From contig CAVAVT010000004.1 in the NCBI GenBank assembly GCA_963592185.1, positions 15 to 64,014 of the forward strand: a DNA stretch of 64,000 nucleotides. The letters run 5' to 3'. The first letter of the stretch is position 1. Each line of letters begins with the position of its first letter. The translations under genes and the position numbers were made by a program. Of the stretch, positions 1 through 64,000 are shown one piece after another. The notes under the pieces are model-generated. The model ran no database searches. It was not told where the DNA came from and saw nothing but the letters and a program-made list of their open reading frames with translations. Source of the stretch: a bacterium. Its GTDB lineage: Bacteria; Bacillota; Negativicutes; Selenomonadales; Selenomonadaceae.

Positions 1-183
1 CATCTTTTGAAGGCTCATCAGCTTCAGACTTCTGAGCTTCTCAAGAAAGAAGCTGCTGGAGAGCTGAAGGATCCGTTCAATGTTCTCATTGCTCATGCTC
101 AGGACTATGTTATGACTGGCATGGCTATGAAGACTGTTGCTGAAGAGGTTGTTAATCTCTACACCCAGATTCGTGCTAAATAA
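1..183 (+). CDS. 3' end of an unidentified CDS (last 60 aa, ...VVNLYTQIRAK*); the start lies upstream of the window
   Basis: Frame 1 is open from base 1 to TAA at 181-183 and is followed by a strong hairpin terminator. The product cannot be recognised from 60 aa. Confidence 0.5.
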   Translation, partial: HLLKAHQLQTSELLKKEAAGELKDPFNVLIAHAQDYVMTGMAMKTVAEEVVNLYTQIRAK

Positions 184-223
184 ATCCTCAGTTTTATAGC
201 TGTTATTCCCCCTAGAATGCTTA

Positions 224-282
224 ATCACCCTGTTGCATCTTTTATCTTTTTGATAAAATATTCGTCAACAGGGTGATTTTTT
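224..282 (+). terminator. Rho-independent terminator
   Basis: A 12-bp stem ATCACCCTGTTG/CAACAGGGTGAT has an inner TTTTATC/GATAAAA stem and is followed by TTTTTT. Confidence 0.8.
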
Positions 283-433
283 GCTATTATTATCTATATA
301 GCGTGTTTTATTTCACAAAATTTTAATTGATAATGTGCTGTAGTTTTAAGATTCCATGCTTAAACTTTATGTATAAATATACATGATATCTACAAACATA
401 TAGGATATTATTCAACTGCTCAAGGAGGATAAA

Positions 434-1576
434 ATGAAATTTTCAAGCTTTAAGAAAAAAGCTGCTGTATCAGCTGCAGCCGCACTGTGCGGTATTGCCC
501 TCACCTTCCCTGCCATGCCAGCACCAAAGGCAGAGGCAAGTCTTTTAGGTGTTCTTATTACATCCGGAGTCCAGTATGCACAGCTTGACCAGGCGGTAAA
601 GTACTACAACAACAATGAGGAAGGAAGAAAGGCATTTTTTGAACAGCTGAAAAAGAATTATGGCGTAAATGACGACGCTGCCCTCAACGCACGCCTCGCC
701 ACTATTATGACCTCACTTTCCAGCGCCATTGAAGAGGTGGATCCCTCAATCAAAGAGAAACCTTATAACTATTTCATCAATACGGAAACAACTTTTAATG
801 CCTTCTGCACCCTAGGCCATAATATGAGTGTAAATACCGGTATGTTCAACATGGTAGCAAATGATGATGAAATCGCTGTAGTATTGGGACATGAAATGGG
901 GCATGGACAGAAGGACCACCCTGCAAAGGGATTCTATAAATCCATGCCTATCAATATTATCGGAGAGGTTATAGCTGACTCCCAGGGGGGCGTATTAGGT
1001 GCTGTAGGTGCAACTATTTTTGCAAATCAGGCTACTGCAAAGACTGTTACTAAACCACAGGAATGGGAAGCTGACAATCTTGCATTTGATTACATTACCC
1101 ATAGCAACTACAATCCCGGGGCCTGTGCAGCTATCTGGCAGCGTGTTATGGAGAAACAAAGCGGTGGCGAAAAATCCAGCTTTATCGGTGAAATTTTCTC
1201 CCCGAATGACCATCCCACCAACGAACAGCGCAGGGATAATTATGCACAAAAGCTGTATGAATACAGCAATAAACATGTTGAGGTAAAGGATGCAAAAGTC
1301 TATGTCAATGGCAATGAATTCTTAACTCCTGCTCCTGCAGCCAATATGAGTTCTGCTGAACGTGCATTTTTCGTTGGGGGCAATCTTGCTGCTGCATATC
1401 ACAATGGCCATGACAAAAATACCGCAACAAATAATGGTGGAACAGTATATCTTGGACCTCAGGCTATCATTGCCCCAGTTGCTGAGGACCTTTCGGCTGA
1501 TGAAATTGTCACCAAACTTAATACTGTTATGAGCAGCAAGGACAAATCCTCCGATTCTGAAAAGAAATCCGACTAA
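434..1576 (+). CDS. Secreted M48-family zinc metallopeptidase
   Basis: HExxH motif 'VLGHEMGHGQKDH'. N-terminal signal peptide (MKFSSFKKKAAVSAAAALCGIALTF...AEA). AGGAGG RBS upstream. Confidence 0.85.
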   Translation: MKFSSFKKKAAVSAAAALCGIALTFPAMPAPKAEASLLGVLITSGVQYAQLDQAVKYYNNNEEGRKAFFEQLKKNYGVNDDAALNARLATIMTSLSSAIEEVDPSIKEKPYNYFINTETTFNAFCTLGHNMSVNTGMFNMVANDDEIAVVLGHEMGHGQKDHPAKGFYKSMPINIIGEVIADSQGGVLGAVGATIFANQATAKTVTKPQEWEADNLAFDYITHSNYNPGACAAIWQRVMEKQSGGEKSSFIGEIFSPNDHPTNEQRRDNYAQKLYEYSNKHVEVKDAKVYVNGNEFLTPAPAANMSSAERAFFVGGNLAAAYHNGHDKNTATNNGGTVYLGPQAIIAPVAEDLSADEIVTKLNTVMSSKDKSSDSEKKSD

Positions 1577-1630
1577 GGCTTTTAAAAGTCTTAGCCGGTA
1601 TTGAAATTTTTAAACATGCGAGGTGATTAT

Positions 1631-2701
1631 ATGTGGATTAAATACCGCACTTCCATTATTTTGGCGGTGACCTTTGCTGTGCTGTTTTCAGCTTTCTGGT
1701 TTTTCCCAGCACTGGCATTTATAGTATTTTTATCTATATTGATGCAGCTTCTTCTAACCCCCTGGGTAAACAGATTATCAAAACATGTTTCCAGGGGACT
1801 GGCATCCGCCATTGTCTGCATACTATTTGTACTCATTCTGGTAGGTGCTCTGACTGTTGTAACCAGTACTGTAATACCTAATTTTAGATCCTTTGTGGAC
1901 AATCTTCCAAAAATTTCAGAGAGATTTGATGAGATGTTTGATATGTCCGACTGGCAGTTTATCTCTGTTGAATTTGACCACCTGATTGATCAAATGACAT
2001 CCTTCAGCGTAGATGCACTGCAGTCATCTCTACTGCTTATTGTTGCTGTTTTCAATAAGGTTTTAGATTTTGTCATTATAATCTTTGTAACCTTCTATCT
2101 CCTAAAAGATGGTGAAAAAATAAAACATTATCTTGCGGAGCTTTTCCCTAAAAGTGATTATCACAGAATTCTCAACCTGTTCAACAAGATTTTGGCATCT
2201 CTTCAGGCTTATGTCCGTGGGCAAAGTCTTATATGCCTTATGACAGGAATCATCGTATTTATCTATTTCTCCATCCGTGGTCAGCAATACGCCTCCATAT
2301 TCGCGGTTGTTTCCGGTGTGTCTGAATTCATTCCTGTCCTTGGCCCTACTATAGCCTCTGCCTTTGCTGTGCTGCTTACCGCTACACAGTCAGTTTCCAT
2401 GGCTGTTCAAACTATCTTCTTTTTCCTGATTCTCACCCAGGTCAACCATAATGTGGTTTCTCCACAGCTGTTAGGAAAATCCCTAAAGCTTCATCCCGTT
2501 GCTATAATACTGGGTGTAATCTTTGGTGGCGAGCTTCTCGGAGCTGCTGGAATGTTCTTGGCTGTGCCCTGTATTGGAGTAATTAAACTGATAATTGAAG
2601 ATATACACGAAAACAATATTAAAAATCGCCAGTTATTCCTCATAAGAAAACGTATATTAAAAAAAGGCGACTTGAAAAACTTTGACATTCATAACAAATA
2701 A
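1631..2701 (+). CDS. AI-2E family transporter (PerM/UPF0118-like permease)
   Basis: Multi-TM protein with the typical AI-2E layout and a C-terminal 'GGELLGAAGMFLAVP' segment. The ORF opens at a TTG at 1601, but the ATG at 1631 follows a GAGGTGA RBS. Confidence 0.8.
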   Translation: MWIKYRTSIILAVTFAVLFSAFWFFPALAFIVFLSILMQLLLTPWVNRLSKHVSRGLASAIVCILFVLILVGALTVVTSTVIPNFRSFVDNLPKISERFDEMFDMSDWQFISVEFDHLIDQMTSFSVDALQSSLLLIVAVFNKVLDFVIIIFVTFYLLKDGEKIKHYLAELFPKSDYHRILNLFNKILASLQAYVRGQSLICLMTGIIVFIYFSIRGQQYASIFAVVSGVSEFIPVLGPTIASAFAVLLTATQSVSMAVQTIFFFLILTQVNHNVVSPQLLGKSLKLHPVAIILGVIFGGELLGAAGMFLAVPCIGVIKLIIEDIHENNIKNRQLFLIRKRILKKGDLKNFDIHNK

Positions 2702-2752
2702 AAAAGCCGGATGCTGCTGATACATTAATATCAATAGCATCCGGTATTTTTT
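2701..2752. terminator. Bidirectional hairpin terminator between convergent genes
   Basis: GCCGGATGCT ... AGCATCCGGT stem flanked by an A-run and a T-run. Confidence 0.8.
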
Positions 2753-3932
2753 ATCTGTTCAAGTATCCTTCAATTCCATGCTTTAGACGTTCCAGACCAT
2801 CTACAACCTTGTCATGCTGGCAGCCCAGGTTCATCCTTAAACAATAATGTCCGTCACCTCTATACTGGCCTCCAGCGGTTATATATAGCCCAGTGGTCTT
2901 ACGAATAAACTCCGCCAGTTCATCTGTTGAAGCTCCCTCCGTATCCCCCACAATACCTCTGCAGTCCAGCCAGAGAAGATATGAGGATGGACCAGCCACG
3001 GGGATTACATTTGGTATATTTTTTTCGATATATTCCACCGCATAAGTCATATTACGCTCAATGTATTTGCACAATTCATCCAGCCACGGACCGCCCTGGC
3101 TATATGCTGCCACTGCTGCCGCAATTGAAAATGCCCCAGGTTCCGCCACTTCATTGGAATTAAGCCCCCTGTCAATCTTCTGCCTGAGAGCTGTCTGTGG
3201 AATGATTACAGCAGCTGTGTTGATTCCAGCAATATTAAATGCCTTGCTGGGGGAAATACAGGTCATGCTCACATCACGACAATCCGCTGAAGCTGAAGCA
3301 AAGGGAACATAGCTTGTGCCGGGCTTGACAATGTCACAGTGAACTTCATCGGACAATACAGTAACACTGTATTTTTTACACAAAGCCCCTACCTTGGCAA
3401 GCTCTTCCTTGGACCAGATTTTACCAGAAGGATTCTGTGGATTACACATAATCATCATAGTAGTTAGAGGACGTGCCAGCTTTTCCTCTAAATCCTCAAA
3501 ATCTATATGATACTCACCCTTAGAATATGCCAAAGGACATTCCAAAGTATGCCGTCCAAAGTTCTCAATGGAATGGAAGAAAATGTCATAGACCGGAGTA
3601 AGCACCAATACAGAATCTCCTACATTTGTTATACGCTGAACAGAACTGGATATTGCAGCCACAACACCTGTGGTAAAAATCATCCATTCTTTCTTAATTT
3701 CAAAATTGTGTCTTGTCCTCCACCAATTTTGAATAGCCTCATACCAATCCTCGGTTACGATATGATACCCAAAAATTCCATGCTCCACCTTATTTTGAAG
3801 AGCCTGTCTCACAGCAGGAGCTGTTTGAAAATCCATATCTGCAACCCACATAGGCAGCTCGTTATCAGCCACATCCCATTTCAGAGAGCCTGTATCTCTG
3901 CGATTCGTTGGTTCGTCAAAATTAAATTCCAT
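2751..3932 (-). CDS. patB: MalY/PatB-family PLP-dependent C-S lyase (cystathionine beta-lyase-like aminotransferase class I/II)
   Basis: N-terminus 'FNFDEPTNRRDTGSLKWD' is typical of PatB/MalY. PLP-lysine motif 'SPSKAFN'. Confidence 0.85.
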   Translation of the reverse strand: MEFNFDEPTNRRDTGSLKWDVADNELPMWVADMDFQTAPAVRQALQNKVEHGIFGYHIVTEDWYEAIQNWWRTRHNFEIKKEWMIFTTGVVAAISSSVQRITNVGDSVLVLTPVYDIFFHSIENFGRHTLECPLAYSKGEYHIDFEDLEEKLARPLTTMMIMCNPQNPSGKIWSKEELAKVGALCKKYSVTVLSDEVHCDIVKPGTSYVPFASASADCRDVSMTCISPSKAFNIAGINTAAVIIPQTALRQKIDRGLNSNEVAEPGAFSIAAAVAAYSQGGPWLDELCKYIERNMTYAVEYIEKNIPNVIPVAGPSSYLLWLDCRGIVGDTEGASTDELAEFIRKTTGLYITAGGQYRGDGHYCLRMNLGCQHDKVVDGLERLKHGIEGYLNR

Positions 3933-3933
3933 A

Positions 3934-5355
3934 TCAATGCTCCTTTTGCACTTTTTTCAGCCAGCTTTCCTGCTTAAGCCTCAGCAGCATAAACAATCCC
4001 CTGCACCAAAGCTCAATGCACATGGCAATCCACATGCCCACAAGTCCATAATCCCCTACCAAAATCAGGCATAGAACAACACGGATTCCCCATATGCTGA
4101 ATATATTCAGCAGGCTGGGTATCAATGTATCCCCAACGCCTCTAAGAGCACCTGCGGCGATTATAGAGGCCGCAAACATTGGCTCCGCAAACATTTCAAT
4201 TCTCAATACTCTTGTACCAAGCTCCCGGACAGCCTGATCTGGTGTAAGTATGGCAAAAATCCATGGAGCTGCCACATACATAAGCACAGCTGTAACACTC
4301 ATAATAACCATACCAATACCTATGGCGCTTCTTGCGAAATTTCGTATTAAATCATGTCTTCCAGCCCCAAGGCTTTGTCCCACAATTGGGGAAATTGCCG
4401 ATGCAATTCCATATCCCGGCATGTAGCAAAGACCTTCCGCTGTAATAGCGAAAGAATTTGCAGCTATTGCAACCGCCCCCAAGGGTGCTGCAATGGCTGT
4501 TGTTGCCACCATTGCCCCACACATAACAGCATTCTCCAATGCCACTGGAAAACCCAGCCGCACAGCCTTGAAGACACACTCTCTCGTAAGATGCCATACT
4601 TCCCCGGCTCTAAGACTCAGTTCAGGAGATTTTGACAGCAGACACCACATAATAAGCGACATGGCAATAAGCTCTGATACCGCCGTCCCCAGCGCTGCCC
4701 CGGGAACCCCCAGACCGGCTCCGGGAATAAACATACTGAAGCCTCCAATAGATACCATCCTTGAGGGGAAAATAAAGAAAAAATTCCAAAAAGCATCCAG
4801 AAAACACATCATAGAATTTATTATTCCAGGAGTTTTCGTATTACCAGTGCTTTGCAGCATGGCACTTCCAAAATATCTAAGCTGATAAAGCGGCAGACTG
4901 CAGCAGAATATGCCGAAATATTTCCCGGCATTGTCACAAATCTGTGCATCTCCCCCTAACAGCACAGGCAGATAGGGGCTGAAAATAGCTCCAGCAGCCC
5001 CCAGAAGGATGGATAATGCGAAACAGCATATAATTCCCTGCCGCATAATATCCCTCGCCTCGTCCCACTTGCAGGCACCAAGCCGGTGAGCTGTCTGTAT
5101 GGAAAATCCCACCACTGCAGCAACGCTTATACCACCTAGAAGCCATGTGGAGGAGCTAACCAAACCTATTGATGCGGAAGCTCCTGCCCCCAGACTTCCC
5201 ACCATAGCAGCATCTATATATTCCATGGCTATCATAGTTACCTGTGCCATAACAGTAGGCAAACTCATTTTCAGGACCAGGTATATCTGCTGCCGAAGGG
5301 TCACAGGCTTATCGCTTGCCAGCATTGCCTTTAACGTTCTGTGCCTTTCAGACAT
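3934..5355 (-). CDS. MATE family efflux transporter
   Basis: 473 aa, 12-TM profile with MATE-like duplicated halves. Only 1 nt separates it from the patB start. Confidence 0.85.
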   Translation of the reverse strand: MSERHRTLKAMLASDKPVTLRQQIYLVLKMSLPTVMAQVTMIAMEYIDAAMVGSLGAGASASIGLVSSSTWLLGGISVAAVVGFSIQTAHRLGACKWDEARDIMRQGIICCFALSILLGAAGAIFSPYLPVLLGGDAQICDNAGKYFGIFCCSLPLYQLRYFGSAMLQSTGNTKTPGIINSMMCFLDAFWNFFFIFPSRMVSIGGFSMFIPGAGLGVPGAALGTAVSELIAMSLIMWCLLSKSPELSLRAGEVWHLTRECVFKAVRLGFPVALENAVMCGAMVATTAIAAPLGAVAIAANSFAITAEGLCYMPGYGIASAISPIVGQSLGAGRHDLIRNFARSAIGIGMVIMSVTAVLMYVAAPWIFAILTPDQAVRELGTRVLRIEMFAEPMFAASIIAAGALRGVGDTLIPSLLNIFSIWGIRVVLCLILVGDYGLVGMWIAMCIELWCRGLFMLLRLKQESWLKKVQKEH

Positions 5356-5406
5356 TTAGTTTCTGCCCCTTCATAAAAATATTATTCCTCCCTGCCTCCA
5401 GGATTT

Positions 5407-6270
5407 TTACTTGGAGGTTTCAATGATTTCTGTTTTTGATGAATCGACTTTTGGATCATCAAATATAATTTCTCCGATTTCCTTTGCCTGAATTCTGCCA
5501 CTGTAAGGATTTTTTACACTTACAATGCTGCTGGTAATTTCTGCATCCACATTGCTGCAATATTCAAATGCCAAATCCGTATTAAGCAGTCTGCAATTCT
5601 TCATGGTAAGATTTTCAATATAGCAAAGTCCCTGAAGGCTCTCCAGTGTGCAATTTATAAGTGTCACATTCTTAGAATTCCATGCAAAATATTCTCCAGT
5701 AATAAAGGAATCCTCAATTACAATATTTTCGCAATTCCAAAATGCATCCTTTGAAAGCATTCTAGCATTTTTTACATGTACATTATAAGAACCGTCAAAG
5801 GGATAGTTTCCTATGAGCTTGAAATTTTCTATCTCAAGGTCATGGCTGTTCATGCCAAAATAATTTCCTTTTGCAGATACATCCTTCATGCGGACATTGC
5901 TGCAATGCCAAAGGGTTTCCTCAGCATTGGGCATATCGAGGCGGATTAAATCCACATCGTCACATCTTCTGAAAGTTTTAGGAGCCTCAATAAGTACATC
6001 CTCCATATAAAGATGATTGGTATACCATATACCGGCACGTCCCATTTCAAACAGAGAGCTGTCCTTGACTTCCACATTATTGCAGTACCAAAGAGGATAC
6101 TTCCACTGAAAAGTTGTATTGCTTATAACTATGTCACAGCTTTCCTTCAGAGGAGATTCCCCATCAGCAAAAGTACAATATTCCAGCTTTAGCCCATTGC
6201 TTTTAAACAGCGCCCTTTCTCCGGTAAAACGCTGTTCAGTATATATCTTATTTGTCTTTATATTATTCAT
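5407..6270 (-). CDS. DUF3737-family protein (predicted right-handed beta-helix repeats)
   Basis: Repetitive 'N..(V/I).. C/S .F' beta-helix-like pattern and an N-terminus 'FTGERALF' as in DUF3737. Assigned from memory of the family. Confidence 0.6.
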   Translation of the reverse strand: MNNIKTNKIYTEQRFTGERALFKSNGLKLEYCTFADGESPLKESCDIVISNTTFQWKYPLWYCNNVEVKDSSLFEMGRAGIWYTNHLYMEDVLIEAPKTFRRCDDVDLIRLDMPNAEETLWHCSNVRMKDVSAKGNYFGMNSHDLEIENFKLIGNYPFDGSYNVHVKNARMLSKDAFWNCENIVIEDSFITGEYFAWNSKNVTLINCTLESLQGLCYIENLTMKNCRLLNTDLAFEYCSNVDAEITSSIVSVKNPYSGRIQAKEIGEIIFDDPKVDSSKTEIIETSK

Positions 6271-6364
6271 TAATTTTGCCTCCTAGAGTAAAAATTTACA
6301 CTATAAATTATACTATCTGGAGTATGGTTAAAGTCAAACATATTTAACTATTAAATAAAAATAA

Positions 6365-7048
6365 TTATCCTTTATGTATTCTGGACCTTATTTCCTGAAG
6401 CCGTGGCACCAGCAATACAGATAATTTTTCCTCAAGCTCTGGCAGCTCGGCGGAATCAAAGGCATAGGTCATATCCGGAAGATTATTGATTCGTGCTTCG
6501 CCATAAAACTCGTCACGAAACATATTATAGTAAATAATAAAATTACTTTCGTTTTCAAAATCCGAATAGTCAAATACGATTACAGAACCATTCAATACAA
6601 CAGCAGGAGCATCCGGACGAATATATAGCTCAAATCCCTCCAGAGTGTCAGGCAGCAGCTCCTTATAATCCCATTCGGTAATATGCTTTTCCTTTACCAA
6701 ATTATTTAGGGTTGCTGGATTAAATTCCACCATGTCATGAAGAACCTCCATCATGTGGGCTTTAAGCAGACTCTCGAAGGTTTCGATATTAGGGGCAATA
6801 AATTCAATCCTGCAAAACTCAGTTAGTCCAATTTTTACTCTGAACTTATATTCCTTTGTTTCTTCATGGAAATATGCAGCTGCACTTAAATGGGCCTCAA
6901 GGTTGTCATATCGGAAAAGATCATACTTGTCTCCATGGATTTTTGGGCTGCTGTCCAATACAAACCCATATGCTTTTTGGGGAAGTTCCTCCCTGTAAAG
7001 CCATCCTTCTGTGTCCTTCTCCACACGTTCAATAGAGGCATCCTTCAT
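6365..7048 (-). CDS. Hypothetical acidic cytoplasmic protein (227 aa), family not recognised
   Basis: Long uninterrupted ORF with plausible coding composition. No motif recognised. Confidence 0.55.
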   Translation of the reverse strand: MKDASIERVEKDTEGWLYREELPQKAYGFVLDSSPKIHGDKYDLFRYDNLEAHLSAAAYFHEETKEYKFRVKIGLTEFCRIEFIAPNIETFESLLKAHMMEVLHDMVEFNPATLNNLVKEKHITEWDYKELLPDTLEGFELYIRPDAPAVVLNGSVIVFDYSDFENESNFIIYYNMFRDEFYGEARINNLPDMTYAFDSAELPELEEKLSVLLVPRLQEIRSRIHKG

Positions 7049-7113
7049 TTCTCTACTCCCTTAAAAACAGTTTTTAAGGGACAGTTTTCCCTGCCCCTTA
7101 AATTTAAAATATA

Positions 7114-7737
7114 TTACCGATGACCGGCCTTTATCTTATTTTCCGTACCTGTACGCAGCCGCTGAATATTTGTCTTGTGCCGATAAATAACAAATACAGC
7201 TGTCAAAAGACCAAACACAATAAATTCAGCACTTTCACCAAAAATTACCGCAAGCACAGGAACCATTGCAGCTCCTACTATAGAGCCTAATGATACATAT
7301 TTCGTAACCAATACAATAACAAGCCATACAAGGAAAACAATTACAGACACCTTTGGCATAAGCATTATCAGCACGCCAAGGCCTGTAGCCACTCCTTTTC
7401 CGCCCTTGAACTTCATGTATATTGACCAGGAATGTCCCACAATTGCCAGGATACCTCCTAGAACCATTCCAAGCTCCGGAGAGGATGTGTGAGAGCCTAA
7501 ATACACACCAAGAATACCTTTAAGAGCATCCAGAAGAAATACCGCAATTCCAGGACCTTTTCCCAGGGTTCTCCAGGCATTTGTAGCGCCGATATTTTTA
7601 CTGCCGCACTTTCTTAAATCCGTATTCCATATGACCTTGCCTAAAATAAGGCCAGAAGGAATAGAACCTATGAGATACGCCAGCAGTAAAGCTATGGGAA
7701 AACTAATTGCTGCAGCATTGCTATCCATAACCATCAC
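7114..7737 (-). CDS. plsY: Glycerol-3-phosphate acyltransferase PlsY
   Basis: 'GSKNIGATNAWRTLG' and 'KGGKGVAT' motifs. A 4-nt overlap with the der stop suggests translational coupling. Confidence 0.9.
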   Translation of the reverse strand: MMVMDSNAAAISFPIALLLAYLIGSIPSGLILGKVIWNTDLRKCGSKNIGATNAWRTLGKGPGIAVFLLDALKGILGVYLGSHTSSPELGMVLGGILAIVGHSWSIYMKFKGGKGVATGLGVLIMLMPKVSVIVFLVWLVIVLVTKYVSLGSIVGAAMVPVLAVIFGESAEFIVFGLLTAVFVIYRHKTNIQRLRTGTENKIKAGHR

Positions 7738-9065
7738 TCCTCCTCGTCTTCCTTACGTCCTCTTACAATGAGACGTATGGGGGTTCCCTCAAAACCGAAG
7801 CTTTCACGAAGCTTGTTTTCCAAGAATCTCATGTAGGAAAAATGCATCAGCTCCGGATCATTAACAAATACGATGAATTTTGGAGGCTGAATATCTGTTT
7901 GAGTCATGAAGAGAATCTTGAGCTGTCTTCCCTTATGTGCCGGAGGCGGATTGATGGATACCGCATCCCTTACAAGCTCATTCAATACGCTGGTCTTAAT
8001 ACGCATTGACTGCTGTTCAGCAACATATTTAACAAGTTCTGTTATGCGCTGAACTCGCTGTGTAGTCAGTGCAGAAGTATAAAGAACCGGAGCATACTGA
8101 AGGAATCCAATTTGATCTCTAAGCTCATCAGTAAATCTAAGGGTAGATTTGTCATCCTTATTTGGGAAAATATCCCACTTGTTGACAATGATGATTACAC
8201 CCTTGCCTGATTCATGAGCGTAGCCAGCAATTTTCTTGTCCTGCTCAGTAATTCCCTCAAAGGCATCAATTACCATAAGCACAACGTCCGCACGGTCAAT
8301 AGCTCTAAGGGATCTAATAACGCTGTAGCGCTCCACATCCTCTTCGATTTTTCCACGTCTGCGCATACCAGCTGTATCTATGAGCATGAACTTAATACCA
8401 TCTTCAATAAAATGGGTATCTATAGCATCTCTTGTGGTGCCGGGAATATTGCTCACAATCACTCGCTCTTCTCCGAGGAGGGCATTTACCAACGAGGACT
8501 TACCTACATTAGGTCTGCCAATAACCGCAATGCTGATTTCATCAGATTCTTTTTCTTCAACATTATCCTTTGGGAAAGCGGCAACAACAGCATCCAGCAA
8601 ATCACCGAGATTCAGTGCATTAGATGCAGAAATGGCAATAGGATCGCCTAATCCCAGGCTGTAGAACTCATATACCCCCATTTCCTGGGTAGGATTATCC
8701 ACTTTGTTGACCGCCAAAATAACCGGTTTTTTGGTGGAACGAAGCATACGGCCCACTTCCTCATCGTCAGAGGTCAGACCTGCTCTGCCGTCAACAACAA
8801 ACATAATAACGTCTGCTTCCTCCATGGCAATCTGAGCCTGCTTTCTCATTGATGACAGAATGCGGTCATCTGTGGAAAATTCAATACCGCCGGTATCTAT
8901 CATGGTAAAAGTATTGTTCAACCATTCAGCATCCATATAAATACGGTCTCTGGTAACGCCTGGCAGGTCGTCAACAATGGAAACCCGGCGCTTGCCAATC
9001 TGGTTAAACAATGTGGACTTGCCTACATTAGGGCGTCCAACAATTGCAACTATAGGTTTACTCAT
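7734..9065 (-). CDS. der: Ribosome-biogenesis GTPase Der (EngA)
   Basis: Two tandem GTPase domains (GRPNVGKST and GRPNVGKSS P-loops) plus a KH-like C-terminus. Confidence 0.95.
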   Translation of the reverse strand: MSKPIVAIVGRPNVGKSTLFNQIGKRRVSIVDDLPGVTRDRIYMDAEWLNNTFTMIDTGGIEFSTDDRILSSMRKQAQIAMEEADVIMFVVDGRAGLTSDDEEVGRMLRSTKKPVILAVNKVDNPTQEMGVYEFYSLGLGDPIAISASNALNLGDLLDAVVAAFPKDNVEEKESDEISIAVIGRPNVGKSSLVNALLGEERVIVSNIPGTTRDAIDTHFIEDGIKFMLIDTAGMRRRGKIEEDVERYSVIRSLRAIDRADVVLMVIDAFEGITEQDKKIAGYAHESGKGVIIIVNKWDIFPNKDDKSTLRFTDELRDQIGFLQYAPVLYTSALTTQRVQRITELVKYVAEQQSMRIKTSVLNELVRDAVSINPPPAHKGRQLKILFMTQTDIQPPKFIVFVNDPELMHFSYMRFLENKLRESFGFEGTPIRLIVRGRKEDEEE

Positions 9066-10464
9066 AGGTTTTACACTCCTTTAAAGGCTTTGTATAAGCC
9101 GCATTACTTTGCCACATATATGCCTGCTCTGTTTCATCACGATGATAGTCATTCCATCCTGTAACAGCCTCAAGCAAATCATCTGCTCCCAGCGCTGTTT
9201 CTATCCTTATGCCGACCTTTTCCCGCATTTCATCAAGGGTCATATCATCCAGAAAAATATTTTCCCCAGCCCTAAGTGCTCCCTCAGGCAAAATAATACC
9301 ATCCCGTTCGATATCATTTGTTGCCATAAGGGTCTCAAGTATATCATGGCCAGTCAGCAGGCCAGAAACATTTACAGTGGTGCCAAAATGATTATTTTCC
9401 ACTGGAATAATTCTAATATTTAAGTTTGGAATATCCAAACTTTCGGTTATCTTCTTAAACATAGGAGCCACGGCGGTTCCTGTCACAACGTCAATATTGA
9501 GAGGTCTTTCATATCCATTTCCAAGGGAGTGCTTTTCTAAGTACTTTTCCCAAGAAGAAAGGAAATTCCTAGCCAGACCTATGCCGTTATCAAGCTGGGG
9601 AAATCCATCGTAAAACTCCTCTGGAGGCAGCTCCCTATCGGCGATAAAATAAAATTCATCTCCAAGATATACAAAGCTTTTCCCAAACTCATCTCGCAAT
9701 TTTTTCTGCCATTTCTCTACACAGTCAATAACATTGGATGCCTCTGTAGAGTTAAATTCTCTTAATGGATAGCAGTCCTGTCTAAATTTGGTCAGCCCAA
9801 CAGGAACAATTGCCAGAGAAAGTGCATGTGGTATTCTTTTTGTAATATCGCTTATTGAGCGTTCCAGCTCAGCGCCATCATTAAGCTCCGGGCAAAGAAC
9901 TATCTGGCAGTGATATTCTATATCCCCCTGTTCCAGACGATCCAGCTGCTCCATCAATATAGCAGCCCTTTTACAGCGCAGTATTTCCGCTCTAAGCTCC
10001 ATATTTGTGGTCTGCACGGAAACAAACAGCGGAGACAGATGATATTGCTCAATACGCTTAAAATCAGCCTCCACCATGTTGGACATGGTAATAAAATTGC
10101 CGTACAGAAATGACATTCGGTAGTCATCATCACGAATGTTGAGACTATCCCTCATGTGTGGTGCAACCTGGTCTACAAAGCAAAAATAACAGTGATTGGC
10201 GCAATTTCTTATCCCATCGAATACAGCGGATTCAAATTCGACCCCAAGCTCCTCGTCAAGGTCCTTTTCAAAGGATATAATCTCCTGCTCGCCATCTTCG
10301 TGCTCTATGAGAAGGTCTATTTCTTCGTCAGACATAGCAAAGCTAAGATCTATAATATCCCGTAGACGCATTCCATTAATTTCAAGAACCTTGTCCCCTG
10401 GAACAAGCTCCAGTTCTTCAGCAAGGCTCCCAGGATTCACTGTCAGTATTTTTCCAAAAAGCAT
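9058..10464 (-). CDS. DUF512 domain-containing radical SAM protein with an N-terminal PDZ-like domain
   Basis: CxxxCxxC cluster motif 'CANHCYFC'. N-terminal 'GSLAEELELVPGDKVLEING' is PDZ-like. An 8-nt overlap with the der start. Confidence 0.8.
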   Translation of the reverse strand: MLFGKILTVNPGSLAEELELVPGDKVLEINGMRLRDIIDLSFAMSDEEIDLLIEHEDGEQEIISFEKDLDEELGVEFESAVFDGIRNCANHCYFCFVDQVAPHMRDSLNIRDDDYRMSFLYGNFITMSNMVEADFKRIEQYHLSPLFVSVQTTNMELRAEILRCKRAAILMEQLDRLEQGDIEYHCQIVLCPELNDGAELERSISDITKRIPHALSLAIVPVGLTKFRQDCYPLREFNSTEASNVIDCVEKWQKKLRDEFGKSFVYLGDEFYFIADRELPPEEFYDGFPQLDNGIGLARNFLSSWEKYLEKHSLGNGYERPLNIDVVTGTAVAPMFKKITESLDIPNLNIRIIPVENNHFGTTVNVSGLLTGHDILETLMATNDIERDGIILPEGALRAGENIFLDDMTLDEMREKVGIRIETALGADDLLEAVTGWNDYHRDETEQAYMWQSNAAYTKPLKECKTYE

Positions 10465-10534
10465 GTCACACCCAATTTCCGTTACAAACCATTAAAGCCA
10501 TACAATCATATTATACACAATATGAAATATAAAT

Positions 10535-10570
10535 CAAAAAACCTCCCCCCAAATAATTGAGGGGGAGGTT
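10535..10570 (-). terminator. Rho-independent terminator of rpsA
   Basis: On the minus strand, AACCTCCCCC/GGGGGAGGTT stem followed by a U-run. Confidence 0.75.
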
Positions 10571-10600
10571 TCATCAATCTGCAATATTAAATACTTCAGA

Positions 10601-11740
10601 TTACTCGCTTACCTGATCACCAATAGTCGCGTTCTGAGTATCCTGCTGAGCCATGTAGTTTGCTGTCTCTGCATTCTCTGCGTCCTTAGCAACCTTAGTA
10701 ATGCTGAGGGAGATACGCTTGCGCTTCATATCGATGCGGAGAATCTTAACAGTAACCTCCTGGCCTACCTGAACAGCCTCATCTGCACGCTCAATGCGGC
10801 GTGGAGCAAGCTCGCCCATAGGAATAAGACCATCAAAGCCCGGCTCGATTTCCATGAATGCACCGAAATCAGTGAGCTTAATAATCTTGCCCTGAATGTG
10901 GCTGCCTTCCTGATAACGCTCAGCCTTGTCAAGCCAAGGATCACGCATGGTGTCCTTGATGCTGAGAGAAATGCGCTTAGTCTCAGGATCGAAGCTCTTT
11001 ACGAATACATCAACCTCCTGACCCTCAGAAAGAACGTCAGCTGGCTTGCGAACGCGCTCCCAAGAAAGATCAGAAATGTGGCAAAGTCCATCTACTCCGC
11101 CGATATCGATGAATGCGCCATAATCAACGAGACGCTTAACGGTACCCTTAATAGTGGAACCAACCTCAAGAGTAGTAAATACTTCTTCCTGCTTCTGTGC
11201 ACGCTCTGCTTCCAGGAGCTTGCGGCGAGAAAGAACGAGACGCTGTTTCTTGATGTCCATCTCAATGGGGATTGCTTCGAGAGTCTGGCCTACATATACG
11301 GAAAGATCCTTAATGTAGTGAAGCTCAACCAGGGATGCAGGGATGAATGCACGCACGCCCTGAACGAGAGCTACGAGACCGCCCTTAACAACCTGCTTAA
11401 TTTCAGCCTGTACAGGCTCACCCTTCTCAACAATACCATCAAGCTCTTTCCAAGCAACAAGGCGGTCAGCCTTAACCTTGGAAACAGTTGCACCATTCTC
11501 GCCACCGAGTGCTACAACAAACACTTCAATAACGTCTCCGACACTGACTATATCTCTAGCGGACTCAGGAGCAGGACTCTGAAGCTCATGCTTGGAAATG
11601 GGAATATCGGACTTCAGTCCAGCAATATTTACCATTGCCTCGTTGTCGTTTACAGCAACTACAGTTGCTTCAACGACATCATGCTCCACAATTTCCTCCT
11701 TTGAATATTCGTCTAACAGGCTCTGCATATCTTCTGACAC
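10601..11740 (-). CDS. rpsA: 30S ribosomal protein S1 homolog (four S1 domains), here a separate ORF with a GTG start
   Basis: Repeated S1 OB-fold domains (e.g. 'GTVKRLVDYGAFIDIGGVDGLCHISDLS', 'GKIIKLTDFGAFMEI'). The GTG at 11740 lies 10 nt downstream of AAGGAGG. Confidence 0.85.
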   Translation of the reverse strand: MSEDMQSLLDEYSKEEIVEHDVVEATVVAVNDNEAMVNIAGLKSDIPISKHELQSPAPESARDIVSVGDVIEVFVVALGGENGATVSKVKADRLVAWKELDGIVEKGEPVQAEIKQVVKGGLVALVQGVRAFIPASLVELHYIKDLSVYVGQTLEAIPIEMDIKKQRLVLSRRKLLEAERAQKQEEVFTTLEVGSTIKGTVKRLVDYGAFIDIGGVDGLCHISDLSWERVRKPADVLSEGQEVDVFVKSFDPETKRISLSIKDTMRDPWLDKAERYQEGSHIQGKIIKLTDFGAFMEIEPGFDGLIPMGELAPRRIERADEAVQVGQEVTVKILRIDMKRKRISLSITKVAKDAENAETANYMAQQDTQNATIGDQVSE

Positions 11741-12552
11741 TTTTCATATACCTCCTTGATAATCCAGTCCGGAGTAGATGCTCCAGCTGTAATACCAATT
11801 TTTCCTATTTTTTCAAACCACTCAGGCTGCAGCTCTGCCGCAGTCTCAATATGGTAAGTCAGGCACTTTTCAGCACATATCTGTGCAAGGCGGGTAGTAT
11901 TTGCACTATTCTTTCCGCCGATAACCAGCATTAGATCCACATCCTCTGCCAGCTTCATTGCTGCTTGCTGTCTCTGGTCAGTGGCGGTGCATATAGTTCT
12001 TAGAATCTTTATGTCACCGGACTTATCTAGCAGCTGCATTACGATATTTTGAAACTCCATGCGGTTGAATGTGGTCTGGGCAACTATACCCATCCTGGCA
12101 CAAGGCTTCAGCCCTGCAGCATCTTCAACAGTATCAACCACCTGGGCATTGGTTCCTGCCCATTCCAGGATACTTTTTACCTCTGGATGTTCCTTTTCTC
12201 CGACTATTACAACCGAATAGCCTTCTTCTGCAAGGCCATGGGCCGCCATCTGTGCCTTCCGCACATGTGGGCATGTCGCATCCACCAAATCCAGACCTCT
12301 CTGCCTGATTTTGTCATACACAGAAGGTCCTACGCCATGGGAACGAACTATCAGTGTCCCCTGCTCCATGGAATCCACACTATCCACTGTTCCAACACCT
12401 TCGTCCGAAAGTCTTTGAACCATCTGCGGATTGTGAATTATGGGTCCTAGCGTATTGGTTTCATGTTCATTTGATGCGCTGTCCCTGGCAAGCTGTATAG
12501 CCCTCTTAACTCCATAGCAGAAGCCAAGATAATCAGCTAATTTTATTTCCAT
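11713..12552 (-). CDS. ispH: 4-hydroxy-3-methylbut-2-enyl diphosphate reductase IspH
   Basis: Three cluster cysteines in 'GFCYGV', 'TCPHV' and 'TICTAT'. 279 aa. The 3' end overlaps the rpsA start by 28 nt in another frame. Confidence 0.9.
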   Translation of the reverse strand: MEIKLADYLGFCYGVKRAIQLARDSASNEHETNTLGPIIHNPQMVQRLSDEGVGTVDSVDSMEQGTLIVRSHGVGPSVYDKIRQRGLDLVDATCPHVRKAQMAAHGLAEEGYSVVIVGEKEHPEVKSILEWAGTNAQVVDTVEDAAGLKPCARMGIVAQTTFNRMEFQNIVMQLLDKSGDIKILRTICTATDQRQQAAMKLAEDVDLMLVIGGKNSANTTRLAQICAEKCLTYHIETAAELQPEWFEKIGKIGITAGASTPDWIIKEVYEKCQKICRAC

Positions 12553-12673
12553 AGTTTCCCTGCCTTATCGCAATCTTTTTATAGTATATATCATTTTAGC
12601 CCTTTTGTGCAAGATTATTTTAGGTCTTTTATGCATAAACATACTATATATTTCCTAATTTAGGACTTGCTGT

Positions 12674-13270
12674 TTATGAATGACTTTCCTTCATTCTGCC
12701 GATTTCAGTCATAATCTCACTGGTAAATTTCTCCAATGCACCTCTGTCGCCTTTTTCGCCCTGGAAATACATTGGCTTTCCGTAGATGACCTTAAGCTTT
12801 GGCAAGAAGCCTCCATTGGCAAAAATTTTATCTGTGCCAATAATTGCCGCAGGAAGTACCGGTGCTCCGGACATAGCTGCCAAAAGTGCCACACCTGACT
12901 CAGCTTTGCGAAGCTTTCCGTTGCGGCTTCTAGTTCCCTCTGGAAATACTCCAAGTACCCTTTCCTGCTTTAGAACCTGAATTGCCGCCTTGATTGCCCC
13001 CCTGTCAGCCGCCCCTCTCTTTACTGGAAAGGCATGACATGCGGTGATTATATTTTTAAATATCGGCACCTCAAAAAGTTCTTTTTTTGCCATGTAGCTT
13101 ACAGGCCTTGGCAAGAATGTAGCCACCAGCGGAGGATCCATATTGCTCATATGGTTTGCCGCAAGTATAACCCGTCCTTCTTTGGGAAGGTTTTCTGTAC
13201 CTCTGACCTCTACCCTGAAAACAATCTTAAACAAGATTGTAAAAATTATTCGTAATAACTCATAAAGCAT
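12674..13270 (-). CDS. plsC: 1-acyl-sn-glycerol-3-phosphate acyltransferase PlsC
   Basis: HxxxxD motif 'NHMSNMD' and 'FPEGTRS'. The ATG at 13270 (AGGTGA RBS) is preferred over the TTG at 13291. Confidence 0.85.
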   Translation of the reverse strand: MLYELLRIIFTILFKIVFRVEVRGTENLPKEGRVILAANHMSNMDPPLVATFLPRPVSYMAKKELFEVPIFKNIITACHAFPVKRGAADRGAIKAAIQVLKQERVLGVFPEGTRSRNGKLRKAESGVALLAAMSGAPVLPAAIIGTDKIFANGGFLPKLKVIYGKPMYFQGEKGDRGALEKFTSEIMTEIGRMKESHS

Positions 13271-13274
13271 TGTA

Positions 13275-13940
13275 TCACCTGCACATATCAAGTATTGCCT
13301 TTACAACCTCATCAATGGACATTCCCGTTGTATCCAGAAGTACCGCATCCTCAGCCTGAACCAGCGGAGAAATTTCCCTTTCGCTGTCAGCCTTGTCACG
13401 GGCAGCAATATCCTTTTTCAGCTCCTCTAAATCCACCTGGAATCCCTTTTTCTTCATTTCGAGGAATCTGCGGTCGGCACGTTCTTCAATAGAGGCTGTA
13501 AGGAATATTTTTACATCCGCCCCAGGAAGTACATTGGTGGCAATATCTCTGCCATCCATAACCACGCCGCCTTCCCCTGCCATAATGCGCTGAAGGCTCA
13601 CCATTTTTTCACGGACAGGACCAAGACGTGCAACCTGAGAAACAATCGCTGTCACCTCTGGTGTACGAATCTCACCTGTGATTTCCACATCATCAGCATA
13701 CACATGGGTAATTCCGTCACTATATTTAAGCTTTACATCTATACCTTTTACGACCTCACAAATCAGCTCATCAGTGACTTCTTTATTCTGCTGCAGAGTT
13801 TTCCATGCACATGCTCGGTACATTGCACCGGTATCAATATAGGTGTAGCCAAGCTCTTTTGCTGCAATCTGTGCCACTGTGCTTTTTCCAGCTCCTGCCG
13901 GACCGTCTATAGCTACAACAAGTTTTTTGTCAGCTGTCAT
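13275..13940 (-). CDS. cmk: Cytidylate kinase
   Basis: P-loop 'GPAGAGKST', 221 aa, typical Cmk sequence. Confidence 0.95.
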   Translation of the reverse strand: MTADKKLVVAIDGPAGAGKSTVAQIAAKELGYTYIDTGAMYRACAWKTLQQNKEVTDELICEVVKGIDVKLKYSDGITHVYADDVEITGEIRTPEVTAIVSQVARLGPVREKMVSLQRIMAGEGGVVMDGRDIATNVLPGADVKIFLTASIEERADRRFLEMKKKGFQVDLEELKKDIAARDKADSEREISPLVQAEDAVLLDTTGMSIDEVVKAILDMCR

Positions 13941-13968
13941 TATTCTTCCTCCTGCTATTAAACAGCAA

Positions 13969-15321
13969 TTAAACGTAACGTCTTACAATGTCGAAAAAAT
14001 CCGGATAGGAAATTCTCACGCAGTCGCCGGATTTAATCTGTACTCCTGCGCCAGCCATTCCAGCCACAGCCAGAGACATTGCCATTCGGTGGTCATCACG
14101 GGAGTCACATTCAGCCCATCTTAGTGATTTTCCGCCGGTAATGATAAGTCCGTCCTCGGTATCTTCTATATTCGCCCCAAGTTTTCTGAACTCATCAGTA
14201 ACAGCCTGCAGCCTGTCGGTTTCCTTTACACGGAGTTCTCCGGCTCCTGTGATAACGGTCTTTCCCTCCGCAAACATTGCTGCAACAGCGATTGCCGGAA
14301 TCTCATCTATAAGTCTTGGTATTATATCTGCCCCAAAAGCTGTACCCTGCAGCCTTGCACTTCTTACCTGCATGTCAGCCACAGACTCGCCGCCGCTCTT
14401 ACGCTTGTTAAAAATGGTTATATCCGCCCCCATTGCGTTGAGGACATCAATGATGCCTGTTCTGGTGGTATTTATTCCAACATTCTTCAGAATAAGGTCG
14501 CTTCCTGGGATTATAGAGGCTGCCACCATCCAAAATGCTGCGGAAGATATATCTCCGGGAACAATTATTTCCTCAGGCGCTGTAAGTTTTTCCGCCTTGG
14601 AAACGCTGACTGATGTGCCATTGATTTCTGGCTCCACTCCAAAGGTCTTCAGCATAAGCTCAGTGTGGTTTCTTGAGGTATATGGCTCATTGACTGTGGT
14701 TTTTCCATCTGCAAAAAGACCAGCCAGAAGAATTGCGGATTTTACCTGTGCACTTGCTACTGGAGAATCATAGGTTATCGCCTTTAAAAGCTTTGGTTTC
14801 CCAGCTTTATCCACTGTAGGAACAGCGGTTATTGGAAGTCTGGTATTTTCCTTTCTCCCCAAAAATTTTGCTCCCATCATGCTGAGAGGCTTGATAACAC
14901 GGCCCATGGGACGTCTGGAGAGAGAAGCATCTCCAGTGAAGGTAGCAAAAAATGACTGAGGAGCAAGAATGCCCATAAGCAGTCTCAAAGTAGTTCCGGA
15001 ATTTCCTGCATCCAGCACGGTTTCCGGCTCCTTTAATCCATTGATGCCATTTCCCTGCACTATCAGCTCAGTGTCGCTGATACGCTGTACTTGAACTCCC
15101 ATCGCTTCCATGCAGGAAACTGTAGAGAGACAGTCTGCGGAAGGAAGAAAATTCTTTATGTGTACAGGTGTCTCTGCAAGCCCAGAAAACATGACACTTC
15201 TATGGGATACAGACTTGTCTCCAGGTATTTCTATTTCTCCGTGAAGACCATTTTTTACTGAATTAATTACATATGTGTTGTATGATTCCTTGCTGGGTTC
15301 CACACTAATACCCTCTTTCAT
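13969..15321 (-). CDS. aroA: 3-phosphoshikimate 1-carboxyvinyltransferase (EPSP synthase)
   Basis: 'PGDKSVSHRS' and 'DAGNSGTTLRLL' motifs. 450 aa. Confidence 0.95.
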   Translation of the reverse strand: MKEGISVEPSKESYNTYVINSVKNGLHGEIEIPGDKSVSHRSVMFSGLAETPVHIKNFLPSADCLSTVSCMEAMGVQVQRISDTELIVQGNGINGLKEPETVLDAGNSGTTLRLLMGILAPQSFFATFTGDASLSRRPMGRVIKPLSMMGAKFLGRKENTRLPITAVPTVDKAGKPKLLKAITYDSPVASAQVKSAILLAGLFADGKTTVNEPYTSRNHTELMLKTFGVEPEINGTSVSVSKAEKLTAPEEIIVPGDISSAAFWMVAASIIPGSDLILKNVGINTTRTGIIDVLNAMGADITIFNKRKSGGESVADMQVRSARLQGTAFGADIIPRLIDEIPAIAVAAMFAEGKTVITGAGELRVKETDRLQAVTDEFRKLGANIEDTEDGLIITGGKSLRWAECDSRDDHRMAMSLAVAGMAGAGVQIKSGDCVRISYPDFFDIVRRYV

Positions 15322-15336
15322 ATATTTATTCAGGTG

Positions 15337-16581
15337 TTATTCCTTCCAGACACTCCAGCATCCAGCTGCAGCTCCCATGGAAAAAGCCGCCTGCAGGTTA
15401 TATCCTCCGGTGTAGCCATCCACATCAGCTACCTCTCCAGCAAAATAAAGCCCTGAAACAAGCTTTGACTCCATAGTTTTGGGATTGATTTCTTTGACAG
15501 ATACACCGCCAGCTGTGACAATGGCTTCTGCTATGGGACGTGTGCCAGTGATGGTCAGTGACAGCCCCTTTATTGTTTCCACAAGCCTTTTTCGTTCATC
15601 CTTTGTTATCTGGTTAATCGGTTTTTCCGGCTCCAGATACGCCAAATCCATAACCGGTTCTATAAGCTTTGAAGGCAATAGTTCGTTCAGGGAGTTTTTC
15701 AGCTGTTTCCTCTGAAATTTTACAAAATCCCTTTGAATACGTTCATCTAGCTTTTCATGAGACAAGGCTGGCTTTAAATCTATTTTAAGCTCCAAAGAAT
15801 GTCCTTCATCTAAAAGCTCCGATGCCCTGCGGCTAAGTGACAGAATAATAGGGCCTGACACACCAAAATGTGTAAAAAGCATCTCGCCAAAATCATGGTC
15901 CGCCAGCTTTCCATCCGAGTAAAGAGATGCCTCCACATTTCTAAGAGAAAGTCCCTGTGCCTCTTTGCACCAGTCCTCCTCAGCTTCCAGAGGAATAAGT
16001 GAAGGACGTATTGGTACAATAGTATGCCCCAATGCCTCTGCCATTGCATATCCATCCCCTGTGGAGCCGGTTCCTGGGTATGAGGCGCCTCCAACAGCTA
16101 GGATTACAGCCTTAGCCTTTAGAACTCCCCCTGCAGCAAGTCTAACACCTGCCACCTTGCCATCCTCTGTAAGAATATCCTTTACAGCTGTTTCTGTACG
16201 GATTTCCACTCCCAGCTCATGAAGCCTTGAAACCATGGCCTGCACAGCATCTTCCGCCTTGTCGCTTTCAGGAAAAACTCTCTGACCTCTCTCTACCTTG
16301 GTGGGAACACCTTGGTCGTTGAAAAAACTTATTACATCCCCATTGTCAAAGGCTCTTATGCAGCTGTTCAAAAATCGCCCATTGCCAGTTATATTTTTAA
16401 TAATCTCCGGTACATCCGCCGCATTTGTAATATTACAGCGACCCTTTCCCGTAATCCGCATTTTCCTGCCGGGCTTTTTCATCTTCTCCAAAAGCTGTAC
16501 TTTTCCGCCCTGCTCCGCAGCCTTAATGGCAGCCATCATCCCTGCAGGACCAGCCCCTACAACAATAATATCTTCTGTCAT
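15337..16581 (-). CDS. NAD(P)/FAD-dependent oxidoreductase, HI0933/BaiN-like flavoprotein
   Basis: 'VVGAGPAGMMAA' dinucleotide-binding motif. C-terminal 'GGYNLQAAFSMG' is typical of the TIGR00275-like family. Confidence 0.8.
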   Translation of the reverse strand: MTEDIIVVGAGPAGMMAAIKAAEQGGKVQLLEKMKKPGRKMRITGKGRCNITNAADVPEIIKNITGNGRFLNSCIRAFDNGDVISFFNDQGVPTKVERGQRVFPESDKAEDAVQAMVSRLHELGVEIRTETAVKDILTEDGKVAGVRLAAGGVLKAKAVILAVGGASYPGTGSTGDGYAMAEALGHTIVPIRPSLIPLEAEEDWCKEAQGLSLRNVEASLYSDGKLADHDFGEMLFTHFGVSGPIILSLSRRASELLDEGHSLELKIDLKPALSHEKLDERIQRDFVKFQRKQLKNSLNELLPSKLIEPVMDLAYLEPEKPINQITKDERKRLVETIKGLSLTITGTRPIAEAIVTAGGVSVKEINPKTMESKLVSGLYFAGEVADVDGYTGGYNLQAAFSMGAAAGCWSVWKE

Positions 16582-17318
16582 TTCTGCTGCTCCTTCTGCC
16601 CTGAAAGTTCACGGAGATGTGCAATCTCTATATCCGTCAAAGGTCTGTACTGTCCACGCTTAACTCCGGACAGATTCAATCCGGCAAATTCTATCCGCTT
16701 CAATGCTACCACATCAAAACCTATGGCTGCAAACATGCGTCTCACCTGACGGTTTCTTCCCTCATGAATTGTAATTTCCACCCTTGCGCCTCCCAGGGCA
16801 GGATTTCTATCAATGAGCACAGCCTTTGCCGGTGCTGTAGGTCCGTCATCCAGCTGTATTCCTTTTCTTAGCTTCTCCAAATCAGATTCTGTGGGAATTG
16901 AGGAAAGCCTTGCTATGTAGGTCTTTTCAACCTCGTACTTAGGATGAAGCAGACCGTTCATAAGGTCTCCATCATTGGTTATGAGCAGCAGCCCCTCTGT
17001 ATTGTTATCCAGTCTTCCTATTGGATAGACTCTCTCCTTCACATCCGGCAGAAGGTCCAGAACAGTTCTCCTCCCTCGCTCGTCCATTGCTGTAGAGATA
17101 AATCCCTTTGGCTTATTCAAAAGAAAATATACATGCCTTTCTTGGGCTGTAATCCTCACTCCGTCCACTTCAATAATGTCTGAGTCTGGGTCTGCCTTTG
17201 TGCCAGCCTGAGTTACTACAGTTCCGTTTACAGTAACACGGCCTTCCTCTATTAATTTTTCAGAGGCCCTTCGGGACGCTATCCCGGCCTTACTTAAAAT
17301 TTTCTGCAAGCGCTCCAA
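16578..17318 (-). CDS. rluB: Pseudouridine synthase, RluB/RsuA family (S4 domain plus catalytic domain)
   Basis: S4 domain 'RLQKILSKAGIASRR'. Catalytic 'PIGRLDNNTEGLLL'. Confidence 0.85.
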   Translation of the reverse strand: MERLQKILSKAGIASRRASEKLIEEGRVTVNGTVVTQAGTKADPDSDIIEVDGVRITAQERHVYFLLNKPKGFISTAMDERGRRTVLDLLPDVKERVYPIGRLDNNTEGLLLITNDGDLMNGLLHPKYEVEKTYIARLSSIPTESDLEKLRKGIQLDDGPTAPAKAVLIDRNPALGGARVEITIHEGRNRQVRRMFAAIGFDVVALKRIEFAGLNLSGVKRGQYRPLTDIEIAHLRELSGQKEQQK

Positions 17319-17331
17319 AACATTACCTCCG

Positions 17332-18573
17332 CTAAATATTGTACAGTGGTTTTAATAAGCAGGATACCTTGTCTGCTATAAGGCAGAAAAAGGACTTTTT
17401 CTCGATGGATTCTGCTGCCACAAGAGGAACCGTTCCAATATCTTTGCCCTCATAGCTTATAAACAAATCTCCGATATGGTCTCCTTTGTTTATAGCCGCC
17501 TCTATCCGGTCAGGTGCTTCCACTCTAGTTTTTATTTTATCATCAATATCCGAATTGTCATCCTTGTCTATTGGGATATAAAAATCCTCTGCTGCCTTTA
17601 GCTGAACCTGTTTTTTTCTGCCAGAGGAAACATACACTGTCTTTACATCCTCATTTTCCTTTACCAGACGATGTTTTTTTATGTGCTCAAAGCCGTAATC
17701 CAGCATGGCGATGGAATCATTCCACATATAAAGACTGTCCAGCACAACAGCAATAAGCTGCACACCATCCCGTTTTGCTGCGGAAACAAGACATCTACCT
17801 GCAGCATCCGTATATCCGGTCTTTACGCCGTTTCCGCCCTCATAAAGCCAAAGCATCCGGTTTTCATTCCCAAGGACCCTGTCGTAATCATTATCCGCCC
17901 AGGGTATCTGCTTTTCCTTGGTGCTTACAATCTGCTCAAACATTGGATTTGAATTATATCCATAAGCGGCTATGAGCGCCATGTCATAAGCTGTGGTGTA
18001 ATGTTTCTCATCCGGAAGTCCGCTAGAATTCACAAAAAATGTATCCTTTGCACCAATGGAATGTGCCTTTTCAGTCATCATCTGCGCAAAGGCCGGCACA
18101 CTGCCAGCGATATGCTCGGCAACAGCTACTGTAGCATCGTTTCCGGACACCAGCATCATGCCATACAAGAGGTCAAGCATCCTGCGTTTTTCCCCAGTCT
18201 CCAACCATATTGTGGAGCCCTCTGTCTTTGATGCATCCTCGCTGGCTGTCACTTCATCATTAAGATTGCCATTTTCCAGCGCAACAATCAATGTCATTAT
18301 TTTTGTGGTACTTGCTGGGTACTTAATATCCCTCATATTTCTTGAATAAATAACTTTGCCTGTTTTTGCCTCCATAACCACAGCAGACTTGGCTGTAACA
18401 TTTGGAAGAACATCTCCCGGCGGTGCTGCATATTCCTCAATCTCAGAAATTTCCTGTTCAGCCTCAGCGGCAGCCAAGGGCATTTTTCCTGTACCGTATT
18501 GAAAAAAAACAGCCATTATTACAACCATTAAAATTAATGGCAATACAGATACTTTACGCATTAAATGGGTCAC
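17332..18573 (-). CDS. Serine-type D-Ala-D-Ala carboxypeptidase (PBP5-like)
   Basis: SxxK 'ASTTKIMT', SxN 'VSGNDA' and KTG 'VKTGYT' motifs. Signal or anchor sequence present. Confidence 0.85.
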   Translation of the reverse strand: MTHLMRKVSVLPLILMVVIMAVFFQYGTGKMPLAAAEAEQEISEIEEYAAPPGDVLPNVTAKSAVVMEAKTGKVIYSRNMRDIKYPASTTKIMTLIVALENGNLNDEVTASEDASKTEGSTIWLETGEKRRMLDLLYGMMLVSGNDATVAVAEHIAGSVPAFAQMMTEKAHSIGAKDTFFVNSSGLPDEKHYTTAYDMALIAAYGYNSNPMFEQIVSTKEKQIPWADNDYDRVLGNENRMLWLYEGGNGVKTGYTDAAGRCLVSAAKRDGVQLIAVVLDSLYMWNDSIAMLDYGFEHIKKHRLVKENEDVKTVYVSSGRKKQVQLKAAEDFYIPIDKDDNSDIDDKIKTRVEAPDRIEAAINKGDHIGDLFISYEGKDIGTVPLVAAESIEKKSFFCLIADKVSCLLKPLYNI

Positions 18574-18600
18574 CTCAAAATATATTAACCAAAAAATTTG

Positions 18601-21600
18601 TCAAAGCTGCCTTACTGTGCCCTTTCCCAAAAGATTTTCAAGGGCTGCAACAGCCTCATCACAGCCGTCAATCCAGTATTCTGGCTGGGTCTTTACAAGC
18701 TGTCTCTTCTCAACCATGTGAAGATATACTGTTCTATCTCCGTGATGGGCATAAAAAATCTTTTTCAGCTCATCATAGTTTTCCTTATTTGCCTTCTCGC
18801 CCCTAATTTCGATATAAACCTCCGGCTGATAGCTTTCCAATGGACATACTTTTTCAGCAATGAGCTTTGCTCCATCGTCTGTGTTATCCACCCGGCCCTC
18901 AATCATCAAGGCTGTGTCAGGCACCAAAGCATTAACATGCTCGTAGAAAACCTTTGGGAAAACAATGACTTCTATGCTGTGGGTAAAATCCTCCAGTACA
19001 GCAAAACACATGGTGTCGCCTTTTTTAGTTGATGTACGTCGGGCGGAAGCCAGAAGACCTCCTATTCGCACACGTTTTCTATCTGGAAGCTTTCCCTCCA
19101 GAAGCTCTGAAATAGGAGTAAAATTCCGTATTATATCCGCATAATCATCCAAGGGATGCCCCGTGATATAGAACCCGGTAATTTCCTTTTCCCACTCCAG
19201 TCTGGTGGCTGTGTCCGCCTCCGGAATATCTGGAAGCACAATATCGTCCGCCGTCCCCATAGTATCCTCGGTGAAAAGTCCTATCTGTCCAGAGGCTGCA
19301 TCCTTCTGCACCAATGCTGCCGCATCCACAGCCTGTGGAAGCACAGCCAAAAGCTGCGTTCTCTTTGCACCTAAGGAATCAAAGGCTCCGCACTTTATAA
19401 GATTCTCCACCACTCTTTTGTTCATGGTGTGCATATCCGCCCTATTGCAAAAATCCGACAGGGATTTAAATGGACCGCCATCCTTCCTGGTCTGTTCCAT
19501 TTTCTCAATGGCTGCTTCTCCCACATTCTTTATTGCTGCAAGTCCGAAGCGGACAGCATCCCCATCCACACTGAAGGAGGCTGAGCTGGCATTGATATCC
19601 GGCGGCAGTATTTTTATTCCCATGCGGCGACATTGCTCGATATACACCGCAACCTTGCCATTTGTATCCATTACGCTGGTAAGCATTGCAGCCATAAACT
19701 CCTGTGGATAATGTGCCTTTAGGTAGGCTGTCTGCCAAGCTACATATGCATATGCAGCACTGTGGGACTTGTTAAAGCCATAATCCGCAAAATGAGTCAG
19801 CAAATCAAAAATTTTATTTGCCAATTCATCATCTATTCCATTTTCCTTTGTCCCCTTAAGGAAATTTTCCTTTTGAGCCATAAGGATTTCATGCTTCTTT
19901 TTTCCCATGGCACGGCGAAGCAAATCCGCCTGTCCCAGGCTGAATCCTGCCAGTACCTGCACAATCTGCATTACCTGCTCCTGATAAAGAACCACTCCAT
20001 ATGTTTCCTTCAGGATTGGCTCCAAAAGCGGATGCATGTAGGTAACAGTCTTTTTCCCATGCAGACCGTCAATAAAGTCAGTTACCATGCCGCTTCCCAA
20101 AGGTCCGGGACGGTACAGTGCAACTGTAGGAATAAGGTCCGTGAACCCCTTAGGTCTTAAATCCTTTACCAGATTGGTCATTCCCTGGGACTCCATTTGG
20201 AAAACAGCCCCTGTACGGCCCTCGCAAAGCATTTTTGAAGTTTCGCTGTCCTCAAGGGGAATTTTGCTTAAATCAATATCTAAGCCGCGGCTCTGCTTGA
20301 TATTTTTCACACAGTCTGAAAGCACAGTAAGTGTTCTAAGGCCCAGGAAGTCCATTTTCAAAAGCCCCAGTTCCTCAACATGGTCCTTGTCATACTGTGT
20401 AACTAATGTTCCATCCGATACCTGTACCGGGAGGTATTCCGTAAGAGGATCCCTTGCAATAACCACTCCGGCAGCATGGGTTGAAGAATGTCTTGGAAGC
20501 CCCTCCACAGCCCGTGCCAAGTCCACAAGACGCTTTACATCCGGACTGCCTTCATAGGCGGTTCTAAATTCCGAGGAACCCTTAAGAGCCTTATCCAGAG
20601 TCATTCCAAGCTCTGAGGGTATCAGCTTTGCCACCCGGTCCACGTCATTATAGGGCATATCCAGAGCACGTCCCACATCACGGATGGCGCCCTTTGCCGC
20701 CATGGTTCCGAAGGTTACTATCTGTGCTACATGGTCCTCACCATAACGGCGCTTTACGTACTCAATAACCTCCCCACGGCGGATATAGCAGAAATCCACG
20801 TCTATATCTGGCATGGTAACACGCTCTGGATTGAGGAAGCGCTCAAAAAGCAGCGCATACTTTAGGGGGTCTATGTCTGTTATCCCTAAAACATACGCCA
20901 CAATACTTCCGGCAGCGGAGCCTCTGCCCGGCCCCACGGCGATTCCAACACTTCTGGAATAATTTATAAAATCCCACACTATAAGGAAGTAGCTGTCAAA
21001 TCCCATTCTGTGAATGATTCCAAGCTCATAGTCCAGACGTTTTCTAATCTCTGGCGTTATTTCCTCATATCGATCAGCAATCTTTTCCTCGCAAAGCTTT
21101 CTGAGATACATTTCATCCGTCATGCCCTCAGGAAGCGGAAAATTCGGAAGATGTCTGCTGTTGAAGTCGAAGGTTACATTACAGCGTTCGGCAATTTTCT
21201 GGGTATTTGCCAATGCCTCTGGATGCTCTGGGAAAAGCTTTGCCATTTCATCAGGAGATTTTACGTAATAATCGTCACTGTTAAAACGCATCCTATCTGA
21301 ATCGTTCATTGTACGGCCCGTCTGAATGCACAAGAGAACCTCATGGAACTCACTGTCTTCACGCTTTAAATAATGGGCATCATTTGTAACAACCAAGCCC
21401 ACATCGTATTTTTCAGCCAATTCAATAAGTCCCTGGGAAGCCTTTTCCTCCTCCGGAAGACCATGCTTCTGAATTTCTATAAAGAAATTTTCCCTGCCAA
21501 AAATATCAATGTATTCCTCTACAGCCAAAGCCGCCCCTTCAGGATTATCTCTGAGGAGCATTTGCGGAACTTCCCCAGCTATACATGCCGAAAGACAGAT

Positions 21601-22026
21601 TATGCCCTTGTGGTACTTTCGTAAAAGCTCCTTGTCAACACGGGGCTTGTAATACATTCCCTCAATATTTGCCAGGGATACAAGCTTCACAAGATTTCTG
21701 TATCCTTCATTATTTTCAGCCAGCAGTATTAGGTGGTAATACCTAGTTCCATTCACTTCAAAATTATCGTGTCGTGAGGCTGGAGCGAGATAAACCTCGC
21801 AGCCAATGATTGGGCGGATGCCCTCCTTTACCGCAGCCTTGTAAAAATCTATAACTCCGTACATATTGCCATGGTCCGTTATTGCCACAGAATCCATTCC
21901 CATGGCCTTTACCTGCTGGATCAGCGGTTTTATCCTGTTAGCACCATCCAGCAGACTGTACTCAGTATGAACATGCAGGTGGGCAAAGGGAATATTGCCC
22001 TGATTTACAGTTTCCATATTCTTCAT
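18601..22026 (-). CDS. dnaE: DNA polymerase III alpha subunit, DnaE type
   Basis: PHP 'FAHLHVHTEYSLLDG', palm/fingers and an OB fold. The ATG at 22026 (MKNMETVNQG...) is preferred. The 40-aa upstream extension of the raw ORF looks non-coding. Confidence 0.95.
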   Translation of the reverse strand: MKNMETVNQGNIPFAHLHVHTEYSLLDGANRIKPLIQQVKAMGMDSVAITDHGNMYGVIDFYKAAVKEGIRPIIGCEVYLAPASRHDNFEVNGTRYYHLILLAENNEGYRNLVKLVSLANIEGMYYKPRVDKELLRKYHKGIICLSACIAGEVPQMLLRDNPEGAALAVEEYIDIFGRENFFIEIQKHGLPEEEKASQGLIELAEKYDVGLVVTNDAHYLKREDSEFHEVLLCIQTGRTMNDSDRMRFNSDDYYVKSPDEMAKLFPEHPEALANTQKIAERCNVTFDFNSRHLPNFPLPEGMTDEMYLRKLCEEKIADRYEEITPEIRKRLDYELGIIHRMGFDSYFLIVWDFINYSRSVGIAVGPGRGSAAGSIVAYVLGITDIDPLKYALLFERFLNPERVTMPDIDVDFCYIRRGEVIEYVKRRYGEDHVAQIVTFGTMAAKGAIRDVGRALDMPYNDVDRVAKLIPSELGMTLDKALKGSSEFRTAYEGSPDVKRLVDLARAVEGLPRHSSTHAAGVVIARDPLTEYLPVQVSDGTLVTQYDKDHVEELGLLKMDFLGLRTLTVLSDCVKNIKQSRGLDIDLSKIPLEDSETSKMLCEGRTGAVFQMESQGMTNLVKDLRPKGFTDLIPTVALYRPGPLGSGMVTDFIDGLHGKKTVTYMHPLLEPILKETYGVVLYQEQVMQIVQVLAGFSLGQADLLRRAMGKKKHEILMAQKENFLKGTKENGIDDELANKIFDLLTHFADYGFNKSHSAAYAYVAWQTAYLKAHYPQEFMAAMLTSVMDTNGKVAVYIEQCRRMGIKILPPDINASSASFSVDGDAVRFGLAAIKNVGEAAIEKMEQTRKDGGPFKSLSDFCNRADMHTMNKRVVENLIKCGAFDSLGAKRTQLLAVLPQAVDAAALVQKDAASGQIGLFTEDTMGTADDIVLPDIPEADTATRLEWEKEITGFYITGHPLDDYADIIRNFTPISELLEGKLPDRKRVRIGGLLASARRTSTKKGDTMCFAVLEDFTHSIEVIVFPKVFYEHVNALVPDTALMIEGRVDNTDDGAKLIAEKVCPLESYQPEVYIEIRGEKANKENYDELKKIFYAHHGDRTVYLHMVEKRQLVKTQPEYWIDGCDEAVAALENLLGKGTVRQL

Positions 22027-22097
22027 TACCCCTTTCAGCAGACAGATAATATAAGTATAACATTTTACAGCCCTATGTGCGATAGTCTCTGCCATAT

Positions 22098-22138
22098 AAA
22101 AAAGACAGGAGCACGGCACTGAGTACCAATCTCCTGTC
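22098..22138 (-). terminator. Rho-independent terminator of rnj
   Basis: GACAGGAG/CTCCTGTC stem followed by a U-run on the minus strand. Confidence 0.75.
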
Positions 22139-22155
22139 TTCTTCACGAAGGCAAA

Positions 22156-23820
22156 TCAAACCTCCATAATAATCGGTAAAATCATCGGACGGCGGCGAGT
22201 CTTCTCAAAGAGATATCTTCCCAAAGCGTCACGAACATTGGACTTGATGGCAGCCCATTCTGTTATGTTGTTTTCCTCACAACGCTCCAATGCTGCACAG
22301 ACTCTTTCCTTAGCCTCGTCCATAAGCTCCTCGGATTCACGAACATACACGAATCCTCTGGATACTATATCAGGACCGGCAACAATGTGCCCGGAGGATT
22401 TTTCCATGGTCATTACTATGATGAGTATACCATCCTGCGAAAGCTGTCTGCGATCTCTAAGAACGATATTTCCAACATCGCCTACACCAAGACCGTCAAC
22501 CAAAACACGTCCGCTGGTAACTTTTCCAGCTATATTGCCTTTTTCCCGGGTAAATTCCAATACCTGTCCGTTTTCAGCAATGAAAACATTTTCCTTGGGC
22601 ATTCCAAGGTCAGTTGCCAGCTTGGCATGTTTTACAAGCATTCTGTATTCACCATGTACAGGAATAAAGAACTTAGGACGAACCAGGTTATGCATGAGCT
22701 TAAGTTCCTCCTGGCTTGCATGTCCTGACACATGGATTCCGTTTCCACGACCGTATACTACGTTTGCACCGAGCTTCAAGAGATTATCTACAGTCCTTGA
22801 AACAAGCTTTTCATTACCCGGAATAGGAGTTGCTGAAATAATAACCGTATCTCCCGGAACAATAGTTACCTTCCGGTGATCCGAAGTAGCCATACGGGTC
22901 AGTGCAGACATTGGCTCTCCCTGGCTTCCGGTGGTAACAATCACCACACGGTCCATTGGGAAGTTATTAGTTTCATCAATATCGATGATTGTCCCCTCTG
23001 GAGCATGTATATATCCAAGCTCCAAAGAAATATTTACAACATTAATCATGCTGCGTCCAAGCACAGCCACCTTGCGGCGGTATCTGACAGCGGTGTCAAT
23101 GACCTGCTGTATTCTTGATACATTTGAAGAAAATGTTGCAATAATGATTCTTCCACGGGCATTATGGAAGGATTTTTCAAATGCGGCTCCAACAGTACGC
23201 TCACTTGGGGTATGTCCCTCACGTTCAGCATTTGTACTGTCCGCCATCATCACAAGTACGCCCTTGTTGCCCAGCTCGGAAAACCTGCGGAAATCCGTCA
23301 TTTTGCCGTCAACAGGAGTGTAGTCAAGCTTAAAGTCACCAGTATGAACAATCATACCTACAGGTGTTTTAATAGAAAGACCTACAGCATCAGGAATACT
23401 GTGATTTACACGAATAAAGCCAACACTAAAACATCCCGCATTAATTATATCGCCCTGCATTACGGGATGGAGATTACTGGAATCAACATGATTCTCCTGC
23501 AATCTTCCCTCAAGGATACCCAAAGTCAGTCTTGTGCCATACACAGGAACATTCATCTGCTTGAGAACAAACGGCAGTGCGCCGATATGGTCCTCGTGTC
23601 CGTGGGTAAGCACAATAGCCTTGACCTTGTCCTTATTTTCCAGCAAATACGTAATATCCGGAATAACAAGATCTATTCCAAGCATATCCTCATTTGGGAA
23701 CATAAGGCCGGCATCAATCAGAAGAATTTCGTCGTCAACACGGATGACGGTCATGTTCTTACCAATCTCGCCCAAGCCGCCCAGAGGGATTATTTGTAAC
23801 TTTTGTGGTCCCTTTGCCAA
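22156..23820 (-). CDS. rnj: Ribonuclease J
   Basis: Metallo-beta-lactamase motif 'HGHEDHIG', beta-CASP region and C-terminal domain. 554 aa. Confidence 0.95.
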   Translation of the reverse strand: MAKGPQKLQIIPLGGLGEIGKNMTVIRVDDEILLIDAGLMFPNEDMLGIDLVIPDITYLLENKDKVKAIVLTHGHEDHIGALPFVLKQMNVPVYGTRLTLGILEGRLQENHVDSSNLHPVMQGDIINAGCFSVGFIRVNHSIPDAVGLSIKTPVGMIVHTGDFKLDYTPVDGKMTDFRRFSELGNKGVLVMMADSTNAEREGHTPSERTVGAAFEKSFHNARGRIIIATFSSNVSRIQQVIDTAVRYRRKVAVLGRSMINVVNISLELGYIHAPEGTIIDIDETNNFPMDRVVIVTTGSQGEPMSALTRMATSDHRKVTIVPGDTVIISATPIPGNEKLVSRTVDNLLKLGANVVYGRGNGIHVSGHASQEELKLMHNLVRPKFFIPVHGEYRMLVKHAKLATDLGMPKENVFIAENGQVLEFTREKGNIAGKVTSGRVLVDGLGVGDVGNIVLRDRRQLSQDGILIIVMTMEKSSGHIVAGPDIVSRGFVYVRESEELMDEAKERVCAALERCEENNITEWAAIKSNVRDALGRYLFEKTRRRPMILPIIMEV

Positions 23821-23959
23821 AAAATTACACCTCCAATATTATATTTTTTAAATTAATAATCTAAGTCCGAACCGTACAATTAGAAAAAATACAAGAAAAA
23901 TCGACCGTTCTGCTCATTAATTTTTATTATATAACCCTACTGCCATAAATGTAAAGGCA

Positions 23960-25336
23960 TTATTTACTGAAGAACATAGCGTAATAGCCATTAAAGAAAA
24001 TATAAAGAACAATTACAGGCAGTATGAATGTAGCATAGAAACGAATCCATTTTGGGAATGCAAGACCCGCACCAGTATCGGCCTCCTTAATGAATGCATT
24101 CCAGCCCCAGCCATACTTGCTCATGCAGAATGCCAAATATACAAGGCTTCCCAATGGCAGAAGATTGTAACTTACGATAAAGTCCTCCAAATCCAGAATT
24201 CCAGAGCTTCCGCCAAATGGATGTACCCAGCTCAGAACATTGAAGCTCAGTGCGCAGGGCAGGGAAAGAAGGAACATGATAGGAATACCCCATCTAATTA
24301 CCTTTTTACGGTCACAATTCAAAAGCTCGCTGAAGCAGCAGATGATATTTTCAAATACCGCAATAATGGTGGACAAGGATGCGAACAGCATGAACAGGAA
24401 GAACAGACTTCCCCAAAACTGTCCCCACATCATATTGTTAAATACGTTAGGCAGAGTCACAAAGAGAAGGTTCGGACCGCTGTCAGGGCTTACACCATAG
24501 CTGAAACATGCCGGGAAAATAATAAGTCCTGCCATAATTGCCACAAAGGTATCGAGACAAATTACCCATATTGCTTCTCCGGTAAGGCGCTTTTCCTTGC
24601 CGATGTAGCTGCCAAATATTGCAAGCGCACCAATTCCCAAGGACAGTGTGAAAAATGCCTGGCTCATTGCCGCAAAAATTACTTCATTCCATCCAAATTC
24701 AGCCAGCTTGGAAAAATCAGGATAAATATAATAGCTAAGACCAATTTCGCTGTTTGGAAGAAGAACAGAATTAACCGCCAATACCATCATGAGAAGAATA
24801 AGGCATACCATCATAGTCTTTGTGATTCTTTCTACGCCGGATTTTACCCCCAGATAGCACACTCCGGCACCAATCAGGACTATTGCAGCCATATATCCAA
24901 CCAAAGTAACAGGATCAGACAAAAGCTCTCCAAATACGCCTCCTACACCGGCTGCATCCAGACCGCTCAGTCCTCCAGAGGCTGTTTTATAGCAGTAGTA
25001 CAGCATCCAGCCAGAAACAGTGGTATAGAACATCATGAGGCACATGTTGCCAGCAATAGCACCATACTTATAAAGATGCCATTTAGTACCCTTTGGCTCC
25101 AGCACATCAAATGAACGTGCAGGACTTTTCTGGCTTGCACGGCCAACAGCAAATTCTGACACCATAATCGGCAGACCTAAAATAGCCAAAAACACCAAAT
25201 AAATCAGTACAAAGGCTGCACCTCCGTACTGTCCGGTAATATATGGAAATCTCCATACATTTCCAAGTCCAATGGCACATCCTGCAGAAACCAGAATGAA
25301 ACCCAATCGGGAAGAAAAACTTCCTCTTTCCATCAT
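23960..25336 (-). CDS. Sodium-dependent transporter, SNF (neurotransmitter:sodium symporter) family
   Basis: 'GLGNVWRFPY' signature. About 12 TM. Confidence 0.9.
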   Translation of the reverse strand: MMERGSFSSRLGFILVSAGCAIGLGNVWRFPYITGQYGGAAFVLIYLVFLAILGLPIMVSEFAVGRASQKSPARSFDVLEPKGTKWHLYKYGAIAGNMCLMMFYTTVSGWMLYYCYKTASGGLSGLDAAGVGGVFGELLSDPVTLVGYMAAIVLIGAGVCYLGVKSGVERITKTMMVCLILLMMVLAVNSVLLPNSEIGLSYYIYPDFSKLAEFGWNEVIFAAMSQAFFTLSLGIGALAIFGSYIGKEKRLTGEAIWVICLDTFVAIMAGLIIFPACFSYGVSPDSGPNLLFVTLPNVFNNMMWGQFWGSLFFLFMLFASLSTIIAVFENIICCFSELLNCDRKKVIRWGIPIMFLLSLPCALSFNVLSWVHPFGGSSGILDLEDFIVSYNLLPLGSLVYLAFCMSKYGWGWNAFIKEADTGAGLAFPKWIRFYATFILPVIVLYIFFNGYYAMFFSK

Positions 25337-25453
25337 AAAACTTCCTTTCAGAATAAAGTTAAAATAAATACCAGCAATCCGAACCTAAAATAGTCGCATT
25401 AATAATTTTATAATATATCTTTCTATAATGTCAATCTTGCGTAGATAACAAAA

Positions 25454-25484
25454 CGCTGCCACAATCCTTGGATTATGACAGCGT
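25454..25484 (-). terminator. Probable terminator of the 3D-domain gene
   Basis: CGCTGTCA/TGGCAGCG imperfect stem followed by TTTTGTT on the minus strand. Confidence 0.5.
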
Positions 25485-25489
25485 GAAAA

Positions 25490-26140
25490 TCAATTTAATA
25501 CGTAAATCTCAAGAACCTGACGGCCAAATGCCAGTGCTTCTTCATGGGTATCAAAGGCAACATCTATGGTATTGCCCTGCACTCCCCATCCAATATCCTC
25601 AGCAACAGCCTCGCCATAGTTAGGAATATATACATGGGTCCCAATAGGAATAAATGAAGGATCCACCGCAATAACGCCATGACGTACCGGTGTTCCCGAT
25701 GCTGTATGGGCGGAATTCCCCGGATCTTGCGCACTGTATGCTGTAGCTTCAACTGTGATAATCTGACCGTGTGTAGGAGCAACAGGCATTGCAGGGGGTT
25801 CCTGTCCTCCACTGAGCTGTTTATAGGTTTCTGGTCCGCAAACTCCATCTACCTTCAGCTTATTCATCTCCTGGAATCTCTTTATAGCACTTACGGTTTT
25901 AGGACCGCATATGCCGTCTGCTGTATCCTTCAGATATCCCTGGTCAATGAGAAAGGTCTGAACTTTCTTCACATGGTCCCCACGCATCCCCTGCTTTACA
26001 GCAAATCCAGAGGCGAAGGCTGACAGGCTCATGCACAACATGACACAAAATGTTAAAAGGGAAATAATCAATAATCTAGGTTTCTTATTCTTCGAATCCA
26101 ACAATAAAACCACTCCTTTGTTGTTTTTGAGAATAACCAT
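25490..26140 (-). CDS. Secreted 3D domain-containing protein with a peptidoglycan-binding (PG_binding_1) domain
   Basis: 'GDHVKKVQTFLIDQGYL...DGICGPKTVSAIKRFQ' is a PG-binding repeat. C-terminal 'TASGTPVRHGVIAVDPSFIPIGT...VAEDIG' is a 3D domain. The start is set at the ATG at 26140, ahead of the signal peptide. The raw ORF extension overlaps trmD. Confidence 0.75.
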   Translation of the reverse strand: MVILKNNKGVVLLLDSKNKKPRLLIISLLTFCVMLCMSLSAFASGFAVKQGMRGDHVKKVQTFLIDQGYLKDTADGICGPKTVSAIKRFQEMNKLKVDGVCGPETYKQLSGGQEPPAMPVAPTHGQIITVEATAYSAQDPGNSAHTASGTPVRHGVIAVDPSFIPIGTHVYIPNYGEAVAEDIGWGVQGNTIDVAFDTHEEALAFGRQVLEIYVLN

Positions 26141-26255
26141 AATATTGAATATATTATATATGCATATAATAATTGAGTCAAAAATTATACAATAATACAA
26201 AATCCGCCTGGAATATTCCAAGCGGATTTTTAGTCCAATGCAAAAGCAGCATATT

Positions 26256-27059
26256 TTATTTTTGCGCCATTTCGGCTCTAATTTCATCCAGAAGTTTTCT
26301 ATCTTCCTTGTCCAAGTCCCTATTGAGCCATTTTTCAAAAAGATCAGGTCTGTATTTCATAGTACGCATCAATGACTGCTTTCTACGCCATCGGCGTATT
26401 TTTGCATGATCCCCGTTGCACAGAACCTCCGGCACCTGCAACCCCTGGAAATCTCTAGGACGGGTGTACTGTGGAAACTCAAGCAGCCCATCGTAAAAGG
26501 AATCTGTAGGGGCGGATTCCTCCGAACCCAATACCCCGGGCAGCATCCTGGATACAGCATCAATAATAACCATTGCCGGAAGCTCTCCCCCTGTAAGGAC
26601 AAAATCTCCAATGGAAATGGCTTCATCAGCAATATTATCGCTTATTCTGGCATCAAAGCCTTCATAATGGCCGCAGATAAAGATGAGCTGGTCATACCCA
26701 GCAAGCTCCTTGGCCTTTTCCTGGGTAAAGACCGCCCCACCTGGATCCATTAAAAGTACCTTGCGCTTAGGATTTTCTGGAACAGGTTGTGGAATCTCCG
26801 GACACATTTCCACCTTCGGCTCCGAATCTCCATTTTTTACAGCCTCTATAGCAAGAAAAAGCGGCTCAGGCTTTAACACCATGCCGCTTCCCCCTCCAAA
26901 TGGAGTGTCGTCCACCTTATGATGCTTATCAAAGGCGAAATCTCTGAAATCCGTTATATGGATATCCAGTATTCCATTTTCCACAGCGCGTTTAGTTATG
27001 CTATCTCCAAAGGGTCCATTAAACATTTCTGGAAAAAGAGACAGGACATCTATGCGCAT
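26256..27059 (-). CDS. trmD: tRNA (guanine37-N1)-methyltransferase TrmD
   Basis: 'MRIDVLSLFPEMF' N-terminus and 'ICGHYEGFDARI' motif. Confidence 0.95.
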   Translation of the reverse strand: MRIDVLSLFPEMFNGPFGDSITKRAVENGILDIHITDFRDFAFDKHHKVDDTPFGGGSGMVLKPEPLFLAIEAVKNGDSEPKVEMCPEIPQPVPENPKRKVLLMDPGGAVFTQEKAKELAGYDQLIFICGHYEGFDARISDNIADEAISIGDFVLTGGELPAMVIIDAVSRMLPGVLGSEESAPTDSFYDGLLEFPQYTRPRDFQGLQVPEVLCNGDHAKIRRWRRKQSLMRTMKYRPDLFEKWLNRDLDKEDRKLLDEIRAEMAQK

Positions 27060-27580
27060 CAGACTTCCTCCATTTGATTCATATCAATCACCATACGGGA
27101 GCCGGGAACATCAATTTCCTTTACCACCTTTTTCAGTGCCGGAACCATAAGATCCGGAGAATCTGCCCTTTTCACCGCATACACATCATTGCTGCCGGTT
27201 TTCAGTACATTGGTTACTTTGCCAAGGGCATTGCCCTCAGTATCAAATACCTCAAGGCCAATAATATCGAAGGTATAGTATTCCCCCTCTGGCAGAGGAG
27301 CCGCCATTGACCTGTCGATGGTAAGCATTTTTCCCGTAAGCCTTGCAGCCTCTTCACGTACAGTATACTGCTTAAAATGGAGAATTACGAACTGCTTATG
27401 ATATTTGACGGAATCTATATCCAGAAGCTCCTCCCCCACATAAACCTGTGAAAGGGACTCAAATCTATCAGGAAAATCAGTCAGAGGGGTGACACGAATA
27501 TCACCCCTGATACCATGAACAGCACCTGCACGGCCTATTACGATTCTGTTATCAGCTGCGGATTGCAATGATTTTGTCAT
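27059..27580 (-). CDS. rimM: 16S rRNA processing protein RimM
   Basis: 'GRAGAVHGIRGDIRV' N-terminal beta-barrel and a PRC barrel at the C-terminus. The start is uncertain (ATG 27580 or TTG 27586). Confidence 0.9.
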   Translation of the reverse strand: MTKSLQSAADNRIVIGRAGAVHGIRGDIRVTPLTDFPDRFESLSQVYVGEELLDIDSVKYHKQFVILHFKQYTVREEAARLTGKMLTIDRSMAAPLPEGEYYTFDIIGLEVFDTEGNALGKVTNVLKTGSNDVYAVKRADSPDLMVPALKKVVKEIDVPGSRMVIDMNQMEEV

Positions 27581-27959
27581 CTTCAACCAGCACTTCTACA
27601 TTCATAATCTCACGGATGTTGTCGCCAACCTTAATCTCAGCAACACGCTCGAGAGTACCGTCCATAAGCTCTGCACCGTCAACGAGCTTCTGAAGCTCTT
27701 CAATCTTTGCCTGAGCTTCCTGCTTGAACTCAAGACGCTGCTGACGTTCAACACCAAAGTGATGATGAATCATATCCAGCTCCTGAACATTCTCAGGTGC
27801 AGTCTCATTTACAGCACGGTTCTCCTGGATATCAATCTGCTGTAGCTCCAGGTCAACCTGCTGAAGGCGGCTCTGAATCTCACCGATACGGCGCTCACGA
27901 ACCTTCTCAGTGAGCTTAGTCTTAATGGTTACAGGAACCTTTATCTGTATGCTATCCAT
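27552..27959 (-). CDS. ylqD: YlqD family protein
   Basis: It occupies the position between the KH protein and rimM as in Bacillus and is coiled-coil rich. The ATG at 27959 is preferred over the upstream extension. Confidence 0.65.
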   Translation of the reverse strand: MDSIQIKVPVTIKTKLTEKVRERRIGEIQSRLQQVDLELQQIDIQENRAVNETAPENVQELDMIHHHFGVERQQRLEFKQEAQAKIEELQKLVDGAELMDGTLERVAEIKVGDNIREIMNVEVLVEDDKIIAIRS

Positions 27960-28051
27960 AATACACGACCTCTCTAAAAATTTGAAAAAGAAGTATTCTG
28001 CTGCAGGATACAGAAAATGCGGCAATCCCACAATGGGTATTGCCGCAATTC

Positions 28052-28279
28052 TCAGATGATCTCAACAGTGACCTTCTTGTTCTCACGGGCAGCAGCAGCC
28101 TTGACAACAGCACGCATAGCTTTAGCTATACGTCCCTGCTTGCCAATAACTTTACCCATGTCATCCGTTGCTACATGAAGCTCGTAGACAATCATACGAT
28201 CCTCCTGCTTTTCGTTTACAACGACCTGCTCCGGATGATCAACAAGTGATTTTGCGATAACTTCAACAATATGTTTCAT
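28052..28279 (-). CDS. KH domain-containing RNA-binding protein (YlqC family)
   Basis: 'DDMGKVIGKQGRIAKAMR' GxxG KH motif. 75 aa, located downstream of rpsP. Confidence 0.85.
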   Translation of the reverse strand: MKHIVEVIAKSLVDHPEQVVVNEKQEDRMIVYELHVATDDMGKVIGKQGRIAKAMRAVVKAAAARENKKVTVEII

Positions 28280-28311
28280 GCTGATGCCTCTTTCGAAATC
28301 CAGTAACTGAC

Positions 28312-28587
28312 TTAGTTCTTGGAATGCTTCTCAGCATCAAACTTAGCCATGATTCCCTGCTTGGAGAACAAAGAGCGTACAGTATCAGTAGGCTGTGCTC
28401 CCTTATTCATCCAGGAAAGAGCCTTCTCCTCGTCGATGTTAACGATTGCAGGCTCCTTAGTGGAGTCATAGTTGCCGATGATCTCGATGAAGCGGCCATC
28501 ACGCGGTGCGCGGGAATCAGCTACAACAATACGATAGAAAGGGTTCTTCTTAGCACCCATACGGTTCAAACGAATTTTAACTGCCAT
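28312..28587 (-). CDS. rpsP: 30S ribosomal protein S16
   Basis: '[35 protein letters not shown]'. Confidence 0.95.
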
Positions 28588-28663
28588 TGAAAATTCACCT
28601 CCTTGAAATACTATGGGCTTTCGCCCTATGTATCAAACGGGATAACCCGTGAAACATCAATTT

Positions 28664-30037
28664 TTATCGCATAAATGGGAATTTCATGCCGCCAAGAGCT
28701 CCAAGACCGGGGAAACCGCCCTTTCCACCCTTCATGTTTTTCATCTTCTTCATCATCTTGCGCATCTCAGTAAACTGCTTTAAGAGCTTGTTTACATCCT
28801 GCACTCTGGTGCCGCTTCCCATTGCAATACGCTTGCGGCGGCTTCCATTGATGATGGAAACATCAGCTCTTTCCTTAGCGGTCATGCTTGTGATGATTGC
28901 TTCAATGTGTTTGAATTCCTTGCTGTTGAAATCCATATCCACATCGCCAAGCTTCTTCTTGAGACCGCCCATACCAGGAATCATCCCAAGAATGGTCTCA
29001 AAGGATCCAAGCTTTTTCATCTGATTCATCTGGGAAAGGAAATCATCCAAAGTGAAATCAGCCTTGCGGAGCTTTTTTTCCATCTTCTTTGCTTCATCAG
29101 CATCGAAGCTTTCCTGTGCCTTTTCTATAAGGGAAAGCACATCTCCCATACCGAGGATTCTTGATGCCATACGGTCCGGATAAAAAGGCTCCAAAGGCTC
29201 CAGCTTCTCGCCCATACCCACAAACTTAATTGGGCATCCGGTAACAGCCTTGATGGAAAGTGCTGCACCGCCACGGGCATCGCCATCCATCTTGGTAAGG
29301 ATAACGCCGTCAAGTCCCAGGTCATTATTGAAGCTCCCAGCAACATTCACAGCGTCCTGTCCAGTCATGGCATCAACAACAAGAAGAATTTCATGTGGAT
29401 GAACCTCAGATTTTATATCCTTAAGTTCCTGCATCAGTTCTTCATTTATCTGAAGACGACCGGCTGTATCGATGATTATTACATCATTGGCGTGAGACAC
29501 AGAATGTGCCACAGCCTCCTTGGCAATTGTAACAGCATCTGTACCCTCCGGCATGGAGAATACCGGGATATCAAGCTGTGAACCAAGCACCTGCAGCTGC
29601 TTTACTGCAGCCGGACGGTATATATCATCTGCAACCAGAAGCGGACGTTTGCCCTGCTTCTTCAATGCAAGACCAAGCTTTCCTGCAGAAGTCGTCTTAC
29701 CTGCACCCTGAAGACCTACCATCATTATTATAGTAGGCGGCTGGGGGGACATGTTGATCCTGCTCTGGGTCCCACCCATGAGAGCGGTAAGCTCCTCATT
29801 AACTATCTTTATAACAACCTGTGCAGGTGTCAGCGACTCCAGCACATCCTGACCAATTGCCCTTTCCTTTACCTTGTTGATAAATTCCTTGACAACCTTG
29901 AAATTTACGTCAGCTTCCAGGAGTGCCATTCTGACATCACGCATGGCCTGATTTACATCATCTTCAGTAAGTCTTCCATGCCCACGAAGCTTTTTAAAGG
30001 TATCCTGTAAGCGGTCCGCCAAGCCTTCAAAAATCAA
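28664..30037 (-). CDS. ffh: Signal recognition particle protein Ffh
   Basis: NG domain 'GLQGAGKTT' and 'DTAGR'. Met-rich M domain. Confidence 0.95.
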   Translation of the reverse strand: MIFEGLADRLQDTFKKLRGHGRLTEDDVNQAMRDVRMALLEADVNFKVVKEFINKVKERAIGQDVLESLTPAQVVIKIVNEELTALMGGTQSRINMSPQPPTIIMMVGLQGAGKTTSAGKLGLALKKQGKRPLLVADDIYRPAAVKQLQVLGSQLDIPVFSMPEGTDAVTIAKEAVAHSVSHANDVIIIDTAGRLQINEELMQELKDIKSEVHPHEILLVVDAMTGQDAVNVAGSFNNDLGLDGVILTKMDGDARGGAALSIKAVTGCPIKFVGMGEKLEPLEPFYPDRMASRILGMGDVLSLIEKAQESFDADEAKKMEKKLRKADFTLDDFLSQMNQMKKLGSFETILGMIPGMGGLKKKLGDVDMDFNSKEFKHIEAIITSMTAKERADVSIINGSRRKRIAMGSGTRVQDVNKLLKQFTEMRKMMKKMKNMKGGKGGFPGLGALGGMKFPFMR

Positions 30038-30039
30038 TG

Positions 30040-30402
30040 TTAACCCTCCCGAGCTTGTCCATAAATATTGTCAAGCTGCTCAATTATTATAGTCACAGCT
30101 GTGTCATTTTTCCCATCACGCAACTTTTCGATGGCATCCACAGCTATTTTTATCTGTTCTTTTTTCTTTTCACGCCGGGCTAAAATCCCCAGCTTCTTCT
30201 CATAATTTTCCAGTGCTTCACGGGATCTGTGCAGCATGTCGTACACAGCCTGTCTGGAAATTCCCAGCTCCTCGCCGATTTCTGAGAGTGAAAAGTCTTC
30301 AAACAAATGCATAGAAAGGCATTTCTGCTGCTTTTCTGTAAGAAGCGGTCCATACAGATCGAAGAGGTCTGACATATGCAAAAGCTCTTCCAGCATACTC
30401 AA
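30040..30402 (-). CDS. ylxM: YlxM/UPF0122 putative DNA-binding protein (sigma-70 region-4-like HTH)
   Basis: 'YGPLLTEKQQKCLSMHLFEDFSLSEIGEELGISRQAVYD'. Lies immediately upstream of ffh. Confidence 0.85.
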   Translation of the reverse strand: MSMLEELLHMSDLFDLYGPLLTEKQQKCLSMHLFEDFSLSEIGEELGISRQAVYDMLHRSREALENYEKKLGILARREKKKEQIKIAVDAIEKLRDGKNDTAVTIIIEQLDNIYGQAREG

Positions 30403-30454
30403 TCACCTTTCAATAATACGTAAAGGCACACACCTTTACCCATCAACAAAAGCT

Positions 30455-30483
30455 ATTATATATAAGCTGTAAAGTTGTGTCAA
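30455..30483 (-). promoter_or_regulatory. Candidate sigma-A promoter of ylxM-ffh
   Basis: Minus strand TTGACA (30483-30478), 17 nt, TATAAT (30460-30455). Confidence 0.5.
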
Positions 30484-30623
30484 GTCTTTTTCCTTGTCAG
30501 CAATAAATATTTTTACACTATAAAGACAATAGATTTTTACAGATAGTAATATAACGAAAATGCATAGAAATAAGAAGTTACTGCATACCACGTATTTTTA
30601 TACTATTACGCCCGTAAACCCTA

Positions 30624-30652
30624 TTGCTATCAGCAAAATCGGGGGTTATAAT
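30624..30652 (+). promoter_or_regulatory. Candidate sigma-A promoter of the SSS transporter / GNAT operon
   Basis: TTGCTA (30624-30629), 17 nt, TATAAT (30647-30652). The -35 lies within a small palindrome TTGCTatcAGCAA. The leader is about 100 nt. Confidence 0.55.
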
Positions 30653-30757
30653 GTGTCATGACGTTAAGACAATATAGCAAAAACACGGGGACATCAGTGA
30701 AGATGAATTCATTGAAGGCCCTATTTTTATTGTCAATATTCAACTGGGGGTATATTA

Positions 30758-32164
30758 ATGGAAATCTCATTCGCACAAATGGTCATAATGGCTGTTACTA
30801 TTTCAATTGTTATAGGCGGCGGAATATATGCAGCTCGTTCAGTAAAATCCGCTGTTGGATATAGCCTTGGAGGCAGGGCTGCCGGAGTTCCCCTGGTAGC
30901 TGGAACCATTGCCGGTACCTGTGTAGGCGGCGGTGCAACAGTAGGTACAGCACAGCTTGCTTCCACTGTAGGTCTTTCCGCCTGGTGGTTCACCATTGGT
31001 ACTGGATTCAGCTTGGTTCTCATGGGTCTTTTTTACGCCAGACCTCTTCGCAGATCCTCCCTTGAAACAGTTTCCCAGTATCTGGTAGCTAATTATGGTA
31101 AGAAAGCTGGCATTTTCACCAGTGTTGTATCCTCTGCAGGAATCCTGTTCAGTGCTGTTGCCAGTGCTCTTCCAGGAATCGCCATCATAGCTGCTCTGCT
31201 TCACATGGATTACTGGGTCGGCGCTGTTATCCTTCTTCTCCTTGTTGCAAGCTACAGCTTCTTTGGTGGAATGAAAAGTGCCGGTGTTGGCGGCATCCTC
31301 AAGATGATTGTTGTATGGACCAGCCTTATAATAGCCGGCGGTTCAGCAATTTATTCCATATATACCCAGCCTGAAATATCCGCATCTCTTCCTTCCTATC
31401 CTTGGTTCAGCCTCTTTGGAAACGGTGTGGAAAGTGCTCTTGTAAACCTTTTCTCCGTAATCGTTGGAATGCTTTGTACCCAAAGCTATATTCAGGCAAT
31501 CTTCTCTGCCTCCAATCCTAGAACTGCATCCATTGGTGCTTTTACAGCAGCATTGATTACTATCCCTGTTGGTCTGCCCTGCGCTATGATCGGCATGTAC
31601 ATGCACGCAGCTCATCCTGAGGTTGCTCCTATGCTGGTGCTTCCTACATATCTTCTTGAATACCAGCCTACTCTTATAGGAAGCATCGCCATGGGCGGTA
31701 TCATCCTTTCCCTTATCAGCTCCATTGCTGGTCTTTCCCTCGGTATCGGCACAATGCTTTCAAGAGATATTTTCTCCAAGATTTTCAAGGTTGAAAGCAA
31801 TGCAGGACAGCTGAGGCTCACTCGCATGTCTGTACTTCTGGTTATCTGCGTTGCATCACTCATCGCTATTTTAAATGAAGGCAGCCAGGTTCTTTTCTGG
31901 AATTACTTGTCCATGGCCCTCAGAGGCGGCGGTATTTTCTTCCCACTTACAATAGCTGTATTTAAGCCCCATGCCATTGACAGCAGATGGGCTGTGGCTT
32001 CTATGATAATTTCCACCGGTACGGCGCTTGCTGCTGCGGCTGTAGGCACTCCGATAAGCCCTCTCTTCATCGGACTTATTGTAAGTGTTCTCCTCATCAT
32101 TCCGGGATATATCATAAAAAACCACGAGGAAGAATCTGAAACCAGTGAGTCACTGGCGCACTAA
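30758..32164 (+). CDS. Sodium:solute symporter (SSS) family transporter
   Basis: 468 aa, about 12-13 TM, SSS-like N-terminus 'YSLGGRAAGVPLVAGTIAGTCVGGGATVG'. GGGGG RBS. Confidence 0.85.
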   Translation: MEISFAQMVIMAVTISIVIGGGIYAARSVKSAVGYSLGGRAAGVPLVAGTIAGTCVGGGATVGTAQLASTVGLSAWWFTIGTGFSLVLMGLFYARPLRRSSLETVSQYLVANYGKKAGIFTSVVSSAGILFSAVASALPGIAIIAALLHMDYWVGAVILLLLVASYSFFGGMKSAGVGGILKMIVVWTSLIIAGGSAIYSIYTQPEISASLPSYPWFSLFGNGVESALVNLFSVIVGMLCTQSYIQAIFSASNPRTASIGAFTAALITIPVGLPCAMIGMYMHAAHPEVAPMLVLPTYLLEYQPTLIGSIAMGGIILSLISSIAGLSLGIGTMLSRDIFSKIFKVESNAGQLRLTRMSVLLVICVASLIAILNEGSQVLFWNYLSMALRGGGIFFPLTIAVFKPHAIDSRWAVASMIISTGTALAAAAVGTPISPLFIGLIVSVLLIIPGYIIKNHEEESETSESLAH

Positions 32165-32173
32165 GGAACAATT

Positions 32174-32758
32174 ATGATACGTATTGCTACAACAGAAGAC
32201 GCAAAGAATCTGCTTGCTATCTATGAACCTTACGTAAGGAATACAGCAATTACATTTGAATATGATGTTCCATCCATTACTGAATTCACAGACAGAATTC
32301 TTCGTACTCTAAAAAAATATCCTTACATTCTGCTTGAAGAAAATGGTCAGATATTAGGCTATGCCTACGCAAGTCCTTTTAAGGAGCGCAGTGCATACAA
32401 CTGGTCCGTGGAAACTTCCATTTATTTGAATAAAGATGCCCGGGGTAAAGGGTATGGACGTCAACTTCATGATGCCTTGGAGAAACTGTTGAAGTCTATG
32501 GGTATAATCAGTATGTGTGCATGTATCGGAGTCCCACGTGGCGAAGATCCATACCTTGACAACAATAGTGTGGATTTCCATAGCCATATGGGCTATCGTA
32601 TGGTAGGAACCTTTTCCCATAGCGGATATAAATTCGGTCGATGGTATGATATGTCATGGATGGAAAAACATATCACCCCTCCTCCAGCACACCCCCAGCC
32701 TATCAAAACATTCCCAGACATAATGGATAGATTTGATGAAATCATAAAAACTGAATAA
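32174..32758 (+). CDS. GNAT family N-acetyltransferase, phosphinothricin/methionine-sulfoximine acetyltransferase (PAT)-like
   Basis: 'IRIATTEDAKNLLAIYEPYVRNTAITFE...' and 'RGKGYGRQL' acetyl-CoA motif, typical of the PAT subfamily. Confidence 0.85.
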   Translation: MIRIATTEDAKNLLAIYEPYVRNTAITFEYDVPSITEFTDRILRTLKKYPYILLEENGQILGYAYASPFKERSAYNWSVETSIYLNKDARGKGYGRQLHDALEKLLKSMGIISMCACIGVPRGEDPYLDNNSVDFHSHMGYRMVGTFSHSGYKFGRWYDMSWMEKHITPPPAHPQPIKTFPDIMDRFDEIIKTE

Positions 32759-32761
32759 ACA

Positions 32762-32812
32762 TAAAAACGGGCTGAGACAAAATGTAAAATCATTTTGTCT
32801 CAGCCCGTTTTA
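32762..32812. terminator. Bidirectional terminator (18-bp perfect stem)
   Basis: ACGGGCTGAGACAAAATG / CATTTTGTCTCAGCCCGT, flanked by an A-run and a T-run, between convergent genes. Confidence 0.85.
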
Positions 32813-32817
32813 CATTT

Positions 32818-33240
32818 TTAGAACTTCCAAATATTCAGCCCAGTAACCTCACTTTTAACACGGTCGATTTTCCCCGGCAGCTTTGTAACAATGATTTCTC
32901 CAGTGGCGCTGATGACAGCCTCCTTTAAATGACCGCCATAGGCCCTGCCATTTTCATCCCCAACAGAAATATGGAAATGGCTGTAGTGCTCAGCTCCCAT
33001 GGTATCAAGGGTTCCTGTCACAGAAATCATTTCTAAGGCACCCTCAAGAGTTGTCGCCTTAAATTCCTGTGCTGCAATATCATATACCCCCATGACAACA
33101 CGGTTAAGCGCTCCCAGCCCCTGCACCATTGCAAGCTCGATATTTTCCTTCTGAGCCACAGCCTCCAGAGATGCCACAACTTCATCGCCGGGATCCAGAC
33201 GGACTAAAATACGTGTATCGTCAATATTCTTATACTCCAT
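32818..33240 (-). CDS. PPC (DUF296) domain-containing DNA-binding protein
   Basis: 140 aa. 'LVRLDPGDEVVASLEAVAQKENI...' and 'HFHISVGD..G.AYGGHL' are typical of the PCC/DUF296 fold. Confidence 0.75.
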   Translation of the reverse strand: MEYKNIDDTRILVRLDPGDEVVASLEAVAQKENIELAMVQGLGALNRVVMGVYDIAAQEFKATTLEGALEMISVTGTLDTMGAEHYSHFHISVGDENGRAYGGHLKEAVISATGEIIVTKLPGKIDRVKSEVTGLNIWKF

Positions 33241-33364
33241 AAAACTCTCCTCCTGTTATTCGCTTTTCATCCCCCACCTTTAGAGGATGGGGTACATCTC
33301 TTTCCTCGTTATACTTATTTTATATCACGATTAAACTTAAAAAACCAGTGCGGAGAAAATTTTC

Positions 33365-33399
33365 AAAAAAAAGAATGCTTCCCGTATTGAGAAGCATCC
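33365..33399 (-). terminator. Rho-independent terminator of pnp
   Basis: GGATGCTTC/GAAGCATTC stem followed by U8 on the minus strand. Confidence 0.75.
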
Positions 33400-33416
33400 T
33401 TAAAATTATTTTTTAA

Positions 33417-35495
33417 TTAAAGAAGAACCTTGTGGGAAAGGTTTACTCTGCCCTGCTTGTCGATTTCAACAACCTTAACCTGAAGCTGGTCGCCTACATT
33501 TACTACATCCTCTACCTTTTCCACACGCTGCTTAGCAAGCTGGGAAATATGGCAAAGACCTTCCTTGCCAGGAAGAAGCTCTACGAAGGCACCAAAGTTC
33601 ATGATACGGGTAACCTTGCCGGTATATACCTCGCCAACCTCAACCTCACGAACGAGATCAAGAATAATCTTCTCAGCCTTTGCGGAGCTTTCCATATCCG
33701 GAGATACAATGAATACAGTGCCGTCATCCTGAATATCAATCTGTACGCCAGTATCCTCAATAATCTTCTTGATAGTCTTTCCGCCTGGTCCAATGACATC
33801 ACGAATCTTATCAACCTTGATATGGAGAGTCTTAACACGAGGTGCATAAGGAGAAAGATCCTCTGCTGGCTTATCGATAACCTCAAGCATCTTGCCGAGG
33901 ATGAAGGAACGTCCACGATTTGCCTGCTCCAAAGCAGCCTGAAGAATCTCTCTGGTGATGCCGGCAATCTTGATATCCATCTGAATTGCGGTAACACCCT
34001 CAGTAGTTCCTGCAACCTTGAAGTCCATATCGCCAAGTGCATCTTCCATGCCCTGGATATCAGTAAGGATTGTGTAATGGTCTCCATCCTTTACCAGACC
34101 CATTGCTACGCCAGATACAGGGCGCTTAATAGGAACGCCGGCATTCATAAGGGAAATAGTGCTGCCGCATACGGAACCCATGGAGCTGGAGCCGTTAGAC
34201 TCAAGAACCTCGGAAACCATGCGGATGGTGTACGGGAATTCCTCAATAGAAGGAATAACCGGTACAAGCGCACGCTCAGCCAATGCACCATGACCAATTT
34301 CACGGCGTCCAGGACCACGTACAGGACGAGCCTCGCCTACGCTGTAGCCAGGGAAGTTGTACTGGTGAATATAGTACTTAGCCTGCTCTGTGCCAAGATT
34401 GTCGATGAGCTGGTTCTCGCTAAGAGGTCCAAGGGTAGTGATAGTAAGAATCTGAGTCTGTCCACGGGTGAAAAGACCAGAACCATGAGTACGGGGAAGA
34501 AGACCTACCTCACAGCTTACAGGACGGACTTCCTCAAGAGCACGTCCGTCTGGACGAATCTTCTCATGAGTAATCATATGGCGGACAATGTCCTTTTCAA
34601 CCTTATGGAGAACGTAAGGAACCTGCTTAACAAGGTCAACATTCTCAGGATCGGCCTCAAGGAAGTGCTCAAGGGTCTCAGCCTTGATAGCTGAAATATT
34701 TTCATCACGCTGAAGCTTGTCTGGGTTGCGAGTTGCAGCATCCAGCTTTGCTTCTGCATATTCACGGATAGCATTTGTAAGCTCTTCTGGAACCTGGAAA
34801 AGCTTAACTTCCTTCTTTTCCTTGCCGCATGCGCTTACAATCTGCTTCTGGAACTCTACAATCTTCTTGATTTCCTCATGACCAAAGAGAATGGACTCAA
34901 GGATAACTTCCTCAGGAAGCTCATTTGCGCCAGCCTCAACCATCATTACAGCATCCTGGGATCCAGCAATTGTAAGGTTCAGGTCAGATTTTTCTCTCTG
35001 TTCAATGGTAGGATTGATAACGAACTCGCCATCAACACGGCCAACACGTACTGCTGCAACTGGACCATTGAAAGGAATATCGGATACACAAAGAGCGCAG
35101 GATGCACCAATCATACCAGCGATTTCAGGCGCATTGTCCTGCTCTACTGAAAGTACAGTCGCAACAATCTGTACATCATTGCGGAAACCCTCTGGGAACA
35201 ACGGGCGGATAGGACGGTCAATAAGACGGCTGCAGAGTATTGCAGATTCACCTGGACGGCCCTCACGCTTTATAAATCCCCCAGGAATCTTTCCTACGGA
35301 GTACATTTTCTCTTCATAATCAACTGTCAGAGGGAAGAAATCTACACCCTCTCTAGGCTCATCGGAAGCAGTTGCTGTTACCAGCACCACAGTATCGCCG
35401 TAGCGTACCAGGACTGCACCGTTTGCCTGCTTTGCCATTTTACCGTTCTCGATGACCAGTTTGCGGCCGCCAAGTTCCATTTCAAAACTCTGCAT
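33417..35495 (-). CDS. pnp: Polyribonucleotide nucleotidyltransferase (PNPase)
   Basis: Two RNase PH domains plus KH plus S1 ('[28 protein letters not shown]'). 692 aa. Confidence 0.95.
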
Positions 35496-35600
35496 TCGGT
35501 TTTTCCTCCTAATAAAACTCTTTCATTCTTAACCTATGTATATTTCGACGTTAAAAGGATTATTCCTTTTCGTTTTAAGCTATTTCGATAAAATATTCAT

Positions 35601-35627
35601 GAAAAAAGCGGGGATAGCTCCCCGCTT
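35601..35627 (-). terminator. rpsO terminator/attenuator hairpin ahead of pnp
   Basis: AGCGGGG/CCCCGCT stem followed by a U-run on the minus strand. Confidence 0.8.
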
Positions 35628-35640
35628 TATCATTTTAGAA

Positions 35641-35907
35641 TTACTTACGCAGATTCAGTTTTGCGATAAGAGCACGATAACGCTCAATATCAGTCTTGTA
35701 GAGATAGCTGAGCAGTCTGCGGCGATGACCAACCATCTTCAAAAGACCGCGACGGGAATGATGATCCTTCTTGTGCTCCTTAAGGTGCTCAGTGAGGTAG
35801 GAAATACGTGCGGTAAGCAGTGCTACCTGTACCTCTGGGGATCCAGTGTCTCCCTCATGAACTGCATTGTCAGCAATAATCTGGTTCTTCTGTTCCTGTG
35901 TCAACAT
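35641..35907 (-). CDS. rpsO: 30S ribosomal protein S15
   Basis: '[38 protein letters not shown]'. Confidence 0.95.
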
Positions 35908-35934
35908 TTATGTGTTCCTCCTAAATAATTATTT

Positions 35935-36010
35935 TCTCCATTGACCAGGGCAACGTCGGAGTACCTCGATGTCCGGGTCACGGAATATAGAGCCTCGCAC
36001 ACGCAAGACC
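35935..36010 (-). promoter_or_regulatory. Structured GC-rich 5' leader of rpsO (candidate S15 autoregulatory element)
   Basis: On the minus strand, TGACC...GGTCA encloses CGGA...TCCG, directly upstream of the GGAGG RBS, in an otherwise AT-rich spacer. Confidence 0.3.
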
Positions 36011-36059
36011 TTGATTAGTATATCATAGTTGCCATTTAAAGTAAATGGCGATTTTGAAA

Positions 36060-36983
36060 TCAGTTTCTCAAATATTTTTCAGCGTATGCTTTGTCTCTAT
36101 TCAGCTGTTTTACCAGCTCCTCCACTGAGGAAAATTTTTGTTCGTCCCGGATTTTATCAAGGAATTCTACCCTGATGTATTTGGAATATATATCTCCGGA
36201 AAAATTCAGGATGTGAATTTCAAGACGGCTGCTGCAGCCCTCAAATGTAGGATTATTCCCGACATTGGCTATGCCGCCGTAAATCTTCCCTTCAACAAAT
36301 ACCCTTACCACATATGCACCATAGGGCAGCATTACCCTTGTGTCATCTATGTCCAAATTAGCTGTAGGGAAGCCTAACAGTCTGCCTCTCTCATCACCAT
36401 GCATTACGCATCCACCATAGGAAAAGGACCGTCCCAAAAACTTATTTGCCTCGGACAAATCCCCATCGGCTATAAACTTACGGATACTGGTACTGCTCAC
36501 TACTTCATCATCAATAGTAACAATTGGTGAAATTTCAGTAACAAAACCAAATTTTTCACTGTTATCCATCAAATATTTAGGGGTTCCCTCCCCTTTGTAG
36601 CCAAAACTGAAATTTGGTCCTACAACAACATATTTAGGAGCAATTTTATCCTTCAAAAACTCCAGGAAAATCTCCGGTGTTTCCTTAGCCATCTCCGAAG
36701 TAAAGGGCAGCTCCAGCAGCACATCCACTCCCATTTTCTCAAGGACAGCTATTCTTGATGCTGAATCCTCAATCTGCGGTGGAACCTTATCCGGAGCCAG
36801 TACAGTCAGGGGATGATTTCCGAAAGTGAAAACCACACTTGTGCCGTTATGGTCCTTCGCCAGCTGGATTACTCTTTTTATAAGACTCTGATGGCCTACA
36901 TGTATGCCGTCAAAACTTCCAAGAGCCATTGCTATATTGGAATATTCGGTTTTTAAATTATCAATATCCGAAAAAACCTTCAT
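36060..36983 (-). CDS. ribF: Bifunctional riboflavin kinase / FAD synthetase
   Basis: 'ALGSFDGIHVGHQ' nucleotidyltransferase motif. C-terminal kinase 'GFPTANL' and 'LEIHILNF'. Confidence 0.9.
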   Translation of the reverse strand: MKVFSDIDNLKTEYSNIAMALGSFDGIHVGHQSLIKRVIQLAKDHNGTSVVFTFGNHPLTVLAPDKVPPQIEDSASRIAVLEKMGVDVLLELPFTSEMAKETPEIFLEFLKDKIAPKYVVVGPNFSFGYKGEGTPKYLMDNSEKFGFVTEISPIVTIDDEVVSSTSIRKFIADGDLSEANKFLGRSFSYGGCVMHGDERGRLLGFPTANLDIDDTRVMLPYGAYVVRVFVEGKIYGGIANVGNNPTFEGCSSRLEIHILNFSGDIYSKYIRVEFLDKIRDEQKFSSVEELVKQLNRDKAYAEKYLRN

Positions 36984-37013
36984 CAGTTAAATTACCTCAA
37001 ATTCTTAATGGAA

Positions 37014-37949
37014 TTACATTTGCTGTGGCGGCATTACCTTTTCCGGCAATACACTTTTGCTTTCAAAATCATAAGCACCCATTCCCAGAAATTTGCCACA
37101 GCCATAAACCCGTATAAGCGGTCTGCCTTCAGTATTCATCAATGCATCCTGTTTCGACGATTCCATGAATTTATCATATACAGAAACATCTCCGGTACTC
37201 AGTCCGTTCAAAAATGGCTTTACCCGGTCCTCCCGAAGCTCATAGGATGGAATGTGTGACAAATACTGGTCCGCCGGAAGAACAGCCTCATATTTAAGAC
37301 GATCCAGTTCCTCTAGGGTAACCGCCTCTTCTATTGGAAAATCTCCCACCCGGGTTCTCAGCAAAAATGACATCAACGATGGTATTCCAAGTGACTTCCC
37401 CATATCCTCGCAGAGGCTTCTTATATAAGTCCCTTTTGAGCAGTCCACATCCATGCGGATTTTTTTCTCCTCATGCCATACATCCAAGAGCTTTAAATCA
37501 TGTATCATGACCTTTCTCTCAGGCATATCCACATGAATGTTTTTTCTTGCTAAATCACAGGCCCTTTGTCCATTGATTTTTATAGCTGAAAAAACAGAAG
37601 GCTTTTGTGTTATTTCCCCAGTAAACTTCTGAATAACTTCTAGGATTCGCTCCTCTGACGGCATCTCAAAGGATTTCAGCTCCTCCACAATATTTCCTGT
37701 GTCATCACCGCTGTCTGTGGATTTCCCCAACAGCATTTCTACCCGATAGGATTTCCCTGCATGGGAAAGGTACTCCACAAGTCGGGCTGCCCTGCCCACA
37801 GCCAAAGGCAGAACCCCTGCCGCCGCCGGGTCAAGAGTCCCTGCATGTCCAATTTTCTTTGTGCAAAGAATCCTTCTTGCATAGGCTATAACATCAAAGG
37901 ATGACATCCCGGGGGGCTTTAAGACATTCAAAAATCCCTCAGAAAGCAT
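37014..37949 (-). CDS. truB: tRNA pseudouridine(55) synthase TruB
   Basis: 'KIGHAGTLDPAAAGVLP' catalytic Asp motif plus a PUA-like C-terminus. Confidence 0.9.
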   Translation of the reverse strand: MLSEGFLNVLKPPGMSSFDVIAYARRILCTKKIGHAGTLDPAAAGVLPLAVGRAARLVEYLSHAGKSYRVEMLLGKSTDSGDDTGNIVEELKSFEMPSEERILEVIQKFTGEITQKPSVFSAIKINGQRACDLARKNIHVDMPERKVMIHDLKLLDVWHEEKKIRMDVDCSKGTYIRSLCEDMGKSLGIPSLMSFLLRTRVGDFPIEEAVTLEELDRLKYEAVLPADQYLSHIPSYELREDRVKPFLNGLSTGDVSVYDKFMESSKQDALMNTEGRPLIRVYGCGKFLGMGAYDFESKSVLPEKVMPPQQM

Positions 37950-37950
37950 T

Positions 37951-38958
37951 TCAGTTCTCCTTTAGCTCTTCAGCCTCTATTTCCTGATAAATAGCATCCA
38001 TAACAAGTTTGGCTGTATTGATGAGTGAATCCCTGACAGTACATCCTGCCGCCTTTATATGGCCGCCCCCTCCAAGGGATGAGGCTATATTGCTTACATT
38101 GACAACCTTTGACCTCATGCTTACCTTGCATACATTTGGCTGAACCTCTCTTATGAAAAGGGCAACCATGCTCTCTGAAACCCCAGCCAGGGACTCAATA
38201 ATTCCAGTAGTGGACTCCATGCCACTCAAGCTGTCATTAGTAAGAAAGAGATAGGATATCTTATTGTCGCTGGTCAGAGACATTCCTGAAAGGGCAATGG
38301 AACGCTCCTTAATCTGATGGAATGGCTTTGAGCCAAGGGAGCTTGATACCAGCTCTGGATCCGCCCCTGCCTCCAGCAAATCCGCTGCCACACGCATTGT
38401 CTTAGGCTTGGTATTGGAATACTTAAAAAATCCACTATCCGTAGCAATACCTGTATAAAGGTTCAATGCCACTTCCTTGCTAATTGAATATCCTGTGGTC
38501 TGCCATATACGGTAAACAAGCTCCGCAGCTGCAGCAGCCTCAGCATCAAGGCAGAGCCAGTCTGCACAGCCAGGATTTGAAATGTGATGGTCGATATTTA
38601 ATATTGGAACATCCAAAAACTCCGGAACTCTTCCTGTGTTATCCAATGCTGCGTCAACAATGACAAGCATATCTGGTTTTGGACGCTCCTGAAGCTTTTC
38701 AAAGCCAATAATCTCATCTGTGCCGTACATAAATTTTGTGAAATCGCTGGGAATTTCATCGTCAATACATACCACGGCGTTTACACCCTGGGACCTAAGC
38801 AGATACATAAGTCCCAAAGTACTGCCCAATGCATCCCCGTCAGGGTTTGTATGGGCTGTAATCACTACATTTTTTACTGAAAGAAGTTTTTTTGCTGCAT
38901 CCTCTTCAGACAGAAGGACTGCCTTACCGGCAGTCCTGTCTTTATTGATACTCTCCAT
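37951..38958 (-). CDS. nrnA: DHH-family phosphoesterase, NrnA-like (oligoribonuclease / pAp phosphatase)
   Basis: DHH motifs 'HTNPDGDALGS' and 'NIDHHISN'. DHHA1 'GGGGHIKAAG'. Confidence 0.8.
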   Translation of the reverse strand: MESINKDRTAGKAVLLSEEDAAKKLLSVKNVVITAHTNPDGDALGSTLGLMYLLRSQGVNAVVCIDDEIPSDFTKFMYGTDEIIGFEKLQERPKPDMLVIVDAALDNTGRVPEFLDVPILNIDHHISNPGCADWLCLDAEAAAAAELVYRIWQTTGYSISKEVALNLYTGIATDSGFFKYSNTKPKTMRVAADLLEAGADPELVSSSLGSKPFHQIKERSIALSGMSLTSDNKISYLFLTNDSLSGMESTTGIIESLAGVSESMVALFIREVQPNVCKVSMRSKVVNVSNIASSLGGGGHIKAAGCTVRDSLINTAKLVMDAIYQEIEAEELKEN

Positions 38959-39350
38959 CAGGATTCCTCCCCGTTCTGAGAAGCCTCACCTTCGGCACTT
39001 GTCGGAGACTCCTTCTGAATCTTCAGAAGGAGCTCCTGAATATGTGCACTGTAATCCAGTGACTTATCTAATGCCAAGGTAAGCTCCGGGGTCACACGCA
39101 TACGAATCCTGTGTCCCACTTCACGGCGGATAAAGCCCATGGAGCTGTTAAGCCCCTTAAGAGTATCCTTAACCTGTTTTTCATTGCCCATGATGCTTAC
39201 ATAAATCTTTGCATTGCGCAAATCTCCAGTAAGCTCCACCTGCGTAACGGTAACAAAACCAATACGTGGGTCCTTAAGCTCACGCAGAATAATCTGGCTG
39301 ATTTCCTGTTTCATGAGCTCCTGTAATTTTTCTACACGAAGCTGACTCAT
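38958..39350 (-). CDS. rbfA: Ribosome-binding factor A
   Basis: 'RVEKLQELMKQEISQIILRELKDPRIGFVTVTQVELTGDLRNAKIYVS'. Has an acidic C-terminal tail. Confidence 0.9.
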   Translation of the reverse strand: MSQLRVEKLQELMKQEISQIILRELKDPRIGFVTVTQVELTGDLRNAKIYVSIMGNEKQVKDTLKGLNSSMGFIRREVGHRIRMRVTPELTLALDKSLDYSAHIQELLLKIQKESPTSAEGEASQNGEES

Positions 39351-39371
39351 TTCTGTCCCTCCGCCTGTATA

Positions 39372-41726
39372 TTAGTTATTTTTCTCTGCAGCTGCATTGA
39401 TATCCTCAATAGAAGTCTCAACCTCTTCCATTGTGTAGGCCTCAATGATATCACCTGCACGGAAATCACGGTAATCTTTAATGGTAATTCCGCATTCAAA
39501 TCCGGAAGCTACTTCCTTCACATCATCCTTGAAACGGCGAAGTGAATCAAGCTCTCCATCGAATACTTCGATATTGTCACGGACAATACGAATCTTGGAA
39601 TCACGGGTAATCTTGCCTTCAAGAACATAGGAACCAGCAACCAAAACCTTGTTGAAGCTCATAACCTGACGGATTTCAACCTTGCCCAGCTGAACTTCCT
39701 TGTACTTAGGTGCAAGCATACCTGTCATAGCAGCCTGTACATCGTTCATTACGTCATAGATTACACGGTAGGTGCGTATATCAACCTGTTCATTATCTGC
39801 AACCTTACGGGCATTTGCATCCGGACGTACATTGAACGCAATGATAAGAGCGTTGGATGCTGAAGCCAGCATAACATCGGACTCATTAACGGCACCTACA
39901 CCAGAGTGAACGATGCTTACACGAACCTCGTCATTCTTATTAAGCTTCAGGAGGGAGCTGGAAAGTGCCTCTACAGAGCCCTGTCCATCAGCCTTGATAA
40001 CGATGTTGAGATCCTTAATGCTTCCTGCCTGAATCTGCTGGAAGAGGTCGTCCAGAGATACCTTTTTGGAGCGGATAAGCTCGTTGCGCTTGCGCTCAAT
40101 ACGCTTTTCAGCAATCTGGCGTGCAAGTTTCTCGTCCAATGCTGCAAGCTCATCACCGGCATCTGGAACATCATTAAGACCAAGTACCTCTACAGGAACG
40201 GAAGGACCAGCCTTCTTCACATTCTCTCCACGGTCGTTGACCATTGCACGAACCTTTCCGTAGGTAGTACCAGCAAGAATGGAATCACCGATTCTAAGGG
40301 TACCGTTCTGTACAAGAACAGTTGCTACAGGACCACGGCCCTTGTCCAGCTGTGCCTCTACGATTACACCACGGGCGGAACGCTTCGGATTTGCCTTGAG
40401 TTCCCTCATCTCAGCTACGAGGAGAACCATTTCCAGAAGGTCGTTAATACCGATTTTCTGCTTTGCAGAAATAGGAACCATAATGGTGTCTCCGCCATAT
40501 TCCTCAGGAATAAGCTCATACTGCATGAGTTCTTCCTTTACATGGTCAGGATTTGCACCAGGCTTATCGATTTTGTTGATAGCAACAATGATAGGCACAC
40601 CTGCGGACTTTGCGTGGTGGATAGCCTCGATGGTCTGGGGCATAACACCGTCATCTGCTGCAACTACGAGAATTGCAATATCTGTTATCTGTGCACCACG
40701 TGCACGCATTGCGGTAAATGCCTCATGTCCAGGGGTATCAAGGAATACAATCTTCTTGCCGTTGCAATTTACCTGGTATGCACCGATGTGCTGGGTGATA
40801 CCGCCGGCCTCCTGAGAAGTTACAGAAGTCTTGCGGATGGAATCCAGCAATGAGGTCTTACCATGGTCAACATGGCCCATTACAGTAACAACAGGAGGTC
40901 TGAGACCAAGCATCTTGGGATCATCATCTACCTCAGGAATCTCTGTAGGATCAACCTCTGGCGGCAGCTCTTCACAGGTTACGCCAAATGCATCCGCAAC
41001 CAAGGAAGCTGTATCAAAATCGATTTCCTGGTTGATGGTAGCCATTCCGCCCAGTGCAAACAACTTTCCGATTACCTCTGCAGCAGTGCGGCTCATCTTG
41101 CTTGCCAAATCCTTAACAATGATGGTTTCACCAATCTTTATATGTGTAGGACGTGCAATCTCTGCCTTTGGAGCCTGCTGAGGCTGGTTGCGGTTCTTCT
41201 TGTTATTGCGGTTGTTACGGTTCTTGCCGCCGTTAAAGCCGCCATTGAATCCGCCCTTGCCATTACGGTTGCTGCGGTCATTTTTTCCATTTCCGTTATT
41301 GCGGTCATTGCGGTTGTTGGAATTGTGTCCGCCAGCCTGCTGAGGTCTGTTTCCCTGCTGACCGTTGTTATGGTTGTGCTGAGGCTTGCCATTGTTCTGC
41401 GGTCTGGAATTGCTGCGCTGTTCCCCATTGGCAGGTCTCTGAACCTTTGCATGATCCTGGGTGGTCTTTGATGCGGTATCTGCATGTTTATGCACTGCAG
41501 CTGCCTTAGTTTCAGTTTTTGCCGGCTCCTGCTTCTTTACAGCTGGAGTTTCAGCCGCCGGCTTGCTCTTGTTGTACTTTTCGGAGATAAGCTTGGCTGC
41601 GCTATCATCCACAACTGACATATGATTCTTTATATTATCGTATCCTTTGCTCTTAAGAAAATTAATGATTTCCTTACTGTCTGCGTTATTTTCCTTCGCT
41701 AATTCATAAATTCTATGTTTAGACAT
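39372..41726 (-). CDS. infB: Translation initiation factor IF-2
   Basis: G domain 'GHVDHGKTS', 'DTPGHEAF' and 'NKID'. The ATG at 41726 follows a GGGGG RBS. The 13-aa upstream extension is rejected. Confidence 0.95.
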
Positions 41727-41740
41727 CAATCTACCCCCGA

Positions 41741-42085
41741 TTACTTCTCCATAGCACCAATCCATTTCTCCAGGCCCTTTGCAAACCCGGTGTCAAGAAT
41801 CGCTGCAGCTGCCCGAAAATCTTTTCCCAGGCTGTGTCCCAGCTTTTCCCTTGTTAAAATACAATGAACAGGCACTCCATACTCCCCAGCCTTTTTCAAA
41901 TACTCGTCTTTAGTATCCTTTGCAGCATCCTCAGCTACAATAAGCAGGCTGGCCTTATTACTTTCTAAAGCCTTCATTACGGCGAAATTTCCTGACGCTG
42001 CCTTATTTGCCCGCTGAGCAAGTCCCAGCAGATTCAAAATCTTTTTTTCAGACAGCATACGTTCTATATCAAGCTTTGTGGCCAT
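41741..42085 (-). CDS. ylxQ: L7Ae/L30e-family RNA-binding protein (YlxQ-like)
   Basis: About 114 aa, located between ylxR and infB as in Bacillus. '[14 protein letters not shown]..' resembles the L7Ae fold. Confidence 0.8.
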
Positions 42086-42365
42086 CGCTTATTCCTTCTG
42101 CTGTCATCAGCTCAGCCTTCAGCTTTTCATATATATCCTTGTCAATGGCACTCTTAAATGAACGTTCAAATCCATGGCCCTTGACAGCCTTTTCAAAGCA
42201 TTCCTGCTTACGGCATATATAGGCTCCACGTCCGGATTTCTTTCCGGTAAGGTCCATTGAAAAATCTCCCTCAGGGCTTCTTACAATCCTGATGAGTTCT
42301 CTCTTTGGATGGACCTCATGGCAGCCAATACACATGCGCTCAGGCACCTTTTTTCTGACAGCCAT
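42069..42365 (-). CDS. rnpM: YlxR/RnpM family protein (DUF448)
   Basis: 'KKVPERMCIGCHEVHPKRELIRIV' and 'GRGAYIC' signature. The ATG at 42365 lies 1 nt after the nusA stop. Confidence 0.85.
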   Translation of the reverse strand: MAVRKKVPERMCIGCHEVHPKRELIRIVRSPEGDFSMDLTGKKSGRGAYICRKQECFEKAVKGHGFERSFKSAIDKDIYEKLKAELMTAEGISDGHKA

Positions 42366-42366
42366 A

Positions 42367-43515
42367 TTACTCGACCTCGTCTCCAGAGGTATAGTTATCA
42401 TCTTCAAAGTCATTTATGATATCCATATCCTCATAGCCTTCAGCCTCAGCCTGGGATTCGCTCTTAATGTCGATTTTCCAACCTGTAAGCTTTGCAGCAA
42501 GTCTTGCATTCTGACCTTCCTTGCCGATTGCAAGTGAAAGCTGGGTATCAGGAACCACAACTCTGGAGATTTTCTCTTCTTCATTTGCGCTTACTGAAAT
42601 AACCTTTGCAGGGCTAAGAGCGTTGGCGATGTACTTTGCAGGATCCTCGTTCCACTTAACGATATCGATTTTCTCGTTGCGGAGCTCGTCTACAATAGCC
42701 TGAACACGAAGACCCTTATGACCTACGCAGGAGCCAACAGGATCAACAGCCTCATCAGAAGAATATACAGCAATCTTTGAACGCATTCCCGGCTCTCTGG
42801 CTACAGACTTGATTTCAACTATTCCCTCCTGAATCTCAGGAACCTCCAGCTCAAAGAGTCTCTTCAAAAGTCCCGGATGTGTTCTGGAAACAACAATCTG
42901 CGGACCCTTGGAGGTCTTTTTAACCTCTACGATAAACGCCTTTATACGCTCTCCATGCTGATATTCCTCTCCAGGAATCTGTTCGTTGGGACTGAGAACA
43001 GCCTCTGTGCGGCCAAGGTCGATAAATACGGTTTTCCCCTCGATGCGCTGAACAACACCTGTGATGATATCGCTTTCACGGTTGGAGAATTCATCATAAA
43101 TGATTCCACGCTCAGCTTCACGGATGCGCTGAACAACAACCTGCTTTGCATTCTGTGCTGCAACACGTCCGAAATCCGCCGGTGTAACCTCTATCTCGAT
43201 GGTATCACCCACCTCGTAGTCAGGGTTAATCTTGCGTGCTTCTGCCAGAGACATCTCAGTAACCTCATTTTCAGGCTCCTCAACGATATCCTTAATAGCA
43301 TACACGTGATATGCACCAGTTACACGGTCAAGGGATACTCGAACGTTCTGCTCTGAGCTGTTGCGCTTATATGCAGAAACCAATGCTGCCTCTATTGCAT
43401 CAAAGAGAACCTCTGTATCAATTCCCTTTTCCTGTCCTATTTCACGGAAAGCCTCCATGAATTCCTTTGCCTTGTTCTGTTCCTTTGATTTTGTCTTCAG
43501 TCTTCTAGTAGCCAA
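42367..43515 (-). CDS. nusA: Transcription termination/antitermination factor NusA
   Basis: N-terminal domain plus S1 plus two KH domains ('IGKEGQNARLAAKLTGWKIDI'). The TTG start lies 9 nt after AGGAGG. Confidence 0.95.
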   Translation of the reverse strand: MATRRLKTKSKEQNKAKEFMEAFREIGQEKGIDTEVLFDAIEAALVSAYKRNSSEQNVRVSLDRVTGAYHVYAIKDIVEEPENEVTEMSLAEARKINPDYEVGDTIEIEVTPADFGRVAAQNAKQVVVQRIREAERGIIYDEFSNRESDIITGVVQRIEGKTVFIDLGRTEAVLSPNEQIPGEEYQHGERIKAFIVEVKKTSKGPQIVVSRTHPGLLKRLFELEVPEIQEGIVEIKSVAREPGMRSKIAVYSSDEAVDPVGSCVGHKGLRVQAIVDELRNEKIDIVKWNEDPAKYIANALSPAKVISVSANEEEKISRVVVPDTQLSLAIGKEGQNARLAAKLTGWKIDIKSESQAEAEGYEDMDIINDFEDDNYTSGDEVE

Positions 43516-43541
43516 AATCCTAATCCTCCTATTCCTATATA

Positions 43542-43985
43542 TCAGAAATCTATGTGTAAACGCACCTGTGCAATCTTTTCAAGTGCAATACTTCTGTCTT
43601 CTAAAATAAGCTCGCTGTCGCTTTTACCCTCAAGTACGCCCACGATGAGCTTTTCTCCATCAATAGGTGCATAAAGCGTAACATCGACCTTTTTTCCCTT
43701 TTCACGGACAAAATCCTTATCTTTTTTCAAAACTCTGTCCAAGCCCGGGGAGGAAACCTCCAGTATATAACTATCCTGTATAATATCCTTTTTATCCAGG
43801 ACCTCTTCAACTTTTTCACTGAGCTGCTGGCAGTCATCTATCTCAATGCCGCCCTCCTTGTCAATGAATATGCGCAAATACCAATCATGCTCTTTGACGT
43901 ATTCTACATCCACAAGCTCAAGCCCGGTTCCCTGAAGAAATTCTTCAGCAATAGCCGCAACGGCTTCTTCAATTCGATTTGCCAT
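43542..43985 (-). CDS. rimP: Ribosome maturation factor RimP
   Basis: 'LELVDVEY...LRIFIDKEGGI..DDC' and 'LEVSSPGLDR' motifs. The ATG at 43985 follows GGAGG. Confidence 0.9.
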   Translation of the reverse strand: MANRIEEAVAAIAEEFLQGTGLELVDVEYVKEHDWYLRIFIDKEGGIEIDDCQQLSEKVEEVLDKKDIIQDSYILEVSSPGLDRVLKKDKDFVREKGKKVDVTLYAPIDGEKLIVGVLEGKSDSELILEDRSIALEKIAQVRLHIDF

Positions 43986-44026
43986 ATGACGCCTCCTTCT
44001 TCCCAATAATTTCAGATATAAATGTA

Positions 44027-44052
44027 AAGAGTGAGCTCGCGCTCACTCTTTG
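44027..44052 (-). terminator. Perfect 11-bp hairpin downstream of polC (weak U-tract)
   Basis: AAAGAGTGAGC-tcgc-GCTCACTCTTT. There is no strong U-run on either strand, so its function as a terminator is uncertain. Confidence 0.4.
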
Positions 44053-44118
44053 AAAAGCATCATCATTAATAATTCTTTAATAGTATACCACTATACAAGG
44101 ACAATGTAAAGCCTAAAC

Positions 44119-47100
44119 CTACATAAATAACGCCATTTGGTCACTTTCATCCATTCCAGCAAGACATCCATGACGACGAAGGGCGTCAATTGCTGTTCGA
44201 GACGCTCCAGTGCGTTTCTTCATATTCTCAATGGAGCTGAACTCTCCGTCCTTTCGTCCTTCGGCTATGGCATTGGCATCAGATCCGCCTATGCCGTTAA
44301 GGGATGTAAGGGGCGGAAGCAGCGATTTCTCATGAATAATGAATTTTGTCGCATCAGAATTGTAAAGGTCAACATGTTCCATGGTATATCCTCTAAGATA
44401 CATTTCCCATGCCAGCTGAAGAACAATCAATAATTCCTTCTCCTTGTCCTCCGGCTTATCCTTTGCCTCGATTTCCTGAATACGTTCATGAACATGCTCC
44501 TTGCCCTGGGCAATTATGTCCGCATCAAAGGCATCCGCACGAATAGAAAAATACGCCGCATAAAATGCTAATGGATAATGCACTTTGCAGAATGCTATGC
44601 GGTAGGCCATCATTACATACGCCGTTGCATGTGCTCTCGGGAAAAGATATTTTATCTTCTGACAGGCTTCAATATACCATTCCGGGATACCGCCCTTGCG
44701 AAGAATCTCCACCACATCGTCAGAGATTCCCTTTCCCTTACGAACCTTCTCCATGGTCTTAAAGGCCAAGAGAGGCTCTATTCCATTGTGGATGAGATAC
44801 ATCATTATATCGTCACGGGCGGAAATTGCATCGTGCAGTGTACACTGTCCATTTCTGATAAGTTCCTGGGCATTGCCCAGCCATACGTCAGTACCATGGG
44901 AAAAACCTGATATACGCACCAAATCACTAAAGCATGCCGGATGAGTATCATCTATCATCTGTCTTGTAAAGCTTGTTCTAAACTCCGGTATGCCGAAGGT
45001 TCCAGAATTAGCCCCCAGCTCCTCCGGTGTAACACCCAAAGCCTCGGTTGATGAAAAAATACTTAAAGTGGCCGGATCATCAAAAGGTATGGTCTGGGGA
45101 TCCCTATGAGTGAGATCCTCCAGCATCTTGATAACTGTCGGATCATCGTGTCCAAGTATATCCAGCTTTACAAGTCGGCTGCTGATGGAATGGTAATCAA
45201 AATGGGTGGTTATTGTGGCTGATGTCTTATCATCCGCCGGATGCTGTATCGGGGTAAAGAAGTGCACATCCATATCCCTTGGAACTACCATGATTCCAGC
45301 AGGATGCTGGCCAGTGGTGCGCTTTACGCCCTGACAGCCCCTTGCCAGCCTGTCGATGTACGCCTCACGCTTCTTTATGCCCTTTTCCTCAAAAAACTTT
45401 TTCACATAGCCATATGCGGTTTTATCCGCAACTGTGGCAATTGTTCCTGCACGATACACGTTGTCCTTGCCGAAAAGCACCTCGGTGTACTTGTGGGCGG
45501 TGGGCTGATATACACCGGAAAAGTTTAGGTCGATATCTGGAACCTTGTCACCGTCAAAGCCCAAAAATACCGCAAACGGTATATCGTGTCCATCCTTAAC
45601 TAATGGTGTATCGCATACTGGGCATTTCTTATTGGGAAGGTCATATCCGCAGCCCACGGAACCGTCCGTTACAAATTCGCTGTATTTGCAATGAGGGCAT
45701 CTATAATGCGGCGGAAGCGGATTAACCTCTGTTATTCCTGTCATGGTAGCGATAAACGAGGAGCCTACAGAACCTCGTGAGCCTACCAAATAGCCATCGT
45801 CCATGGATTTTTTTACAAGTCTCTGGGCAATGAGATACAGCACGGAAAATCCGTGATTTATGATTGGCGTCAGCTCCTGAGTGAGCCTGTCAGTAACAAT
45901 CTTTGGAAGATTTTCTCCATAAAGCTCCTTTGCCTTGCCATAGGACATTTCACGTATCTCATCATCCGCTCCGGGAATCATGGGAGAATACAAATCATCC
46001 GGTATTGGCTTGAACTTCTCCACACTGTCACTTATCATTCTGGGATTTGTAATAACCGCCTCATGGGCCAGCTCTTCCCCAAGATATTCAAACTCCCGAA
46101 GCATTTCCTCCGTGGTGCGCAGATAAAGTGGGGGCTGAAGCTCCGCATCCTCAAACCCCTTGCCCTTCATTAAAATAGCTCGGTATATGGAATCCTCCGG
46201 ATTGAGGAAATGCACATCGCAGGTTGCCACAAGGGGCTTCTTCAGACGCTTTGCCAGCTCTGCAACCTTCAGGTTGATTTTTTTCAAATCCTCATCAGTC
46301 TGTATGTGTGGAAATTCCTCGCTACGGACCAAAAATTCATTATTTCCAATAGGCTGAATCTCCAAGTAGTCATAAAACTCGGCTATTTTCACAAGTTCCT
46401 CATCCGACTGTCCTGCCACAATAGCACGGATAAGCTCCCCGGCCTCACAGGCGGAGCCAACGATAATGCCCTCCCTGTACTCCTCTATAAGCCATCTTGG
46501 AAGCCTTGGCTGACGGTGAAAATAACGAAGATGGGAAATAGATACCATGTGGTAGAGATTTCTAAGACCTCGTGGATTCTTTGCCAGAAGGATGATATGG
46601 TTTGCACGCTTTTGTTCGTAGTCATCCCCAACCAGATACCCCTCCATGCCGTAGATAACCTTGATATCCAGCTTGCCATACTCCAGGGTATTCATTGCAT
46701 CTGGAAATGCCTGCACTACGCCATGGTCTGTTACAGCAATGGAATCCCATCCCCAACGGGCCGCAGTCTTTATCAAATCCTTCACTGACACCACCGCATC
46801 CATGTTGCTCATGTGGGTATGGGCATGGAGCTCCACACGCTTTACTTCCGCATTATCCTCACGAACTTTGGGTGTCAGCTTGCTGGCACTTCTTGCCATC
46901 ATTGTAAAATCATTGGAAAACTTGTCGAACTGAACCGAACCAAAAATCTTTAACAGCATTCCATCCTTCAGGCTTCCAAGAAGTGCCTCATATTCTTCTT
47001 TTTCCTTAATGAAGGTTTTGCATGTAATTCCATCTGAATCGTCAGCAAGATTAAATGTAATAAGATTTGTCTTTGCAAATTCAAAGCCCTTAACACCGGC

Positions 47101-47874
47101 AATATATCCAGAAAGAACAATATTTCTCGCTTCTCCATCCAAATCGCTGATAGAAACTGGGTCTCCCGATACACCCTTTCCAAAAAGCAAGGAGGTAGAA
47201 CCCTCTGGAACAGCCACTTTCCTTTCCTGCGGCTTTCCTGACGAGATAGATTTTTTTGCTGGCTCTCTTTCCGGCTTCTTTTCCTGAGCCGCCCGCACAG
47301 CCTGCCGATACTCCGGTGTCATATAAGCTTCCTGATCTGTAATCTGTGGAAGTACATCCCCTTCTTCATCCACCGCATTAAATTCAACCTGACAGCCATA
47401 CCCCAGCTTTTCTTCCATTGCCTTCTGCATAAGCTGAGGCACCGCATGGGCCCTTAAAAGCTCTCCAGCAAGACCTCCACGGACCTTCACTATGACATGA
47501 ATGCCATCTATTTCCTTTTCTGCATTAGAAAGAAGCAGTCTGAGCATGGGCTTCCCATTTGACACCTGAGCCACAAGCTCATTCCAGACCGCTTCTACAG
47601 ATTCCTCAAAGGCTGTTACATCCTGATAAAATTTCACTCCGGTAATATTGCATTTTTTACATATGTATTCCCCTGCACGGCCTAAAAGCTCCTGACCGAT
47701 AAGCTGCCTGGTCTCAAGCAGCATCTCCCAGGAATTTTCCTTTAGCGAAATCTCCACATGCTTAATGACACAGGCACGAAACATGTCCTTTTCCGCCCTG
47801 GACATTTCAAGCCCTTTTACCATCTGCCAGAAAACATTGCCTTTTTCGGGGATAATACAATACTTTTCCATCAT
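44119..47874 (-). CDS. polC: PolC-type DNA polymerase III alpha subunit lacking the internal DEDD 3'-5' exonuclease domain
   Basis: PolC N-terminal domain and OB fold. PHP 'VELHAHTHMSNMD'. Zn finger 'CPHCKYSEF..CPVCDTPL'. Palm motifs 'LVGSRGSVGSS', 'PDIDLNFSG' and 'TTGQHPAG'. Canonical position upstream of rimP-nusA. Only 1251 aa, and the PHP halves abut at '..YGMEGYLVGDDYEQKRANHIILLA..'. Confidence 0.9.
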   Translation of the reverse strand: MMEKYCIIPEKGNVFWQMVKGLEMSRAEKDMFRACVIKHVEISLKENSWEMLLETRQLIGQELLGRAGEYICKKCNITGVKFYQDVTAFEESVEAVWNELVAQVSNGKPMLRLLLSNAEKEIDGIHVIVKVRGGLAGELLRAHAVPQLMQKAMEEKLGYGCQVEFNAVDEEGDVLPQITDQEAYMTPEYRQAVRAAQEKKPEREPAKKSISSGKPQERKVAVPEGSTSLLFGKGVSGDPVSISDLDGEARNIVLSGYIAGVKGFEFAKTNLITFNLADDSDGITCKTFIKEKEEYEALLGSLKDGMLLKIFGSVQFDKFSNDFTMMARSASKLTPKVREDNAEVKRVELHAHTHMSNMDAVVSVKDLIKTAARWGWDSIAVTDHGVVQAFPDAMNTLEYGKLDIKVIYGMEGYLVGDDYEQKRANHIILLAKNPRGLRNLYHMVSISHLRYFHRQPRLPRWLIEEYREGIIVGSACEAGELIRAIVAGQSDEELVKIAEFYDYLEIQPIGNNEFLVRSEEFPHIQTDEDLKKINLKVAELAKRLKKPLVATCDVHFLNPEDSIYRAILMKGKGFEDAELQPPLYLRTTEEMLREFEYLGEELAHEAVITNPRMISDSVEKFKPIPDDLYSPMIPGADDEIREMSYGKAKELYGENLPKIVTDRLTQELTPIINHGFSVLYLIAQRLVKKSMDDGYLVGSRGSVGSSFIATMTGITEVNPLPPHYRCPHCKYSEFVTDGSVGCGYDLPNKKCPVCDTPLVKDGHDIPFAVFLGFDGDKVPDIDLNFSGVYQPTAHKYTEVLFGKDNVYRAGTIATVADKTAYGYVKKFFEEKGIKKREAYIDRLARGCQGVKRTTGQHPAGIMVVPRDMDVHFFTPIQHPADDKTSATITTHFDYHSISSRLVKLDILGHDDPTVIKMLEDLTHRDPQTIPFDDPATLSIFSSTEALGVTPEELGANSGTFGIPEFRTSFTRQMIDDTHPACFSDLVRISGFSHGTDVWLGNAQELIRNGQCTLHDAISARDDIMMYLIHNGIEPLLAFKTMEKVRKGKGISDDVVEILRKGGIPEWYIEACQKIKYLFPRAHATAYVMMAYRIAFCKVHYPLAFYAAYFSIRADAFDADIIAQGKEHVHERIQEIEAKDKPEDKEKELLIVLQLAWEMYLRGYTMEHVDLYNSDATKFIIHEKSLLPPLTSLNGIGGSDANAIAEGRKDGEFSSIENMKKRTGASRTAIDALRRHGCLAGMDESDQMALFM

Positions 47875-47942
47875 GAAACCTCTTTCTAAACCATTGCAAT
47901 AATTTTAACATAACCATGGTGAAAAAGGTATGGATTTGGAGA

Positions 47943-48896
47943 TTAGAATTTTCTTGAAGAGGAAAGCTTTTGTATAGCCAGAGGAACCACCACAAATATA
48001 TAAAAATTAATCATTCCATAGAACAGTATATTCGTAGTGACTTTTCCCAACACAGGCTTTGCAATTGCAGAGAAATACATACACCACAAAATCATTGGAA
48101 TAAATGCCACAATTGAAATTATTATCCCCTTAGTCTTATCTGAAGGATTCTCAAAGCCAATAAACTGTTTCTCAATAAACCAGGCAATCAGGGTAATTGC
48201 CATAACTCCCACAGAAACCAGCCCGTCAACAGACATTTTTACCGGATCCACTAAAAGCTTTCCATCCACATAATCTATTGGGTAGGGCTTGTACATGATA
48301 TACAGTCCGGAAAGTGCAATAATAATGAGTCCAAATACCAGCACCTTAATATCCCTTGTGGAATCTCCTTGCTGCATCCATTTAAAAAGCTTCATATTGC
48401 CAATAATGATAAGCAGCGAAATACCAAAACCAAATACAACATCCTGTGGAGTATGCACACCCAGATAGTTACGGGAAAGCATGACTAAAAGACCTAAAAG
48501 AATAAACATTGCTGTAAGCAAAAACTTTTTATGCTTGTGAGCCAGCACCGCAAAGCTTCCATAATATATCGCCGCCCTTGTACTATGTCCGCTGGGGAAT
48601 GAATACCCTGTAGCTGTCTTTATTGCATCCCCTGCCGGAGTTATTGCCGCATCACGAATCCATGGGCGATAAACGCAGGCTGTAAGCTTTGCTATTCCAT
48701 TAAACCATGAACAGAGGGCCGAATTCATCACCATCCATCCGCCTATAGACTTGCTGAAAGTCCAATAAATCAGCGCTATGAGAAACATCCATATAGGAGT
48801 TTCCACGGTCTTTGTCATAAAAAAGAAAAAAGGCGTAAGTACATTGTCTGTACTCTCTCTCAGCCCCTGTAAAAAAAGAAGATATTGCAAGTCCAT
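47943..48896 (-). CDS. PAP2-family membrane phosphatase
   Basis: Three PAP2 motifs: 'KLTACVYRPW', 'SFPSGHS' and 'SRNYLGVHTPQD'. Multi-TM. Confidence 0.8.
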   Translation of the reverse strand: MDLQYLLFLQGLRESTDNVLTPFFFFMTKTVETPIWMFLIALIYWTFSKSIGGWMVMNSALCSWFNGIAKLTACVYRPWIRDAAITPAGDAIKTATGYSFPSGHSTRAAIYYGSFAVLAHKHKKFLLTAMFILLGLLVMLSRNYLGVHTPQDVVFGFGISLLIIIGNMKLFKWMQQGDSTRDIKVLVFGLIIIALSGLYIMYKPYPIDYVDGKLLVDPVKMSVDGLVSVGVMAITLIAWFIEKQFIGFENPSDKTKGIIISIVAFIPMILWCMYFSAIAKPVLGKVTTNILFYGMINFYIFVVVPLAIQKLSSSRKF

Positions 48897-48974
48897 AGTA
48901 TCTCACCTTTCAAAATATAATTAACCACACACATACTATATTAACTTATCCATATATTTATTACACGGTTTTTC

Positions 48975-49014
48975 AAAAAAAGTAGCTATCTAATCTCAAA
49001 GAAATCAGATAGCT
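48975..49014 (-). terminator. Rho-independent terminator of the P-type ATPase gene
   Basis: AGCTATCT/AGATAGCT stem followed by U7 on the minus strand. Confidence 0.75.
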
Positions 49015-49026
49015 TACAGAAAAATT

Positions 49027-50898
49027 TTATTTATGCCATTTTAAAAGAAACGAAGAATTTATGATTACCAGTACAGAACCGGCATTATGCACCAATGCAC
49101 CAACAATCGGATTCAAAATTCCAGCTATTGCTAGGATTATAGCAATAAAATTCAATCCCATGGAAAAAGTCATATTCCACTTAATAGTGGTCATCATACG
49201 TCTGGAAAGTGCCACTAGGTGTGGTAGCTCCTCAAGGTCATCATTTACCAGTACAATGTCCGCTGCATCCACCGCAATATCGCTGCCGATTCCTCCCATT
49301 GCCATTCCCACAGTAGCACGCTTTAATGACGGAGCATCGTTTATTCCATCTCCAATCATACATACAGGACAATCCGCCTTTTCGCATTTATCGATATATT
49401 CAAGTTTATCCTCCGGCATACATTCCGCCTTGTAATTGGGTATTCCCAGTATCTTCGCTATACTGGCTGCTGCATTTTTATGATCCCCAGTCAGAAGGAC
49501 AGTATCCAGCGCAAGGGATGTGAGCTTTGAAAGCATTTTCCGGCTCCCATCTCGAACCACGTCTGACAGTGCAATATATCCGGAAAACTCCTTATCCACA
49601 GACACATAAATGACCGTGCTGCCTTGAGCATAAAAATCATCGATTTCCGGAACCTCTTTAATAAAAATATCATTTTCTGTCATAAGCTTGAGATTTCCTG
49701 CAAAAATTTTTCTGCCATTAATCTCTCCCATTACGCCACGTCCTACCAGCATTTTAAAGTTGTCGCATTTCACCATGCTCTTTTTAAGAATTTCAGCATA
49801 AGATGAGGAAATTGCCTGTCCTATGGGATGTTCTGATAACCCTTCTACCGCAGCTGTATAGGAAAAAATTTCTTCATCGGTATATTTATCTGAAATACTC
49901 TTAAATGCTGCCACACTAAGCTTTCCATAGGTCAGCGTACCTGTCTTGTCAAAAGTAACAGTCTTAACCTTCGACAGCCGCTCAAGGGCATCACCTTCAC
50001 GAACAAGAAAACCATGCTTTGTGGCATTTCCTATGGCTGCCATAATGGCTGTGGGTGTAGCCAAAACCAATGCACAGGGGCAGAAAACAACCAGTATTGT
50101 TACAGCTCTGATTATCTCCCCAGTATAAAGCCAGGTCAGTGCCGCCGCTGTGAGGGCTATTACCACAATCCAGGTGGCCCATTTATCCGCCAGCCTTACA
50201 ATTTTTGCCTTATCAGCGTCTGCAGACTGTACCAGCCTTATCATTCGCTGAATTGAGCTGTCCTCGCCAACCTTTGTAGCTTTCATCAAAAATGCGCCAA
50301 ACTGGTTGACAGTGCCACTTGAGACCTCGTCACCTTCCGATTTATCCACCGGCAGGGATTCTCCTGTCATTACAGATTGATTAATGGATGTCTGCCCGGA
50401 AATAATCAGCCCGTCCACCGGAATACTTTCCCCCGGCAGAACCCTGATAAAATCTCCCTTTTCCACCTGCTCTGCTGGAACTATTCTTTCAGTGTCATTT
50501 TCAACGATTCTTGCGGTCTGTGGCGTGAGCTTAACTAGCTTCTCTATTCCGGCTCTTGCCTTCGCTACCGTCAAATCCTCCAGCAAGGCTCCAATTTGCA
50601 TGATGAATGCAACCTCGCCAGCTGCAAAATCCTCACCTATGCAGATGGAAGCTATCAATGCCAGAGAAACTAATACATCCGCCTTAATGTCAAATTCAGT
50701 AATCAGACCAATTACAGCCTCCATGATTATAGGTACGCCGCAAAGAATAATTGCTATCCAAGCAGCATTAAATGGTAGTTCAATAATACCTGTCAGGCTT
50801 ATAAAAAGGGCTATTCCAGAAATCACAAGAAATGCAATATCCTTTTTTACTCCCCCAATTTCCATAATGCTTTCGATTTTCTCTATAAATGTATCCAT
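49027..50898 (-). CDS. Heavy-metal-translocating P1B-type ATPase without an N-terminal metal-binding domain
   Basis: 'MTGESLPV', 'CPCALVLATP', 'DKTGTLT' and 'GDGINDAP'. No CxxC/HMA domain. The ATG at 50898 follows AGGAGAAGGG. Confidence 0.9.
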   Translation of the reverse strand: MDTFIEKIESIMEIGGVKKDIAFLVISGIALFISLTGIIELPFNAAWIAIILCGVPIIMEAVIGLITEFDIKADVLVSLALIASICIGEDFAAGEVAFIMQIGALLEDLTVAKARAGIEKLVKLTPQTARIVENDTERIVPAEQVEKGDFIRVLPGESIPVDGLIISGQTSINQSVMTGESLPVDKSEGDEVSSGTVNQFGAFLMKATKVGEDSSIQRMIRLVQSADADKAKIVRLADKWATWIVVIALTAAALTWLYTGEIIRAVTILVVFCPCALVLATPTAIMAAIGNATKHGFLVREGDALERLSKVKTVTFDKTGTLTYGKLSVAAFKSISDKYTDEEIFSYTAAVEGLSEHPIGQAISSSYAEILKKSMVKCDNFKMLVGRGVMGEINGRKIFAGNLKLMTENDIFIKEVPEIDDFYAQGSTVIYVSVDKEFSGYIALSDVVRDGSRKMLSKLTSLALDTVLLTGDHKNAAASIAKILGIPNYKAECMPEDKLEYIDKCEKADCPVCMIGDGINDAPSLKRATVGMAMGGIGSDIAVDAADIVLVNDDLEELPHLVALSRRMMTTIKWNMTFSMGLNFIAIILAIAGILNPIVGALVHNAGSVLVIINSSFLLKWHK

Positions 50899-50914
50899 AT
50901 TCCCTTCTCCTTTC

Positions 50915-50965
50915 ATACCCTATAGGGTATAGGTATATAATACATATAGGGGTATAGGTTGTCAA
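50915..50965 (-). promoter_or_regulatory. ATPase promoter with CsoR-type operator
   Basis: Minus strand TTGACA (50965-50960), 17 nt, TATTAT (50942-50937). The perfect palindrome ATACCCTATAGGGTAT (50915-50930) lies just downstream of the -10. A related TATACCCCTATA sits inside the spacer. Confidence 0.55.
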
Positions 50966-51029
50966 CAAGTAAAAAAAAGCAGCCAGTACTTGAAAAAATC
51001 CAAATACTGACCGTAACCTACTATACCTG

Positions 51030-51305
51030 TTATCCCATGTTTGCGAAACGCTCCACAGCCTTTGTGAAATTTTCAATGGTCTTGTCAGCGTCACCATGCT
51101 CAATACCATCACGTACACAATGCCTGATATGGCCCTCAAGCACAACTTTGCCGCACCCGTGAAGAGCTGATTTTGCTGCATTTAGCTGCGAAAGCACATC
51201 CTCGCAGGGAACATCCTCATCAATCATCTTATCTATGGCCTGAACCTGTCCAATGATTTTTTTCAATCTTCTATGCAGATTTGCCGAATCCATGCACTGC
51301 TTCAC
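51030..51305 (-). CDS. csoR: Metal-sensing transcriptional repressor, CsoR/RcnR family (C-H-C fingerprint)
   Basis: 91 aa. Cys34, His59 and Cys63 have the 25/4 spacing characteristic of Cu(I)-CsoR. The GTG start lies 7 nt after GGAGG. Confidence 0.85.
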   Translation of the reverse strand: MKQCMDSANLHRRLKKIIGQVQAIDKMIDEDVPCEDVLSQLNAAKSALHGCGKVVLEGHIRHCVRDGIEHGDADKTIENFTKAVERFANMG

Positions 51306-51317
51306 ATTATCGCCTCC

Positions 51318-51333
51318 ATACCTTACTGGGTAT
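51318..51333 (-). promoter_or_regulatory. Second CsoR-type operator, upstream of csoR
   Basis: ATACCttactgGGTAT imperfect palindrome immediately upstream of the csoR RBS. It shares ATACC/GGTAT arms with the ATPase operator. Confidence 0.4.
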
Positions 51334-51381
51334 ATGTAATTTTAGGCTGAAAGCAATATTTTGTCAATGAACAGTACTTTA

Positions 51382-52584
51382 TCAGAACTTAACAGTAATA
51401 ATTGTTCCTTCCCCAACTATGCTGTCCACCTCCAGCTTGGCATTATGAAGCTTCGCTGCATGCTTTACGATAGACAATCCAAGTCCTGTGCCGCCCACTT
51501 CCTTGGAATGGCTTTTATCCACCCGGTAGAACCGTTCAAATATCCGCCCCTGATCCTTTTCAGGGATTCCAATGCCGGTATCTCTTACAGATACCTGTGG
51601 ATGTCCTGAATTTTCACTGACCTCAATAACCACATTTCCTTCCTTGCGATTATACTTAATTGCATTTTCACAGATATTGTAAATCATGCTGTGCAAAAGC
51701 TGCGGAATCCCATCCATCACTACCTGCTGTCCAATAAGTTCCATGGAAACCTGATTTTTCTCGGCTGCAGGTGTAAGGCTTGTAATTACCCCTTCGGCAA
51801 TCTGATAAAGATTAACCTTGGCCTTCGTAGTATTTTCCTTGCCCTCATCAAGCCTTGAAAGCACGATAATATCCTGAACCAACCTTATCATACGCTGAGC
51901 TTCACTGTATATTTTTTCAGCAAAAACTGAAATATCATCAGGCTGTACAATGCCGTTCTTCAGAAGTTCCGCATAGCCGGATATGGAATGCAGCGGTGTC
52001 TTAAGCTCATGGGACACATTGGCCGTAAATTCCCGGCGCATTGCCTCGCTTTCCTCCTGATTTGCTTTCTTTGTTTCCTTTGCTGAAATAACCACAGAAA
52101 TAACAATTACCACCAGAAGAATAATTCCTATTGGAATGCCAACATCCCAGATAACCCTTAAAACCGTATGCTGTGGCATACTGACCCTAAGCACAGAGCC
52201 GTCCTCTAGCCTTTGGGCGGAATACAGCATTCTGGTCATCATTGTTCCTGAGTAGCGCTGGCTCTCTCCATAGCCGTAATTAACGGCCTGTCGGACCTCT
52301 TCGCGGGCCATATGATTTTCCATTTCCCCGCTGTCCGCATCACTATCATATAAAATATTTCCCTTGCTGCTAATCCAGGTTATACGGTAATTTCCCTTTG
52401 AAAGTTCCTCCAAGTAACTTTTGCCCTGACTGATTACCGCAAGCCCCGTCATTTCCGTTTCTGTCCTTAGCTGCTGCCTCTGAACCCCGGCGAAATAACT
52501 GTACATCGTAACCATAATCAAAGCACTGGCCGCAATAAAAGCCACCAGTGCTGTTGTCACAATGACGAAATATCTGTTATGCAT
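51382..52584 (-). CDS. Sensor histidine kinase (PhoR-like by context)
   Basis: Two TM segments flank a periplasmic domain of about 130 aa. H-box 'SHELKTPL'. HATPase 'DTGIGIP' and 'GTGLGLSIVK'. The ATG at 52584 overlaps the regulator stop by 8 nt. Confidence 0.85.
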   Translation of the reverse strand: MHNRYFVIVTTALVAFIAASALIMVTMYSYFAGVQRQQLRTETEMTGLAVISQGKSYLEELSKGNYRITWISSKGNILYDSDADSGEMENHMAREEVRQAVNYGYGESQRYSGTMMTRMLYSAQRLEDGSVLRVSMPQHTVLRVIWDVGIPIGIILLVVIVISVVISAKETKKANQEESEAMRREFTANVSHELKTPLHSISGYAELLKNGIVQPDDISVFAEKIYSEAQRMIRLVQDIIVLSRLDEGKENTTKAKVNLYQIAEGVITSLTPAAEKNQVSMELIGQQVVMDGIPQLLHSMIYNICENAIKYNRKEGNVVIEVSENSGHPQVSVRDTGIGIPEKDQGRIFERFYRVDKSHSKEVGGTGLGLSIVKHAAKLHNAKLEVDSIVGEGTIITVKF

Positions 52585-53263
52585 GTGGAACCTCCAAACG
52601 GTATCCCACACTCCTTACGGTTTTTATGGCCTTTCCCCATTCTCCCAGACGTGTTCTAAGACTGCTGATATGTACGTCAACAGTACGGGTTTCCCCCATG
52701 TAATCCATATCCCACACATTGGAAAGGAGTTTTTCCCTAGTGAAAACAATGCCTGGATTCTCAGCAAACAGCCTTAGCATCTCAAATTCCTTAAGCGGCA
52801 TTTCCACTTCTCTGCCTTCCACCGTCACAATGTGCTGATTCAAATTAATGGCAACATTACCGAAGGTCAGAATTCCATCCTTTGTTTCAGCTGCATCTTC
52901 CTGAGTTCGCCTCAGCACCGCCCTGATTCTTGACACCATTTCCATCATGCCGAAGGGTTTTGCCAGATAATCGTCAGCCCCAGAGTCAAGACCCATTACT
53001 TTGTCATACTCAGTGCCCTTTGCTGTAGCCATAATCACAGGGATTTTCTTTGTATCTGAATTGGTCCTGAGCCTTTTTAAAATGCTCATGCCATCCTCCC
53101 CGGGAAGCATTATATCCAGCATAATAAGATCTGGCTTTTTCCCTTCCATGGCAAGCCAGAATTCAGTAGAATCCGGAAACCCCTTGCCCTCGAAGCCTGA
53201 AGCCTTCAAAGTGTACAGCATCAATTCCCTAATGCTGTCATCATCCTCTACACAATAAATCAT
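52577..53263 (-). CDS. OmpR/PhoB-family response regulator (PhoP-like by context)
   Basis: Receiver domain (DD..., 'IMLDIMLPGEDG') plus winged helix 'VDVHISSLRTRL'. The ATG at 53263 lies 6 nt after GGAGGTG. Confidence 0.9.
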   Translation of the reverse strand: MIYCVEDDDSIRELMLYTLKASGFEGKGFPDSTEFWLAMEGKKPDLIMLDIMLPGEDGMSILKRLRTNSDTKKIPVIMATAKGTEYDKVMGLDSGADDYLAKPFGMMEMVSRIRAVLRRTQEDAAETKDGILTFGNVAINLNQHIVTVEGREVEMPLKEFEMLRLFAENPGIVFTREKLLSNVWDMDYMGETRTVDVHISSLRTRLGEWGKAIKTVRSVGYRLEVPHA

Positions 53264-53330
53264 CAGCGCCACCTCCGCCTAAAATCTCCCTTGCTTGCAG
53301 TGTAACACCTCAGCATTTAAAAGACAAATT

Positions 53331-55439
53331 TTATTGATTCTGCCGATGATTTGTATAGTATTCCTGAGCATTAATCAGCTCATCCCCGGGCTGAATCTGC
53401 GGCATATAGTAATCCCCATCCGCATCAATATTTCTTGCCTTGGTATTATCAGCCAGTTGCAGCTGAAGCATGTCCAGAATCTCCTGCTTTAATGCAGAAT
53501 CCTGTATAGGAGCTGCCACTTCCACACGATTTTCGGTGTTGCGTGTCATCCAGTCAGCTGACGCAATATACATGACCATTTCTTCATCTTTTCCAAAACA
53601 GAATACCCTTGGATGCTCCAAAAATCTTCCAACTATGCTGCGTATATGGATATTGTCAGTAAGTCCCGGTCTCTCCGGCACCAGACAGGTAATACCCCGG
53701 ACAATCATATCCACCCGGACACCAGCCTGACCAGCATTATACAGCGCATCAATCATCTCACGGTCAGTCAGGGAGTTCATCTTGAGAAGAATGTATCCTT
53801 CCTGTCCGTTTTCAGCCTTTGTAATTTCTCCCTGTATAAGTGCCAGGAGCTGCTTCTTAAGATTTACCGGTGCCACCAGCAGTTTCTGGTATTCTCCCCA
53901 GAGATTGCCGATTCCCATGTTTCTAAAAAACATTGCTCCGTCCCGTCCTATGGTATCATCAGCTGTCAGCAAGGCAAAATCCGTATAAAGCTTTGCTGTT
54001 TTTGCATTAAAATTACCAGTTCCCACATGGGTAATATATTTAATTCCCTTTTCCTCAGACACACGGTATGTTATCTGACAAAGCTTGGCATGAACCTTAT
54101 AACGCTCAAATCCATAAAGAATCTTGCATCCGGCTTCTCTGAGGCCGTTTACCCAGCTAATATTATTTTCCTCGTCAAAACGTGCCTTAAGCTCCAGAAG
54201 CACAGTTACATCCTTGCCGGACTCCGCCGCTACCATAAGATAGTTCATCAGCTTTACATGGCCCTTGCCAACTCTGTATATGGTAATGCGGATGGAAAGC
54301 ACCTTGGGATTATACACCGCTTCCTTCAAAAGTCTCAGCAATATTCCAAAATCATCATATGGATATCTAAGCAGAATATCCCTCTGCTTAACCAATTCCA
54401 AAAGGCTGTCTTCCTCATCCAGCCCAAATTTTTCTTTTGCATCAATAGGTGTATAGGGCGCATAATACAGTTCCTGTTTCAACGTCTCAGTCATATTGCT
54501 TTCAAGACCATAGACATAGTCCAAAGTAAGTGGAACTGACGTGGAAAAAATCTGATTCTTGCTGATTCCATACCTTTCCATCAGGTAGCTGGCAATAATT
54601 GACTTTCCCTGGCTGCGTATCTCAAGCCTTACCGGAGTCAGATGACGGCGCTTTTTAATGGCACTCTTCATAGCCTCCAAATAATCACTGTCATCCAATT
54701 CCTCATCGTCCAGATTTATTTCGGCACTGCGGGTAATTGCAAATACCGCCTTATCCAGCACTGGATAACCCACAAATATCTGGTCCACAAACTCCTCAAT
54801 GATATCCTCCAACAGTACAAACTCTGTTTTTTCCTTAGAAAGATAGTTGACCCTGTCCAAGCCATCCGGAAGTGGTATGATGCCGAAAATCATCTTTTTC
54901 TTACCCTTCAGAATGGCTGAGATATAAAGTTTCTTGCTGTCAAGATGTGGAAAGGGGTGATGCTTGTCTATAATCTGGGGTGACAGCACAGGAAGTATGC
55001 ACTCCTGGAACATTTCCTCCAGCTGGGAATGCTGCTTGGAGGATAAATCATGGATGTTCACATGTCCTATGCCCTTTTCCTTAAGCTGGCTGCACAGCTG
55101 ATTGAAAATCATATCCCTCTCTACATAAAGCTCCCGTGTTTTATCAAAAATAGCCCGAAGCTGCTCCCCTGCGGTCATATTGCTCTTATTATCCCTTTTT
55201 TCAGGCTTTACAGCCTCCAATCCCAGCAGACTGCCCACCCGGACCATATAAAATTCATCAAGATTGCTGGTGAAAATTTCGACAAATTTCATTCTCTCAA
55301 AAAGAGGAACCGTAGTATCATTTGCCTCTTCTAAAACTCTTTTGTTAAATTTCAGCCAGGACAGCTCCCTGTTCTGGGTATATCCTGTCACAGGGCGTAC
55401 TTCATCTATTGTATTCACTATATCTATTTTTTCACTCAC
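53331..55439 (-). CDS. ppk: Polyphosphate kinase 1
   Basis: 'NRELSWLKFNKRVLEEA' N-terminus with PPK1 middle and C-terminal domains. The GTG at 55439 lies 9 nt after AGGAGG and overlaps the ppx stop by 8 nt. The raw ORF extension into ppx is rejected. Confidence 0.9.
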   Translation of the reverse strand: MSEKIDIVNTIDEVRPVTGYTQNRELSWLKFNKRVLEEANDTTVPLFERMKFVEIFTSNLDEFYMVRVGSLLGLEAVKPEKRDNKSNMTAGEQLRAIFDKTRELYVERDMIFNQLCSQLKEKGIGHVNIHDLSSKQHSQLEEMFQECILPVLSPQIIDKHHPFPHLDSKKLYISAILKGKKKMIFGIIPLPDGLDRVNYLSKEKTEFVLLEDIIEEFVDQIFVGYPVLDKAVFAITRSAEINLDDEELDDSDYLEAMKSAIKKRRHLTPVRLEIRSQGKSIIASYLMERYGISKNQIFSTSVPLTLDYVYGLESNMTETLKQELYYAPYTPIDAKEKFGLDEEDSLLELVKQRDILLRYPYDDFGILLRLLKEAVYNPKVLSIRITIYRVGKGHVKLMNYLMVAAESGKDVTVLLELKARFDEENNISWVNGLREAGCKILYGFERYKVHAKLCQITYRVSEEKGIKYITHVGTGNFNAKTAKLYTDFALLTADDTIGRDGAMFFRNMGIGNLWGEYQKLLVAPVNLKKQLLALIQGEITKAENGQEGYILLKMNSLTDREMIDALYNAGQAGVRVDMIVRGITCLVPERPGLTDNIHIRSIVGRFLEHPRVFCFGKDEEMVMYIASADWMTRNTENRVEVAAPIQDSALKQEILDMLQLQLADNTKARNIDADGDYYMPQIQPGDELINAQEYYTNHRQNQ

Positions 55440-56451
55440 GACCCTCATCCTCCTGACATTTTCCTGGCTCTTCAGACTCTGTACCCTCTTCCAGAAACTC
55501 AGGATTTTCCTCTTCATGTACATTTTCATCTGTCTTATCATCCTTAAGCACATAATTATACATAAAGCCTTCTCTGACACCTGTATTAGTGACAATTACA
55601 GCCTCACTTTTAAACCGCTTGGCTATGGCATAAAGAATGATTAATCCCGGCAGAATTGTCCGTGTACGCTCAGGTACAACATCCATCAAGGTATTCAAAT
55701 TTTTGACCAGCTTGTCTTTGCTGCTTTTATTCTCCAAAGTCTTAATCATGTATCCAATGTGGGAAACAGGAAGTATATTTTCCGCTGAATCTTCCCCAAA
55801 CAGGAGCTTGTCCAATTTCAATGCCGCTCTGGCGGTTCCGCCTACGCCGCAGATTAATTTGTATTTGTTGTCCCTTTCAAAACCCTTCAGGCCATCCAGC
55901 CGTGACATAAAATCCTGCTTTATAGCCTTCCGCTCTTCCTTTGTAGGAATTATGCTGCTTACATACTGATTGTAGCTGTTCAGAGAGCCCTTAGGTATAC
56001 TGATGGCATTCATCACCAATCGTCCCTTGTAGGAAACCAGCTCCGTACTTCCTCCGCCAATATCCACAAGCAGTCCCTTTTTCACATTGCTGGCAATGGT
56101 TGCACCCTGGAAGTCAAGCTCCGCTTCTTCACGACCGGACAACACCTGTATATCTATTCCTGTACGGCTAGTGATTGCTGCAATTGCTTCCTGGCTGTTC
56201 TTTACATTTCTAAGTGCTGCTGTAGCAAATACATGCATTTCATAAATATTCAGGTTATGCAGTATATCCTGGAATTCCAGAAGTACATTAATCACACGCT
56301 CAATACCAGCATCTGTCATTTTCTTGTCTTTTACATAGGAAGCCAGCCCTACAGTTTCTTTTTTGCTGAACAAAAGTTTCAGCCGGTCATACTTTACATC
56401 ATACACATTCATACGTACTGTGTTTGAGCCTACATCCACAATGGTATACAT
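55432..56451 (-). CDS. ppx: Ppx/GppA-family exopolyphosphatase
   Basis: ASKHA-fold motifs 'DVGSNTVRM' and 'DIGGGSTEL'. Confidence 0.85.
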   Translation of the reverse strand: MYTIVDVGSNTVRMNVYDVKYDRLKLLFSKKETVGLASYVKDKKMTDAGIERVINVLLEFQDILHNLNIYEMHVFATAALRNVKNSQEAIAAITSRTGIDIQVLSGREEAELDFQGATIASNVKKGLLVDIGGGSTELVSYKGRLVMNAISIPKGSLNSYNQYVSSIIPTKEERKAIKQDFMSRLDGLKGFERDNKYKLICGVGGTARAALKLDKLLFGEDSAENILPVSHIGYMIKTLENKSSKDKLVKNLNTLMDVVPERTRTILPGLIILYAIAKRFKSEAVIVTNTGVREGFMYNYVLKDDKTDENVHEEENPEFLEEGTESEEPGKCQEDEGRE

Positions 56452-56477
56452 AAGAAACCCTCCATTTTGTCGTTATT

Positions 56478-56527
56478 TAAAAAATCTCCCCTCCAATGCA
56501 TTAATGCACTGGATAGGAGATTTTTAC
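56478..56527 (-). terminator. Terminator after phoU (long imperfect hairpin)
   Basis: ATCTCC..TCC..TGCAT / ATGCA..GGA..GGAGAT, flanked by an A-run and a T-run. Confidence 0.7.
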
Positions 56528-56555
56528 CATATATACCTATCGAAAATTCGATATT

Positions 56556-57200
56556 TTACTCTACAATTTCAATTTCGCCGGTAATAGAGAATTTTACCCA
56601 GCGTGCAATGTTCACAGCATGATCGCCAATACGTTCAAAATATTTATCAATCATGAGCATATCCACAAAGCACTCCGCATCATTGTCAGATTTCAGCTTT
56701 TCAATAAGCTTTTCACGGATATCGCAGAAAAGCTTGTCAACAATATCATCGTACTTGATAACCTCATCTGCCTGCTCAATGTCTTTGTTCTCAAATGCGT
56801 CCAATGCCATATGTACCATGTGCTTTACCTCATCGGAAAGCTCCTGAAAATCCACCTTATCGGCAGCTCTTACAGCGTTTCCAGCTCCGATAAGCTCAGC
56901 GATTTCGCAGGCCTGAATACCGATACGGTCCATATCTGTTACCATTTTAAGCGCTGAAGAAATGGTTCTAAGGTCACGTGCTACAGGCTGCTGCTGCATC
57001 AAAAGCTTAAGACAGATGTTCTCAACCACACGCTCCTGCTGGCTTATCTGGCTCATCATATTGTTCATGGAACGGGCCGCTGCCACATCACTTTCCATAA
57101 GGGCTTCAATGGTCCGCTGGATTGTATCCTGACACAGCCCTCCCATATAAATCATTTCTGTTTTTAACAGCTCCAGCTGCTGGTCAAAATGCGATCTCAT
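56556..57200 (-). CDS. phoU: Phosphate signaling complex protein PhoU
   Basis: Two PhoU repeats, including 'ERIGDHAVNIA'. Its start abuts the pstB stop. Confidence 0.9.
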   Translation of the reverse strand: MRSHFDQQLELLKTEMIYMGGLCQDTIQRTIEALMESDVAAARSMNNMMSQISQQERVVENICLKLLMQQQPVARDLRTISSALKMVTDMDRIGIQACEIAELIGAGNAVRAADKVDFQELSDEVKHMVHMALDAFENKDIEQADEVIKYDDIVDKLFCDIREKLIEKLKSDNDAECFVDMLMIDKYFERIGDHAVNIARWVKFSITGEIEIVE

Positions 57201-57967
57201 CAGCCAAACCTCCCTGTAATATAATCCTCAGTTCTCTTATCCTCCGGCATAGAGAACATTTTGTCAGTCTTGCTGAATTCCACCAGGTCGCCCAGAAGGA
57301 AGAACGCACAATAATCCGAAACACGGACCGCCTGCTGCATATTGTGAGTAACCATTACTACAGTGTATTTTTTCTTCAGCTCCACAGCCAGTTCCTCAAT
57401 TTTGCCGGTGGAAATAGGATCCAATGCGGAGGTTGACTCATCCATGAGAAGAATGTCCGGCTCTACCGCCAATGCCCTTGCAATACAGAGACGTTGCTGC
57501 TGTCCGCCGGACATTCCCAGTGCTGAAGCATTGAGCCTGTCCTTAACCTCGTCCCAGATAGCCGCATCCTTCAAGGATTTTTCCACAATCTGATCAAGCT
57601 TTACCTTGGAAGTGATTCCATGGGTTCTTGGTCCATATGCAATATTGTCATAAATACTCATGGGGAAGGGATTAGCCTTCTGAAACACCATGCCAACACG
57701 TTTTCTGAGCCAGGTTACATCAACCTTTGGTGCATAGATATTTTCACCGTTATAAATAATATTTCCGGTAATCTTTACATTTTCCACCAAATCATTCATT
57801 CGGTTCAGGGTCTTTAAAAATGTGGACTTGCCACAGCCTGAAGGGCCAATCAATGCGGTAATCTGATTCTGGGGAATATCTACATTGATATCATGAAGGG
57901 CATGATGGTCACCATACCACAAGTTTAAATCCTTAACCTTCATTATTGTATCCATACTATACTCCAT
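57200..57967 (-). CDS. pstB: Phosphate ABC transporter ATP-binding protein PstB
   Basis: Walker A 'GPSGCGKST', signature 'MSGGQQQRL' and the PstB-typical C-terminus '[10 protein letters not shown]'. Confidence 0.95.
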
Positions 57968-57979
57968 TCATTCCATATC

Positions 57980-58867
57980 TTAGTTTTTCAATTTCTTTGC
58001 GGCAAAATTAGCAGCAAAGTTCAATAACAGGGTAAGCACCATAAGAATAACCGCTATAGCGAAGGCAACATTTGTTTCTCCACGCTCGCTGGCATACACA
58101 TATAGCGCCACTGTCAAGGTTGCTGAAGATGACTGCAGTGCGGTGAAGAAATCGTTCAGCACCAGACCAAAGCCTGCAGTGAAAAGCAATGCTGCGGATT
58201 CGCCTACGATTCTGCCGATGGAAAGGATACATCCTGTAACAATACCATCAATGGCATTTGGAAGTACTACGGTCCTTACCATATGCCATTTGCTGGAACC
58301 CATTGCAAGTGAACCCTCACGATAAGCATTAGGTACAGTCTTGAGACTTTCCTGGGTGGTACGGATAATAACAGGAAGAACCATCATTACCAGTGTAAGA
58401 CCACCGGCAAGAATACCCTGTTTCAGTCCAAACATTTCTGAAAAAAGAACCAGACCTGCAAGACCAAAGATAATTGAAGGGATACCTGTCAAAGCCTCAG
58501 AGGCAAACTCTATAATATTTACCAGCTTTTTATTGCTGGCATATTCTGTAAGATAAATAGCTGCGCCGGTTCCCAGCGGCAATACAATAAGCATTGCTAC
58601 CAAAATGATATACAGTGTGTTCAAGAGGTTTGGAAGTATACCTACTGTCTTACGAACATAACTGCTCTGAGTAGTCAGCAGTTCCCAGGAAAGATATGGC
58701 ACGCCTCTGTAGAATATGTACCCAATTAGGAAAGCCAGCAACAGACAGGTCAGAATCGCACTGCCCCAGATAAGTCCTCTTGCAGCCTTATTCCAAATCA
58801 TACGCTTGTTGGATATACGCACCGAAGCTGTTTTTGGAGCCTCAACAACATTTTCAACTTCAACCAT
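57980..58867 (-). CDS. pstA: Phosphate ABC transporter permease PstA
   Basis: 6-TM permease with the EAA-like loop 'REGSLAMGSSKW'. Confidence 0.9.
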   Translation of the reverse strand: MVEVENVVEAPKTASVRISNKRMIWNKAARGLIWGSAILTCLLLAFLIGYIFYRGVPYLSWELLTTQSSYVRKTVGILPNLLNTLYIILVAMLIVLPLGTGAAIYLTEYASNKKLVNIIEFASEALTGIPSIIFGLAGLVLFSEMFGLKQGILAGGLTLVMMVLPVIIRTTQESLKTVPNAYREGSLAMGSSKWHMVRTVVLPNAIDGIVTGCILSIGRIVGESAALLFTAGFGLVLNDFFTALQSSSATLTVALYVYASERGETNVAFAIAVILMVLTLLLNFAANFAAKKLKN

Positions 58868-59757
58868 CAGGCAGCCCTCCTTCCCTTTACAAATACATTA
58901 AGGAATACGTTAATCATCATTATGAACAAGAACAATACCAGACCTATGGAGAACAATGCCTGCTGCTGGAGAGAACCTGCAGCTGCATATGCCATTTCCG
59001 AAGCAATGGCGGTGGTCATAAATCTTACAGAAGTCAGGAGTCCCGGAAGGTTTGCAACGTTACCGGAAACCATGATTATTGCCATGGCCTCTCCGATTGC
59101 ACGTCCTACGCCAAGAACCACAGCCGCTGCAATACCGCTTTTTGCTGCCGGAACACTTACTCTGAAGAAGGTTTCCATCTCAGTTGCACCCAGAGCCATA
59201 GAAGCCTCCTCATACTCTCTGGGTACCGCCCGAAGTGCGGTCTCAGATACATTGATAATGGACGGGAGAATCATGATGGTCAGCACTACGATTGCTGCCA
59301 GAAGTGTAGCTCCCGAAGATAAATCAAACAATTTCTGAATGCCAGGAACAAGTACTATCATTCCCACCAGGCCGTATACCACAGAGGGTATACCGGCCAG
59401 AAGCTCTACAGCGGTGTGAATAACCTTGGCAAACTTAGGTGGTGCGGCCTTGGCTAAAAAGATTGCTGTAAGAAGCCCGATGGGAACTCCCAGCAGTACG
59501 GCACCTGCGGTGCCGTAAATACTGGTTAATATGAATGGGAGAATCCCGAAGGATGGCTCTGTTGTGGTAGCTGTAGGCTGCCAGGTAGTTCCAAAAAGGA
59601 AGGTACCTATTCCAATTTTCATTATTGCCGGAAGACCTGCAATTACCAGATGAATTGTGATACACAGTACGAAGCCTACCGACACGATGCCGCAGAGCAG
59701 GAATACAGCGTTGATGCTTTTTTCCGTCAGCTCCTGCCATTTTGTTGTGTTTTTCAT
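58867..59757 (-). CDS. pstC: Phosphate ABC transporter permease PstC
   Basis: 6-TM permease with 'YEEASMALGATEMETFFRV'. Confidence 0.9.
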   Translation of the reverse strand: MKNTTKWQELTEKSINAVFLLCGIVSVGFVLCITIHLVIAGLPAIMKIGIGTFLFGTTWQPTATTTEPSFGILPFILTSIYGTAGAVLLGVPIGLLTAIFLAKAAPPKFAKVIHTAVELLAGIPSVVYGLVGMIVLVPGIQKLFDLSSGATLLAAIVVLTIMILPSIINVSETALRAVPREYEEASMALGATEMETFFRVSVPAAKSGIAAAVVLGVGRAIGEAMAIIMVSGNVANLPGLLTSVRFMTTAIASEMAYAAAGSLQQQALFSIGLVLFLFIMMINVFLNVFVKGRRAA

Positions 59758-59772
59758 GGTTCATAAGCTCCT

Positions 59773-60612
59773 TTATTTAGCTGTAGGTACAGCTCCAGCC
59801 TGCAGAATCAGTTCTGCTGCTGCCTTGGATGTCATGTAGTTGAAGAATGTCTTAGCTGCTTCGCTAAGTTCCTTGCCTTCTTTAGTGATGAGATTGAATG
59901 GACGCTGAATTACATAGCTTCCATTTGAAATATTGTCCTCAGTGCATTCCACACCGTTAATCTTCACAACCTTAATGCCCTTCTGATTTTCTACAGATGC
60001 ATAGGATGCGTAGCCGATTGCGCCTTCACTGTTCTTTACAGCTTCGATTACGGCGCCGGTGGAGGTAAGCTCCTGAACAAGCTTGCACTTATCCTTTGTC
60101 TTAGTAATAGTCTCAAAACCATCACGGGTACCAGAACCAGCCTCACGACCAATAGCTGCTACCTGTCCAGCCTTGCCGCCAACCTTGCTCCAGTCGTCAA
60201 TGCTGCCATTAAAGAGTCCAGCAACATCTTCAGTCTTCAAATCATTAATGGGGCTGTTTTCATTGACGATGATTGCAATACCGTCAAGAGCCACAGTAGT
60301 CTCCTTAAGGCCCTTTGCCTTTTCGCTATCCTTCAACGCACGGGAGGAAAGACCAATATCTGTTGAACCTTTGCTTACAGCCTCGATACCAGTACCAGAT
60401 CCTGTTGCATCATAAGTGATTGTTACGCCCCTGTTATCATTCATAAACTGCTCAGACAAGATTCCGATAACCTTCTCCATTGAGGTTGATCCATTTGTGG
60501 AAACCGCTCCGCTCAGACCTGAGTCCTTGCTATCACCGCTTTTGCCGCCACAGCCAGCCAGGGCCAGGCTCATTACCATAATAGACATTGCAATAACTAA
60601 CAGCTTTTTCAT
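59773..60612 (-). CDS. pstS: Phosphate ABC transporter substrate-binding lipoprotein PstS
   Basis: Lipobox 'LALAGC'. 'GSGTG' and 'EAGSGTRD' phosphate-binding motifs. Confidence 0.9.
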   Translation of the reverse strand: MKKLLVIAMSIMVMSLALAGCGGKSGDSKDSGLSGAVSTNGSTSMEKVIGILSEQFMNDNRGVTITYDATGSGTGIEAVSKGSTDIGLSSRALKDSEKAKGLKETTVALDGIAIIVNENSPINDLKTEDVAGLFNGSIDDWSKVGGKAGQVAAIGREAGSGTRDGFETITKTKDKCKLVQELTSTGAVIEAVKNSEGAIGYASYASVENQKGIKVVKINGVECTEDNISNGSYVIQRPFNLITKEGKELSEAAKTFFNYMTSKAAAELILQAGAVPTAK

Positions 60613-60681
60613 TTTGTTTGCACGCTCCTTGTAAATAACACATAAAGCTATTTTTTATTTGTCTCCATCTTACTTAGATAA

Positions 60682-60721
60682 TGTAAAATCCAATATAAGC
60701 GTTTTGTAAAATCTCTGTAAA
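60682..60721 (-). promoter_or_regulatory. Pho-box-like direct repeats upstream of pstS
   Basis: Minus-strand TTTACA at 60721-60716, 60710-60705 and 60687-60682, plus a degenerate CTTATA at 60699-60694. That is four hexamers at 11-12 bp phasing. Confidence 0.5.
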
Positions 60722-60724
60722 ATG

Positions 60725-60766
60725 AAAAAAAGCACACAAAAACAGCCACCCCATAAGGAGTGGCTG
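60725..60766 (-). terminator. Strong Rho-independent terminator of the candidate sRNA
   Basis: Minus strand CAGCCACUCC-UUAU-GGGGUGGCUG (10 bp) followed by UUUUUGUGUGCUUUUUUU. Confidence 0.8.
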
Positions 60767-60920
60767 CTTCTGTAATGCTTTCTTGCACAATCATGGCACG
60801 AAGCGTTATGCCGATTCAACGACATCGTGCCCTAACCCAAATACCCAACCAATACTTAAGCCTAGCACGAACCTACACTTTCCAACCAAGAAGTATCAAC
60901 GCTGCATCCCTGATTGCAGT
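60767..60920 (-). ncRNA. Candidate structured small RNA of unknown family
   Basis: It lies between a consensus promoter and a strong terminator, with no SD-preceded ORF. Several local hairpins and a G/U-rich tract are present. The 5' end is estimated from the -10. Confidence 0.4.
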
Positions 60921-60923
60921 TTA

Positions 60924-60952
60924 AATATAGCACTCTATATGTCTACTGTCAA
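60924..60952 (-). promoter_or_regulatory. Consensus sigma-A promoter of the candidate sRNA
   Basis: Minus strand TTGACA (60952-60947), exactly 17 nt, TATATT (60929-60924). Confidence 0.55.
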
Positions 60953-61145
60953 TAGATTTTGCTAATTATTTTGAATTTTTTAAAAAGAGTAACAACTTTA
61001 CACTTTTTATAATTAACATCCATTCATATGTAATCTTCCAGTGGACAAATAGACTAATTTTTGTTAAACTAAACCATCAATAAGTTATTTAATATATTCG
61101 TAAGAGACATTTTTCTTCTACACACAACATTAGGAGGTTTTTATC

Positions 61146-62012
61146 ATGGCAATCCTTGAATTCTCAGGGAACATGCCCTCCCCCTTCGAGAAAGAGCCGG
61201 AGCTGGCTGGAATATATAGCTGGTGTGACGGAAACTACCATCATCGTGTCATGCATATGCATGAAGATTTTATTGAAATAAAATTTGTCGTTTCTGGAAC
61301 AGGTCCCAATATTGTAGGCAATGAAATATGCTATCCACAGGCCGGTGACATTGTGATTCACGACAGCAAAGTTCTTCATGACGAATCACTGATACTAGGG
61401 AGTAATTGTTCAACTTTCTGCTTGACGGTAAGAGGGCTTAAACTTCCCGGACAGCGTGAAAACTCCCTTCTTCCCGAAGGCTCCCGCCCCATTTTCCCCA
61501 GTGGGGCAATGGCTGAGGATTTTCAGTACTTATATCCAGCTGTACAAAAATATGCCTCCATGGAAGGCGGCCTTCCAATTGCTAATCAACTTGCTAAAAG
61601 TATTGTATACATGGTTTACCTTTTGATTCATCAAAATTATAACAAGATTCAGCAGGAAGACAACCTGATTGTACAACGCATTCTTGAATACATTAACAAC
61701 CATTATTCAGAGGATATTACCCTCTCATCCATTGCGGCAGCTGTTCATGCCAACGCCTACTATATAGCCCATCTTTTCAAGCGTGTCACCAACTACTCCC
61801 CTTTGAATTATGTAATACGCCGCAGAATTGGCGAGGCACAGTCCCTGCTTATTTACACAAAGATGGACATAACAGAAATCGCCGCAGCTGTGGGCTATCC
61901 CGACCCAAACTACTTCAGCAGGGTATTCAAAAAAATTACATCTATGTCCCCTAGACGCTACCGTCAGGAATGGATAAATCAGAGCCATGCCAGCACCACT
62001 CAAAAAAAGTAA
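61146..62012 (+). CDS. AraC-family transcriptional regulator (cupin sensor plus HTH)
   Basis: C-terminal double HTH '...ITLSSIAAAVHANAYYIAHLFKRVTNYSPLNYVIRRRIGEAQSLL...GYPDPNYFSRVFKK'. AGGAGG RBS. Confidence 0.85.
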   Translation: MAILEFSGNMPSPFEKEPELAGIYSWCDGNYHHRVMHMHEDFIEIKFVVSGTGPNIVGNEICYPQAGDIVIHDSKVLHDESLILGSNCSTFCLTVRGLKLPGQRENSLLPEGSRPIFPSGAMAEDFQYLYPAVQKYASMEGGLPIANQLAKSIVYMVYLLIHQNYNKIQQEDNLIVQRILEYINNHYSEDITLSSIAAAVHANAYYIAHLFKRVTNYSPLNYVIRRRIGEAQSLLIYTKMDITEIAAAVGYPDPNYFSRVFKKITSMSPRRYRQEWINQSHASTTQKK

Positions 62013-62039
62013 TGAGCAATTTCGTGCTAATTTTCTAAA

Positions 62040-62089
62040 TAAAAAACCGCTCCATGTGGATATTACGCCATTTGGAGCGGTTCTTTTTT
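62040..62089 (+). terminator. Rho-independent terminator of the AraC gene
   Basis: AACCGCTCCA/TGGAGCGGTT stem followed by CTTTTTT. Confidence 0.8.
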
Positions 62090-62167
62090 GCAATTATCTT
62101 AAGGAAAATATGCTAAAGCTCTTTTATAATATACACAATATATTAGCTGACATAGGAGGAAATAATA

Positions 62168-62848
62168 ATGTCACAAACTTTTGGCAATTCCCTCGTATCT
62201 CAAATCAAAAATACAAACAGATTTGGACGAAGAGTCCTGGCCCTCTGGGGCGGCGTAGGGGTAATGAGTATAGCTATAGGTCTGCTTAGATCCAGCCTCT
62301 TTGGCAATGACCCATATTCCTGCATGACAATAGGTTTTTCCAATGCCACAGGGCTAAGCTTTGGCGTAATGATGACCATAATAAATATTATACTTTTCAT
62401 CCCCATGGTAATCTGGGGACGAAACTATGTCAAAGTTGGAATACTGGTCTATCTGCTCTTTCTTGGTCCCATGTCGGATGTCTGCTACGCTATTGTACAG
62501 TCTGTCATTGGTCCCTCGGATACCTACTCCATGGGAATTAGAGCTGCCCTCTTGGTTTCCGGCGTACTTATCAGCAGCTACGGCACTTCCCTTTATACCT
62601 GCTCCAATGCCGGACTCGGACCCTATGATGCTATTGGATGGATGCTGCAACATGCCAGCGGCGAGAAAATTGCCTTTAGGTGGATTCGTATCGTAATGGA
62701 CTGCATCAGCTCCAGCCTGGGCCTATACTTTGGAAGTATTGTGAGCCTCGGAACCATTACCCTTGCCTTCTTCACCGGACCGTTAGTTTCTTTCTATAAT
62801 AAAATAAATCTTTATATGATATATGGGGATAACCCTCCGGAACTTTAA
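62168..62848 (+). CDS. Membrane protein, YczE/YitT-like (tentative)
   Basis: 226 aa, about 6 TM. 'LFGNDPYSCMTIGFSNATGLSFGVMM' resembles the YczE-type motif. GGAGGA RBS. Confidence 0.55.
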   Translation: MSQTFGNSLVSQIKNTNRFGRRVLALWGGVGVMSIAIGLLRSSLFGNDPYSCMTIGFSNATGLSFGVMMTIINIILFIPMVIWGRNYVKVGILVYLLFLGPMSDVCYAIVQSVIGPSDTYSMGIRAALLVSGVLISSYGTSLYTCSNAGLGPYDAIGWMLQHASGEKIAFRWIRIVMDCISSSLGLYFGSIVSLGTITLAFFTGPLVSFYNKINLYMIYGDNPPEL

Positions 62849-62865
62849 TAGTAATCCAACACAAA

Positions 62866-62903
62866 ATACAAGGGCTTCGACTAGATGTCGCAGCCCTTCT
62901 TTA
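62866..62903. terminator. Hairpin between convergent genes
   Basis: AAGGGCT..CGA / TCG..AGCCCTT. The flanks are only moderately T-rich. Confidence 0.45.
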
Positions 62904-62907
62904 TCAC

Positions 62908-63813
62908 TTATTCACTTTTCAGCTCGTAAACAGCTTCATCCTTCAAGTGTCCTTTTTCCAGAAGTCCCTCATTTGCAAATGCCTGCTGCAGTGCGGTGAA
63001 AAATTCCTTTGCCTTTGAAAACTCTGCCTGATATTTCTCTCCAGCATTTACACTGTAAGAAACCTCAGCCAGTATAGTTCCTCCATGGAATCCTTCCCAA
63101 ACAGTGATTGAAACATCCCCATTATAGTCCTTTGCAAATTCAAGAGTACATGGCTCGATTTTTGTTTCATCGATTATATTTCCGCCAATTGCTACAAGCC
63201 TGGTGTCCGCAGGTATTCCAAGTTCCCCAGCCTTTTGAAAATGCTCTGCCAGATCCTTGATTGTATATGGATCCTTAGGCTCTAGCTTTTTCTTGCTAAC
63301 GCTTACAGAGTAGTATGGCTTTTCCTTTCCAACAACTCCATCAACACCGCCCACCAAATCCATTTCAAGCTTTGCCTTGTCGGAACCTATGGCCTCACTG
63401 GGATTTATAATTGCTCCGCTGTTCATATCCACACGGTATTTCAGCATTATATTTGCCTTGGCTGTACCATTTTTCTTGGTTTTGATACGCTGGCGCAATA
63501 CATAGTTTTTCTTAGTCAGGTCAAGATTTTCTGTATCCATATATTGAACTAAACGATTTGTTTCATCAAATGGATCTGAAGCAAGATTTAACTTGATGCC
63601 CTGATTTGCCGCTGTAGAACTAATGATGTCCAGACACCTGCCGAAGCCAGCCTCCTTGTTGGCAAAAATCTCTGTATTTACCAGCATTTTCATCTCAGCT
63701 GATGTTACTTCCGGAGATGCAGCTTCAGCCCCCACGGACACAGCTGTAATAGCTGCAACAGCCAATGCCGCAGCAGCAAGCTTCAATCGCCCTTTAATAG
63801 AATTTAAAAACAT
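62908..63813 (-). CDS. Secreted protein of unknown function (signal peptide, about 300 aa)
   Basis: 'MFLNSIKGRLKLAAAALAVAAITAVSVGAEA|AS' signal peptide. The ATG at 63813 lies 8-9 nt after GGGAG. The raw ORF starts at a TTG at 63831. Confidence 0.65.
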   Translation of the reverse strand: MFLNSIKGRLKLAAAALAVAAITAVSVGAEAASPEVTSAEMKMLVNTEIFANKEAGFGRCLDIISSTAANQGIKLNLASDPFDETNRLVQYMDTENLDLTKKNYVLRQRIKTKKNGTAKANIMLKYRVDMNSGAIINPSEAIGSDKAKLEMDLVGGVDGVVGKEKPYYSVSVSKKKLEPKDPYTIKDLAEHFQKAGELGIPADTRLVAIGGNIIDETKIEPCTLEFAKDYNGDVSITVWEGFHGGTILAEVSYSVNAGEKYQAEFSKAKEFFTALQQAFANEGLLEKGHLKDEAVYELKSE

Positions 63814-63952
63814 ACAGAATGCTCCCTTCAATAGTGATATTTTCTATTTGTACGTTAAACATATGTCTTTATTTCGCTATTTTTTTCATATTTCCTATGT
63901 AAAGTTATAAAAATTTTAAGATTTAATTATTTTTTTGTAAAAACATTTTCAT

Positions 63953-63996
63953 AAAGAAAAACCAGGCAATAAGACCCTTCAGTCCTTTGCCTGGTT
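63953..63996 (-). terminator. Terminator of a minus-strand gene lying beyond the window end
   Basis: ACCAGGCAA/TTGCCTGGT stem followed by UUUUUCUUU on the minus strand. Confidence 0.5.
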
Positions 63997-64000
63997 TAAA

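Follow-up and report, generated by a model that had tools for sequence, protein, structure and literature searches.

In the canonical PolC polymerases of B. subtilis, S. aureus, G. kaustophilus and E. faecium (3f2b, 9qpc) a DEDDh exonuclease of about 200 amino acids lies between the 'YG.E' and the 'H..LLA' strands. This domain is missing from the PolC encoded in a 64-kb window, the whole stretch of DNA that was analysed, from a bacterium of the Selenomonadaceae (Negativicutes). The locus raises the question whether this protein is a functional replicase and, if so, how its errors would be removed. The following features were used:

44119..47874, reverse strand: polC, 1251 amino acids plus stop, a naturally exonuclease-less PolC-type DNA polymerase III alpha
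47155..47874, reverse strand: PolC N-terminal domain with NII, about residues 1–240 (Pfam DNA_pol3_a_NII, 97–209)
46885..47115, reverse strand: OB fold, residues 254–330 (Pfam tRNA_anti-codon, E=1.3e-4, below the gathering cutoff)
46642..46842, reverse strand: N-terminal part of the PHP domain, residues 345–411, with H350, H352, D359, H384 and E411 (Pfam PHP)
46600..46641, reverse strand: junction GYLVGDDYEQKRAN, residues 412–425, a short hairpin at the canonical site of the DEDDh domain
46015..46599, reverse strand: C-terminal part of the PHP domain, residues 426–620, with H426, C476, D553 and H555 (ligand alignments)
44731..45960, reverse strand: polymerase core (palm, thumb, fingers), residues 639–1048 (Pfam matches and motifs)
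44146..44388, reverse strand: tandem helix-hairpin-helix module, residues 1163–1243 (Pfam HHH_6, 2.3e-9)
44125..44139, reverse strand: C-terminal QMALF, residues 1246–1250, fitting the beta-clamp-binding consensus QxxLF
39372..44006, reverse strand: rimP-nusA-rnpM(ylxR)-ylxQ-infB, directly downstream of polC (NCBIfam matches)
18601..22146, reverse strand: dnaE, a DnaE1-type Pol III alpha and second C-family polymerase, with a complete PHP ligand set

The polC reading frame is uninterrupted, and its product was matched by the NCBIfam PolC equivalog NF001688 with 1530 bits (cutoff 873) in two stretches, the second of which runs from residues 417–1250 to profile positions 607–1444. A Pfam scan yielded the domains NII, OB, PHP, DNA_pol3_alpha (3.5e-55), finger (2.2e-22) and HHH_6. 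G. kaustophilus PolC (3f2b) aligned with residues 245–1250 at 1196 bits, its OB domain with the OB-fold region, and full-length PolC 9qpc aligned with residues 8–418 (to 23–432) and 415–1250 (to 630–1471), the N-terminal domain pairing with the N-terminus of that protein. All the PolC motifs quoted in the initial annotation were found where they are expected, namely VELHAHTHMSNMD at 347–359, LVGSRGSVGSS at 696, PDIDLNFSG at 779 and TTGQHPAG at 853, as were the Zn-finger strings CPHCKYSEF at 726 and CPVCDTPL at 751. Within the core, C726/C729/C751/C754 make up the Zn finger, PDIDLNF (779) and GHDDP (908) are motifs of catalytic type, and 53% of the core columns are invariant in the homolog alignment; the N-terminal domain has no invariant column across 121 homologs. 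The C-terminal Q..LF is near-invariant in the family, its equivalents being QIELF, QLSFF and QITFF in other PolCs (Timinskas table; PMC3919608). The exonuclease-less enzyme thus retains its catalytic motifs and Zn finger as well as the HhH module and, at the C-terminus, a motif for clamp binding. The Zn finger, palm motifs, HhH, clamp motif and polC-rimP-nusA locus are common to canonical PolC, which belongs to the same family and has the same domain order.

The exonuclease itself was not found. RNase_T was absent from the polC product in the Pfam scan even at E<=1, no ETTG-like string occurs anywhere in the reading frame, and an exonuclease HMM built from 97 PolC exonuclease inserts gave no signal in the six frames of the whole window, its best match having E=0.46. 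The clean domain excision that had been proposed was borne out by the alignment to 9qpc, which leaves a single gap of about 197 amino acids at the PHP junction. There the two halves of the PHP domain are joined by a 14-residue hairpin bounded by E411 and H426, and the junction first placed at 46603–46632 falls within it; AF2 predicted a strand-loop-strand. E411 and H426 stand 15 residues apart in 119 of 121 homologs. The loss of the exonuclease is an old, in-frame and clean excision which is fixed across the family, and its outcome is a DnaE1-like PHP barrel with the hairpin at the former insertion site.

Removal of the exonuclease at the same loop has also been engineered. The S. aureus construct, with residues 415–609 deleted and without the N-terminal domain, is a fast polymerase with a kpol of 330 s-1 (PMC3656037), and the equivalent G. 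kaustophilus construct 3F2B, in which an artificial GSGSG linker occupies the site of the natural junction, was crystallised with DNA and dGTP. Thus PolC can fold and bind both DNA and dNTP without the insert, and its polymerisation is fast. The natural enzyme differs from these constructs in that its N-terminal domain is retained and its linker is a conserved hairpin.

Gene order at the locus is polC-rimP-nusA-rnpM(ylxR)-ylxQ-infB-rbfA-nrnA-truB-ribF, and the canonical context asserted for the gene was supported by the NCBIfam matches. The Selenomonadaceae host thus has in this polC its resident and functional replicase, as had been suggested, and not a fragment, a paralog or an assembly collapse. 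The DnaE1 gene lies 22 kb from polC. Its product contains the Pfam domains PHP, pol3_alpha, finger, HHH_6 and OB, has Taq Pol III alpha as best PDB match (1001 bits) and agrees with it at 9/9 ligand positions; translation probably begins some 40 codons after the first codon of the listed reading frame. Canonical PolC is partnered by DnaE3 instead.

The exonuclease-less form marks a whole clade, a point on which a survey of orthologs had been called for. All 120 nearest homologs (999–1328 amino acids, about 60–97% identical) are without an RNase_T domain, and a PolC of exonuclease-less length is encoded at 80 named genome loci, among them Selenomonas, Mitsuokella, Pectinatus, Propionispira, Pelosinus and the complete chromosome of S. 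sputigena; identity to the PolCs of named genomes is about 57–75%. In Negativicutes and Clostridia, exonuclease-less PolC is a trait of whole lineages. Its combination with an intact PHP domain is not new, having been published in 2014 (Timinskas et al. 2014, NAR 42:1393; PMC3919608): exonuclease-less PolCs were reported from these two groups only, always with DnaE1, and make up 6% of all PolCs and 16% in PolC+DnaE1 systems. The 1191 amino acid PolC of Acidaminococcus fermentans (Negativicutes) is built in the same way, and its PHP motif is 9/9 (supplementary table, PMC3919608). The present polC shares with that subgroup the order NTD+OB+PHP+Pol3+HhH without Exo, the motif HHDHEHCDH at 9/9 positions, the C-terminal clamp motif, the DnaE1 partner and the taxonomic range; there is no difference in kind, and it is the ortholog of another species.

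If a proofreading site is left in the protein, the PHP domain is the candidate. Pfam PHP matched residues 348–501 (1.3e-30), and all nine ligands align one-to-one with those of Taq Pol III alpha, the first-half ligands aligning to the PHP domains of both Taq and G. kaustophilus; D->N substitutions in entry 3e0d mark two of the nine positions. The nine canonical ligands noted at the outset were confirmed by the Taq alignment and by their invariance in 121/121 sequences of the exonuclease-less clade. With invariance in only 35% of PHP columns, the chance that nine columns drawn at random would all show it is about 7e-5. An AF2 model of residues 339–625 (pLDDT 76.6, pTM 0.80) resembled PolC and DnaE PHP domains with TM 0.6–0.78; its confidence is low for the first strand, which bears H350 and H352. 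C476 corresponds to C670 of G. kaustophilus and C669 of C. thermocellum PolC, and D553 to D226 of Mtb DnaE1, where the mutation D226N abolished exonuclease activity (PMC5636811). At this eighth position canonical PolC has Asn (ATGNVH) and the present enzyme Asp (ATCDVH); G. kaustophilus PolC, reported to be without PHP exonuclease activity, has Asn there and 8/9 ligands in all. The Asp in TCDVH stressed by the initial annotation is indeed present, but TGNVH proved to be the form of Bacilli only, Asp being found also in 58–60% of exonuclease-containing representatives. It is ancestral in clostridial PolCs and not a reversion. The PHP exonucleases of Mtb DnaE1 and of Pol III alpha from Thermus (PMC5636811; Stano et al. 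2006, by way of later papers) have the same nine ligands, the same fold and likewise a short loop at the PolC exonuclease position, this loop adjacent to the active site measuring 29 residues in Mtb, 18 in Taq and 14 here. They belong to the DnaE1 subfamily, whereas activity of the PolC PHP domain is predicted from sequence.

Loss of the exonuclease was compared with the state of the PHP site in PolC representatives at 50% identity. HHDHEHCDH was present in 37/40 exonuclease-negative and 60/100 exonuclease-positive representatives (Fisher p=9e-5, phylogeny ignored), and among sequences of at least 1100 amino acids in 35/36 and 58/101, respectively. PHP ligands have decayed in 43/101 exonuclease-containing PolCs and in none of the sole-copy exonuclease-less ones. 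The lone exception of full length is P0227, a second copy that follows in tandem right after a 1400 amino acid exonuclease-containing PolC. The association statistics come from a rough NJ tree and non-independent sequences; about 18 transitions between the two states were counted on that tree. The exonuclease domain appears to have been lost or to have decayed many times, and such loss seems almost always to have occurred on an intact-PHP background. Repeated loss, decayed inserts and the tandem-paralog exception were not analysed by Timinskas et al. 2014 (PMC3919608); together with the intact-PHP background of the losses, these are what the survey adds. Among clostridial-type PolCs that still bear the exonuclease the full motif is ancestral, so that the enzyme which gave up its DnaQ-type domain would already have been redundant. 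As the motif is equally perfect in most exonuclease-containing clostridial PolCs, it is conserved with and without the exonuclease, and the reason could be a structural function or another catalytic one.

To our knowledge, PHP exonuclease activity has been demonstrated biochemically for no PolC of any kind. By analogy to Mtb DnaE1 and Thermus Pol III alpha, PHP-based proofreading in cis is nevertheless predicted as the most likely mechanism. A trinuclear-metal 3'-5' exonuclease in the PHP domain would clear mismatched 3' ends. That proofreading had moved to this domain, as was first supposed, stood only in part: all tests run fit PHP proofreading, but there was no move, the PHP motif being ancestral. 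C. thermocellum, a PolC+DnaE1 organism in which DnaE1 is expressed, agrees with this mechanism: the change C669Y in the PHP Cys ligand of its PolC raised the mutation rate at least 30-fold (bioRxiv 10.1101/2021.07.30.454558). That PolC still bears its DEDDh domain, the mechanism of C669Y is inferred, and the effect could come from destabilisation of the fold instead of removal of the nuclease.

A rather unlikely alternative, but the one that survives best, is that PolC itself does not proofread. Fidelity would come from DnaE1, through main synthesis or editing in trans, together with mismatch repair, and the PolC PHP ligands would be structural, serving metal-dependent folding or a pyrophosphatase-type activity. 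DnaE1 with its own 9/9 PHP site is encoded in the same window, which fits the published PolC+DnaE1 pattern; exonuclease-less PolCs occur only in such organisms, where DnaE1 was raised as a possible main replicase (PMC3919608). Trans proofreading between the two polymerases of B. subtilis has been reported, and structural and pyrophosphatase roles are reported for E. coli PHP domains. Yet C669Y is a mutator with DnaE1 present, so that in a system of this kind PolC has a large share in the fidelity of the genome. A purely structural role predicts no asymmetry in ligand decay between exonuclease-containing and sole-copy exonuclease-less PolCs, and the PolC catalytic and clamp motifs are strongly conserved.

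It is improbable that a separately encoded DnaQ-like (DEDDh) subunit docks on PolC as a split canonical enzyme, comparable to E. coli alpha-epsilon. Bacterial proteomes hold on average more than three standalone DnaQ homologs, and in mycobacteria a DnaQ is reported to proofread in addition to the PHP domain. However, no DEDDh reading frame was found across the 64 kb of the window or, at the 80 related loci, up to 4 kb from polC; the sole weak matches resemble the Pol I exonuclease region. Neither published survey is reported to assign a separate DnaQ subunit to exonuclease-less systems, and such a subunit leaves unexplained why loss tracks intact-PHP lineages. An artefact (assembly collapse, pseudogene or paralog of a full-length polC elsewhere) is effectively refuted, since, although a tandem pair of exonuclease-containing and exonuclease-less PolC in another organism (L081) means that such paralogs are possible in principle, the PHP site of that paralog is degenerate and the one here is complete, Negativicutes have a single PolC per published genome survey (PMC3919608), the in-frame junction recurs in 119/121 independent database sequences and the short PolC in 80 independent assemblies including complete chromosomes, and the intact gene lies at the polC-rimP-nusA locus under strong constraint.

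Taken as a whole, a resident exonuclease-less PolC with PHP proofreading in cis, which shed its DnaQ-type domain from an ancestor with two proofreaders, is considered a fairly probable explanation. The ancestral clostridial PolC would have had both a PHP and a DnaQ-type proofreader, so that the latter was dispensable, and it would have been repeatedly lost or have decayed, but in no lineage without an intact PHP site. The exonuclease-less enzyme works alongside DnaE1, as in all PolC+DnaE1 Firmicutes, and the C. thermocellum mutant is in vivo evidence that the PHP metal site of PolC matters for fidelity.

The open reading frame at 44119..47874 on the minus strand runs without interruption over 1251 amino acids and clearly exceeds the equivalog cutoffs for PolC, with 1530.6 bits for NF001688 (cutoff 873) and 1393 bits for TIGR01405 (cutoff 1043), which places it among the PolC-type DNA polymerase III alpha subunits. 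Pfam assigns the following domains to the protein:

residues 97-209, PolC N-terminal subdomain II (NII)
residues 254-330, OB fold
residues 348-501, PHP
residues 639-908, pol3_alpha
residues 911-1048, finger
residues 1163-1243, HHH_6

This is the PolC-specific order, in which the N-terminal domain and the OB fold stand ahead of PHP and are followed by the polymerase core and a C-terminal HhH, and the protein can be aligned both to 3f2b, the crystal construct of Geobacillus kaustophilus PolC, and to 9qpc, a full-length PolC. Judged by their sequence, PDIDLNF at 779 and GHDDP at 908 would be the polymerase catalytic motifs and CPHC at 726 together with CPVC at 751 the zinc finger of the palm, and the C-terminal QMALF (residues 1246-1250) matches the clamp-binding consensus at the C-termini of other PolCs. 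Catalytic, zinc finger and clamp motifs are nearly invariant across the family alignment, and every motif quoted in the initial annotation was recovered from the reading frame, each in its place.

This protein does not have the hallmark of the canonical PolC form, in which the PHP domain carries a DnaQ-like DEDDh exonuclease as an insert. A Pfam search of the reading frame at E<=1 found PHP and neither RNase_T nor any other DEDD family, and an ETTG-like string does not occur anywhere in the frame. The NF001688 match is split in two, the second piece aligning residues 417-1250 with profile positions 607-1444. Against 9qpc, residues 8-418 correspond to 23-432 and residues 415-1250 to 630-1471, leaving about 197 residues of 9qpc with no counterpart. 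A custom exonuclease HMM trained on 97 such inserts taken from other PolCs, which was positive on 108 sequences of our representative set, found nothing in the six frames of the 64-kb window (best E=0.46). As the Pfam and HMM searches were both empty, a hidden or split exonuclease was rejected; together with the gap against 9qpc they bear out the absence of the domain that had first been read from the sequence. The resulting junction comprises residues 412-425 (GYLVGDDYEQKRAN, nt 46600-46641). In the literature such exo-less proteins are treated as PolC variants and not as a separate family (Timinskas et al. 2014, PMC3919608).

The metal site of the PHP domain is complete. The nine residues which the initial annotation had named as canonical ligands, H350, H352, D359, H384, E411, H426, C476, D553, and H555, correspond position by position to the ligands of Taq Pol III alpha, two of the positions being marked by the D-to-N substitutions of the PHP-inactivated entry 3e0d, and make up the full motif HHDHEH[C/H]DH, which served as the 'active' signature in a 2026 survey of bacterial polymerases. 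Apart from the linker the PHP sequence aligns without gaps to the PHP domain of 3f2b. An AlphaFold2 model of residues 339-625 (pLDDT 76.6, pTM 0.80, with low confidence for the first strand) shaped the junction as a strand-loop-strand hairpin. Foldseek matched this model to PolC PHP domains with TM scores of 0.72-0.78 (0.72 for 3f2b) and to the PHP domains of Taq, Mycobacterium tuberculosis (Mtb), and E. coli DnaE with 0.6-0.68 (0.65-0.68 for Taq and Mtb). Sequence and model therefore both predict an intact PHP barrel. The hairpin of 14 residues is located at a loop position which holds 29 amino acids in Mtb and 18 in Taq, and it may be the counterpart of a loop leading the primer 3' end to the PHP site. 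In the 3f2b crystal construct a GSGSG linker occupies the position of the natural junction, and engineered constructs show that the exonuclease can be taken out at precisely this loop with no harm to folding or polymerisation.

At the eighth ligand position G. kaustophilus PolC and 9qpc carry asparagine (ATGNVH). The position is equivalent to aspartate 226 of Mtb DnaE1, where the D226N mutant is exonuclease-dead, and the asparagine was given as the reason why G. kaustophilus PolC is reported to have no PHP exonuclease activity (PMC5636811). The initial annotation had given TGNVH as the form of exonuclease-containing PolCs in general; this applies to G. kaustophilus and 9qpc, but most exonuclease-containing representatives of the clostridial type read HHDHEHCDH. 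For the same reason the aspartate in TCDVH was rejected as a compensatory reversion unique to exo-less PolCs.

The missing domain is a trait of the lineage. Among the 120 closest database proteins (about 60-97% identity, 999-1328 amino acids), of which the named ones belong to Selenomonas, Mitsuokella, Anaerovibrio, and Propionispira, not one has RNase_T. When these were aligned with the query, the nine PHP ligands were invariant in 121/121 sequences and the spacing from the glutamate to the following histidine ligand was 15 in 119/121. Only 35% of the PHP columns are invariant in this alignment, so that the chance of nine random columns all being invariant is about 7e-5. A genome scan restricted to one genome per species yielded 80 related polC loci from Selenomonas, Mitsuokella, Propionispira, Pectinatus, Schwartzia, Massilibacillus, and Pelosinus (57% identity), among them the complete chromosome of S. 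sputigena ATCC 33150, and every locus encodes a PolC of exo-less length. The question whether the form extends across relatives is thereby answered with 120/120 closest proteins and 80/80 loci. An identical junction length in 119 of 121 independent sequences and the recurrence in 80 independent assemblies exclude an assembly collapse or a pseudogene.

Downstream of polC lie rimP, nusA, rnpM/ylxR, ylxQ, infB, rbfA, nrnA, truB, and ribF, which confirms for the window the gene context initially described; this polC is the resident gene. Among the 80 loci rimP-nusA-rnpM directly follow polC in only 15, including those of Propionispira, Massilibacillus, Pelosinus, and the MAG OY782746, and S. sputigena, S. 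bovis, Pectinatus, and Mitsuokella have other neighbours; this 'canonical locus' is therefore not conserved in the family. Upstream of polC the window contains a PAP2 phosphatase (47943-48896), a heavy-metal P-type ATPase (49027-50916), and a complete phosphate-regulon block (51382-60612, minus strand) with a phoR-like kinase, phoB, ppk1, ppx, phoU, pstB, pstA, pstC, and a phosphate-binding protein. The exonuclease HMM gave only weak matches in the 80 loci, the best one (E=0.0036, locus L022) inside a reading frame upstream of polC. Such a long upstream frame is found in the S. ruminantium group (L022 2-1954 on the plus strand, L013, L015, and L016; E=0.004-0.4), the match covering an Exo III-like segment. 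The frame looks like the part of DNA polymerase I that holds its 3'-5' exonuclease and does not correspond to the P-type ATPase of the window. Elsewhere in the window, conserved proteins of unknown function are encoded at 5407-6270 (minus strand; DUF3737, E=1.5e-123) and 9058-10464 (minus strand; PDZ / radical-SAM-like / DUF512), amid the housekeeping genes der, plsY, ispH, cmk, and aroA. Two frames of about 226 amino acids, 6365-7048 (minus strand) and 62168-62848 (plus strand), had no Pfam match at E<=1e-6.

Exo-less PolCs were described in 2014 and are routinely annotated as PolC. [quoted passage not shown] 2014, PMC3919608). The 1191 amino acids PolC of Acidaminococcus fermentans, a member of the Negativicutes, is listed there in the supplementary table as NTD+OB+PHP+Pol3+HhH with nine of nine PHP residues (HHDHEHCDH) and a C-terminal QIELF, a description which equally suits our protein. 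The window agrees with this subgroup in the domain set without exonuclease, in a co-resident DnaE1 with conserved PHP site, and in its taxon, the nearest named relatives being Selenomonas, Mitsuokella, Anaerovibrio, Propionispira, Pectinatus, and Pelosinus. The value of the present analysis lies in confirmation and in a sharper evolutionary pattern of repeated loss with intact PHP, not in discovery.

For this pattern 1.84 billion cluster representatives were searched without a profile, with residues 52-1251 as query. This gave 150 PolCs with about 41-63% identity, and each was scored for the length of the junction insert, a match to the exonuclease HMM, and the nine ligand positions. The full HHDHEHCDH was present in 37/40 exonuclease-negative compared to 60/100 exonuclease-positive PolCs (Fisher p=9e-5, kinship being ignored), and in 35/36 compared to 58/101 when only sequences of at least 1100 amino acids were considered. 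Few of the exo-less clusters bear taxon names, namely Thermoclostridium sp., 'Clostridia bacterium', and 'Clostridiales bacterium'. In a rough neighbour-joining tree built from the conserved core, exo-less forms are scattered amid exonuclease-containing PolCs, parsimony requires about 18 changes between the two states, and the junction length differs between exo-less groups (12-39 residues). Scatter and unequal junctions point to repeated independent losses of the exonuclease instead of one event. Almost all of the closest exonuclease-containing neighbours of exo-less lineages have the complete PHP motif, so that aspartate at the eighth position is ancestral and not a reversion.

Seven PolCs (P0136, P0177, P0187, P0198, P0200, P0231, and P0236) have mid-size inserts of 143-292 amino acids between the PHP glutamate and histidine ligands. 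RNase_T was not detected in these inserts at E<=1 (positive control 1.3e-34), one of them reads a decayed 'FVAVSLKTTGED' where FD.ETTG is expected, and all seven proteins keep HHDHEHCDH; these may be cases in which the exonuclease domain is degenerating or has been replaced. Among the full-length exo-less PolCs surveyed, P0227 (1178 amino acids) alone has lost the intact PHP motif, its ligands reading as the degenerate HRSLENTDQ. It is encoded directly downstream of a 1400 amino acids exonuclease-containing PolC on the same contig (tandem pair at L081 1702-9537, plus strand, contig ena:ERZ27319752:k141_497749), and as a spare copy beside such a PolC it fits the pattern. Cas12f1/TnpB-like genes are located at both ends of this locus.

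In Mtb DnaE1 and Thermus Pol III alpha a PHP site with nine ligands acts as a trinuclear-zinc 3'-5' exonuclease (PMC5636811), and the same ligands occur in the PolC described here. By this analogy the PolC of the Selenomonadaceae would use its PHP domain as its own proofreader, and the DnaQ-type domain would have been lost because it was redundant. Indirect support for such an activity comes from Clostridium thermocellum, where mutation of the PHP cysteine ligand of PolC (C669Y), which corresponds to C476 of our protein, raised the mutation rate at least 30-fold with DnaE1 also expressed (bioRxiv 10.1101/2021.07.30.454558). No report of biochemistry on an exo-less PolC was found in the literature searched.

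The main rival explanation is a PolC without any proofreading, for which DnaE1 or repair systems compensate. A second polymerase is encoded in the window: the minus-strand frame 18601..22146 specifies a Pol III alpha of DnaE type whose closest match is Taq DnaE1 (1001 bits). It has all nine PHP ligands, and by similarity and PHP signature, not by phylogeny, it would be DnaE1 and not DnaE3. The two polymerases represent the 'PolC + DnaE1' system that Clostridia and Negativicutes use. The dnaE gene is separated from polC by 22 kb and has RNase J (22156-23820) as its immediate upstream neighbour. Its listed frame opens with a GTG, whereas the likely start (MKNMETVNQGNIPFAHLH) comes about 40 codons later. 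Proofreading of PolC by a DnaQ acting in trans is a less likely alternative; neither the window nor the 4-kb flanks of the 80 related loci contain a DnaQ candidate.

The initial proposal that proofreading had moved to the PHP domain is reasonable but only partly supported, and 'retained' fits the PHP site better than 'moved'. We see about an even chance that in exo-less PolCs PHP is the sole cis-acting proofreader and that the DnaQ-type domain was already redundant in the ancestor of the clostridial PolCs, after which some dozen or more deletions or decays into unrecognisable inserts followed, only where PHP was intact.

Replicase proofreading sets the mutation rate, and PolC is targeted by antibiotics such as ibezapolstat. 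A PolC working without the textbook exonuclease shows that the DEDDh domain can be dispensed with where the PHP metal site is intact, and it provides a natural system for asking whether PHP proofreading of the mycobacterial and Thermus DnaE1 type extends to PolC. If the proposed role of PHP is true, the Selenomonadaceae PolC would offer, ready from nature, a ΔExo enzyme with which PHP proofreading could be demonstrated for the first time in a PolC, and the intact, decayed, and deleted states of the exonuclease would display one proofreader replacing another, in progress. Such a PolC could also help to show how work is shared in PolC+DnaE1 replisomes, which are poorly understood. These belong to Clostridia and Negativicutes, among them Selenomonadaceae of the gut, the rumen, and the mouth.
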